Assembly: GCA_001801305.1 (NCBI GenBank)
Contig: MGXH01000080.1
Span: forward strand, 1 to 38,053
Length of the DNA: 38,053 nucleotides
Source of the DNA: Gammaproteobacteria bacterium GWE2_42_36
Lineage (GTDB): Bacteria; Pseudomonadota; Gammaproteobacteria; UBA12402
Direction of reading: 5' to 3'
Part shown: positions 1 to 38,053 of the stretch, piece by piece
How positions within the stretch are numbered: the first letter of the stretch is position 1
How the letters are laid out: every line of letters begins with the position of its first letter
Position numbers and translations under genes: made by a program
Notes under the pieces: generated by a model
Seen by the model: the letters and a program-made list of their open reading frames with translations, nothing else
What the model was told of the DNA's origin: nothing
Database searches by the model: none

Positions 1-3000
1 GCTTGAAGGATCGGTTGCTGCAGTGGGAGTTCCATTAGCGACAATGTCTTTGCATTCGGGATTACTGGTTGCTTGTTTTAATGATAAAGAGACGCCCGTG
101 ATTTGAGCATCCTGAATTGTCGGTAATGTTTTGAATGTCGCGGCTGTATCGGTTGTATCGCCAGCACAGGTTGTTCCCAGTTTTGTGTCGGCGGAAATCG
201 CTTCGCCAATGATGAAAACAGGGGGTGTTGCGATTGTTTGCACTATGGGACGGCTACCAATTTTAACTATCCAATTTTGCGTTTGTGTTTGAGCGTCATC
301 ATCTTTGACGGTGAGGATGATGTTATCACCGGCAGTTATTGAAATCGGTGTACCAGAAAGGATGACGTCGTAATGGTTCGCTGTAGTTTGCTGAATGGTA
401 GAGAGTAAACCATGTAAATCACCTGATAATGTGATTTGTTTTTGCGGATCAGCGAAAGAGCCTGTGACTGAAGCGATCGTATACGATGGATTTTCTTCAT
501 GCACGATGAAAGTATGCGTATCTTTCATTTGAATATCGGGTACAGCATCGACATTACCGGAAGACGCATCAGGCGCTGTAATTTGACCGGCATTTGTAGA
601 GATTTTAGATATCACTAACGGTGTTGCTTTAAATGAAGCAGGTGTTCCAGAAATCGTGATTGTCGCTAAATGTTGTTCGTCGTCGTAATTAATTTGACTT
701 ATCAGCCCGTGCAAATCAGTGGGATTTAAGGCGAGCGTATGATCGAGTGCAAATCCTTGACCGTCGATGGTAGCAATCGTTTGATCAGCAACCGGCACAC
801 CAGCCGTTAGATGTAAATCCGTCGGCGTGACAACCGGTCGATTGGCAATGATTAATTTCCAATTTACGTCTGCTGCTGACTGTTGATATTTATCTTTAGC
901 ACTAATCGTTACTATTTCGCCGGATGGATCGGTTGTTGAAGTAGCTGAGCCTGATAAAGTAACTGCATAAGTTGAAGCGGAATTCGAAACAGGCGAAATT
1001 GTCATTGTCAATCCGTGTAAATCACCGATTGTTTTTATTTCATTTTGTGGATCATCGAACATGCCTTGAACCGTTGCGATTTGGAATGAATCCGTTTTAC
1101 CCGTGACGAAGACGGGGGAACCAGTAGAAGGCGTGATTGCAGGTGCAGCAGGGTTGTTTACAGAGAATTCTCCTGAAGATTGATTCGTGATCGACAATCC
1201 GAGATTGTTCGTCGCAGAAATGTTAAGTGTTTGCGGCGCAGTTGTTATTGTAGTGGGTGTGCCGTTTAATATGATTGAAGCGGATGTGGGCGTGCAATTG
1301 ACTGCCGCAGTTAATCCATCGATGCTGGGTTTTGAAATGATGATTGGCGTCGATGAGCAATCGAATGCGCCACTACCAGGCAGGACAGTGGCGATCTCGA
1401 CATTATCAATCGACTTATCAATCGTAAATGTTTGTGCAGTCGAAGCGGTAACAGTGGGTTTATTCCCAATCGTCAAAGTATAAATCGCGAATGCTTGATT
1501 ATCGGGATAAAGTGTTGAGATACCTTTATTATTCGTAGCGCTGATTCGAACCGTGACCGTGCCGACGGGGGCAGTCGCTGAGAGGGTTCCCATCAGTTGA
1601 TTGTTTTGAATGCTTAATCCATAGGGGTTTCCAGTAATCAAGTGCCCCTGTGCATCGATAAAGCTGAGATTATCATTCGTAAATGACGGCGGTCCTGCGT
1701 CGATGGGCGAGCTAAAATGTTGATCTAAATCACCAATGGGGGTGAAAGTTGATCCGGGGGCAAATGTGCCCGAGCCTAAGTTACGTTGTTGATCGGTGGT
1801 GATTAACGGAGGGCCGGTAATTTTGAATGTACCTGTCGTGCCGGATATAGAAGCGCCATTACTGCTTCGAACATTCGATAACACCAATGAGGCTGTTGAA
1901 AAAGTCGGTGCCGTGGGTGCCGTGGTTAAGGTGACGTAGGCCCTATGTGTTGGATCGTGGGCGTCGAGTGTCAATTGCGGCGTTAAGCCGTCCGTTGTTC
2001 CAGTAATAGTCGCTTGAGAGAGATCGAGCGTGCCATTATAGGCTTCAATTGTTGCAATGGTATTATTGCCCGGCGTAGGGGTTTGTCCGATTTGTAAATC
2101 GTTTTGTAAATCAGTGGTCGTTATCGAAATGGCAGGAGCAATAGTAATATTTAACGTATTGTGAGAAGGATTAAGCGGATTGATATTGTTGATGGCCTGC
2201 AACGAGATTGTTTTTGTTCCAGAGGTCATAGTCGCAGGCACTGTGATATTGAATTGTGATACATTGCTCGGGTTGTTTTGAATGATGATGCCATCGGTTG
2301 TGCTCAGAGAGTTGAATGAAAGATCACCGCTATTCGTTGGGTTTTTAAAATAAAGCGATTTATCAAGAGAGATTGTTTCTCCTTGATAAAGTGTTTGAGC
2401 CGGTGGATTGACCACGGGTTGTGGTGCGCCTTCGATATTGAGCGTCCATGTTGCATCAGGAGCGGTTTTATCATAGCTGTTTTTAATACCGGAAATCCTC
2501 ACGTTAATCGGCGTATAGGTGGGTTCATTCGGTATTCCAGAAATCGTAATCGTTGCATGCGTGGTTGATATAGAGTGAATTTGTGCGTTTAGGTTATTAC
2601 CGATAGCGATATCTGTATCGGGCGTAGTTGAGCCATTGACCGCAATCGTTTGCTGCAAAGTTCCCTCATTAGCTTGAATATCGGCGATTTTAAATGTCTC
2701 AGTTTGCTGATAGAGAAAATCATGTGTGTATGTTTGAATGTCGGGACTTTGAGCGTCAGTGACCGTTAATAGGTAAATCGCTGCATCGGCGGATGTGCCT
2801 TGTGCATTGGTTGCGGTAATCCATACATTATAAACACCGGCTTCAACCGTGGGCGCGATGGTTCCAGCAAGCTGATATTGGCCATTATTTGGCTGAATGA
2901 CCAATCCAAAATGAGAAGATAAATCAGTGGTCGACCCTTGTTTATAAAGGCGCAAATTGTTTTTTGTGGTAAAGGTTAAATCGCCACCTTGGACTGGATT

Positions 3001-6000
3001 CAAGAAATTCGCGGCCAAATCATGCGTTGCGGCATTGCCGATAAAAGCATCACCGGGATGTGCATTGCTGGTGCCGAGATTCACTTTGCCGGTATCCACA
3101 AACGGGGCGCCAGCGATTTGTAGAGTGAAATTTTGTGGGTCAGCGCTTTCATGATAACTATTTTTTAGTCCGGCGATAGTCAGTGTTTCCGAAGCGATGG
3201 TTGGATTGATGAGTGCTTGCGATGAGCTTAAATATAAATATTTTTCTTGCGTTGTTCCTTCGGAGGCGGGAATGCTGGCAATGAGTTGATGACTATTATT
3301 CTGATTCCAATCATTGAGAGACAAGCCATTGATGGTGATAGCACTCGTGTCCAAGGTGCCATCCGTTGTGTTTAAAATAGCTATTTTTCTTGCTGAAAGC
3401 GTTTGTCCTGCCATGAAATAATTTGGTGTGATGGGTTGCAGCTGAACGGTTGGTTTAGTGACGGCAGTAATGGTTAATTGATAATGGGCACAATCATTCG
3501 GTGATGCCGATGTCCCTTCGGCATTCACTGCGCAGATGAAAATGGTTTGGGGCGTTGTGCTGATCGGTGCTGTATTGCTGATTGCACCACTTAACGTATA
3601 GGTGCCAAGTGACGCATTCGGCGTTAAGGTTAAACCGTACGTGCTCGAAACGTCAGAGATTTGATCGGCGGATAAATTCAGCGTCGTTATAGCGCCGCTC
3701 TTAGTTGGATTATGAAAGAGTGTTGCCGTATTTAGCGTGATTGGTGTAACTGAATCCCCTGGATGCAAGGTCGCGCTGCCTACATTTTGTTGAGCCGGAT
3801 CGACATAAGGGTTGCCCGCAATATTCAGTTTGAATATGGCATCTTCGGCTTGTGCGCCAAGGGAATTAGTAATGCCGTGAATGGTTAATGATTCTTCGGT
3901 TAAGGTCGGGGATGTGATAGCACCGACAAATTGTAGGTGTCCAGTGGTGGGATTGCCGGGATCATCCCCTATAAATTCAGCGTGTAGGCCATGCGCATTC
4001 CAATGACTGAGGGCGATATTGTTAATCGTGATTTGATCAGGGTTTTTAATTACGCCATCATTCGCTTGGATATTTGCGATGGTGTAGTGAATGGTTGCTC
4101 CGTTATCGAAATGATCATTAGGGTTGATCGTGATATTCGGTAAATTGATCGCACGAATGTTGAAATGATAATGTGCCGATTCGGTAGGATCTGAAAACGC
4201 GATATCATTTTTTGCTTGGACGACAAACATATGGCTTCCCGTGGTTGTTGGGGCATTCGTTTTAATCGTGCCCACAAGATTGCCGTTGCTGTCTGCAAAA
4301 ATCCCATAGGTATTTTGAACATAAGTAGGATCAGTGCTAACGGCTGGCTCTGTCACTTGAAATTGATCGATGTGAATAGCACCACTTTGTGTCGGATTGC
4401 TAAAATGATCAGCGAGCTGATTCACAGCGTTAAATGATTGTCCCGGCGTATACGTGATATCTTCGCCGCCTAAATCAGCGGTAGAGCTATTAATGACAGG
4501 AGCGCCTCGAATCGTTAGAGGGATAATGAGTGGGGTGGTTTGAGTTTTACCCGCCACATTGGTAGCCCCGGTGAACGTGATGGTTTCCGATTGAAACGTC
4601 GATGTCGTGGGTGTTCCTTCGAGAAAAACAGTGGCTTCAGTCGGATGGGTTGGATCATTGGGTTTCAAGAGGGTGGTTAAGCCATGTCCTGTCCACTGTA
4701 AAACGGGGATGCCGTTCATTTTGATGGAATCAAGAATGATCGGACTATCGATTGATTGGATGGTCGCGATGGCGATACTGTTTTCTTGGCCGCGCGAAAA
4801 AATAGCTTTATCGAGAGGAGAATCGCCAGGCGTTTCTATGGTTTGTACGGTTAATTGATAAGTAGCAAAAGTGGTCGACCAACCGAGTGCATTATGGGCG
4901 ATAATTTTTAAAGTGACTCCCGGTGTAGCTGTCGATGGCGCGTCGAGCGGAATCTGCCCCCATAAATTGCCATTCGCATCGAGCGTTAAATGATAAGTGG
5001 TCGCCAGCGATTGCGTATCCGCGCTAAAGCTAAATTGATCAATCGGCCCGCTTTTTATCGGATTTTTAAAATGTGCTCCAAGGCCTATGATCGTTGTTAA
5101 TGCTTGGCCTTGTTTTAATGTCCCCGCACCTAAGCTGGATTGAGCAGGGTCAACCTGTGGGATATCGGCGACATTCAATGAGAAAAGCGCTGCATTGCTT
5201 TGTGATTCACCATAACTATTTTTGATACCCGTAATGGTTAATGTATCGGGTTGTGCATAAGTAGCTTGCGTGATTTGAGTGGCGGATAGAGCGAGTGTTG
5301 CCGCGGTATGATCATTGTTCGGCGTATAGGTTAAAGTCAACCCATGCGGCGCATTTTGATTCCAAATATCCAGGGATTGCCCATTGATTTGCATCGCGCT
5401 GGTATCCAAAGTGCCTTCGCCGGCATAAATCGTGGCAATGATGGTTGAAGATAAGGGTTGACCGACGGTCAGATGATCGATCGGTTGAATGATCAGATTG
5501 GGATTGTCGGCATTGTTGATGGTGAGATGATAAATCGCGCAATTTTTCGCAATGCCGATCGTGTTTTCAGCGCAGATTTGAATGCGATGATGATCAATAT
5601 AAGGGGCGCCTTGTGCAATGGTTCCCGAAAGATTGCCATCATCCGCTGACAATCCATATGTTGCTTTTACATCGGTCGATGGCGAATCCAAATCGGTGAG
5701 GTGAAAATTCGTTTTGATAGGGCCACTTCCTGTGGGGTTATCAAAATAGGAGGCTAAATTTTGAATCGGTGTAAACGCATCAGTTGGATGATAATAGGTA
5801 CTGGCGCCACCTAAATCAGCATAGGTAGATTTGACGTTAGGAGTTGATGCAATATAAAACGTAAACAATCGATCAACAGCCGTTTGATGATAAGAATTCG
5901 AGATACCTGTTAAATTGATTTGCCCGAATGCAGTTAGATAAGTCGGTGTGGTTAACGCGCTATTTGAAGTTAATAGAATTTGTGCATGCTGAAGTGTAAT

Positions 6001-9000
6001 GTTTTCAATCGATGCGGTGAGACCATAAGGATTTTGTGCATTCCAGTTCGTTATCGACAAACCACTTAATTGTAGCGTGCTAGATAGATCGGTTAAAACA
6101 CCATTATTCGCATAAATATCCGCCATGACATAATGGCTAATTATTTGTCCGGTTTTAAAATTCGGTGGTGTTGCGGTGGCATCATGGTTGATAACGGAGG
6201 GTAACTGTGGCGCGCCAATATTCAAATGATAAACAGCATAGGAAGTCGAGATGCCCTTGTTATTGACGGCAAAAACCTGGATCAATCGATTGGTCAGTGG
6301 CTGTAGATCCGCTGGAATATTGCCCACAAGATGGCCTTCGGCATCCACCGATAAACCGTAGGTTTGAGTTACATTCAGGGTGGGATCTTTTGCATCTTTT
6401 AAGAGGTAGCCGCTAATGGGTCCACTTATTGATGGCAGTGGATTATCAAAATGCGTGCTCACGTCGATCGATGTAAACGGGTCTGTGGGTAAATAGGTAG
6501 TATCTTCGCCACCCAAATCTGGTGAAGTGTTCACTTGCGGAGGGCCAGCAATTTTTAATAAAAATGTTTGCGGGGTTGCGATGTCGCCGTAAGTGTTTTT
6601 AAACCCGCTGATGGTTAGGCCGACTTCGGATAAAGTGACTGTCGATAAATTATTGCTTGTGAGCTGTAAAGTCGCGTTCGTATAGCCATTGAGAGGAGTT
6701 GATAAGAGATTTTGAAACAATGGTTTAACGCGGCTCGTGTTAGCTGATTGTCCCCATAGGATCGATGCGGTGAGATGATAAGGATTGCTGCTGTTCCATT
6801 CTGCTAAAGAAGCGCCATTAATTTGAATGGCGGCATTTTGATCGAGCGATCCATCGCCTGATGAAATAATCGCTGCATTATAATTCAAGGGCTGTCCCGC
6901 TTCAAAATGATCGACATCATGGATCTGGATCGTCGGAGGTATGGCGGCTCTAATTTGTAAATGATAAACGGCCGCATCGGTTGAAAGGCCGACGGCATTT
7001 CTAGCTTGCACCTGAATATCTGTTGTGCCAATCGGCGCTGTGTTTTTCAGCGTACCAGTTAATTCGCCTTGTCCATTCACCGATAAACCGAATTTATTTT
7101 CGACATCCTGTTTCCCATTTTCGCTTAAGACAAAGCTTGAGATATTGCCGCTATAATTCGGCATGGGATTGTTAAAGCGATCGGCCAGAGGACCAATAGG
7201 TGTTGAGGGTGAAAAAGGTTGACCTTGTCGATAAACGATATCTTGACCGCCTAAATCCGATGCGGCTGTTTTAACGAAAGGAGCGCCGGTGATGATGAGC
7301 GAATAAGTTTGCGGTGTTGTTTGGCTTTTGCCGAGTGTATTTTGAACGCCGCTGATGGTTAGCGTTTCTGGCGCTAAAGTGGGGTTTATTAGCGTATTCG
7401 ATTGTAGATTGATGTAAGCGGTTGTGGGATGCGTGTCATTGTCATATGTAATATTGGTTGTTAATCCATATTGTGTTTGCCAATGGGTTGAGGGTGAGGA
7501 AGAAACTTGAATGGAATTTTTTACTAATTCTCCATCTCCGGCAGTAATCGTTGCGATACGTTCGTTGATGTTACTTTGTCCTTGGGTGAACGCTGTGGTT
7601 GTGGGTGTGATTTGAATGCTTGGTATAGCGGTGGATTGAATGTTAAGCGCATAAGTGGCGTAGGTGTTGGATGTGCCGATATCATTAGCGACGTGTATTT
7701 GAATGATAGCGGGATGACCGGGTTGAGTGGCGGGGGCATTCGGTAAAATGACGCCTTGTAAATTTCCTTGATGATCGACCGATAGACCGTATGTCGCGCT
7801 TACGTCGATACCAGTTTCTCCATCAATCGACAATTTGAAAGTGGTTGGATCTGTTTTAATGTCGCCGCTTTTTGTGGGATTGTTAAATCGATTGTTTGCT
7901 CCGCTCGTTAAAACATTAACGGGAATGAACGGCGAGCCTTGTTTGTAAGTTATATTTTCGCCGCCTAAATTTTGATATGGCGGGTTGATGCTTGGCGGTG
8001 CGGCGATCGCTAATGTAAAACTTTGTGGCTGAGCTTGTACTTTTCCGTATGTGTTTTTAACGCCGCTGAGCGTGAGCATTGTATTATCGTTTGGAAAAGT
8101 CGGTTGTGCTCCAGCGTCATTGCTTTTTAATGTGATTGTCGCGAGGGTAGGATGATCATTATTATCGTAAGTGATCTCGGTGTGTACGCCATGGGCATCA
8201 TCTGTCCAGCTATTCGCCGGGATACCGTTAATTAACAGGGTATTTTTTTGTAATTCCCCATCGCCGGCTTTGATTGTCGCCAGCGTGTAATCGATGGCAT
8301 TACCCTGAATGAAATAATCATTTTGATTGATTGAAACGTGCGGGTCGTTGGTGGGGAGAATCGTTAAATTATAAGTAGCCGCAATCGTTGACTCGCCGAG
8401 TGCATTCGATGCGTAGATGTTAAGCGTCGTTGTTCCTATGGGCGCATTGCTTGGGATCATTCCGATTAAATTGCCATTGTCATCAATTGCGAGCCCGTCG
8501 CTTGTAGGCGCATCTAATCTAAAATGCGTGATCGGGCCGCTGTCGGTTGGGTTGTTAAAATACAATGCGAGATAGGTCATGGCAATAAATTCTTCGCCTT
8601 GTTTAAAACTGCCCGCGCCTAAATTATTTTTAACTGTCGGAATCCCGGCGACATTTAACGTAAAATGGGCAGGGCTAGATTGCGATAATCCATGGCTATT
8701 TTGTAATCCGGTGATTGATAAAATTTTTGGCGATAAGGTGGCATCGCTGACCTGATTGCTTTGTAATAATAATTCCGCTGACGTGGCATTGGTGTTTTGA
8801 AGGACAGCGTGCAAACCGTGTTCGCTCCAACTTTGATACGGCACGTTGTTAATTTGTAATTGGCTGACATCGAGATCGCCTTCGCCGGATTGCAGCGTCG
8901 CAATGGCTATTGGAGAAACGGATTTGCCTTCGACAAATGTTTGTGATGGCGCCGACGAAACGATTGTGTTCGGTGCGAGTGTTGCTGAAATCGTGAGCTG

Positions 9001-12000
9001 ATAAACAGCAGGCGAAGAAGATTGTCCGCTGCTATTGACTGCATAAACGTCGATGTCAATATGACCCATCGGTGCATTGGGTTTAATAGCACCAGTTAAA
9101 TTACCGTTAACAACTGATAACCCATATTTTTCTTCGACATCATGTTGGCCATTTTCTTCGAGAATGAAATTTGAAATCGTGCTGCTGCCGGAGGGATTAT
9201 TAAAATAACCCGCTAAATTCGAGAGGGTGTTGAAAGTGTCGCCAGGATGATAGGTAATGCTCGCGCCACCTAAATCTTCAGTATTAACAATGGGTATGCT
9301 ACCAATATTGAAATGAAAAATTTGTGAATCAGCGGATTGGCCATAAGAATTGATAATGCCAGTCATTTGAATGGCGGCAGTCGATAACGTGGGCAACGAT
9401 AAATGATCAGCAGAAGTCAATTGCAGCTCATCGTGTTGTGGCGAATCTTGTTTTATTGTGGCAATCAATCCATAAGGATTTTCGCTATTCCAAAGTGATA
9501 ACGGTTGGCCGTTCAGTCGAAGCGTTGTGTTTTGATTCGGTAATGTGCCGTTGGGATTTGACTCTTGAATGTCAGCCACGAGATAAGGCGATGCTATCGT
9601 TTGTCCGACTTGAAAGGGTGATGGTATGGTTGTCGCATCATGTGGTGTGACAACGGGTTTTTGCGCAGTGTTAATCGTTAACACATAAACGGCTGCATCG
9701 GATGAGGTGCCTTGTATATTGCTCGCTGTGATAAATAGGTTATACGTACCGGCTGAAACAGTGGGCGCAATCGCGCCAACAAGCTGATAGTGGCCGCTAT
9801 TTTGTTGAATGAATAATCCAAAACCAGAAGATAAATCAGTTGTGCTGCCTTGTTTATAAATGCGCAAATTGGCTGATGTGGGAAAAGTTAAATTGCCACT
9901 GTCGATGGGATTGAAAAAGTTTGCAGCTAAGTTTTGCGTGGCGATGTTGCCGGTAAAAGTATCAGCGGGATACGCGCTGCTCGTGCCCAAATTTACTTTG
10001 CTCGTATCAACAAATGGCGCGCCGGCGATGGATAAGGAAAATGCGGCGGGATTTGCCGTTTTTCCATAACTGTTAGTCACACCTGAAATTGTGAGCGGAA
10101 TGGAATTGAGCGTTGATTGCGTGATCGCAGTTGTGCCAGAAGAGGTGGTTAATACCACCTGTGCTGATGTGGGGTGATCGACATCAGCGCCAATATAGTT
10201 GACCTGCGTCATCAAACCGTATTTTGATAAATCAACGCCAGTAGGCGGATTTGCTTGAATGGTTTTTTGTAAGGTGCCATCCGTTGGATTGATATTTGCG
10301 ATCACGAGTTGATTAATACTATCACCGATGGAAAAGAAATTTTTCGGATAAATTGTAACTGTCGGCGCATCGGGTTGACTAAGGTGTAATAAATAACTAA
10401 CCGGTGTTGTTGAATTGCCGTATTGATTGCTTGCTGTTAGTTGTAAAGTGATTTCGGATAATTGGCTTGAATTTTTAATGCCAGGCGAAATAATGCTCAA
10501 GCCATCCGGCGCAATTTGAATGTCGTAGACATCGCTCACAGAAGCGGTCGGATCTTCTTTTACTTTTAAATGATACGTTAAGGGATTGCCGTAACTGGGA
10601 TTGCTAAAAGAAGCAGCAATTTTAGGAATGGTTAACGGATCACCTGTTTTGAAACTGCCTTCATCGATTACACTTTGGGGGATTGCGATCGGTGCGCCGG
10701 AAACATCGTAACTGATCGAAACAGGCTCGGCTGTTTCACCATAACTATTTTCAACATTTGAAATTTCTATCGACGCGGGTTGATTGTTAAATGTCGGCAC
10801 GGCTTGATCATTCGTCGATAAATGAATGCAAGCATCAAATCCCGTCGTACAATTTTTAGTGTTGACGGCTAACGATAAATGATTCGCCGGTGCAGCGTTC
10901 CATTGGTTGATCGTCATACCGTTGAATAAAATCGTATTTGTTTGCAGCGTGCCATCATTCGCTTTTAAATTAGCGATGATTTGATCTGAGCTCGTTCCTC
11001 GCGCGAAAGCGGGTGGTGTTAAGGTTGTTGTGTTGATCGTCGGCATGGTTGCTGCAGTCATAATTAACGTGTAATACGCCGATTGATCGATTGATGATTC
11101 ACCCAGAGCATTTTTTGCGCGGACATAAATTTTATAAGTACCGAGCCAGGATGATGGCGCCAGTGTGCCTGCTAATTGATTATTATTGCCTGTCAAAGCA
11201 AATAGTTGTGTTACGTTTGGTTCATCATTCGCAGGTGTTTGAAGCGATAATGAAAAATCAGTTTGTAAGTCGCCGCTCTTTGTTGGGTTTTTAAAGTGAG
11301 TTGAAAGCGGCGAAACGGTGTTAAAAAGATCGGTCGGGTGATAAGTGATATCTGCGCCGCCTAAATCTTGTTGATCATTGATGACTTCAGGTGTGCCGGC
11401 AATATATAAATCAAAAATATTATTGAGCGTAGGATCGGGTATTTGATGATGTGTTGTTTCAACATTGATTTTTAGTGTGTCGGGATTATTAAAGGTAGCG
11501 CTGGTGAATGTGCCATCCAGATATAAATCCGCCTGAGTGTTGTCGTTCGAATAGATAACTGAAGCCGATAATCCATGCCCAATGGGAGAGCCTGCAGTTG
11601 TGATGGGTATCGGCGCCGCTCCATTAATTGTCAGGGTTAATTGAGCGGGATTAATTTGATCTCCCTCTAATGCATCTGAATTAATCGTTGCGAAATTATA
11701 GTGCGATACGGTTGCCTGATTAATGTCGGTGAAATGATCGTTTTGGTGGATATGGATGATAGGTTGTGATCGGTCGATCACACTCAATACAATGTTAAAG
11801 GGCGTTGAGGATGGGCCAACATCATTGTACGCGATTAAATTAATGGGATAGGTTTTAACCGCAGCAGTGGGGGAAATGGACCCAGTGATTTGTGAGCCAT
11901 TGATTGTGACGCTGATGCCTTGATTTTGTAGATCAGCTTGGTTGCTGATCACCATATTATTCAAAGCGCCGCTGCCGGTCGAGTTGTTGAAAAAAGCGGA

Positions 12001-14631
12001 TCCGATTGGCGTACCAAGATCAATGGGCCGAATATCATCGCCTTGTCGTATTGTTTGTGAATAGGGGGTTGTTTTTGGTTCAGGCGGTCCACCCAAATCG
12101 AGCGCGTAAGTGCAAGTGGTGGTGTTATAGCCGTTCGACAGGGTGAAGGGAAGTTGTAGTGATCCACTTTGCGTCGTTTGTGTGATTTGGGAAGAGTCTA
12201 GGGTCACAGAGCAAGTTTGTGTTGATCCATCGCAATTTGAATTCAGTAATGCGTGATAAGGCGCCAGTTGCGTATTGGCTGCACTTAAATCAACAGTGAG
12301 ATTTCCCGATTGTGCACTCGGTGCCGCGACGATATTGCTTAATGTCGAATAATCAGGGCGCGGGATGGGATGATTGACTTGCCAAGCGGCATTATGAGTA
12401 TTGGGTAACATCGGCTCTGGCGTTATATTGCAAACGGGTGCGTCGGGTTGCCCTATGTCGAGGGGTAAAGAAACAATACGCCCGATGCCTTTATTGTTTT
12501 TCGCGAAGAAGGGAAGAAGGTAGTGGCCTGTTGTTTTGATATTTCCTGTAAGGGTGCCTGTTTGAGAATTGAGCGTGATCTGGTTATCCAAATATTGAGT
12601 GGGGCAAATGCTCATATCATTGCCTAAACAAAATTGTAAATTGGTCGTACCTGAAGGATTTTGAATATAATGGGTCGCTTCAATGTCTAAGGGAGTTCCT
12701 GCTGGTAATGCAATGGCTGGAGGAGTGACTGTAATCGGTTCTGGGGCATCAGTCACATCCAACGAAAAGCGATCATTGCCTTCAGCGGGAGCAATAGAAT
12801 CTCCGGTGACATAATTGGCTGTAACAGGAAAGTGGTAAGTTTGATAAGTAGGAGTATTGTAGGGCATACCCGTCACATAAACATGGACAACGGGTTTTGG
12901 CGTATTCGGGTCGCAATCTGTTTTTTGATCGAGATTAAAAGCGCTTAATTGAATACTGGGGTTTTCTACTGCAGCCCCAATGCGAATCGAGCTGCAATCA
13001 ATGATGGGGATGACTTTATTTGCGTTTTTTGCCGTGGTCGCATTGCCTGTTCCGATGTCGGCGATCAACGTATCGGTAGAGGCATCGTCATCAATGATGG
13101 CTGGATAAGTCGTAATGCTAGGGGCGGGTGTTTCACTGATCATGAGCGTGAATGTTTGCTGATTCGCTTGAGAAGCAGGTCCTGCCGCATTGGTTGCTGT
13201 AATTGTCAGGGTAATAATGGATTTTTCTGCGAAGGTGCTCGGCCCCGTAATTTGTAAAATGCCATCATCATTCCCTGTTGCTGTATACGTGTAGGCCATT
13301 TGAGAAACATTAGGGTCGGAGGAAGCAAATGAAGCGGATAGTGTCATGCTATTAGCGCTTTGTAGGGGGTCATGAAATAATCCTATATCAGGATGATTGC
13401 CTGCGTCAGCAGACCCGTAAAAAGTGAGATTAATGGGATCTCCCTCATTCACGGTCATGTTAGCGGGTTGATAATTGGATTTATAGGGCGTTGAATCGCC
13501 GATTTGGACTACTTTTTCATCTTTGACCGCCATGACTTGCTGCATATAAACGGCAGGCGTCGAAGACCAATCTGACAAATTGCCTTCATTCGGCGCCGCG
13601 GTAAAAGCGGTATAAATCAGCGGATGTCCTAAGGTATCGCCACCCCATTGATAGATTAAATTCAAATTAAATTGGGTATCGTTTTGAGCGGTTGATTTGC
13701 CTAAAATTCGATTCCCTATAATGTCCATTTCTAATGTTGATCCTGGTACATCATAGAGGAGCCAATTAAAGCTGGTTTGGTAGTTATCGTAAATGGGACG
13801 CCGACTGGCGAGCAAAGCGATTTTTAATCGTTGCGTGATGAGTTGATTTAAAGTGAAGGAAGTCCCAATGCCTTTTTTGTTGGGCGCTGTGTCATATTCT
13901 GTATTATAAGTGAGATCATCATAACTTAACTGTGCGTTCAGTTGTGTTGTTTTTGTGATAGCCATGTCAGTGCCGGTGCTGACGCTTTTTACGGTACCGC
14001 CAGCAATATGACGATAATCATCATAAATGCCAGTCGTATTGGTGAACTGCTGGGTGGATAATGTTTTGCTGAGCGCTTGGCTATAAAATGCATTCGCATT
14101 AACATCGTTAAACCAAGCATTTTTTAACAGATGTTCGTAAGTTAAGCCTAAAGCATTTTGATAAATCCATTGATTGGTGCTGCCCGTTGTAAAATCAAAA
14201 TTTAATTTTTGCCCAAAATTTTCTCCGCTGACTTTGATGCGTTGGTTGTCAGTGAGCGTATGTCCCCAGGTAAAATTGAATCGACGTTGTGCGGTACCCA
14301 TTTCAATATCACCGGCCAAAGCATTATTCTCGTTGACCAGTTGGGCGTATTTTGAGATCAAACTGGCGCCAAATGTTTTGCTGTATTGTATATTAACGGA
14401 AAGCGGTCCAAAGGCATTGGAGAGATTAAGCGATTGGTTTTGAGTGAATTGTAGATTGGTGGAAAGCGGTCCTTTGAGGCCGAACATATCGTTCGATAAA
14501 GACAGGGTTTGATTGTTTGATACGAGTGTGGCGTTTTGTTGAAAGGGATAATAGGGGGTGTGTGGTGTGATGCTGCCGGTTAATAATGGCGACAATAAAA
14601 CGAGCAAGACTATTCGCAAAAAATACTTCAT
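1..14631 (-). CDS. Giant secreted/surface adhesin, N-terminal 4877 codons (C-terminus lies beyond the left window edge): signal peptide, inverse-autotransporter-like beta-barrel domain, then ~40 Ig-like (He_PIG / cadherin-like) domains
   Basis: Reverse-complement translation from ATG 14631 (plus-strand cat at 14629-14631) stays open to position 1, exactly 4877 codons. An in-frame TGA lies 18 nt upstream of the ATG. No other frame in 1-14640 has an ORF longer than 102 aa. Any stop in this frame would have produced a long ORF in the track, and none is listed. The N-terminus MKYFLRIVLLVLLSPLLTGS looks like a signal peptide. Protein-level repeat motifs recur throughout (DLGGxDITY, FxNPTxSG, YGLSVxxxGNLxGxI, IATIxAGDGxL, ISGxKNSYG). 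Confidence 0.88.
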   Translation of the reverse strand, partial: MKYFLRIVLLVLLSPLLTGSITPHTPYYPFQQNATLVSNNQTLSLSNDMFGLKGPLSTNLQFTQNQSLNLSNAFGPLSVNIQYSKTFGASLISKYAQLVNENNALAGDIEMGTAQRRFNFTWGHTLTDNQRIKVSGENFGQKLNFDFTTGSTNQWIYQNALGLTYEHLLKNAWFNDVNANAFYSQALSKTLSTQQFTNTTGIYDDYRHIAGGTVKSVSTGTDMAITKTTQLNAQLSYDDLTYNTEYDTAPNKKGIGTSFTLNQLITQRLKIALLASRRPIYDNYQTSFNWLLYDVPGSTLEMDIIGNRILGKSTAQNDTQFNLNLIYQWGGDTLGHPLIYTAFTAAPNEGNLSDWSSTPAVYMQQVMAVKDEKVVQIGDSTPYKSNYQPANMTVNEGDPINLTFYGSADAGNHPDIGLFHDPLQSANSMTLSASFASSDPNVSQMAYTYTATGNDDGILQITGPSTFAEKSIITLTITATNAAGPASQANQQTFTLMISETPAPSITTYPAIIDDDASTDTLIADIGTGNATTAKNANKVIPIIDCSSIRIGAAVENPSIQLSAFNLDQKTDCDPNTPKPVVHVYVTGMPYNTPTYQTYHFPVTANYVTGDSIAPAEGNDRFSLDVTDAPEPITVTPPAIALPAGTPLDIEATHYIQNPSGTTNLQFCLGNDMSICPTQYLDNQITLNSQTGTLTGNIKTTGHYLLPFFAKNNKGIGRIVSLPLDIGQPDAPVCNITPEPMLPNTHNAAWQVNHPIPRPDYSTLSNIVAAPSAQSGNLTVDLSAANTQLAPYHALLNSNCDGSTQTCSVTLDSSQITQTTQSGSLQLPFTLSNGYNTTTCTYALDLGGPPEPKTTPYSQTIRQGDDIRPIDLGTPIGSAFFNNSTGSGALNNMVISNQADLQNQGISVTINGSQITGSISPTAAVKTYPINLIAYNDVGPSSTPFNIVLSVIDRSQPIIHIHQNDHFTDINQATVSHYNFATINSDALEGDQINPAQLTLTINGAAPIPITTAGSPIGHGLSASVIYSNDNTQADLYLDGTFTSATFNNPDTLKINVETTHHQIPDPTLNNIFDLYIAGTPEVINDQQDLGGADITYHPTDLFNTVSPLSTHFKNPTKSGDLQTDFSLSLQTPANDEPNVTQLFALTGNNNQLAGTLAPSSWLGTYKIYVRAKNALGESSIDQSAYYTLIMTAATMPTINTTTLTPPAFARGTSSDQIIANLKANDGTLQTNTILFNGMTINQWNAAPANHLSLAVNTKNCTTGFDACIHLSTNDQAVPTFNNQPASIEISNVENSYGETAEPVSISYDVSGAPIAIPQSVIDEGSFKTGDPLTIPKIAASFSNPSYGNPLTYHLKVKEDPTASVSDVYDIQIAPDGLSIISPGIKNSSQLSEITLQLTASNQYGNSTTPVSYLLHLSQPDAPTVTIYPKNFFSIGDSINQLVIANINPTDGTLQKTIQANPPTGVDLSKYGLMTQVNYIGADVDHPTSAQVVLTTSSGTTAITQSTLNSIPLTISGVTNSYGKTANPAAFSLSIAGAPFVDTSKVNLGTSSAYPADTFTGNIATQNLAANFFNPIDSGNLTFPTSANLRIYKQGSTTDLSSGFGLFIQQNSGHYQLVGAIAPTVSAGTYNLFITASNIQGTSSDAAVYVLTINTAQKPVVTPHDATTIPSPFQVGQTIASPYLVADIQESNPNGTLPNQNTTLRLNGQPLSLWNSENPYGLIATIKQDSPQHDELQLTSADHLSLPTLSTAAIQMTGIINSYGQSADSQIFHFNIGSIPIVNTEDLGGASITYHPGDTFNTLSNLAGYFNNPSGSSTISNFILEENGQHDVEEKYGLSVVNGNLTGAIKPNAPMGHIDIDVYAVNSSGQSSSPAVYQLTISATLAPNTIVSSAPSQTFVEGKSVSPIAIATLQSGEGDLDVSQLQINNVPYQSWSEHGLHAVLQNTNATSAELLLQSNQVSDATLSPKILSITGLQNSHGLSQSSPAHFTLNVAGIPTVKNNLGAGSFKQGEEFIAMTYLALYFNNPTDSGPITHFRLDAPTSDGLAIDDNGNLIGMIPSNAPIGTTTLNIYASNALGESTIAATYNLTILPTNDPHVSINQNDYFIQGNAIDYTLATIKAGDGELQKNTLLINGIPANSWTDDAHGVHTEITYDNNDHPTLATITLKSNDAGAQPTFPNDNTMLTLSGVKNTYGKVQAQPQSFTLAIAAPPSINPPYQNLGGENITYKQGSPFIPVNVLTSGANNRFNNPTKSGDIKTDPTTFKLSIDGETGIDVSATYGLSVDHQGNLQGVILPNAPATQPGHPAIIQIHVANDIGTSNTYATYALNIQSTAIPSIQITPTTTAFTQGQSNINERIATITAGDGELVKNSIQVSSSPSTHWQTQYGLTTNITYDNDTHPTTAYINLQSNTLINPTLAPETLTISGVQNTLGKSQTTPQTYSLIITGAPFVKTAASDLGGQDIVYRQGQPFSPSTPIGPLADRFNNPMPNYSGNISSFVLSENGKQDVENKFGLSVNGQGELTGTLKNTAPIGTTDIQVQARNAVGLSTDAAVYHLQIRAAIPPTIQIHDVDHFEAGQPLNYNAAIISSGDGSLDQNAAIQINGASLAEWNSSNPYHLTASILWGQSANTSRVKPLFQNLLSTPLNGYTNATLQLTSNNLSTVTLSEVGLTISGFKNTYGDIATPQTFLLKIAGPPQVNTSPDLGGEDTTYLPTDPFTSIDVSTHFDNPLPSISGPISGYLLKDAKDPTLNVTQTYGLSVDAEGHLVGNIPADLQPLTNRLIQVFAVNNKGISTSYAVYHLNIGAPQLPSVINHDATATPPNFKTGQIISHYVMADIYANNGVLTDLSSTLQLSGLSITNWNAQNPYGLTASIENITLQHAQILLTSNSALTTPTYLTAFGQINLTGISNSYHQTAVDRLFTFYIASTPNVKSTYADLGGASTYYHPTDAFTPIQNLASYFDNPTGSGPIKTNFHLTDLDSPSTDVKATYGLSADDGNLSGTIAQGAPYIDHHRIQICAENTIGIAKNCAIYHLTINNADNPNLIIQPIDHLTVGQPLSSTIIATIYAGEGTLDTSAMQINGQSLDIWNQNAPHGLTLTYTPNNDHTAATLALSATQITQATYAQPDTLTITGIKNSYGESQSNAALFSLNVADIPQVDPAQSSLGAGTLKQGQALTTIIGLGAHFKNPIKSGPIDQFSFSADTQSLATTYHLTLDANGNLWGQIPLDAPSTATPGVTLKIIAHNALGWSTTFATYQLTVQTIETPGDSPLDKAIFSRGQENSIAIATIQSIDSPIILDSIKMNGIPVLQWTGHGLTTLLKPNDPTHPTEATVFLEGTPTTSTFQSETITFTGATNVAGKTQTTPLIIPLTIRGAPVINSSTADLGGEDITYTPGQSFNAVNQLADHFSNPTQSGAIHIDQFQVTEPAVSTDPTYVQNTYGIFADSNGNLVGTIKTNAPTTTGSHMFVVQAKNDIAFSDPTESAHYHFNIRAINLPNITINPNDHFDNGATIHYTIANIQANDGVIKNPDQITINNIALSHWNAHGLHAEFIGDDPGNPTTGHLQFVGAITSPTLTEESLTIHGITNSLGAQAEDAIFKLNIAGNPYVDPAQQNVGSATLHPGDSVTPITLNTATLFHNPTKSGAITTLNLSADQISDVSSTYGLTLTPNASLGTYTLSGAISNTAPISTTPQTIFICAVNAEGTSASPNDCAHYQLTITAVTKPTVQLQPITPNYFMAGQTLSARKIAILNTTDGTLDTSAITINGLSLNDWNQNNSHQLIASIPASEGTTQEKYLYLSSSQALINPTIASETLTIAGLKNSYHESADPQNFTLQIAGAPFVDTGKVNLGTSNAHPGDAFIGNAATHDLAANFLNPVQGGDLTFTTKNNLRLYKQGSTTDLSSHFGLVIQPNNGQYQLAGTIAPTVEAGVYNVWITATNAQGTSADAAIYLLTVTDAQSPDIQTYTHDFLYQQTETFKIADIQANEGTLQQTIAVNGSTTPDTDIAIGNNLNAQIHSISTTHATITISGIPNEPTYTPINVRISGIKNSYDKTAPDATWTLNIEGAPQPVVNPPAQTLYQGETISLDKSLYFKNPTNSGDLSFNSLSTTDGIIIQNNPSNVSQFNITVPATMTSGTKTISLQAINNINPLNPSHNTLNITIAPAISITTTDLQNDLQIGQTPTPGNNTIATIEAYNGTLDLSQATITGTTDGLTPQLTLDAHDPTHRAYVTLTTAPTAPTFSTASLVLSNVRSSNGASISGTTGTFKITGPPLITTDQQRNLGSGTFAPGSTFTPIGDLDQHFSSPIDAGPPSFTNDNLSFIDAQGHLITGNPYGLSIQNNQLMGTLSATAPVGTVTVRISATNNKGISTLYPDNQAFAIYTLTIGNKPTVTASTAQTFTIDKSIDNVEIATVLPGSGAFDCSSTPIIISKPSIDGLTAAVNCTPTSASIILNGTPTTITTAPQTLNISATNNLGLSITNQSSGEFSVNNPAAPAITPSTGSPVFVTGKTDSFQIATVQGMFDDPQNEIKTIGDLHGLTMTISPVSNSASTYAVTLSGSATSTTDPSGEIVTISAKDKYQQSAADVNWKLIIANRPVVTPTDLHLTAGVPVADQTIATIDGQGFALDHTLALNPTDLHGLISQINYDDEQHLATITISGTPASFKATPLVISKISTNAGQITAPDASSGNVDAVPDIQMKDTHTFIVHEENPSYTIASVTGSFADPQKQITLSGDLHGLLSTIQQTTANHYDVILSGTPISITAGDNIILTVKDDDAQTQTQNWIVKIGSRPIVQTIATPPVFIIGEAISADTKLGTTCAGDTTDTAATFKTLPTIQDAQITGVSLSLKQATSNPECKDIVANGTPTAATDPSS
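1465..11780 (-). repeat. Intragenic tandem array of ~15 diverged two-domain (A+B) Ig-like super-repeats, period roughly 0.65-0.74 kb
   Basis: The plus-strand signature gcc(g/a)cctaaatc (reverse complement of D-L-G-G) or a variant recurs near 1775, 3075, 3785, 4470, 5125, 5810, 6512, 7252, 7965, 8615, 9268, 9985 and 11360. The translated units alternate between module A (DLGGxDITY...FxNPTxSG...YGLSV..GNLxGxI..AP.G...I.V.A.N..G.S..A.Y.L.I) and module B (P.I......F..GQ....IATIxAGDGxLD...I.ING.....W....HGL.A......A.L.L.S.....L.ISG.KNSYG.....F.L.IAG.P). Confidence 0.8.
13500..14631 (-). other. N-terminal export/anchor module of the giant ORF: signal peptide plus ~350-aa putative 12-stranded inverse-autotransporter beta-domain and linker; no LysM-type periplasmic domain
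   Basis: The segment shows alternating hydrophobic/polar beta-strand patterns rich in G/Y/N/T/Q. Examples are GLTYEHLLKNAWFNDVNANAFYSQ and the terminal NDTQFNLNLIYQWGGD, which resemble the intimin/invasin beta-domain consensus as I remember it. It is followed by SDWSSTPAVYMQQVMAVKDEKV, which could be a linker. A barrel N-terminal to an Ig-domain passenger is the type Ve arrangement. Confidence 0.5.
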
Positions 14632-14702
14632 TGATCTGCATTCACGTCACGATATACCTGTTATCCATCAGTTGAAAAAGGAATATCAAAGCGCTCTTTT
14701 CA

Positions 14703-14855
14703 ATGCGCGCAAAGATTCCCGCGCATCTACAATAGATCGCTTTTTATAGTTCCATTTTTTCTCTGATGAGTTTTCCTGCCTTGAAACGAATTGCGTCTTG
14801 CAATTCGTTTAGACGCGAATTCAAGATAAGCAACTTATCCTGAATTCGCGTCTAA
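14703..14855. promoter_or_regulatory. Cluster of three hairpins/palindromes in the upstream region of the giant gene
   Basis: Hairpin 1: atgcgcg (14703-14709) pairs with cgcgcat (14720-14726). Hairpin 2: aaacgaattgc (14784-14794) pairs with gcaattcgttt (14800-14810). Hairpin 3: the 21-nt arm ttagacgcgaattcaagataa (14809-14829) pairs with ttatcctgaattcgcgtctaa (14835-14855), with a 5-nt loop and one mismatch (14824/14840). Confidence 0.45.
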
Positions 14856-15040
14856 GATTCCCTGAATTTTCGTTGAAGAGGAACGATAAAAAAATAGTTT
14901 TATGAGCGATAAGGCCCATTTTTTTAACATTTTTCCCTTGCAGAGAAGTATAGCTGAAAAGACAGAAACACTGAATAAAATTGTTTAAAAAAGCGACAAG
15001 AAATTAAGAGATAAATAGCGAAAGAACAGAGGGTGGGTAG

Positions 15041-15072
15041 AAAAAAAAGGGCTGAATTAGTGTCAGCCCTTT
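15041..15072 (-). terminator. Rho-independent terminator of rne
   Basis: The stem gggctga (15049-15055) pairs with tcagccc (15063-15069) and can be extended to about 10 bp. On the minus-strand transcript it is followed by a U8 run (plus-strand A8 at 15041-15048). It lies 13 nt past the rne stop (15085-15087). Confidence 0.85.
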
Positions 15073-15084
15073 GATTGTATTTTC

Positions 15085-17277
15085 TTACTCTGATTTTGTT
15101 TCGATTTGAACCCATTGATTAGGCTCTGCCTCAACGCGAGCCGGTTTTGGAACAATGGCCGCATTAGAAATCGGTTTTTGTTCAATCCGTTGTTGCGGTT
15201 CTGGCGCTATTTTTTCTACCATCACAATCGGTTTTTGCTGTGGCTTCACAGGCGCTTGAACCGGTGAGGGCATTTTCGCTTGGACAGGAGCAGGGGTCGC
15301 TACCGGCATAGGATTTTGTGCGACGGCATTTCCCGATGAGGTACGCGGCGCTGAATCAGGCCGAGTGCGTGGTTTATGACGATAGGCGCCACTGCTGCCT
15401 CCTTGACTCGCTTGATTCCCTTGTCGGTTATCATTCGATTGTTGCGGACGGCGATTATGTGTCGGTCTTTTTCGTTGAAATCCTTTATTTTGACCTTCTG
15501 ATCTAAATCTTGAGGATTCCGGTCGTCGATGCTGCGGACTTCTTTCTCTATGTGATGAGGTGGTGTGCGTTGATTTTGTCGGCACTGTTTTTTTAGTACC
15601 CAATAATTTTTTAATCAGACGCGTTACCCATCCATTCCCTTTGGATTTACGTGCAACAATCGGCGCTGCAGCATCCGGAAAAATATCTGTCACAGCCGGT
15701 TTAAGCGCTTTTTCCGCAATAGGCATTTCAGCGGCCGGTGACTCATACGAAACAGCAGGCGTTTTGATGAGATTATAACTATCCGCGCGAACATCCGTTA
15801 ACTTTGTTGTGGATAAACATTCAATGTTATATTGCGGTGTTTCCATATAAGGATTCGGAATAACGAGCAGGGATGCGCTATAGTTTTTTTCAATATGAGA
15901 AAGCGGGCCTTTCAATTCGTTTAACAAATAAGTGCCAAGATCGACTGGAACCTGTACCCGAATTTGAGTGACGTTCGGTTGCACGGCTTTTTCTTCAATT
16001 AAGTGTAAAATTGAAATAGCCAGTGAGCGAATATTACGAATACTGCCTTGCCCATGGCAACGTGGGCAAATCATTAGATTCGCTTCATTGAGCGCAGGAC
16101 GTAAACGTTGACGCGACATTTCCAATAAACCAAAACGAGAAATGTGCGCTAATTGAACGCGCGCACGATCTGTTTTGAGCACATCGCGCATACGGTCTTC
16201 AACTTGTCGAATATTGTCTTCTCGCTCCATGTCGATGAAGTCGATGACGATCAATCCACCCAGGTCGCGGATTCTTAATTGTCTCGCAATTTCATCAGCG
16301 GCTTCTAAGTTCGTGTTGAGCGCTGTTTCTTCAATATAACCACCTTTAGTTGATTGCGCCGAGTTCACATCAATCGCAATCAAAGCTTCGGTATGGTCGA
16401 TCACGATTTGTCCGCCAGAAGGTAATCGGACTTCGCGTTGAAAGGCTGTTTCAATTTGTTTTTCGAGCGCATAACGGCTAAATACCGGCACCGAATCAGT
16501 ATAAAATTTCACGCGGTCGATAAAATGGGGCCGAATACGTTCGACATAGGCTAAAACGCGATCGTAGACTTCTTTATTATCGATCAGAATCTCGTCGATG
16601 TCTGGGCGTAAGTGATCACGTACAGCGCGAATGGCCACATCACTTTCTTGATGAATGAGATAAGGCGCGCCATAGGATTTGCTCGCGCTTTTAATCGATT
16701 CCCATAAGTTGAGTAAAACGTCTAAATCCCATTGCAATTCTTCTGTGGATCGACCCATGCCCGCTGTGCGGATGATCGCGCCCATACTTTCTGGGATTTT
16801 AAGCGTGGATAAAATATTTTTTAACTCTTCTCTTTCGTCGCCTTCAATGCGACGCGAAACACCGCCGGCCTTAGGATTGTTTGGCATGAGCACCAAATAA
16901 CATCCCGCCAAGCTGATGTAAGTCGTTAAAGCAGCGCCTTTAGTGCCGCGTTCTTCTTTTGTGACTTGCACAAGGATTTTTTGACCAATGAATAAAATGT
17001 CTTTGATGCTTAAATCGCGACTATATTTTCCATTAGGATAATATTCTGGTGCAATTTCTTTGAGCGGTAAAAATCCATTTCGTTTAGCGCCGAAATTGAT
17101 AAATGCCGCTTCTAAACTGGGTTCGATGCTGATGACTTCGCCATTACAAATGCTGTCAACACGCTGTTCTCTTTCTGCGAGCTCGATTTCAAGATCCAAC
17201 AATATTTTTCCATCGGTTCGCGCGACGCGCAGGAGATCATTGGATTTACTCATTAATATTTTTTCTGCGGATGCCAT
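15085..17277 (-). CDS. rne: Ribonuclease E (S1 domain, catalytic core, CPxCxGxG Zn-link, short Arg/Pro/Gln-rich C-terminal scaffold)
   Basis: The product matches the RNase E N-terminus and S1 domain (GEVISIEPSLEAAFINFGAKRNGFLPLKEI). It also has DNKEVY, IDVNS, LGGLIVIDFIDM and the Zn-link CPRCHGQGSIR. The ORF-track start is TTG 17313. I prefer ATG 17277 (MASAEKILMSKSNDLLRVA aligns with MKRMLINATQQEELRVA), which has AGGGA 7 nt upstream. ATG 17253 is also possible. Confidence 0.93.
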   Translation of the reverse strand: MASAEKILMSKSNDLLRVARTDGKILLDLEIELAEREQRVDSICNGEVISIEPSLEAAFINFGAKRNGFLPLKEIAPEYYPNGKYSRDLSIKDILFIGQKILVQVTKEERGTKGAALTTYISLAGCYLVLMPNNPKAGGVSRRIEGDEREELKNILSTLKIPESMGAIIRTAGMGRSTEELQWDLDVLLNLWESIKSASKSYGAPYLIHQESDVAIRAVRDHLRPDIDEILIDNKEVYDRVLAYVERIRPHFIDRVKFYTDSVPVFSRYALEKQIETAFQREVRLPSGGQIVIDHTEALIAIDVNSAQSTKGGYIEETALNTNLEAADEIARQLRIRDLGGLIVIDFIDMEREDNIRQVEDRMRDVLKTDRARVQLAHISRFGLLEMSRQRLRPALNEANLMICPRCHGQGSIRNIRSLAISILHLIEEKAVQPNVTQIRVQVPVDLGTYLLNELKGPLSHIEKNYSASLLVIPNPYMETPQYNIECLSTTKLTDVRADSYNLIKTPAVSYESPAAEMPIAEKALKPAVTDIFPDAAAPIVARKSKGNGWVTRLIKKLLGTKKTVPTKSTHTTSSHRERSPQHRRPESSRFRSEGQNKGFQRKRPTHNRRPQQSNDNRQGNQASQGGSSGAYRHKPRTRPDSAPRTSSGNAVAQNPMPVATPAPVQAKMPSPVQAPVKPQQKPIVMVEKIAPEPQQRIEQKPISNAAIVPKPARVEAEPNQWVQIETKSE

Positions 17278-17770
17278 AACTGTGTCCCTTATCGGTTGGG
17301 CGCTGAGCATCAATAGACAAGAGATATAATAGGGGCCATATTCAAATGTGAGTAAAACAATTTTGGGTAAAATAAGCTCGGCTGTGTCAATTGAGCTGTG
17401 ATTTCCCCGAGGAATGTATTGTGATAGCTTTTACTCAAAAACATATACTCTTCGCATTTTGGTTTTCCACGTTGTTGGCTTCCTCGTTCGCTTGAGTCAT
17501 GTATGCGTAATACACTCCTAAAGCTCGACTCGTCGCCGCCTAGCGGAAATTCCAAACTGCTCGAGTCTATTTGTGAAAGCCCTGAAAACTTATTTGCGAC
17601 GGGTATAGAGATTTCTTTTTTGAATTTGAAATGAAGCAACAACGAATCTTGTGCGTTACTAGTATGTTTTAGTAATGATCGTTGTTGTAGATGGCTTTGT
17701 CCCATTTTCTCTTGTTATCAATAATCAGTGCGAATTTAAAAAACAACAGCTCAATACAATCGATTGAGCT
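17278..17770 (-). promoter_or_regulatory. Long structured 5' leader/promoter region of rne (candidate autoregulatory UTR)
   Basis: The rne/mreB divergent intergenic region is about 650 bp and has no credible protein. It contains several stem-loops, for example agctcaat (17748-17755) pairing with attgagct (17763-17770). E. coli rne has a ~360-nt autoregulatory leader. Confidence 0.35.
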
Positions 17771-17904
17771 TCTTTAATACCAGGGTTGTATTCATAACCA
17801 CAAGTGATAATGACTATAACAGTATTCATTAAATCGATCAATACAATTTATGTGTCTCAATTTAAAAATGCCTTGATGAAAAGAAGGAGTGTTGTTAGAG
17901 TTAG

Positions 17905-18975
<1,071 letters not shown>

Positions 18976-18990
18976 TAGAGGACCCCAGCC

Positions 18991-19884
18991 ATTAAACATT
19001 TATTTTATCGGGATTCTTCGCTCGGTCTCAAAACGATAGGCTGCATGTTATTAGCGTTATTGTTGATGTTGGGCGATCATCATCAACAAACCGTGCATCG
19101 TATTCGTGTTTCTTTATCGATGGTCGTGTTGCCATTGCAATATCTTGTGAACTGGCCGACAGATTTCATCAATCAACTGACGACAGATTTATCCAGTAAA
19201 AAAGAATTGAGAAAAGAAAATACGCAATTGCGGGCGCAAGTTTTATTGTTAAATGCCGTGCTGCAAAAACAATATGCTATTGAATCAGAAAATCAACAGC
19301 TACATGCCTTGCTTCAATCGCATTATCAAGAAAAGGATTATCAAGTTTTTGTCGCGCAATTATTAGCTGTTTCAGCGCAACCTTTTGTCAGAGAGGTGCA
19401 GCTCAATCGAGGGTCGAATGACGGCGTTTTTATAGGTCAACCTGTTTTAGATGCCTGGGGTGTTATGGGTCAAGTCATCGAGACGGGACCGTATACGAGC
19501 TGGGTGATGTTTATTACGGATCCACGTAGCGCTGTGCCTGTTCAGATTCGGCGTACTGGCATTCGTGCTATGTTGATTAGCGATGGCAACCAACTGAAAT
19601 TAACAGATATCACGCAAACAAAAGATATTCAAATTGGCGATGAATTAGTGACTTCTGGTTTGGGTGATCGTTACCCATTTGGTTATCCTGTCGGAACCAT
19701 CACTTCGATTCAAAATGATCCGGGTGAAACGTTTGCCAACATTACGGTTCTGCCCACCGCGCATTTAAATCAAAGCCGTTTGGTTTTGTTATTGAAAACT
19801 TCGCCCGTCAATTTACCCGTTGCAAAAGAAATCGATAAAACCTCTTTGCCACAACGAGTCCATTCGAAGAAGAGGGATCATTAA
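18991..19884 (+). CDS. mreC: Rod-shape-determining protein MreC, probably initiating at ATT 18991 (ORF-track ATG 19045 would truncate the TM helix)
   Basis: The product has a coiled-coil region (KELRKENTQLRAQVLLL) and beta-barrel domains (GQPVLDAWGVMGQV, LVTSGLGDRYPFGYPVG). In frame after the TAG at 18976-18978 the sequence reads (I/M)KHLFYRDSSLGLKTIGCMLLALLL, which parallels E. coli MKPIFSRGPSLQIRLILAVLV. The SD AGAGGA (18977-18982) lies 8 nt before the ATT. Confidence 0.85.
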   Translation: MKHLFYRDSSLGLKTIGCMLLALLLMLGDHHQQTVHRIRVSLSMVVLPLQYLVNWPTDFINQLTTDLSSKKELRKENTQLRAQVLLLNAVLQKQYAIESENQQLHALLQSHYQEKDYQVFVAQLLAVSAQPFVREVQLNRGSNDGVFIGQPVLDAWGVMGQVIETGPYTSWVMFITDPRSAVPVQIRRTGIRAMLISDGNQLKLTDITQTKDIQIGDELVTSGLGDRYPFGYPVGTITSIQNDPGETFANITVLPTAHLNQSRLVLLLKTSPVNLPVAKEIDKTSLPQRVHSKKRDH

Positions 19885-20379
19885 ATGTTTACGCAGGAAA
19901 CAGCGCGTGCTCGATGGGTGATTGGGATAACGTTTTTAGTGGCTTTCAGTTTAATGATTCTGCCTTTACCGAGCGAAATTGAACGAGTCATGCCCGATTG
20001 GTTGTTGCTTGTTTTAATTTATTGGGCGATGGCTTTACCCGCTGTCGTGAGCATTTTTACAGCCTTTTTTATAGGTATGATTGCCGATTTATTGATGGGC
20101 ACGTTATGGGGCGAGCAAGCGTTTGCTTTGGTATTGGTGACTTATCTCGTTGTTAAATTGCATCAGCGTATTCGCGTTTATCCGCTGACACAGCAAATGA
20201 TTATTATATTCTTGTTTGTGTTACTCTATAAATTGATTATTTTGATCATTCAGGATTTTTTAGGATTATTGCCGCATTCTTTTTCGCTGTATTGGATCTC
20301 TTTATTAACGTCCACATTGATTTGGCCGTGGATTTTTATTTTGCTCCGTGATGTGCGCCGAAGGTTTCATATTTCATGA
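19885..20379 (+). CDS. mreD: Rod-shape-determining protein MreD
   Basis: This is a 164-aa polytopic membrane protein. Its ATG immediately follows the mreC TAA, which is the conserved operon position. Confidence 0.9.
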   Translation: MFTQETARARWVIGITFLVAFSLMILPLPSEIERVMPDWLLLVLIYWAMALPAVVSIFTAFFIGMIADLLMGTLWGEQAFALVLVTYLVVKLHQRIRVYPLTQQMIIIFLFVLLYKLIILIIQDFLGLLPHSFSLYWISLLTSTLIWPWIFILLRDVRRRFHIS

Positions 20380-20984
20380 GTGCAATAACGCCACAAATTT
20401 ATTTAGCTTCTTCTTCTCCCAGACGACGCGATCTACTACAGCAAATTGGGATTGTTTTTAAACAGCTCCCTGTGGCTATTTCAGAGATAAAACACTCAAA
20501 AGAATCGCCTGCTAATTTCGCCAAGCGAATGGCGTTAGAAAAAGCGATAGCGGGTTGGCAGCATCCTCAGCGAAAAACAAATCAGCCTGTTTTAGGCGCT
20601 GATACAATTGTAGTTATTGGTCGATCTGTTTTAGGTAAACCGAAAAATCGCGCAGAAGGGATCGCCATGCTCCAACGCCTTTCCGGCAAAACACATCATG
20701 TCTTGTCAGCTGTAGCGCTGGTTCAAGGAAAGCGCCAATCGCTTCAATTATCCGATACAGCGGTCACTTTTAGGTCATTATCTTTGTCAGAAATTAAAAC
20801 CTATTGGACGATAACTGATGAGCCTTGCGATAAAGCAGGAAGCTACGGTATTCAAGGTTTAGGCGGTGTGTTTATTAAAAAAATTAGTGGTAGTTATACG
20901 GGTGTGATGGGATTGCCTTTGTCAGAAACAGAGAGTTTATTAAATGCTTTTGGCATTTATTTGTTGCAGGGGAAAACAGAGTGA
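20376..20984 (+). CDS. maf: Maf/YhdE-family nucleoside triphosphate pyrophosphatase
   Basis: The motifs LASSSPRRRDLL, GADTIV, KAGSYGIQG and MGLPL are present. Its start overlaps the mreD stop as ATGA. Confidence 0.92.
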   Translation: MSAITPQIYLASSSPRRRDLLQQIGIVFKQLPVAISEIKHSKESPANFAKRMALEKAIAGWQHPQRKTNQPVLGADTIVVIGRSVLGKPKNRAEGIAMLQRLSGKTHHVLSAVALVQGKRQSLQLSDTAVTFRSLSLSEIKTYWTITDEPCDKAGSYGIQGLGGVFIKKISGSYTGVMGLPLSETESLLNAFGIYLLQGKTE

Positions 20985-21105
20985 GCTGATCAGCAAATTA
21001 TTTTTTGTTGTGTGCAAAGTGAAAATTATTACGAAGATGAATTTTACGAGATAATTTTCTCAGTTTATGAGAAACTGTGCCTATTGAGAGTATAAGGATA
21101 ACCCC

Positions 21106-24100
21106 GTGAAAGTCAGTCGTCTGCCTCGCGTCATGTTAAGATTATGGTACGCGTTTGCTTTTACGCTAGCTTTTCTTGCGTTGATCGCTACGCTAACCCG
21201 TATATTGACGCCTCGACTGAATGTCTATAAACCTGCATTAGAAAAAATAGCGAGTCAAGCGCTCAAAAGGCCGATTCACGTTGATCGATTACGCTTTTCA
21301 TGGGCAGGGATTTATCCACAAGTTATTTTAGTGCATGTGCAAATTTTCGATCCTAAAAAACCACAGTCTGTTCAATTGTCTATTCGCGAAGTGCGTGCGA
21401 ATATAGATTTATTTCATTCTTTGTTGTCGCGGCAATGGACGTTACATGAAATCGCGATACGAGAAACACACATCGAAGTGCATTCATCAGCAAAGAGCGG
21501 CATAAATATCAACGGCTTTTTTATCGATACGTCACACCATGAATTACAACCCGCCAGTGATTTTGATTATCAGCATGTGATTAGCCGATTGCTACAGCAG
21601 CATAAACTATCGGTTAGTGACGTCACCATTGATTGGTATCGAGATCAGCAATTTATCCCTTTAACATTGCAACAACTGGTTTTAGTGAATACCTGGAATG
21701 ATCATGTGTTATATGGGGCGATTTCAACCACCCTACGGCAAACACCGACATCTTTGGTTTTTTCTTTAACGATGACCGGAGATATTTTTAATGATCCGGC
21801 AGATTTACGTGCTTCTTTTTATGCACACGTTAATCATCTCGCTGTTTCAGAATGGGATTATCATCCGGTTATTTTTGGCTATGAATTAATGCAGGGGACT
21901 TTAGATGGTAGCGTGTGGGCGCAGTGGGAAAATGGGCGTGTTGATTTAATTCAGAGTTTATTAACGCTATCCGATCTGCGTTTGTTTTCAAGTGCTGTTC
22001 ATAAGATGCTTCCCATTGACAAGTTATCAGGTAATTTTTTGTGGAAACCCGAAGCGCAAGGCTGGAGTGTTTCGGGCGATCGTATTCAAATAATGGCGGG
22101 TCATGATACGTGGCCTGATAATGCATTTTATTTACATATGGGCCTTAATGGGGCGGAGCCGCAGCAAACGGTCTGGGTGAAAAATATACACCTTGAGAAT
22201 CTCAATCGATTATTACAAGGGAGTTCATTATTTGATGATGCATGGATGAAATCATTAGCCAAAATACAACCCAACGGAGAGCTGAATGATTTCTATTTAC
22301 AGCATAACGGCGATATTCAAACATTCAAGCAATACATTATTGCGACTTCTGTTGACCATGTAAGCTGTCAGCGCTTTGAAAACATCCCAGGGTTTCAAAA
22401 CTTTTCGGGGGTTTTACAATTAACGCCTGAATCGGGTGAGTTGGATATGGATTCTCAGAATTTACAACTGGATTTTGGTGATCTTTTCCAAAATCCATTG
22501 GCTATTACGCAGTTGCAAGGTGTGTTTTCGTGGTATCAGAATCAGGATAAAAGTTGGACGGTACAGGGGAAAAATTTATTGGTGATTAATCCGGCTGTGG
22601 CGGGTTATGGTGAAATGGGTTTACTCATCCCTTCGGATGGACATAATCCTTTTGTGGGCGTACAAGTCGGGTTTACGGTTAATGATTCGAGCCAAGTGGC
22701 GCATTATTTCCCATCCGGCATTCTTCATAAATCAATTATTGATTGGCTTGATCAGGCCTTTGTGAGCGGAAAGGGTGCAGCTGGTACCTTTGTTTTACGG
22801 GGCAATATGGCGGATTTTCCATTTGATCACAATGAGGGTGTTTTTATCATTGACAGCGATGTGGCGCCAACCACACTTCATTTTGCTCCGGATTGGCCCA
22901 ATGTGGAAAACGCCAGTGGTGAATTAATTTTTTCTGGGCGCTCTATGCATTTTGATGGGACGGGCGGACAAATTGAGAATGCCCAGATTCGTCAAGTGAC
23001 TGCGGCCATTCCTGAGATGGGGACTCCGAATGAGACGCTGTTAGTTATTCAAGGGAGTGTTGATGGGGGCGCCGGAGATATGCTGCGATTTTTACAAGAG
23101 AGTCCGCTTAAAAGCATGATCGGAGCCGGCGTAGACCGCTTTACTGCACAAGGAAACGCGCATCTTGATTTGGATTTGTCTTTACCGCTCGAAAAGCCGG
23201 AGGGCGTGAAACTGCAGGGCGGGTTGAATCTTTCAGATGTTTCTTTAGGTATCCCCGATTGGGCCTTGCAATTTGATCATATCCAAGGCCCTGTTAAATT
23301 TTCTGAAACACAATTGGCTGCTTCAAAATTAACTGCGCAATTGATGCAAAAACCGATTATTCTTAATTTACAGGCATTAAAGACGGATAGCGGCGTACCG
23401 TTTACACGATTGGATTTTAAGAGTGATGTCACCATTGCAGAAATTGAACATTACTTTCATGTTTTTTTATCGCGATTTATCACAGGGCAAACTGCGTATG
23501 CAGCGACGATCGATTTACATACGGCAAGACATGATCGGCAGCAAAGTCAAATTATGATACAAGCGCCCATGACGGATATAGCGACATCGCTACCGATTCC
23601 TTTTAAAAAATTATCAGGGACCACTTTACCGACTGAAGCCTATTTTAATTTTGGCGCTGATCGACCTTTTCAAATTACAATGTATGCGGGCGATCAGCTC
23701 AGTGGGGCGATGCAGTTTGATAAAGATCAATGGAGAAGAGCTAATCTGCATTTTGGGGATCGGCAAGCGCGTATTCCAAATGCGGCGGGTTTATTGATTG
23801 ATGGAAAACTGCCGACATTCGATTGGACAACCTGGCGAGATTATTTCAATACGCTGCCGATCTCCTCGACGCAAATAGGGTCAAATTCGACTACCCAGAT
23901 TAGACATATTTTAAATCAAATTCATCTTAGTATTGGACAAATCGATTTATTGGGGCAAACGTTAAAAAATACACTATTTCAGATCAAGCCAGCGCAAGAT
24001 CATTGGGCGATTTCGATTAACAGTAGTGATAACGAGGGATCTTTGACGATCCCGTATGACTTCTCTCCGGAATCGGTTATTACCGCACAATTTAACAAAT

Positions 24101-25035
24101 TGACATTGCGAGATGATGCAGGTCATCAGCAAGCGATGACTGTCGCGCCTCAGCAAATTCCAGCGCTTAACATATCGGTTAGTCGGTTTCAGTATAACAA
24201 TAAGCGAATCAACAATATCCAGCTTATTACCTCGCCAGAACGAAGTGGCATGCAAATTGAGCAATTGAATTTAAATTCAGATTTGCTGCAAGGTGCCATG
24301 ACGGGGAGGTGGCGACAGACTAAAGCGGGAGAGAATACCACCACGCTGTCTGGCACAATCAGCAGCGCTGATTTTACTCAATTGCTTAAAAGCTTTCAGA
24401 TGGTTACCAGTATTCGCCCGGGGAAAGGACAAATTATATTCGATCTGACATGGCCGGATCGATTGGATCAATTTGATCTAGCTCGAACAAATGGTCAAAT
24501 TAAGTTGAATTTTAAATCAGGACGTATTGTCGACATTGGTGATTCGGCTGTGGCGAAATTAGATATTGGTCGATTGTTAACTTTACTCAGCGTCAACCGA
24601 TTATTACAGTTCAATTTTAAAGATTTTACTAATCAGGGATATAATTTCAATCAATTAACCGGCGATCTGGTTTTGAAAAACGGTATCATTACCACCGAGG
24701 ATTTATCGTTTTTAGGGGAAACAGCTGATTTAAATTTTGAAGGTTCAATCAATGTTATTTCAAAAACGCTCGACCTGGATTTAGCCATCACGCCCCATGT
24801 GACCTCTAGTTTGCCGATTGTTGCCGCCTTTGCTGTAAATCCTATTGCGGGCGCGGCAACGTGGGCTGCGTCAAAAATTATGAGCGGTGTTGTGGATGAA
24901 GTGACGACTTATCATTATCACGTTACAGGCAGTTGGACGAGCCCGAATATTCAGGCAGAGCACTCAGCTTTAATTACTTCACCACTCAACTTGGTGAGTA
25001 AACCGGTAGAATATGTGAAACAGCTGGTGACATAA
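21106..25035 (+). CDS. yhdP: YhdP-family (AsmA-like, DUF3971/AsmA_2) envelope-spanning protein, 1309 aa
   Basis: It has an N-terminal TM anchor (LWYAFAFTLAFLALIATL) and a length close to E. coli YhdP. The C-terminal region GRLLTLLSVNRLLQFNFKDF...GYNFNQLTGDLVLKNGIITTEDL is typical of the family. It sits after mreBCD-maf as in enterobacteria. The GTG start has AAGGA 7 nt upstream. Confidence 0.8.
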   Translation: MKVSRLPRVMLRLWYAFAFTLAFLALIATLTRILTPRLNVYKPALEKIASQALKRPIHVDRLRFSWAGIYPQVILVHVQIFDPKKPQSVQLSIREVRANIDLFHSLLSRQWTLHEIAIRETHIEVHSSAKSGININGFFIDTSHHELQPASDFDYQHVISRLLQQHKLSVSDVTIDWYRDQQFIPLTLQQLVLVNTWNDHVLYGAISTTLRQTPTSLVFSLTMTGDIFNDPADLRASFYAHVNHLAVSEWDYHPVIFGYELMQGTLDGSVWAQWENGRVDLIQSLLTLSDLRLFSSAVHKMLPIDKLSGNFLWKPEAQGWSVSGDRIQIMAGHDTWPDNAFYLHMGLNGAEPQQTVWVKNIHLENLNRLLQGSSLFDDAWMKSLAKIQPNGELNDFYLQHNGDIQTFKQYIIATSVDHVSCQRFENIPGFQNFSGVLQLTPESGELDMDSQNLQLDFGDLFQNPLAITQLQGVFSWYQNQDKSWTVQGKNLLVINPAVAGYGEMGLLIPSDGHNPFVGVQVGFTVNDSSQVAHYFPSGILHKSIIDWLDQAFVSGKGAAGTFVLRGNMADFPFDHNEGVFIIDSDVAPTTLHFAPDWPNVENASGELIFSGRSMHFDGTGGQIENAQIRQVTAAIPEMGTPNETLLVIQGSVDGGAGDMLRFLQESPLKSMIGAGVDRFTAQGNAHLDLDLSLPLEKPEGVKLQGGLNLSDVSLGIPDWALQFDHIQGPVKFSETQLAASKLTAQLMQKPIILNLQALKTDSGVPFTRLDFKSDVTIAEIEHYFHVFLSRFITGQTAYAATIDLHTARHDRQQSQIMIQAPMTDIATSLPIPFKKLSGTTLPTEAYFNFGADRPFQITMYAGDQLSGAMQFDKDQWRRANLHFGDRQARIPNAAGLLIDGKLPTFDWTTWRDYFNTLPISSTQIGSNSTTQIRHILNQIHLSIGQIDLLGQTLKNTLFQIKPAQDHWAISINSSDNEGSLTIPYDFSPESVITAQFNKLTLRDDAGHQQAMTVAPQQIPALNISVSRFQYNNKRINNIQLITSPERSGMQIEQLNLNSDLLQGAMTGRWRQTKAGENTTTLSGTISSADFTQLLKSFQMVTSIRPGKGQIIFDLTWPDRLDQFDLARTNGQIKLNFKSGRIVDIGDSAVAKLDIGRLLTLLSVNRLLQFNFKDFTNQGYNFNQLTGDLVLKNGIITTEDLSFLGETADLNFEGSINVISKTLDLDLAITPHVTSSLPIVAAFAVNPIAGAATWAASKIMSGVVDEVTTYHYHVTGSWTSPNIQAEHSALITSPLNLVSKPVEYVKQLVT

Positions 25036-25250
25036 TTGCGTGTCGATGTGAGACGCGCAAAGGCAGGCCGGTGCTTCGATGGCGCGATTTAATAGAGGCA
25101 TCCCGATTGGGCGCTCGAAATTAAAATAATGCGCCGTTCTTTATCTCTGCTATCTCGAAATCCAGGGTACAGAACATTTTATTACAGAACTCTTTTTTTT
25201 ATAGGCGAGTTTGTGTATTCTATGGCCCTGTTTAAATTTCGGAGGTTCTT

Positions 25251-25430
25251 ATGGTTGTAAAAATTAATTTAGATACGTGTGTAGGTTGCGCGGCATGTGA
25301 ATCAGTGTGCCCGGTTGAAGCCATTAAAATGGTTGATGGTAAAGCCATCGTTGATGCAGATATCTGTATTGATTGTGGATCGTGCATTCCAGATTGTCCA
25401 GTCGAAGCGATCACACCAAACGAAGAATAA
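25251..25430 (+). CDS. 2x[4Fe-4S] ferredoxin, 59 aa (below the ORF-track length cutoff)
   Basis: Manual translation gives MVVKINLDTCVGCAACESVCPVEAIKMVDGKAIVDADICIDCGSCIPDCPVEAITPNEE, which contains two CxxCxxCxxxCP motifs. The SD GGAGG (25241-25245) precedes it and a terminator follows it. Confidence 0.9.
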   Translation: MVVKINLDTCVGCAACESVCPVEAIKMVDGKAIVDADICIDCGSCIPDCPVEAITPNEE

Positions 25431-25439
25431 ATTCATTTG

Positions 25440-25485
25440 ATCTGATCATAGATTTTCTTTCTGTGATCAGATTTTTCTTTTTCTC
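25440..25485 (+). terminator. Rho-independent terminator of the ferredoxin gene
   Basis: The stem atctgatca (25440-25448) pairs with tgatcagat (25464-25472) and is followed by tttttctttttctc. Confidence 0.75.
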
Positions 25486-25635
25486 ATTTTTATCAAATTG
25501 TTATCTGCCATTTTAAAGGGTATGACAATCCGGTTTTAGCCCTTTGTTGTTTAAATAAAAATCCTAATAAACCGAGATGATGAATTTTTCAATTCCAACT
25601 CCGACCCAACCTGTTGAAAAAAAGATTCCACAATT

Positions 25636-26018
25636 AACCTGATTTCGGGATAAGAAAGCAGGTCATTTGGACCGCGATTGGATTGACCTTGTTTGTTTTC
25701 GCGAAAATTGAGGAGGGCCCCGAGCACCGAAGTGAGATAGCGGCAAATGAATGGAATTCATTTGAGCGCGCCAAAGAGTTTGTTGCGACGAATAGGTAGC
25801 AACAAACGACCAGCAGGGATGCTGGGCTAGAGGGATTAGTCATGGATGACTTGTTTTGAAAGACGCGTTATCGAACAAGGTGCGCAGGGTTCCGTTTTTT
25901 TCGGCTGCTCTCTGGATCCCGCGGTCAAGCCGCGGGATGACAAAGCCCGACTCATGAGCGAAAATAAACTAAGGCCAACCAATCTCTTGTTTGTCTTCTG
26001 TTATCCCGAACTCAGGTT
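25636..26018 (+). mobile_element. MITE-like non-autonomous element, long copy (~383 bp), with terminal inverted repeats and a REP-like internal palindrome
   Basis: The left end is aacctgatttcgggataag. The reverse complement of the right end is aacctgagttcgggataac, giving 17/18 identity over the first 18 nt. Internal stems are gtttgttgc/gcaacaaac, ccagca/tgctgg and cccgcgg/ccgcggg. No credible coding capacity is present. It is related to the copy at 29155-29316. Confidence 0.65.
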
Positions 26019-26142
26019 TTTATATCATCACGACCGTGGTGAATAGTTATCTATTTTTTTGATTTAATACTGCTATTTTTTATTTAAGGTCGGTATGATT
26101 CTAGAAATAGGATCAACCGACGATATAAAAAGGAGACAAGAA

Positions 26143-27498
26143 ATGCACCTTACTTTTCTTGGAGCAACGGAGACTGTGACGGGTTCTCGCTATTTACTGA
26201 ATATTCACGGAAAAAAGATACTGATTGATTGTGGCTTATTTCAAGGACTCAAATCATTGCGCGAACGAAACTGGATCAAGTTTCCAGTCGATCCTGCTAC
26301 GATAGATGCTGTTTTATTAACACACGCGCATTTAGATCACTGTGGTTATTTACCCTTATTTATCAAAGAGGGATTTCAGCAGACGATTTATTGCACGCAT
26401 GCGACACGTGATTTATGTGGCATTGTGTTGGCTGATAGCGGGCACCTTCAAGAAGAAGAAGCACAATACGCGAATAAACATGATTATTCTAAACATAAAC
26501 CGGCGTTGCCTTTATATACCGAGCAAGACGCTATTGACGCGATGAAATATTTTCGAGGCGTTGATATGGGTAAAAAATTCAAATTGTTTAACGAACCTGT
26601 TGTTCAGTTTAAACGTGCCGGACATATTATTGGGGCTGCTTCGGTTTTTATTCAGTCCAAAGAAGGGTCGATTTTATTTAGTGGAGATTTAGGTCGGTTA
26701 ACAGATCCCATCATGAAACCGCCGATGTTAACGGCTTGTGCAGATTATTTGGTGCTCGAGTCGACATACGGAGATCGACAGCATCCTCAAACGAATCCGC
26801 AGGAGAAAATGCGCGAAGTAATCAATCAAACAGCAGCGAGAGGAGGGACGATTATTATCCCCGCTTTTACTATTGGTCGTACGCAAACGTTACTGTATTA
26901 TTTACACCAATTGAGAGCGGAACAAGCCATTCCGTCGATCCCTATTTTTCTCGATAGTCCGATGGCCATTAAAGTGACCAATTTATTTTGCCATTATGCT
27001 TATCTGACGCAATTAAGCGCGCGTTTCGCACGGCAGATTTGTTCCATTGCGCAATTTGTGCAAACGCCGGAAGAGTCTAAAATCATCGATCAGAAAAACA
27101 TGCCAAAAATTATTATTTCTGCGAGTGGCATGCTGACGGGTGGACGTGTATTGCATCATTTAAAGGCCTTTGGGCCAGATGATCGTAATACAATTTTATT
27201 GACGGGCTATCAGGCGGCTGGCACGCGTGGGGCAAGATTGTTGGCAGGAGAACAAGAAATTAAAATGTTGGGAAAAATGGTGCCCATTCGTGCGCAGGTT
27301 GAAAATATGACCAATTTATCGGCACATGCCGATTATGAAGAAGTATTGACTTGGCTGTCTCATTTTAAGCGCCCGCCACGTAAAGTGTTTATCACACATG
27401 GGGAATCCTCATCGGCTTTAGCGTTGAAATCTAAAATTGAAGAACGATTTGGCTGGTCTTGTGTTGTGCCCAGTTATTTACAAGAGGAAGTCTTATGA
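26143..27498 (+). CDS. beta-CASP family metallo-beta-lactamase-fold RNA/DNA hydrolase (CPSF/RNase J-like)
   Basis: All catalytic motifs are present: HAHLDH, GHIIGAA, FSGDLG, ESTYGD (motif A), VLHHL (motif B) and SAHADY (motif C). I prefer the ATG 26143 start (MHLTFLGATETVTGS), which has AGGAG 7 nt upstream. The ORF track starts at 26095. Confidence 0.88.
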   Translation: MHLTFLGATETVTGSRYLLNIHGKKILIDCGLFQGLKSLRERNWIKFPVDPATIDAVLLTHAHLDHCGYLPLFIKEGFQQTIYCTHATRDLCGIVLADSGHLQEEEAQYANKHDYSKHKPALPLYTEQDAIDAMKYFRGVDMGKKFKLFNEPVVQFKRAGHIIGAASVFIQSKEGSILFSGDLGRLTDPIMKPPMLTACADYLVLESTYGDRQHPQTNPQEKMREVINQTAARGGTIIIPAFTIGRTQTLLYYLHQLRAEQAIPSIPIFLDSPMAIKVTNLFCHYAYLTQLSARFARQICSIAQFVQTPEESKIIDQKNMPKIIISASGMLTGGRVLHHLKAFGPDDRNTILLTGYQAAGTRGARLLAGEQEIKMLGKMVPIRAQVENMTNLSAHADYEEVLTWLSHFKRPPRKVFITHGESSSALALKSKIEERFGWSCVVPSYLQEEVL

Positions 27499-29147
27499 CT
27501 CCCCATCAGACTGAAGTAGAGTCTATTGCACCGGACCGTTGGGTGGATCGCGAATCAATGACGAAAAACCCAGTAGATTATATTGAAACTCAGACGACGG
27601 GTGAACCGAGAAAAACAAAAAGCGGTACGATAAAATGTGAGAAAGGTATTCACTTAAAGATAAAAAGGCTGGGTATCAATACCTATAAAGAAGCGGTCAT
27701 TTACCTGCATGAAGATTGTGAAATTTGTCGATCTGAAGGATGGGCAGCTCAGGCCCGTGTTCAAGTGACGAAGCTTCATCAAAGTATTATTGCGACGGTC
27801 AATACGGTTAAGTCGCCTTTACTAAAATCCGATGAGGCCGGGTTATCAGAATATGCTTTTCAGCTGTTGGGCGCAGAAGAAAATGAAGAGATTCAATTAT
27901 CACATCCTGCGCCGCTGCATTCCCTGCATACGATTCATGACAAAATTTTCAATCGTCAGTTCACTGAACAAGGATTGAAAGAAATCATTCAAGATGTAGT
28001 CGCGGGCCGATTATCCGATATTCATATCGCCTCTTTTTTAACGGCGTGTGCTGACGACCGTTTGTCTTCTACGGAAATTATTGATTTAACAAAAGCGATG
28101 GTGGTTACTGGAGATACTTTGAGTTGGCCATCAGAACTGGTGGTTGATAAGCATTGTATTGGTGGCGTGCCCGGCAATCGAACGACGTTGATTGTCGTGC
28201 CAATTGTGGCAGCTTATGGATTGACGATTCCTAAAACCTCATCTCGTGCGATCACTTCGGCAGCCGGCACTGCAGATACCATGGAAGTGTTTGCACCCGT
28301 TGAATTAACGGTTGCGCAGATGCGTCAGGTTGTCGAAAAAGAGCAAGGTTGTATTGTATGGGGCGGCGCGATGAATTTGAGTCCTGCGGATGATCTTTTA
28401 ATTCCCGTAGAACACGTATTGAATTTGGATGCTATGGGCCAAATGATTGCCTCGATTTTATCGAAGAAAATTTCAGCGGGATCGAAGCAGATCGTGTTGG
28501 ACGTGCCGATCGGCGAGACAGCGAAAATTAGAAATCAAGCCGAACTGCGCCAACTTAAGGTGCTCTTTGAATCGGTTGCCAGTGCGCTGAATATTCAAAT
28601 CAAAATTGTTGAGACGAATGGTACACAGCCGATTGGGCGCGGTATTGGTCCTGCGCTGGAAGCCAGAGATGCTTTGGCTATTTTAGAGAACCGATTGGAT
28701 GTACCGCAAGATTTGAGGGAAAATGCTTTATTAATCGCAGGGAATTTATTGGAGTTTTCATCGCAGGTCAAAGCAGGGACCGGCAAACAACTCGCGGAAG
28801 ATATTTTAGTCAGCGGTCGCGCATGGAAGAAATTTCAAGCGATTTGTGATGGACAGGGCGGGTTGCGTGATATTCCTAAAGCACCGTATCGGGCGATTTA
28901 TGAAGCATCGATGAGCGGACGGGTTGTCATGATGAATAATTATAATCTAGCGCGACTAGCGAAATTAGCTGGAGCGCCGAAAGCAAAAGCAGCCGGTGTT
29001 GATTTATTTGTTAAAGCTGGCGATTATGTGACTCGAGGGCAACCACTTTTTGCGATTCATGCACAAAGCGAAGGCGAACTTGCCTATGCGCGTTCCTCCA
29101 TTGGTAACATAGGAACGCTACTTAAACTCGAGAAAGTGGATAGGTGA
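27495..29147 (+). CDS. AMP phosphorylase-like / 'putative thymidine phosphorylase' family protein (TIGR02645-type, with extra N-terminal domain)
   Basis: DKHCIGGVPGNRTTLIVVPIVAAYGLTIPKTSSRAITSAAGTADTMEVF matches the archaeal AMP-phosphorylase-type signature rather than the DeoA sequence KHSTGGVGD. An N-terminal ~150-aa extension precedes the helical domain. ATG 27495 overlaps the upstream TGA as ATGA, and the SD AGAGGAA lies at 27483-27489. Confidence 0.85.
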   Translation: MTPHQTEVESIAPDRWVDRESMTKNPVDYIETQTTGEPRKTKSGTIKCEKGIHLKIKRLGINTYKEAVIYLHEDCEICRSEGWAAQARVQVTKLHQSIIATVNTVKSPLLKSDEAGLSEYAFQLLGAEENEEIQLSHPAPLHSLHTIHDKIFNRQFTEQGLKEIIQDVVAGRLSDIHIASFLTACADDRLSSTEIIDLTKAMVVTGDTLSWPSELVVDKHCIGGVPGNRTTLIVVPIVAAYGLTIPKTSSRAITSAAGTADTMEVFAPVELTVAQMRQVVEKEQGCIVWGGAMNLSPADDLLIPVEHVLNLDAMGQMIASILSKKISAGSKQIVLDVPIGETAKIRNQAELRQLKVLFESVASALNIQIKIVETNGTQPIGRGIGPALEARDALAILENRLDVPQDLRENALLIAGNLLEFSSQVKAGTGKQLAEDILVSGRAWKKFQAICDGQGGLRDIPKAPYRAIYEASMSGRVVMMNNYNLARLAKLAGAPKAKAAGVDLFVKAGDYVTRGQPLFAIHAQSEGELAYARSSIGNIGTLLKLEKVDR

Positions 29148-29154
29148 TTTTAAT

Positions 29155-29316
29155 ACCCTGAGTGCGGGATAAGAAAGCATGCTGTTTGGACTGATTTCTG
29201 GCTCCCGCGGGATGACGGGGGAGAAAGCGTAAGATGACGCAGCCCGATGTATAAGCGAAAACAATTAGGTCGATTCAATATTCCGCTTTTGTTCTGGTTA
29301 ACTCAGACGCAGGTTT
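29155..29316 (+). mobile_element. MITE-like element, short (internally deleted) copy of the 25636-26018 family
   Basis: The left end accctgagtgcgggataagaaagca matches the long copy's left end. The internal ctcccgcgggatgac and agcccga...ataagcgaaaa match the long copy's right half. The right end is ...ttctggttaactcagacgcaggttt. TAATA occurs on both flanks (29151-29155 and 29316-29320). Confidence 0.6.
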
Positions 29317-29342
29317 AATAAAAAAATAGTAGGAAATTGACC

Positions 29343-30557
29343 ATGGCTATGGAACCTCTGATTCAGCCACCGATAGCGACAAAAAAAATCTCTAAGAATG
29401 TGATCATGCTAGGCATCGTTAGTTTATTTAATGACTTTGCTTCAGAGATGGTTTATCCCATCATTCCCATTTTTCTAGTCTCTTTTTTAGGTGTGCCCGT
29501 GAGCATGATCGGACTGATTGAAGGCATTGCCGAGTCTACCTCGAGTTTGTTAAAAATATTTTCAGGTTGGTTTTCTGACCAGTTTGGTGTTCGCAAACCT
29601 TTTTTGATCGTAGGGTACAGCTTTTCGACTGTAGCTAAATTATTGATTGGTTTAGCAACAGGCTGGCCGATGGCGTTATGGGGTCGATTTATCGATCGAT
29701 TTGGAAAAGGATTACGATCCTCTCCACGAGACGCGCTGATTACGGAAAGTTCACAACGTCAATATCGAGGCCGTTCCTTTGGATTTCATCAAGGGATGGA
29801 TACCGTGGGCGCTGTCTTGGGTCCACTTTCAGCCGTTTTATTGTTAAAGATTTTTCCGCATAATTTACGCATTATATTTTTTATTGCTTTTATTCCGGGA
29901 TTGATAGGCATTTTGATCTTGTTATGTTTTGTAAAAGAGACGACGAAAAAAATAATCCCAAAAACACAACAGTCGTTATGGCAGGGTTTGCGTTATTTAA
30001 AATTGAACACGTCGTTTAAAATTTTCCTATTGATTAGCGTTATTTTTGCGATAGGCAATAGTTCAGACATGTTTTTGATTTTGAAATCAAAAAGTGTAGG
30101 GATGAGTTTTGCATTCACTATTTTGGCCTATGCTTTATTTAATTTCATTTATGCTTTGGCCTCCTATCCGGCTGGTATGTTAAGTGATCGCATCGGGCCC
30201 AGACGAACACTATGCTTCGGCTTTTTATTATTTTCGATTGTGTATTTTTTATTTGGGATGGTGCACACGGCTCATTGGATTTGGATTTTGTTTCCCTTGT
30301 ATGGTGTTTATATGGCGCAAAATGATGGTGTGAGTCGCGCTTACGTATCAGTTTTAGTGCCACCGGAAAACACTGCAACAGTATTTGGCGTTTATCAAAC
30401 GGCTGTAGGTGTTTGTTCTTTTTTCGCCTCACTCATAGCGGGTATTTTGTGGTCAAAAGTTAGTCCTGCAGCCCCTTTTGTTTTTGGTAGCGTGATGTCA
30501 CTGGTTGCCGTGTTTTTATTTATGGGACTCCACTTTTTCATAGACTCCGAGCAATAG
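29343..30557 (+). CDS. MFS-type transporter (12 predicted TM segments)
   Basis: The protein is hydrophobic and polytopic. The loop 2-3 motif GWFSDQFGVRKP and a second-half motif GMLSDRIGPRR are typical of the MFS. ATG 29343 has AGGAAA 6 nt upstream. The ORF track starts at TTG 29337. Confidence 0.85.
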   Translation: MAMEPLIQPPIATKKISKNVIMLGIVSLFNDFASEMVYPIIPIFLVSFLGVPVSMIGLIEGIAESTSSLLKIFSGWFSDQFGVRKPFLIVGYSFSTVAKLLIGLATGWPMALWGRFIDRFGKGLRSSPRDALITESSQRQYRGRSFGFHQGMDTVGAVLGPLSAVLLLKIFPHNLRIIFFIAFIPGLIGILILLCFVKETTKKIIPKTQQSLWQGLRYLKLNTSFKIFLLISVIFAIGNSSDMFLILKSKSVGMSFAFTILAYALFNFIYALASYPAGMLSDRIGPRRTLCFGFLLFSIVYFLFGMVHTAHWIWILFPLYGVYMAQNDGVSRAYVSVLVPPENTATVFGVYQTAVGVCSFFASLIAGILWSKVSPAAPFVFGSVMSLVAVFLFMGLHFFIDSEQ

Positions 30558-30774
30558 AGAGGCGTCAAAAAGCGCCAAAAGATGAACGTTCCTCCGAGCG
30601 TGCTGAGTCGTTACAAATTTTCTCGAGGATAAGCCGGCTTCATGATATTATGGCGCGCATTCGGGCACTGTTGTAAACCGAATTTATACGACACTAACGG
30701 CATTAATTAAAGTGGCTCAGTTAAATTCAGTTTGAAATAGTTCCATTTAGCATTTGATTATCTAGGGAGTTGTC

Positions 30775-33510
30775 ATGCTTATTGTATCAAATTTATTGAA
30801 GAAATTTTTTGGTAGCCGCAATCAACGCGCGGTGAAACGTTTATCCAAAGAAGTCGCGAAAATTAACGCGCTTGAATCGACTTATGATCAATTAACGGAT
30901 GACACGTTACGTGCTAAAACCGATGAATTTCGTGCGCGTTTACAACAAGGGACTCCGCTGGATGATTTGTTGGTCGAAGCTTTCGCTGCTGTTCGAGAAG
31001 CCAGCAAACGCACGTTGAAAATGCGGCATTTTGATGTGCAGTTGATTGGCGGCATGGTTTTGCATCATGGGAAAATTGCTGAAATGTGTACTGGTGAAGG
31101 AAAAACATTGGTAGCGACGTTGCCAGCTTATCTCAATGCGCTCACAGGACAAGGGGTGCATATTGTGACGGTAAATGATTATTTAGCCAAACGTGATGCC
31201 GAGTGGATGGGGCCGATTTACCGCTTTTTAGGATTAACGGTCGGTGTGGTTGTGCCGGATATGAATCCCGCTGATAAAAAATCCGCTTATGCGGCAGATG
31301 TTATTTATGGCACGAATAACGAATTTGGTTTTGATTATTTACGTGACAATATGGCGTTTGCTTTAGAAGATCGTATGCAACGTGAATTGCATTATGCCAT
31401 CGTCGACGAAGTGGATTCGATTTTAATTGATGAAGCAAGAACGCCACTCATTATTTCAGGTCCGTCTGATGACAGTTCTGATTTATACCAGAAGATTAAC
31501 CAGCTCATTCCTTTGTTAACGCCGCGAAAAACGGAAGAGGGTCCCGGCGATTATTATTTGGAAGAAAAACATAAACAAGCTTACCTTACCGAAGCGGGAC
31601 ACCAATATGTCGAGAAATTAATGCAGCAGCATGGATTGATTCGCGAAGGTGAAAGTTTATATGATCCGCAGAATATTATTCTTATGCATCATTTGAATGC
31701 TGCACTTCGAGCGCACGCTTTGTATCGCCGAGATGTGGATTACATTGTGACCAATGGCGAAGTAGTGATTGTGGATGAATTTACAGGACGTACGATGCCA
31801 GGTCGTCGATGGTCGGATGGATTGCATCAGGCAGTCGAAGCCAAAGAAGGCGTTCCTGTTCAAAATGAAAACCAAACGCTGGCGACGATTACTTTTCAAA
31901 ATTATTTCAGATTGTATAAAAAATTATCCGGTATGACCGGTACGGCGGATACGGAAGCCTATGAATTTCAGGAAATTTACCATCTGGAAGTATTGGTTAT
32001 TCCGACGAACAAATCATTGGTGCGAAAAGATTATCCGGATCGTATTTATATTACGATGCGGGAAAAGTTTAATGCCATCGCGCAAGAAATTAAAACCTGC
32101 GTGGAGCGTCAGCAACCGGTGTTGGTTGGGACAGCCTCTATTGAAAATTCCGAGCTGCTTTCTGATTTATTGCAAAAAGAAAAAATCCCGCATCAAGTAT
32201 TGAATGCGAAACACCATGAAAAAGAGGCTAAAATCATTGCAGAAGCGGGCCGGCCGGGCAGTGTGACTATTGCAACCAATATGGCGGGTCGTGGCACGGA
32301 TATTATTTTGGGTGGTAATTTGGAGGCAGAAATTGCGGCATTAGAAAATGCGACCCCAGAAGCCGTTGAGTTATTGTGCATTGCTTGGAAAGAATGTCAT
32401 GAAGGCGTGATTGCAGCCGGTGGGTTGCACGTCATTGGTAGTGAGCGGCATGAATCTCGTCGCGTTGACAATCAATTACGCGGTCGTTCAGGACGTCAAG
32501 GAGATCCCGGTTCTTCTCGATTTTATGTTTCGTTAGAAGATAATTTAATGCGAATTTTTGCGGCGGATCGAATGAGTTCAATCATGCGTCGATTAGGACT
32601 GAAAGAAGGCGAAGCGATTGAGCACTCGTTTATTTCGCGAGCGATTGAAAATGCACAACGTAAAGTTGAGTCTTTTCACTTTGATATGCGTAAGCAATTA
32701 TTGGAATACGATAATGTTGCGAATGATCAACGTAAAGTGATTTATCAACAGCGCTCAGAGCTGATGGTGTTAGCGGATATTTCCGAAACAGTTCACGCGA
32801 TTCGTCGTGATGTAATCAATCAACTTATCGATACCTATATTCCGCCGCATAGTTTGGAAGAAGAATGGGATATTTCCGGCTTAGAAAAACAATTGGCGGG
32901 TGATTTCTTATTGTCCTTATCTTTACAGGATTTATTGGCCAAAGAAACGTCATTCGATGAAGAGCGAATTCGAGATTATATTTGTGCGCAGCTCGAAACC
33001 GCTTATCAGGAGAAAGAAGCGCGGGTAGGGAGTGCAACGCAACGCCAATTAGAAAAAATGGTGATGTTGCAATTCTTGGATACTCGCTGGAAAGAACATT
33101 TGGCGATGATGGATCACCTACGCGGCAGCATTCATTTGTCGGGCTATGCGCAAAAAGACCCAAAACAAGAATATAAACGTGAGTCATTTATATTGTTTTC
33201 AAGCATGTTGGATGCGATCAAGCTCGATGTGATTCGTACCTTAACGATCATGCAACCGCGCATGTCAGAAGAAGAAGCGCTTCAGCTCGAAGCGGCTCGC
33301 CGAGAGCAAGCAGCCCATCAGCAAAGAATTTATCAGCATGCCACGTTTGCTGAAGCGACGAAAGAACACGTCACGGATCAGTCGTCAATCGAAGAAGGGG
33401 AAAAGCCAACGCAGCCAGTTCGTCGAGAAGGACCTAAGGTTGGACGCAATGATCCTTGCTCGTGTGGATCGGGGAAAAAATACAAACAATGTTGTGGAAA
33501 ATTATCTTAG
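30775..33510 (+). CDS. secA: Preprotein translocase ATPase SecA
   Basis: Present are the N-terminus [16 protein letters not shown], Walker [17 protein letters not shown], the DEAD-like [19 protein letters not shown], and the C-terminal zinc finger [14 protein letters not shown]. Confidence 0.98.
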
Positions 33511-33591
33511 GATTGAAGATTCAAGGGATGGATCTCTTTGTGACGATAATTTTGATGAGGTGTCCAATTTTTTGAATAAGGTGAACGCGCT

Positions 33592-34425
33592 ATGCAGTGT
33601 CTTGATCATTACGTGAAAGTGAATGGATCACAGATTCGTTATTGGGATGAAGGCCAAGGTGATATTCCGCTGATTCTTGTGCATGGTTTTGCAGCCTGTA
33701 TCGAATATTGGCAATATAATATTTCTGCGTTATCACAGCACCATCGTGTGATTGCCGTTGACTTGCTTGGCTTTGGAAAAAGCGATAAACCCGCCATCAA
33801 TTACAGCGTCCGAGATTTCACACAATTTTTAAAGGCTTTTTTAGAAACTTTGCAGATTCACGAAGTGGTTTTAATTGGCCATTCGATTGGGGGCAGTATC
33901 AGTCTTGCTTTTGCATTAGATTATCCTGAGACCGTGAAAAAATTAGTACTCATTGCGCCGCCCGCCTTTACACAAAAAGTCCCTTTGGCTTATCGATTAT
34001 TATGTGTGCCTTATATGGATAAGATTTTGCCGCTGGTTCGATGGCCAGAACTAGTGATGTTACTATTTCGTCGAGCGGCCTATCGTAGGGAACGATTGAG
34101 TAAGGCCTTATCGCAGGCGATTCATGAATATAATCGATCACCCGAATCGATGGCGGTATTGATGCATCTGATGCAGACGAATTCAGATTGGCATGGGCTG
34201 CGTGAAGAGGTCTTTCTTGCTATTAAAAACCGCTTAAAAACCTTAACGATTCCGGTGCTATTGATGTGGGGAAAACGGGATTCAATTATTCCTGTTTCTT
34301 GCGCCGAAGTAGGGCAACAATTGATTCCACAGATGGAATTGTGTTTATTTGAAGATTGTGGGCATCTGGTTCAAATTGAAATGGCTGATGAGTTTAATGA
34401 TCGGGTTGAGCAATTTTTGAATTGA
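33592..34425 (+). CDS. alpha/beta-fold hydrolase
   Basis: It has the oxyanion region LILVHGF, the nucleophile elbow GHSIGG, and the C-terminal catalytic His in EDCGHLVQIE. Confidence 0.85.
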   Translation: MQCLDHYVKVNGSQIRYWDEGQGDIPLILVHGFAACIEYWQYNISALSQHHRVIAVDLLGFGKSDKPAINYSVRDFTQFLKAFLETLQIHEVVLIGHSIGGSISLAFALDYPETVKKLVLIAPPAFTQKVPLAYRLLCVPYMDKILPLVRWPELVMLLFRRAAYRRERLSKALSQAIHEYNRSPESMAVLMHLMQTNSDWHGLREEVFLAIKNRLKTLTIPVLLMWGKRDSIIPVSCAEVGQQLIPQMELCLFEDCGHLVQIEMADEFNDRVEQFLN

Positions 34426-34719
34426 GAGTCCGGTTCGACGAATAGGCGACACAGGATGTCGGGAGATGCTCTTCATAGGATGACTGGCAAAAAATTGAGA
34501 TGGGCGTGCAGCGCGTGCTCCTTTCTTATCTTCTAGACTGACCCCGACGATCTTCGCCCGACAACCGATGATGTTGTGATTAAAAGGGTATAGTAAGAAA
34601 TTAAATATTTTATGCGCTTATTTTTTCCCATTTTAGCTGCAATGTAGATTTTTTGATCAAAAAGAAATAGAATGCTCCAGTCATGATCAAGGAAAATGTT
34701 GTTTATTAAGGAGCTATGC

Positions 34720-36054
34720 GTGACAGATAAAAAAAACAGATCAACCATTCAAACAACAACATGGAAAAAAGTCAGAGATCGTGTTGCAAAGGTTAATCCA
34801 GACCTATGCTCGATTATTGATCAATTAAATCCTAGCAGCACTAAATACCCGCTCTATGAAGCAAGGTATCCTTTTGGCGTTAATAGCGTCGCCAAAGGGC
34901 AGTTGCTTTTACCTAACGAGCAAGGCCGTCTTGTGCAGCTAGAGGCATCCGCTGATAAAAAAATGAAGCAAGATTTAGGGTATAACCTTGGATCGAATCC
35001 TGTTACTTTAGTGTTGGAAAATTCGATAGAAATTTATATGGCTATGGAAAATCATACTATCCCTGCTGCATTTGTACCCGCAGGCTGTTTAATTAGTCTT
35101 TGGCATGCACTTGATAAACAATACAATCATCAACCAGCATTTATTTGGAATGTCAGTTCTGGTGCTAGATCAATTTTTATGCTCCCAAAAATTTCTGTCG
35201 CTACAAAATTTGAAAAACTGAGAAATTATTTTCATCTTGATATTGATATGCCGCACAGCCTATTTGACCATGGGAAATTATTCCATGCATTAACGCTAAG
35301 TCCTTATTTTAAAGACCAATGGTCCTCATGTTTACTCTACTTCAGTAGATCATGGTTTGATCATTTGCACGACAAGGCCTGGAAAAATTTTTATGAGTAT
35401 TTACTTAAGGCGTCATGGAAAGCGACTAGTTATCACAGAAGTGAGTTTATCTGGAATCTTGCCTTTTCATTAATTCAAAAAGCGAGAAACTTGAAGCCAG
35501 ACCCTTATATTGCCGATACGATCAAACATTTATTTGCAATGAGCGTTGGTGCATACCCAGGGTTTTCTCCAGCCATAGATAATACGGCTGCTCCTATTTC
35601 AACATTCCAAGAAATCATCTTAGAAATTTATGGTTTAGATAAATATATCCCCACTATTATGCAACCAGCTTATTTTCTTCCAAAGGATAGCAAAAAAACG
35701 CGCCCTGTTTATTACTCTTTGGATTATCCAACCACTTTTAGTTTTTCACCAAAAGCAAGAAAATTAGCCACAAAGTTGGTTAACTTAACAAAAATTCGAT
35801 ATCTGTTAAATAAATATTTAGCTGAAGTTAACACCGGCAAATTTCGGCTGGAAAACACCCCAATTGGAGAAATCCCATCAACAATAAATTATGATTTTTT
35901 CCATAATGAAAAAATTATTTCAGATGACATAAGGAATACTAGATTTCTTTTCGAAGAAGACCCATCCTTTAAAAATAACATTATCAAAAACAAAGAATTC
36001 GCCACTAACAGCTCATTTTTGCGCGGCTGCATTCGCATTTCACACGTCGAATAA
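34720..36054 (+). CDS. Hypothetical protein, no recognisable motif (444 aa from GTG 34720; 452 aa if ATG 34696)
   Basis: This is a long clean ORF in an AT-rich block. A perfect SD AAGGAG (34708-34713) lies 6 nt before the in-frame GTG 34720. A strong terminator follows the stop. The protein is rich in aromatic residues, and I saw no signal peptide or TM segment. Confidence 0.75.
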   Translation: MTDKKNRSTIQTTTWKKVRDRVAKVNPDLCSIIDQLNPSSTKYPLYEARYPFGVNSVAKGQLLLPNEQGRLVQLEASADKKMKQDLGYNLGSNPVTLVLENSIEIYMAMENHTIPAAFVPAGCLISLWHALDKQYNHQPAFIWNVSSGARSIFMLPKISVATKFEKLRNYFHLDIDMPHSLFDHGKLFHALTLSPYFKDQWSSCLLYFSRSWFDHLHDKAWKNFYEYLLKASWKATSYHRSEFIWNLAFSLIQKARNLKPDPYIADTIKHLFAMSVGAYPGFSPAIDNTAAPISTFQEIILEIYGLDKYIPTIMQPAYFLPKDSKKTRPVYYSLDYPTTFSFSPKARKLATKLVNLTKIRYLLNKYLAEVNTGKFRLENTPIGEIPSTINYDFFHNEKIISDDIRNTRFLFEEDPSFKNNIIKNKEFATNSSFLRGCIRISHVE

Positions 36055-36076
36055 ATGAAGAAATTGATTTAAATAA

Positions 36077-36114
36077 AAAATGGTTCCATTTGTTTTTAAT
36101 GGAACCATTTTGTT
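36077..36114 (+). terminator. Rho-independent (bidirectional-type) terminator after the orphan 452-aa gene
   Basis: A 12-14 bp perfect stem, aatggttccatt (36079-36090) pairing with aatggaaccatt (36098-36109), has a 7-nt loop. It is flanked by an A-run upstream and ttttgtt downstream. Confidence 0.8.
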
Positions 36115-36287
36115 AATTACTAAAAAACCTCATAGAACCCTCATGCTTTTTATGCAATATTGGAATCCAATTTAATTGCTAAAAAATTTCATAAATCACC
36201 TCCTGTTTTGTAGTTCGTTTATTTTACTGTTTTATTCGCTTAATATCCAAGAAGAAAACGCTTATACTTTCTATGAGGGTTTAGAAA

Positions 36288-36998
36288 ATGACTAAATATA
36301 TGATTAAAGATTCTAAAGATAAAAACATCTCTCAAAAGATGGGATGGATAAATAATGATAATGCTCCTTTATACGAAGCAATGCCGATCGAGTTTTTCGA
36401 AAACACAGCTAAAATTGCTGGATTGAATGATGGGTATGATGTATCAGCTGCCATCAGCTATATTCAACAAGCTAAATCTATTTTAGAGATTGGTGCTGGC
36501 TATGGTCGTGTATTAGAGCACATTATTCAAACTGGTTATCAAGGAGAATTAGTTGCCATTGAAAGAAATCAAAAACTCTGCGATATGTTGCGAGAAAAAT
36601 TTTCTTCCAAAAAAGCAACTATTTATTGTGCCGATGTACAGTCTGTAAATCTAACAACTACTTTTGATTTGATTCTGTGGATGTGGACAGGGATTTGCGA
36701 GTTTTCTCCCAAAGAGCAACTGAAGACACTATCAATCTTAACCGCTCATCTCAACAAGAACGGGTACATAATTATTGATATCATTGATATAGAATGCAAA
36801 ACAATAAGAGCTATGAAAATCGATACACATGTGCGTATTGCAAAAACCCCTTTTGGAAACGATTATGGATATTTCCCTTCGCATGATGAGCTAGAAACCT
36901 ATCGAAAGATACTCAACCTGTCGAACAAAGAAATTATTCACTACAAAACCAGTACAAATAAAGAAAAAATTTTATACGTATTTCAAAAGCCCGGTTAA
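36288..36998 (+). CDS. Class I SAM-dependent methyltransferase
   Basis: Motif I is ILEIGAGYGRV, the acidic loop is VAIERN, motif III is CADVQS and motif IV is DLILWMW. The SD GAGGG lies 8 nt upstream of the ATG. Confidence 0.8.
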   Translation: MTKYMIKDSKDKNISQKMGWINNDNAPLYEAMPIEFFENTAKIAGLNDGYDVSAAISYIQQAKSILEIGAGYGRVLEHIIQTGYQGELVAIERNQKLCDMLREKFSSKKATIYCADVQSVNLTTTFDLILWMWTGICEFSPKEQLKTLSILTAHLNKNGYIIIDIIDIECKTIRAMKIDTHVRIAKTPFGNDYGYFPSHDELETYRKILNLSNKEIIHYKTSTNKEKILYVFQKPG

Positions 36999-37233
36999 CG
37001 ATAAAAAACCTATACTCTAAAAAATCTAATTAACGATCAGCTATTTTTTAAACCCAAGCTTAAACATAAAAAGCTCACACTTTTTATTAGCAAAGTTTAT
37101 TGACCTTTTTATTTGTTTTTTTAATTTTAGAATAAGTATTAAATAAACAACTATAGACGTTTGATGATTCTCAAACATAATAATAAAAATAACAGAGGAA
37201 CAGTTATTATAAACTCATAGGATAGAGTTAACG

Positions 37234-38053
37234 ATGTTTTTGAAAAGTAAACGAAAGAGCAAAGGTGAAGCGGTTTTCTTCTTCTGTTCACCTGCTCATC
37301 CTCAAAATATTCATCTCAATGAGATTATGCGGGTGCTAAAAGCAGCTCGGGTAGGTTATGCTGATTTACTTAATGATTTGTACTATAAAGTAAAATCAAA
37401 CAAACAAAAACAAACAATCGAGTATCTCACACGCTCTGCGAATCAGGAGCTAGCGTTATTTCAAACGTTTGCTCAATTAGCCCAACCATCAAATGGTCTT
37501 TTTGAAAAAACACAAGAATGTTTTAATCCTAATGAGTTAATTCAACAAATAGTAGATTATCTTTCTCTATATGAAATGGAGCAGTGCTGCGTTTTTGAAA
37601 TCGATTCGACGAAAAACAATAATTCATTTTGCGATAAAAACCGTCTTGGTTTCGTGTTACTCAAGCTACTTACCGGCATTATCCAAAACACACACGATGG
37701 AAGCATCAAGCTCAGAATCAATTACAACCAAAAAATCGAGCAAACCACTTTATTGGAAATAACGATCGACATTTTCGACAAAAAAATACCGACGCGTTAT
37801 TTTGAATGTATAACCCATCAGCTTTGCTCCGATTGTGAAGCAGAATATGATTTAGGATTAATCAAAGGATTTCTCACCGAATTAAACGCAAGCCTTCAAT
37901 TTTGCGTTATCAGTAAGGATAAGAAATGTACTAATAACAACAAGAAGATAAAAGAGGAAGCAAGTCAAAAACAAAAAGGATGTCAGTTCAAACTGAGCCT
38001 GCCCGTTATCGTCGATAGATCGGGCAGGTCTTTTTTATACGCATCATCATCAC
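37234..38053 (+). CDS. Soluble histidine-kinase-like protein with degenerate N/G1/G2 ATP-binding boxes (partial, open at the right window edge)
   Basis: Manual translation from ATG 37234 stays open to 38053 (273 codons). DKNRLGFVLLKLLTGIIQNTHDGSIKLRI resembles the HATPase_c N-box region, but both Asn positions are replaced. LEITIDIFDKKIP sits where the G1 DxGxG box should be. YDLGLIKGFLTELNASLQF...GCQFKLSLPV resembles the G2 box and C-terminal strand. A possible H-box remnant is IHLNEIMRVL. Confidence 0.5.
   Translation, partial: MFLKSKRKSKGEAVFFFCSPAHPQNIHLNEIMRVLKAARVGYADLLNDLYYKVKSNKQKQTIEYLTRSANQELALFQTFAQLAQPSNGLFEKTQECFNPNELIQQIVDYLSLYEMEQCCVFEIDSTKNNNSFCDKNRLGFVLLKLLTGIIQNTHDGSIKLRINYNQKIEQTTLLEITIDIFDKKIPTRYFECITHQLCSDCEAEYDLGLIKGFLTELNASLQFCVISKDKKCTNNNKKIKEEASQKQKGCQFKLSLPVIVDRSGRSFLYASSS
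37998..38036 (+). terminator. Terminator-like hairpin plus T-run lying inside the last visible codons of the HK-like ORF
   Basis: cctgcccg (37998-38005) pairs with cgggcagg (38021-38028) and is followed by tctttttt. The ORF is still open at 38053, so its stop must be just beyond the window. Confidence 0.4.

What the first reader, a model, noticed from the sequence alone, without database searches (positions are those of the whole stretch)
1..14631. A >14.6-kb uninterrupted ORF invisible to the ORF track: giant inverse-autotransporter-like adhesin
The left 38% of the window looks empty in the six-frame track, with only 60-102 aa fragments. The minus strand nevertheless reads open from ATG 14631 to position 1, which is 4877 codons, and continues off the window.

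The order of parts is a signal peptide (MKYFLRIVLLVLLSPLLTGS), a ~350-aa beta-strand-rich domain ending NDTQFNLNLIYQWGGD, a linker, and about 40 Ig-like domains. That is the topology of type Ve (intimin/invasin-type) secretion, where the barrel is N-terminal to the passenger. It is not the topology of classical autotransporters or T1SS RTX adhesins.

If correct, this passenger of more than 4500 aa would be at the extreme upper end for this secretion type. That raises the question of how such a passenger is threaded through a 12-strand barrel. No LysM-type periplasmic domain is present.
Basis: partly seen in the sequence, partly recalled or inferred. Interest (0 to 1): 0.8.

Follow-up and report, generated by a model that had tools for sequence, protein, structure and literature searches.

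The report
Giant barrel-anchored surface adhesin gene
The left 14.6 kb of the window is one real gene for a roughly 5100-residue cell-surface protein made of about 42 Ig-like domains, anchored by an N-terminal outer-membrane barrel from a large unannotated family (also found in Legionella) that appears to work like the intimin/invasin secretion system without being a recognisable member of it.

Summary
The minus strand is open from ATG 14631 to base 1, 4877 codons with no stop. A 99.99%-identical 179-kb scaffold carries the complete gene at 5127 aa. It is a real gene: dN/dS is 0.14 against a 71%-identical ortholog, and the repeats are at most 75% alike at DNA level.

Anatomy, N- to C-terminus:
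- signal peptide, then about 55 disordered residues
- high-confidence outer-membrane beta-barrel (res 77-329), 14 strands by DSSP
- conserved linker (helix, extended stretch, strand)
- 18 tandem two-domain Ig/cadherin-like units, then single-domain repeats
- beyond the window, about 250 aa ending in a hypervariable Cys-containing tip

The topology is inverse-autotransporter-like. The barrel, however, does not match Pfam IAT_beta, either here or in 40 relatives; hhalign against YeeJ gives 2% probability, and the strand count is 14, not 12.

The barrel defines an unannotated family of 792 cluster representatives. It includes Legionella and Ca. Paracoxiella proteins labelled only "IPT/TIG domain-containing". 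Some members carry a periplasmic AMIN domain where intimin has LysM. No T1SS, type Va or sortase signal is present.

Best reading: a giant adhesin exported by a type Ve-like mechanism through a new barrel family. All evidence is computational.

The parts
14572..14631 (-). Start codon and Sec-type signal peptide (res 1-20, MKYFLRIVLLVLLSPLLTGS). No lipobox Cys.
   Evidence: Read directly from the sequence. In-frame TGA 15 nt upstream. Similar N-termini in most family members. SignalP was not available.
14404..14571 (-). Res 21-76: short pre-barrel segment predicted disordered, presumed periplasmic. No LysM or AMIN domain here.
   Evidence: pLDDT 23-30. No Pfam or NCBIfam hit.
13645..14403 (-). 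Res 77-329: outer-membrane beta-barrel of an unannotated family. 14 long antiparallel strands by DSSP. Last strand ...NDTQFNLNLIYQW.
   Evidence: AF2 pLDDT above 90. Foldseek hits are only OM barrels. 792 family representatives. No PF11924 match. 86% identity and dN/dS 0.08 against the ortholog.
13477..13644 (-). Res 330-385: conserved post-barrel linker. Loop, short helix (LSDWS, 352-356), extended STPAVYMQQVM (357-367), beta-strand AVKDEKVVQIG (368-378). Proposed plug and lumen-crossing segment.
   Evidence: Nearly invariant W, A-V-x-M, L-A and invariant V across 40 members. pLDDT 89-95 for the motif. Same order of elements as the intimin linker (PMC13078405).
1213..13413 (-). Res 407-4473: 18 tandem two-domain units of about 225 aa (A-type plus B-type Ig/cadherin-like beta-sandwiches). 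This is the stalk of the passenger.
   Evidence: Iterated self-HMM. Alignment A3. AF2 pLDDT 90. Foldseek matches RAGE VC1, protocadherin EC, titin Z1Z2 and nectin.
1..1212 (-). Res 4474-4877: B-type single-domain repeats (distal stalk). The ORF continues off the window for about 250 more codons (one more Ig-like domain plus a Cys-containing tip of roughly 115 aa).
   Evidence: HMM positions 108-224 only. 95% identity to the ortholog with dS 0.125. Tail seen in L006 and P0003. Full length of 5127 aa from the call in the near-identical scaffold.
14632..15084 (-). Upstream intergenic region. Contains the intrinsic terminator of the RNase E/G gene (15046-15072) and two palindromes (14784-14810 and 14809-14855) partly conserved in the ortholog's upstream region. 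Presumed own promoter and regulatory region.

Best explanation
The ORF encodes a giant (5127 aa) monomeric surface adhesin of an uncultured groundwater gammaproteobacterium with Legionellales-type relatives.

Proposed mechanism; every step is inferred unless marked shown:
1. The Sec system exports the protein using the N-terminal signal peptide.
2. The N-terminal module (res 77-329) is inserted into the outer membrane, presumably by BAM, as a roughly 14-stranded beta-barrel. The fold is shown by the model only.
3. The conserved linker (res 330-385) returns through the barrel lumen. A short helix sits at the periplasmic mouth, an extended stretch lies in the pore, and a strand pairs at the extracellular rim.
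4. The passenger of about 4750 aa is threaded outward from N to C as a hairpin. The sequential folding of about 42 Ig/cadherin-like domains acts as the ratchet, as in intimin and invasin.
5. Because the barrel is made first, export can run in step with synthesis. A very long passenger then never has to wait unfolded in the periplasm.
6. The product is a stalk of about 160-190 nm carrying a small, hypervariable, Cys-containing tip domain that probably binds the ligand.

The barrel belongs to a large unannotated family. That family is functionally analogous to the type Ve (inverse autotransporter) beta-domain but is not detectably homologous to it.
For: - ORF intact and under purifying selection.
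- Barrel fold: pLDDT above 90, 14 DSSP strands; only OM barrels among the Foldseek hits, including invasin 4e1t, EstA, FapF, OmpG and FadL.
- Family-wide architecture: 792 representatives. In 132 of the best 151 the module starts within 60 residues of the N-terminus, and a median of 683 aa follows it.
- Passengers elsewhere in the family are IPT/TIG or Ig-like.
- Members with an N-terminal extension carry AMIN, a periplasmic peptidoglycan-binding domain: three above the Pfam cutoff and two weaker. This places the N-terminus in the periplasm, like LysM in intimin.
- The linker motif is among the most conserved parts of the family and is modelled confidently as helix, extended stretch, strand. 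That is the order described for intimin.
- The repeat unit models as tandem Ig/cadherin-like sandwiches.
- Passenger chemistry suits unfolded transit across the outer membrane: net charge about -200, 3.5% K+R, 18 Cys that are mostly in close pairs.
- No RTX, LPxTG or C-terminal barrel; no ABC/MFP/TolC genes next to the gene in the window or downstream in L006.
Against: - No experiment exists; every structural statement rests on AlphaFold2 models.
Foldseek TM-scores are low (0.3-0.58) and do not pick out one barrel class.
- The signal peptide was judged by eye only.
- The tip domain of this exact allele was not retrieved.
- Nothing shows surface exposure.
- A weak, consistent resemblance of the last barrel strand to that of invasin and intimin leaves open very remote homology rather than analogy.
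Confidence: 0.66

Rival explanations
1. It is a true but extremely divergent member of the intimin/invasin (type Ve, PF11924) family. The barrel would share ancestry with IAT_beta, and the 14-strand count would be a model artefact or a two-strand insertion.
For: The overall architecture is identical. The invasin beta-domain 4e1t is among the Foldseek hits and has the highest sequence identity of them, 14%. The only region that aligns in every profile test is the last hairpin: GKSTAQNDTQFNLNLIYQWG here against GKSSKHETQWNLQMNYRFG in invasin. The order of linker elements is the same.
Against: PF11924 is absent from this protein and from all 40 relatives at E<=10, while YeeJ scores 6e-114. hhalign probability is 2%. 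HMM scores are 1-6 bits in both directions. The last strand is where a BAM beta-signal would sit, so that similarity could be convergent. DSSP counts 14 strands at pLDDT above 90. The highest TM-scores go to 14-stranded barrels: OmpG 0.58, against 0.48 for invasin.
Confidence: 0.2
2. The barrel is only a membrane anchor or porin-like domain, and the Ig-like region does not pass through it. The passenger either stays in the periplasm or reaches the surface by another route, such as a T2SS as reported for the invasin-like InvL of Acinetobacter.
For: Lumen passage was not verified. InvL is a precedent for an invasin-like adhesin using a T2SS (PMC9245377, listed, title only).
Against: The passenger is covalently joined to the barrel by a strongly conserved linker. 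About 42 rigid domains, 160-190 nm in all, cannot fit in a periplasm (estimate). The AMIN domains at the opposite end of the barrel in relatives argue that the two ends lie on different sides of the membrane.
Confidence: 0.08
3. It is a type 1 secreted RTX/LapA/SiiE-like giant adhesin, or a classical (type Va) autotransporter, whose export signal lies in the missing C-terminus.
For: Giant repetitive Ig-like adhesins in Gammaproteobacteria are most often T1SS substrates (general knowledge).
Against: An N-terminal Sec signal peptide is present. Both orthologs show the full C-terminus: one more Ig-like domain and a Cys-containing tip of roughly 115 aa ending CAI(D/Y)(I/L)YG(K/R). There are zero GGxGxD or LPxTG motifs and no room for a barrel of about 270 aa. 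No ABC/MFP/TolC genes flank the gene.
Confidence: 0.02
4. It is an assembly artefact or a decaying pseudogene.
For: The window is a metagenome-derived contig, and the gene is cut at the contig end in several assemblies.
Against: The same sequence appears in four other assembled contigs at 99.87-99.99% identity, and one 179-kb scaffold has the gene called complete. Orthologs are intact at 71% amino-acid identity and about 73% DNA identity. dN/dS is 0.14 in every segment tested. The repeats are too diverged to collapse.
Confidence: 0.02

Closest known systems
Inverse autotransporters / type Ve secretion (intimin, invasin, YeeJ; Pfam PF11924 IAT_beta; TC 1.B.54)
   Same: Signal peptide, N-terminal OM barrel, conserved linker (helical turn, extended stretch, strand), then a long monomeric passenger of tandem Ig-like domains ending in a distinct Cys-containing tip. 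Relatives have an optional periplasmic peptidoglycan-binding domain N-terminal to the barrel. Probable N-to-C hairpin export driven by domain folding.
   Different: No sequence or profile match to PF11924. 14 modelled strands instead of 12. AMIN rather than LysM as the periplasmic domain. Passenger domains are not Big_1/Big_2 and match no Pfam family. The tip does not match the intimin/invasin C-type lectin-like domain by sequence. At 5127 aa it is more than twice the 2339 aa of YeeJ, from the CDS coordinates.
14-stranded monomeric OM barrels (OmpG, FadL/TodX, PorV)
   Same: Best global structural overlap: TM-score normalised to target is 0.56-0.58 for OmpG, and TM normalised to query is about 0.40 for FadL and PorV. 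The strand number matches the DSSP count.
   Different: Those proteins are channels or shuttles without a covalently attached passenger. FadL is plugged by an N-terminal hatch; here the candidate plug is the C-terminal linker. There is no sequence similarity.
Giant T1SS repeat adhesins (LapA, SiiE, RTX adhesins)
   Same: Size, many tandem Ig-like domains, acidic and Cys-poor composition, presumed adhesion role.
   Different: Those lack a Sec signal and have a C-terminal RTX/T1SS signal plus adjacent ABC/MFP genes. None of these is present here.
Legionella and Ca. Paracoxiella 'IPT/TIG domain-containing proteins' (e.g. L. pneumophila D7221_08990, L. bozemanae, P. cheracis)
   Same: True homologs of the barrel and linker module, E 1e-110 to 1e-152 against the family profile.
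   Different: They are short (about 500-700 aa) with a few IPT/TIG domains as passenger. They are uncharacterised, and no paper was found.

Membership tests
Inverse autotransporter (type Ve; PF11924 IAT_beta) | Sequence match to the IAT_beta / invasin_beta profile (barrel plus linker) | tested here: not met
   No PF11924 hit for the whole protein or for res 1-420 at E<=1. None in 40 relatives at E<=10. Positive control YeeJ scores 6.4e-114. hhalign probability 2%. HMMs score 1-6 bits both ways. No PDB sequence hit.
Inverse autotransporter (type Ve; PF11924 IAT_beta) | 12-stranded beta-barrel | tested here: not met
   DSSP on the AF2 model (pLDDT above 90) gives 14 long strands between res 77 and 329. 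The best TM-scores are to 14-stranded barrels. Caveat: this is a model only, and the coordinates were not inspected.
Inverse autotransporter (type Ve; PF11924 IAT_beta) | Barrel N-terminal to the passenger, after a Sec signal peptide | tested here: met
   The same holds across the family: 132 of 151 members have the module within 60 aa of the N-terminus. The signal peptide was judged by inspection only.
Inverse autotransporter (type Ve; PF11924 IAT_beta) | Linker that plugs and crosses the barrel lumen (periplasmic helical turn, extended segment, extracellular beta-strand) | tested here: inconclusive
   The same order of secondary-structure elements is modelled with high conservation and pLDDT 89-95, matching the intimin description. 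The position inside the lumen could not be checked without coordinates.
Inverse autotransporter (type Ve; PF11924 IAT_beta) | Monomeric passenger of tandem Ig-like domains | tested here: met
   18 two-domain units plus single domains. AF2 pLDDT 90 and Foldseek matches to tandem Ig/cadherin ectodomains. The domains are not Big_1/Big_2 by Pfam.
Inverse autotransporter (type Ve; PF11924 IAT_beta) | C-terminal lectin-like (CTLD) cap with a disulfide pair | tested here: inconclusive
   The tip lies outside the window. In the orthologs it is a domain of roughly 115 aa with 4 Cys, no Pfam hit and only insignificant PDB matches to Ig V domains at E 0.1-0.7.
Inverse autotransporter (type Ve; PF11924 IAT_beta) | Optional periplasmic LysM peptidoglycan-binding domain | tested here: not met
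   Absent from this protein. Relatives carry AMIN (PF11741) in that position instead.
Inverse autotransporter (type Ve; PF11924 IAT_beta) | BAM-dependent insertion and surface exposure of the passenger | not testable with these tools
   This needs experiments.
T1SS RTX-type giant adhesin | C-terminal secretion signal or RTX nonapeptides, no Sec signal, adjacent ABC/MFP/OMP genes | tested here: not met
   Zero GGxGxD motifs in the window protein and in the full-length ortholog. Sec-type N-terminus. Neighbours are rne, mreBCD, maf, yhdP and, downstream in L006, an unknown ORF followed by ruvA, ruvC, yebC and aspS.
Classical autotransporter (type Va) | C-terminal 12-stranded barrel of about 270 aa | tested here: not met
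   Only about 250 aa lie beyond the window, made up of one Ig-like domain and a Cys-containing tip.
Outer-membrane beta-barrel superfamily (fold level) | Closed antiparallel membrane beta-barrel fold | tested here: met
   146 Foldseek PDB matches at E<=1e-3; all 50 listed hits are OM barrels. Weak Pfam OMP_b-brl_3 and OMP_b-brl hits in a few relatives.

The most novel reading that the evidence does not exclude
The barrel-plus-linker module is an independent, non-homologous invention of inverse autotransport. It would be a previously unrecognised type V-like secretion subclass with a 14-stranded barrel, an AMIN periplasmic anchor and Ig/TIG passengers. It is widespread in Legionellales-type Gammaproteobacteria, including Legionella pneumophila. 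Its largest known member carries a passenger of about 4750 aa with a recombining, hypervariable receptor-binding tip.
Probability: 0.4. Interest if true: 0.8.

Novelty: new variant of a known kind. Interest (0 to 1): 0.62.

Why it matters
If the model holds, the inverse-autotransporter way of displaying adhesins is not confined to the intimin/invasin family. A second barrel family, invisible to current domain libraries, would do the same job in Legionella, in Coxiellaceae relatives and in many uncultured Gammaproteobacteria. There its members are annotated only as 'IPT/TIG domain-containing' or 'hypothetical'.

This would give type V secretion research a natural comparison case. One could ask which features of barrel, linker and periplasmic anchor are really needed for hairpin export. 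A wider, 14-stranded pore and an N-terminal barrel that is made first may explain how passengers of nearly 5000 residues are handled. It would also point to uncharacterised surface proteins in Legionella that may act in attachment to host cells.

The practical gain for annotation is a new profile for about 800 protein clusters.

Tried and rejected
- Pfam, NCBIfam and PDB sequence searches of the whole protein and the N-terminus returned nothing above threshold.
- The word-indexed homolog search with the N-terminus found only 2 relatives. The exhaustive profile search was needed to see the family.
- Retrieving this allele's own C-terminus failed in every route tried. The GTDB genome scan found nothing. 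The metagenome scan found only an ortholog 88% identical over the last 400 aa. The homolog search with the last 404 aa returned no scored hits. The 10-kb flank limit stops short of the gene end.
- The family alignment A4 was too diverse for the genome scan. A2 found only 3 loci, so the taxonomic range comes mainly from source names.
- Rfam and tRNA scans of the window were empty.
- Literature searches for a described family of this kind found nothing. The queries covered inverse autotransporter plus AMIN, Legionella or Coxiella, IPT/TIG plus Legionella, and new type V classes. The Paracoxiella genome paper does not mention its member.
- I considered and rejected a T1SS/RTX adhesin, a type Va autotransporter, a sortase substrate, a Ca-cadherin (no DxDxDG motifs) and an assembly artefact.
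Full report
**1. The observation**

Translating the minus strand from 14631 to 1 gives 4877 codons with no stop. The ORF lister shows nothing longer than 102 aa in this stretch. That is only because it omits ORFs that run off the source, which explains why the gene was "invisible".

ATG 14631 is the only possible start. An in-frame TGA lies 15 nt upstream. The upstream RNase E/G gene ends in a terminator-like hairpin with a T-run at 15046-15072, so the gene probably has its own promoter.

**2. Is it real?**

- The same DNA is present at 99.87-99.99% identity in four other assembled contigs.
- In a 179-kb groundwater scaffold (ENA ERZ28564033 scaffold_88) the gene is called complete at 5127 aa. 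That scaffold is 99.986% identical over the 21 kb held here, window 7932-28975, so only the N-terminal ~2230 codons of this gene were actually compared. On that basis the window lacks only the last 250 codons.
- A 5119-aa ortholog (P0003, 71% identity) and a second, partial ortholog (L006) are intact.
- Nei-Gojobori dN/dS against P0003 is 0.14 over 4857 codons, and between 0.08 and 0.20 in every segment.
- The repeats are old. The best DNA pair is 75% identical over 318 nt, and nearly all other pairs are undetectable. A collapsed or expanded repeat assembly is therefore not a concern.

**3. Anatomy**

- **Res 1-20:** Sec-type signal peptide, with no lipobox.
- **Res 21-76:** disordered in the model (pLDDT about 25-30) and without any domain hit.
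- **Res 77-329:** modelled with pLDDT above 90, using a 40-sequence family alignment, as an all-beta structure. DSSP gives 14 long antiparallel strands joined by short turns.
- **Res 330-385:** a loop, a short helix (LSDWS, 352-356), an extended stretch (STPAVYMQQVM) and a strand (AVKDEKVVQIG, 368-378). This stretch holds one of the seven invariant positions (V366), nearly invariant W, A-V-x-M and L-A, and the majority motif W..TPAV.M.QVLA..DQ.
- **Res 407-4473:** an iterated self-HMM splits this into 18 tandem units of about 225 aa, each an A-type plus a B-type domain.
- **Res 4468-4877:** B-type domains alone.

One unit, modelled with the 18 internal repeats as its alignment, reaches pLDDT 90. 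Its Foldseek matches are tandem Ig and cadherin ectodomains: RAGE VC1, protocadherin EC repeats, titin Z1Z2 and nectin. No Pfam family reaches its cutoff anywhere in the passenger.

Beyond the window, the orthologs carry one more Ig-like domain and a tip of roughly 115 aa with four Cys, ending CAI(D/Y)(I/L)YG(K/R).

**4. What the N-terminal module is**

Foldseek against the PDB returns only outer-membrane barrels: TamA barrel, FadL, OmpG, PorV, invasin beta-domain 4e1t (rank 11, 14% identity), EstA, FapF and NanC. E-values are about 1e-5 and TM-scores 0.3-0.58. The highest values go to 14-stranded barrels. The fold class is therefore secure, but the hits do not single out the intimin/invasin barrel.

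At sequence level the module is not IAT_beta:
- PF11924 does not match this protein.
- It does not match any of 40 family members even at E<=10.
- The control YeeJ from E. coli K-12 scores 6.4e-114 and finds intimin and invasin in the PDB.
- hhalign of the family profile against YeeJ gives 2% probability.
- HMMs in both directions give 1-6 bits.

The single stretch that aligns every time is the last hairpin: GKSTAQNDTQFNLNLIYQWG here against GKSSKHETQWNLQMNYRFG in invasin. That could be a trace of ancestry. It could equally be convergence on a BAM beta-signal.

**5. The family**

An exhaustive profile search finds 792 cluster representatives at E<=1e-3, 410 of them at E<=1e-30. Among the best 151:
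- In 132 the module begins within 60 residues of the N-terminus.
- A median of 683 residues follows it.
- Lengths run from about 190 aa (probable fragments) to 5119 aa, and only two exceed 3000.

Passengers that Pfam recognises are IPT/TIG. Fourteen members have an N-terminal extension of more than 100 aa. In three of these it is an AMIN domain above the Pfam cutoff, and in two more just below it. AMIN is a periplasmic peptidoglycan-binding module. It occupies the position that LysM holds in intimin.

Named members come from Gammaproteobacteria MAGs, Ca. Paracoxiella cheracis, Legionella bozemanae, L. pneumophila and uncultured Legionella. All are labelled "hypothetical" or "IPT/TIG domain-containing". 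I found no paper describing them.

**6. How it most likely works**

The published type Ve definition has these parts:
- an N-terminal 12-stranded barrel plus linker, equal to PF11924
- an attached monomeric passenger of Ig-like domains, often capped by a lectin-like domain
- an optional periplasmic peptidoglycan-binding domain
- hairpin export from N to C, driven by sequential folding

In intimin, the segment after the barrel is a periplasmic helical turn that plugs the pore, then a linker through the lumen, then a short strand that pairs with extracellular loops. That strand is essential for secretion. The order of elements modelled here is the same.

Four lines of evidence point to an inverse-autotransporter-like mechanism:
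- the conserved linker
- the periplasmic AMIN domains at the other end of the barrel in relatives
- the Ig-like passenger
- the passenger's chemistry: net charge about -200, 3.5% K+R, 18 Cys mostly in close pairs

Each step of that mechanism is inferred. Only the folds are shown, and those only as models.

With the barrel synthesised first, export can follow synthesis, so passenger length is not limiting in principle.

**7. Rivals**

- **Very remote homology to IAT_beta** remains possible (about 0.2). It would not change the mechanism.
- **An anchor-only barrel with a periplasmic or otherwise exported passenger** is unlikely, given a stalk of 160-190 nm and the conserved linker.
- **T1SS/RTX, type Va and sortase readings** fail. 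There are no such motifs, no room for a C-terminal barrel, and no transporter genes nearby.
- **Artefact or pseudogene** is excluded by section 2.

**8. Extra findings**

- Conservation along the protein is uneven. Against P0003 the barrel is 86% identical, the linker 82% and the stalk about 67%. The distal single-domain repeats are 95% identical with dS 0.125, against 0.9-2.5 elsewhere. This suggests recent recombination of the distal end.
- Between P0003 and L006 the last ~120 aa fall to 30% identity directly after about 500 aa at 93-98% identity. The tip looks like an exchangeable, hypervariable ligand-binding domain.
- Three independent assemblies break within the last 250 codons, as expected if several tip alleles coexist.

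**9. Verdict**

I file this as a new variant of a known kind: a type Ve-like display system built on an unannotated barrel family, with this gene as its largest member seen. All evidence is computational. The key untested points are the strand count, whether the linker passes through the lumen, and surface exposure.

Noticed in passing
window 1-1212 (res 4474-4877); L001 and L006 gene ends: The distal stalk is 95% identical to the 71%-overall ortholog, with dS 0.125 against 0.9-2.5 elsewhere. Between two orthologs the final ~120-aa Cys-containing tip is only 30% identical, directly after about 500 aa at 93-98%. This looks like recombinational exchange of the distal end and a hypervariable tip cassette. 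Independent assemblies break within the last 250 codons (partial products of 4877, 4878 and 4920 aa).
   Followed up: partly
window 14784-14855 (upstream of the giant gene): Two adjacent palindromes, with 22-nt arms at 14809-14855 and 11-nt arms at 14784-14810. Their cores are conserved in the ortholog's upstream region although coding dS exceeds 1. They are a candidate operator or 5'-UTR structure. No Rfam match.
   Followed up: partly
L006 10657-11862: A 401-aa Ala/Pro/Cys-rich ORF lies directly downstream of the giant gene on the same strand. It has no Pfam match. It is followed by ruvA, ruvC, yebC and aspS on the other strand. Whether it is linked to the adhesin is unknown.
   Followed up: partly
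window ~26018 onward, compared with L002: One near-identical contig (ENA ERZ27254734) is collinear with the window only up to about 26018. It then carries different genes (Mg-chelatase/ComM-like, PNP_UDP_1) in place of the MBL-fold/beta-CASP gene and thymidine phosphorylase. This is a strain-level rearrangement.
   Followed up: no
window 16162-16273 (inside the RNase E/G gene): The NCBI contig DPKN01000079.1 (L005) lacks this 112-nt stretch, and no RNase E/G gene is called there. The cause is an indel or assembly difference in the low-complexity C-terminal half of the enzyme.
   Followed up: no
window 34000-38053: GC falls to 0.33-0.38 from about 0.43-0.45. The region holds a 452-aa ORF with no Pfam match (34696-36054) and a SAM-dependent methyltransferase-like ORF (36288-36998). 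It may be acquired DNA.
   Followed up: partly
window 17310-17705 (minus strand): A 131-aa ORF between RNase E/G and mreB is called as a gene in several assemblies but has no Pfam hit. It occupies what would be the RNase E/G leader region, so it is probably not a real gene.
   Followed up: no
P0119 (Legionella bozemanae family member), res ~470-672: After the barrel, the TIG domains and an Ig-like segment, this member ends in a domain with no precomputed Pfam annotation. The tip domains of the family appear to be diverse and are worth cataloguing.
   Followed up: no

Follow-up and report, generated by a model that had tools for sequence, protein, structure and literature searches.

A chromosomal two-gene operon for a β-CASP nuclease and an AMP-phosphorylase-like enzyme as a putative reduced form of a mobile proteobacterial RNA-degrading module

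Why would a bacterium couple the gene for a β-CASP nuclease to that for an enzyme resembling AMP phosphorylase, and what might become of the product? To our knowledge, biochemical work on AMP (NMP) phosphorylase has been confined to the archaeal enzyme, which supplies a RuBisCO pathway. The locus raising this question lies in a 38,053-nt stretch of DNA (the window) from the 1.4-Mb, 90% complete genome of an uncultured gammaproteobacterium. A first-pass annotation had read the two genes as a fixed pair degrading RNA to free bases and ribose-1,5-bisphosphate (R15P). The intact RNA-type nuclease, the AMP-phosphorylase type of the second enzyme and the conserved gene overlap on which this interpretation was built all held up in our analysis, whereas the fixed pairing and the mostly archaeal nature of the phosphorylase branch did not. 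The features of the locus are compiled in Table 1.

Table 1. Features of the nuclease–phosphorylase locus, with positions in the window.
Feature	Position	Strand	Basis and remarks
MITE-like dispersed repeat, upstream of the operon (context, not module)	25632..26022		genome-wide copies
Conserved leader or promoter region	26058..26142	+	includes AGGAG 26131-26135; aligns with L136
β-CASP metallo-β-lactamase nuclease	26143..27498	+	451 aa, TTHA0252 type; Pfam, PDB match, invariant motifs
ATGA overlap of phosphorylase ATG and nuclease TGA	27495..27498	+	sequence; TTATGAC junction same in L136
Phosphorylase, PRK04350/TIGR02645 family, bacterial clade II, AMP-phosphorylase-like	27495..29147	+	550 aa; HMMs, 4GA5 match, Foldseek
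N-terminal tail of phosphorylase, lineage-specific, aa 1-49	27495..27641	+	predicted disordered, pLDDT 27-37
N-terminal β-domain of phosphorylase, aa 53-136	27651..27902	+	HMM alignments, model, Foldseek; shared with archaeal AMP phosphorylase, absent from TP/PyNP
38-nt fragment like the repeat's left end, just 3' of the phosphorylase stop	29154..29191		82% identity to 25635-25672

The upstream gene starts 7 nt behind the AGGAG motif of the leader, and its orthologues begin at the same methionine. Its product matched the Pfam families Beta-Casp (PF10996; 1.6e-37, 129 bits), RMMBL (PF07521; 7e-18, 65 bits) and Lactamase_B. The catalytic motifs, annotated as intact in the first pass, were indeed all present: the seven comprise MBL motifs 1–4 and β-CASP motifs A, B and C, and the residues D29, H61xH63xD65H66, H161, D182, E206, H395 and H419 were invariant in an alignment of 19 orthologues. 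Motif C is represented by H419 within THGE; this position is reportedly occupied by His in the RNA enzymes and by Val in the Artemis/SNM1 group, and the protein, which also carries the RMMBL domain, belongs with the RNA-acting subgroup. The best PDB match, at 3e-77 over the full length, was the 5'-3' exoribonuclease TTHA0252, while the named β-CASP equivalogs stayed below their NCBIfam cut-offs (RNase J, TIGR00649, 22 vs. 400; aCPSF1, TIGR03675, 276 vs. 580; Cas14, NF045584, 389 vs. 800). By analogy with TTHA0252, the enzyme is probably a 5'-3' exoribonuclease releasing 5'-NMPs. A whole-genome search returned a single copy of a β-CASP gene of this type.

The product of the downstream gene scored above the cut-offs of NF003338 (659 vs. 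434) and TIGR02645 (578 vs. 434.6) with residues 53–536, and far below those of the TP/PyNP models (TIGR02643, 143 vs. 570.7; TIGR02644, 207 vs. 409), in agreement with its earlier assignment to the AMP-phosphorylase rather than the DeoA/PyNP branch. The HMMs place the protein in the TIGR02645 family, but not in the AMP phosphorylase equivalog TIGR03327, which aligned to residues 54–534 with 482.4 bits, its cut-off being 535. A PDB search retrieved the AMP phosphorylase of Thermococcus kodakarensis (Tk-AMPpase, 4GA5) at 2e-100; the E-values of the matches identifying the two proteins of the operon ranged from 1e-37 to 1e-198 and thus lie well outside random similarity. Every letter of the segment SSRAITSAAGTAD is the same in 4GA5, and DKHCIGGVPGN equals the archaeal DVHSIGGVPGN at 9 of 11 positions. 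The active-site segments side with AMPpase and not with PyNP/TP, GGVPGN standing against GGV-GD and KTSSRAITSAAGTAD against KMSGRGLGHTGGTID; TIPKTSSRAITSAAGTAD is identical in the window protein and AMPpase, and GGVPGN is common to both. The core (aa 201–334) aligned without gaps to Tk-AMPpase at 57% identity, and with gaps to PyNP at 38%. The structure model contains strands at aa 53–136 with pLDDT values of 80–95, and a Foldseek search with it returned 4GA5_A as best match (TM 0.89) over 501 columns including the N-terminal domain, compared to about 430 columns for PyNP/TP. The additional N-terminal domain proposed previously is consequently borne out by the TIGR03327 alignment, the β-domain of the model and the Foldseek match. 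The tail preceding it, noted before as about 50 aa long, exists as an open frame of 49 codons and is variable: in an 81%-identical phosphorylase orthologue (P0002) it has 25 aa fewer and cannot be aligned, and homologues with about 502 aa lack it altogether. T, E and K are frequent in the tail, which, as judged by eye, has no signal peptide or transmembrane character.

Both open reading frames and their ATGA overlap were confirmed at the positions first annotated, the sequence AGAGGAA precedes the phosphorylase ATG by 5 nt, and the overlap is conserved, being 4 nt or 1 nt long in linked relatives. An apparent fusion of the two genes to a 954-aa ORF in one genome (G277/L007) was dismissed, as its junction CAATTNGTAATG contains an ambiguous base and is otherwise an ordinary TAATG overlap. 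The leader is the sole part of the 712-nt intergenic region upstream of the operon which aligns with that of the closest relative, locus L136 (80% over 89 nt). It gave no clear match in a sigma-70 scan, and promoter and terminator scans did not exceed the number of sites obtained with shuffled sequence. Between the phosphorylase gene and the gene for an MFS transporter following at its 3' side, no terminator was recognized. Published data on Bradyrhizobium prompted us to look for control by FNR/FixK, but the 650 nt preceding the nuclease gene contained no TTGAT-N4-ATCAA site with up to two mismatches; the nearest similar site is at 25483, beside the terminator of a ferredoxin gene.

The locus is chromosomal and flanked by yhdP and secA, an arrangement common to L136. 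The MITE-like repeat upstream of the operon belongs to a family with 51 HSPs on 32 contigs, 13 of which are at least 100 nt long with 93–98% identity, and is missing from the corresponding intergenic region of L136. Because the family is scattered over 32 contigs, absent at this position in L136, and the locus is syntenic, we regard the element as an insertion beside the operon and not as its vehicle. A composite element bracketed by two MITEs was likewise rejected, since its supposed upstream bracket is a single member of this scattered family and the downstream one a mere fragment of 38 nt, for which the rest of the genome gave no more than weak matches.

How firmly the two genes belong together was surveyed in 300 sampled genomes of the class and on plasmids. 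Phosphorylase genes occurred in 59 of the 300 genomes, i.e. about a fifth, and on 120 plasmids, some of them conjugative and derived from Legionella and rhizobia. A family this common in Proteobacteria and on plasmids does not fit the "mostly archaeal" branch assumed at first. Next to the phosphorylase gene, the sampled loci most often carry a gene for a PRPP-synthase (Prs) paralogue (NF005537/PRK07199), located immediately 3' in 30 of 41 such loci. The nuclease gene is directly upstream in 43 of the 53 loci with clade II phosphorylases, but in none of the 23 clade I loci, and mapping this linkage on the phosphorylase tree required 6 changes, compared to 24.9 expected with shuffled labels. The window phosphorylase falls into clade II on the tree and has its β-CASP gene directly 5' with a tight junction. 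Phosphorylase genes were also enriched in genomes containing nuclease orthologues (14 of 21 vs. 45 of 279; Fisher p = 1e-6).

The survey thus establishes a real linkage within clade II, but the linkage is absent from clade I, and the nuclease orthologue was also found alone, without conserved neighbours. A fixed 1:1 pairing, as initially postulated, is not compatible with the observed frequencies: on the phosphorylase side, no more than 10 of 62 loci, corresponding to 8 of 59 genomes, have the two genes linked, and on the side of the nuclease orthologue 33 of 80 do. Linked and unlinked copies are interspersed on the nuclease tree, requiring 20 changes. Because its orthologues are so often unlinked or solitary and intermixed on the tree, the nuclease is not a dedicated partner of the phosphorylase.

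The Prs paralogue (NF005537) was found neither at the locus nor anywhere else in the genome, whose sole Prs-like sequence is the housekeeping Prs on contig C10, with 24–30% identity. It is missing from the L136 locus as well, so that the window and its closest relative represent a rare two-gene form of the module. The lack of genes for R15P isomerase and RuBisCO, already noted for the window, extends to the whole 90% complete genome, in which searches for RuBisCO (PF00016) and an R15P isomerase of the IF-2B family (PF01008) gave no match while the controls were positive. The genome search also failed to provide a PhnN, which had been envisaged as a candidate for the downstream step. Without RuBisCO, R15P isomerase, PhnN and the Prs paralogue, R15P would have no known taker in this organism; genes for Apt, Hpt, Upp and the housekeeping Prs are present. 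Compared with L136, dN/dS amounted to 0.092 for the nuclease and 0.096 for the phosphorylase gene (0.09–0.10 for the two-gene form, at dS values of about 0.9–1.2), similar to the neighbouring yhdP and MFS genes. Both genes are therefore under purifying selection despite the lost Prs paralogue, and the retention of the pair in a 1.4-Mb genome indicates that it is functional on its own.

From these data, we tentatively regard the chromosomal two-gene operon as a pared-down variant of a proteobacterial module which is widespread and horizontally mobile and combines a β-CASP nuclease with an AMP-phosphorylase-like enzyme and a paralogue of PRPP synthase. By this reading, to which we give slightly less than an even chance, RNA would be converted via NMPs to bases and R15P. 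The route itself is plausible, and as a putative pathway it is our best hypothesis. The TTHA0252-type nuclease would break RNA or oligoribonucleotides into 5'-NMPs, which the co-translated phosphorylase would convert with phosphate to free bases and R15P. Apt, Hpt and Upp could recapture the bases with PRPP provided by the housekeeping Prs. The sugar bisphosphate is presumably dealt with by the dedicated Prs paralogue in most relatives, and among the other carriers this protein is the most probable consumer of R15P. Because this paralogue has been lost here, R15P would have to go to another enzyme in this lineage, e.g. a phosphatase or a mutase yielding ribose-5-phosphate. The gene identities, intact motifs, overlap conservation, clade-specific linkage, purifying selection and lack of the known R15P sinks are established by the data; the RNase activity, the NMP substrate, the R15P product and the fate of this product are inferred. 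A further-reaching version appears rather doubtful to us, namely that nuclease and phosphorylase suffice as the smallest working unit for a bacterial conversion of RNA to bases and R15P. In this lineage, R15P would then either be consumed by a kind of enzyme not yet linked to it, different from RuBisCO with isomerase, PhnN and the Prs paralogue, or serve as a cofactor or regulator instead of a carbon source.

Several other explanations have to be weighed against the proposed RNA-to-R15P route. The phosphorylase may be an ordinary nucleoside phosphorylase of the PyNP/TP type, forming ribose-1-phosphate, with a general RNA-turnover nuclease merely encoded on the same transcript. The NCBI name of the NF003338 family is indeed "thymidine phosphorylase", the AMP phosphorylase equivalog was missed, nuclease orthologues are frequently solitary, and a genome without an R15P consumer would be better suited to ribose-1-phosphate as product. 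We nevertheless consider this unlikely, given the scores far under the TP/PyNP cut-offs, the AMPpase-type active-site motifs and N-terminal domain, and the conservation of the start/stop overlap together with a linkage across the clade, which exceed a chance neighbourhood. Somewhat less probable still is that the phosphorylase works synthetically as a TrpD-like, PRPP- or R15P-linked transferase, linking an activated ribose phosphate with a base or a different acceptor. This ribose phosphate would come from the adjacent Prs paralogue in most relatives and from the housekeeping Prs here. The AMPpase reaction is reversible, the Prs paralogue is the direct 3' neighbour in most of the sampled loci, and the fold family includes PRPP-binding anthranilate phosphoribosyltransferases (Foldseek ranks 20–50). 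However, the likeness to TrpD is remote (TIGR01245, 40 bits; TM about 0.45), the coupling to a nuclease would be left unexplained, and the present lineage manages without the paralogue.

We regard it as very improbable that the pair is directed against one particular RNA or signalling nucleotide, destroying it in stress, defence or regulation rather than serving bulk salvage. While relatives occur on plasmids beside genes for metal resistance and are regulated by stress or low oxygen, and β-CASP enzymes have been recruited to defence, as in the case of Cas14 with its sub-threshold match, neither protein matches any PADLOC model, the window has no CRISPR or defence context, and the locus sits stably in the chromosome between the same genes as in L136. 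The pair was accordingly discarded as a candidate defence system. The idea that the genes are a decaying, non-functional remnant of the three-gene module in a reduced genome is disfavoured and close to implausible: the usual third gene is lost and a MITE-like element has inserted upstream, but both ORFs are intact, their catalytic residues invariant, the overlap and the 85-nt leader conserved, and the low dN/dS values were obtained against a relative which likewise has no third gene.

If the proposed conversion of RNA via NMPs to R15P is correct, bacteria hold an undescribed entry point into nucleotide catabolism. The close bacterial sister family of archaeal AMP phosphorylase is widespread, and we found no publication reporting which substrate it uses, what it forms or why its genes accompany those for an RNase and an additional PRPP synthase, consistent with the initial statement that this function is uncharacterized in bacteria. 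The only published data retrieved by our literature search concern expression in Bradyrhizobium; it yielded no biochemical work on any bacterial representative and nothing on a β-CASP enzyme together with an AMP or thymidine phosphorylase or on the three-gene set. The window adds the fact that the nuclease–phosphorylase pair is retained after loss of the Prs paralogue, which makes the fate of the product a separate question. Should the pair indeed be a minimal working unit, this naturally reduced two-gene form would be the cleanest system for finding the missing R15P step.

Among the known systems, the AMP phosphorylase of T. kodakarensis (4GA4/4GA5/4GA6, TIGR03327), which belongs to the archaeal AMP (pentose bisphosphate) pathway, shares its four-part architecture, one identical key motif and the closely related fold and core described above with the window phosphorylase. 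The latter differs from it in its bacterial origin, its score below the equivalog cut-off, its disordered tail and its nuclease partner gene, and the genome lacks the R15P isomerase and the form III or II/III RuBisCO of the archaeal/CPR pathway. DeoA and Pdp belong to the same superfamily and have the same core fold (TM about 0.8), but no N-terminal domain and other active-site motifs, and their HMM cut-offs are far from being reached. The window nuclease resembles TTHA0252 of Thermus thermophilus (2DKF, 3IEK-3IEM) in being a minimal two-domain β-CASP protein without KH or C-terminal domains and in its motifs, at a distant identity of roughly 40% as estimated by eye. TTHA0252 is reported to be a 5'-3' exo-RNase and described as a global mRNA-decay enzyme, and no phosphorylase partner has been reported for it (PMC4229858). 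The three-gene module also occurs in a different gene order, as in the operon bll3117-bll3116-bll3115 of Bradyrhizobium diazoefficiens, in which bll3115 was likened to the nuclease by its description as an MBL-fold hydrolase. In this distant relative, the operon is expressed and induced by microoxia, and its products are annotated as a thymidine phosphorylase family protein, a ribose-phosphate pyrophosphokinase and an MBL-fold hydrolase (PMC6515984, PMC9104804). Unlike the three-gene module, the window and the L136 locus have no Prs paralogue, and the window locus is without a FixK/FNR box and resides on the chromosome instead of a plasmid or island. Its nuclease and phosphorylase are nevertheless orthologous to those of the module, e.g. 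on plasmid pH3-D-14 of Legionella pneumophila, with 55–60% identity, the same gene order and the same tight junction.

The locus represents a common bacterial module, annotated but biochemically unstudied, in a derived two-gene form: the genes for a beta-CASP nuclease and an AMP-phosphorylase-like protein stand alone, without the third gene coding for a paralogue of ribose-phosphate diphosphokinase (Prs). The two long plus-strand ORFs and their ATGA overlap were located exactly as in the first-pass annotation. The ATG listed below is the best nuclease start because it follows an AGGAG motif and the orthologues start there as well, this methionine being common to 18 of 18 orthologues in alignment A1.

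Features of the nuclease-phosphorylase locus; L136 is the locus of the closest relative
Feature	Position	Strand	Remarks
MITE-like dispersed repeat, ~390 nt	25632-26022		Insertion upstream of nuclease gene
Weak sigma-70-like match	25937-25965		Inside MITE-like repeat
Conserved leader, 85 nt	26058-26142		80% identity to L136 4561-4648; sole conserved intergenic stretch
Nuclease ORF	26143-27498	+	ATG 26143; TGA 27496-27498; AGGAG at 26131-26135; orthologue starts
Phosphorylase ORF	27495-29147	+	ATG 27495; ATGA overlap with nuclease stop; AGAGGAA 5 nt upstream
Fragment resembling left end of MITE-like repeat, 38 nt	29154-29191		
MFS transporter gene	29337-30557		189 nt after phosphorylase gene
Metallophos gene and 54-aa ORF	L136 9328-10797		Between MFS gene and secA

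The phosphorylase passed the profiles NF003338 (PRK04350; score 659, cut-off 434) and TIGR02645 (578, cut-off 434.6) and failed those for the AMP phosphorylase equivalog (TIGR03327; 482, cut-off 535), PyNP (TIGR02644; 207, cut-off 409) and TP (TIGR02643; 143, cut-off 570.7), which places it outside the formal curated AMP-phosphorylase equivalog. Its best PDB sequences were 4GA5 and 4GA4, two constructs of the Thermococcus kodakarensis AMP phosphorylase (2e-100), and PyNP and TP came next, with E-values no better than about 1e-37. Across the catalytic core (aa 201-334), the alignment with the T. kodakarensis enzyme was gap-free at 57% identity, both proteins containing an identical TIPKTSSRAITSAAGTAD segment and GGVPGN, compared to 38% identity and several gaps for Bacillus subtilis PyNP, which carries GGV-GD and KMSGRGLGHTGGTID at the matching sites. 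An AlphaFold model from a 33-sequence alignment (mean pLDDT 84, pTM 0.83) was confident from residue 50 onward and contained an N-terminal beta-domain at residues 53-136. Foldseek ranked 4GA5_A first (E 2e-51, TM 0.89, 501 aligned columns), followed by PyNP and TP (about 430 columns, TM about 0.8) and, far below these, TrpD. Because HMM scores, motifs and fold ranking agree, the protein belongs to the AMP-phosphorylase branch and not to DeoA, as the first-pass annotation had proposed. Its description of this branch as mostly archaeal does not hold, since a database search gave over 8000 protein matches below E = 1e-20, with only bacterial sequences (55-81% identity) among the best 120.

Residues 1-49 of the phosphorylase reached pLDDT values of just 27-37. 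The corresponding tail in L136, a groundwater-metagenome contig, is 25 residues shorter and cannot be aligned with it, and homologues of about 502 aa have no such tail. It is a variable and probably disordered extension, and it holds the phosphorylase start codon on the nuclease stop codon; neither these comparisons nor the pLDDT values gave any sign of a separate function.

The nuclease contains the Pfam domains Beta-Casp (1.6e-37), RMMBL (7e-18) and Lactamase_B, and reached none of the named NCBIfam equivalogs (Cas14, 389 vs. 800; aCPSF1, 276 vs. 580; RNase J, 22 vs. 400). Its best solved relative is TTHA0252 of Thermus thermophilus, a reported 5'-3' exo-RNase (PMC4229858), which matched over the full length (3e-77). 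The catalytic motifs, already read as intact from the sequence, are all present, with D29, H61xH63xD65H66, H161, D182, E206, H395 and H419 being invariant across 19 orthologues. Among beta-CASP proteins, a His in motif C is the state of RNA enzymes, an assignment reportedly made by Callebaut and colleagues in 2002.

Of 300 genomes sampled evenly across the host's class, 59 (from 56 of 271 genera) encoded a phosphorylase family member over the cut-off; the gene also occurs on 120 plasmids, 48 of them conjugative and five from Legionella. In 40 loci fetched around these phosphorylases, the most frequent neighbour was the Prs paralogue, a protein of ~295 aa that passes NF005537/PRK07199 for a ribose-phosphate diphosphokinase subfamily (396 vs. 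322 bits); its gene came next after that of the phosphorylase in 30 of 41 loci. The nuclease gene was upstream and adjacent in 10 phosphorylase loci from 8 genomes, with overlaps of 4 nt or 1 nt. Close nuclease orthologues (at least 48% identity) occurred in 21 of the 300 genomes, 14 of which also carried the phosphorylase, compared to 45 of the 279 others (odds ratio 10, Fisher p = 1e-6), and no conserved neighbours were found around the unlinked nuclease copies in this sample. A wider scan with alignment A1, covering one genome per species, gave 80 best loci from alpha-, beta- and gammaproteobacteria, with the phosphorylase gene directly after that of the nuclease in 33 of them, mostly followed by the Prs paralogue. 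Nuclease orthologues 51-58% identical to ours were present in MAGs labelled Streptomycetaceae, Enterobacteriaceae and Mycobacterium, one of which (L062) also holds a clade II phosphorylase (see below); these labels likely reflect binning or labelling errors, or transfers.

The phosphorylase tree split with full support into two clades, with nuclease linkage in 0 of 23 rows of clade I and in 43 of 53 rows of clade II, which includes the enzyme studied here. Linkage required 6 changes on this tree, compared to 24.9 with shuffled labels, and 20 changes on the nuclease tree, where well-supported branches force at least 10. For the phosphorylase, linkage is thus an old trait common to the clade, and for the nuclease it is facultative; the "fixed 1:1 pairing" of the first-pass annotation is wrong, since linked and unlinked nuclease copies are interspersed. 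Near-identical clade II phosphorylases (branch lengths about 0.002) from Achromobacter ruhlandii, a Burkholderiales MAG and a Variovorax strain indicate that the module moved horizontally very recently. An apparent 954-aa nuclease-phosphorylase fusion (locus L007, contig G277:C1, around 7850-7870) rests on one ambiguous base (N) in what is otherwise a TAATG overlap; it is probably an assembly artefact and was left out of the evidence. In nuclease-free clade I loci (e.g., L017, L023, L036 and L041), the phosphorylase and Prs paralogue genes are often followed by genes for a DUF1614 membrane protein (PF07758) and a short-chain dehydrogenase-like protein. Copper or heavy-metal P-type ATPase genes adjoin the plasmid modules of Legionella pneumophila (pH3-D-14) and Agrobacterium tumefaciens, and in the latter, a 789-aa protein annotated as xylulose 5-phosphate 3-epimerase separates the Prs paralogue from the nuclease.

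At our locus, the phosphorylase gene is followed by an MFS transporter gene instead of the Prs paralogue, and the 1.37-Mb, 90%-complete genome contains no Prs-like sequence beyond a housekeeping copy, which shares 24-30% identity with the paralogue. L136, whose phosphorylase and nuclease are 81% and 86% identical to ours, has the two genes in the same setting (yhdP, ferredoxin, nuclease, phosphorylase, MFS, and secA further along) with the same ATGA junction, and also lacks the paralogue. Between the two loci, the nuclease has a dN/dS of 0.092 and the phosphorylase one of 0.096 (dS about 0.9-1.2), similar to the flanking yhdP (0.098) and MFS (0.105) genes; selection therefore maintains the pair without the third gene. 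The two other sampled genomes of the same family retain all three genes at different genomic places. No terminator-like site separates the phosphorylase and MFS genes, which could be co-transcribed; among the relatives examined, only L136 has an MFS gene beside the module. L136 additionally contains genes for a 489-aa Metallophos (calcineurin-like phosphoesterase) protein and a 54-aa ORF, both missing here, where just 217 nt separate MFS from secA. The host, an uncultured gammaproteobacterium, lacks a close cultured relative; no database entry exceeds 73% identity to its SecA (nearest named match, MAG "Coxiella sp. DG_40", 66%).

Upstream, the MITE-like repeat (51 BLAST segments on 32 of 85 contigs, 13 of at least 100 nt at 93-98% identity) is missing from the same site in L136. 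The conserved leader includes TTGATTTAATA...TGCTA.TTTTTATT and may hold a promoter or operator; the native promoter probably lies there. No FNR/FixK box was found upstream of the nuclease gene.

The best-supported reading of the pair is still the two-step salvage proposed initially, in which a TTHA0252-type 5'-3' exoRNase would release 5'-NMPs and the AMP-phosphorylase-like enzyme from the same message would phosphorolyse them to base and ribose-1,5-bisphosphate (R15P). The observation behind it stands, with protein identities, intact motifs, conserved coupling, clade-wide linkage and selection; the interpretation has partial support, with both activities and the product predicted. The genome encodes Prs and adenine, hypoxanthine-guanine and uracil PRTases, so released bases can be recaptured. 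The weakest point of this reading, above all in this genome, is that none of the known R15P takers searched for was found: RuBisCO and IF-2B-family proteins (R15P isomerase) are missing from the 90%-complete genome, as is PhnN, whose single 35-bit match reads as a guanylate kinase from its motifs.

This gap raises two rival explanations: the phosphorylase may be a nucleoside-specific enzyme yielding ribose-1-phosphate, or a transferase that works in the synthetic direction. For a role of the pair in defence or signalling, no support emerged, with no PADLOC match for either protein, and a decaying remnant is contradicted by the low dN/dS values of both genes against L136. The bacterial use of an archaeal-type NMP phosphorylase is a real and directly testable question.

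We found no paper joining beta-CASP enzymes to AMP or thymidine phosphorylase, and, among the papers retrieved, none that assays a bacterial member, CPR RuBisCO studies aside. A related module is expressed in Bradyrhizobium diazoefficiens. Its operon bll3117-bll3116-bll3115, with genes for a thymidine phosphorylase family protein, a ribose-phosphate pyrophosphokinase and an MBL-fold hydrolase, carries a FixK2 box at -74, and microoxia raises both its transcript and its protein levels (PMC6515984; PMC9104804). Its gene order differs from that of our locus, and its MBL-fold hydrolase is a candidate orthologue of the nuclease.
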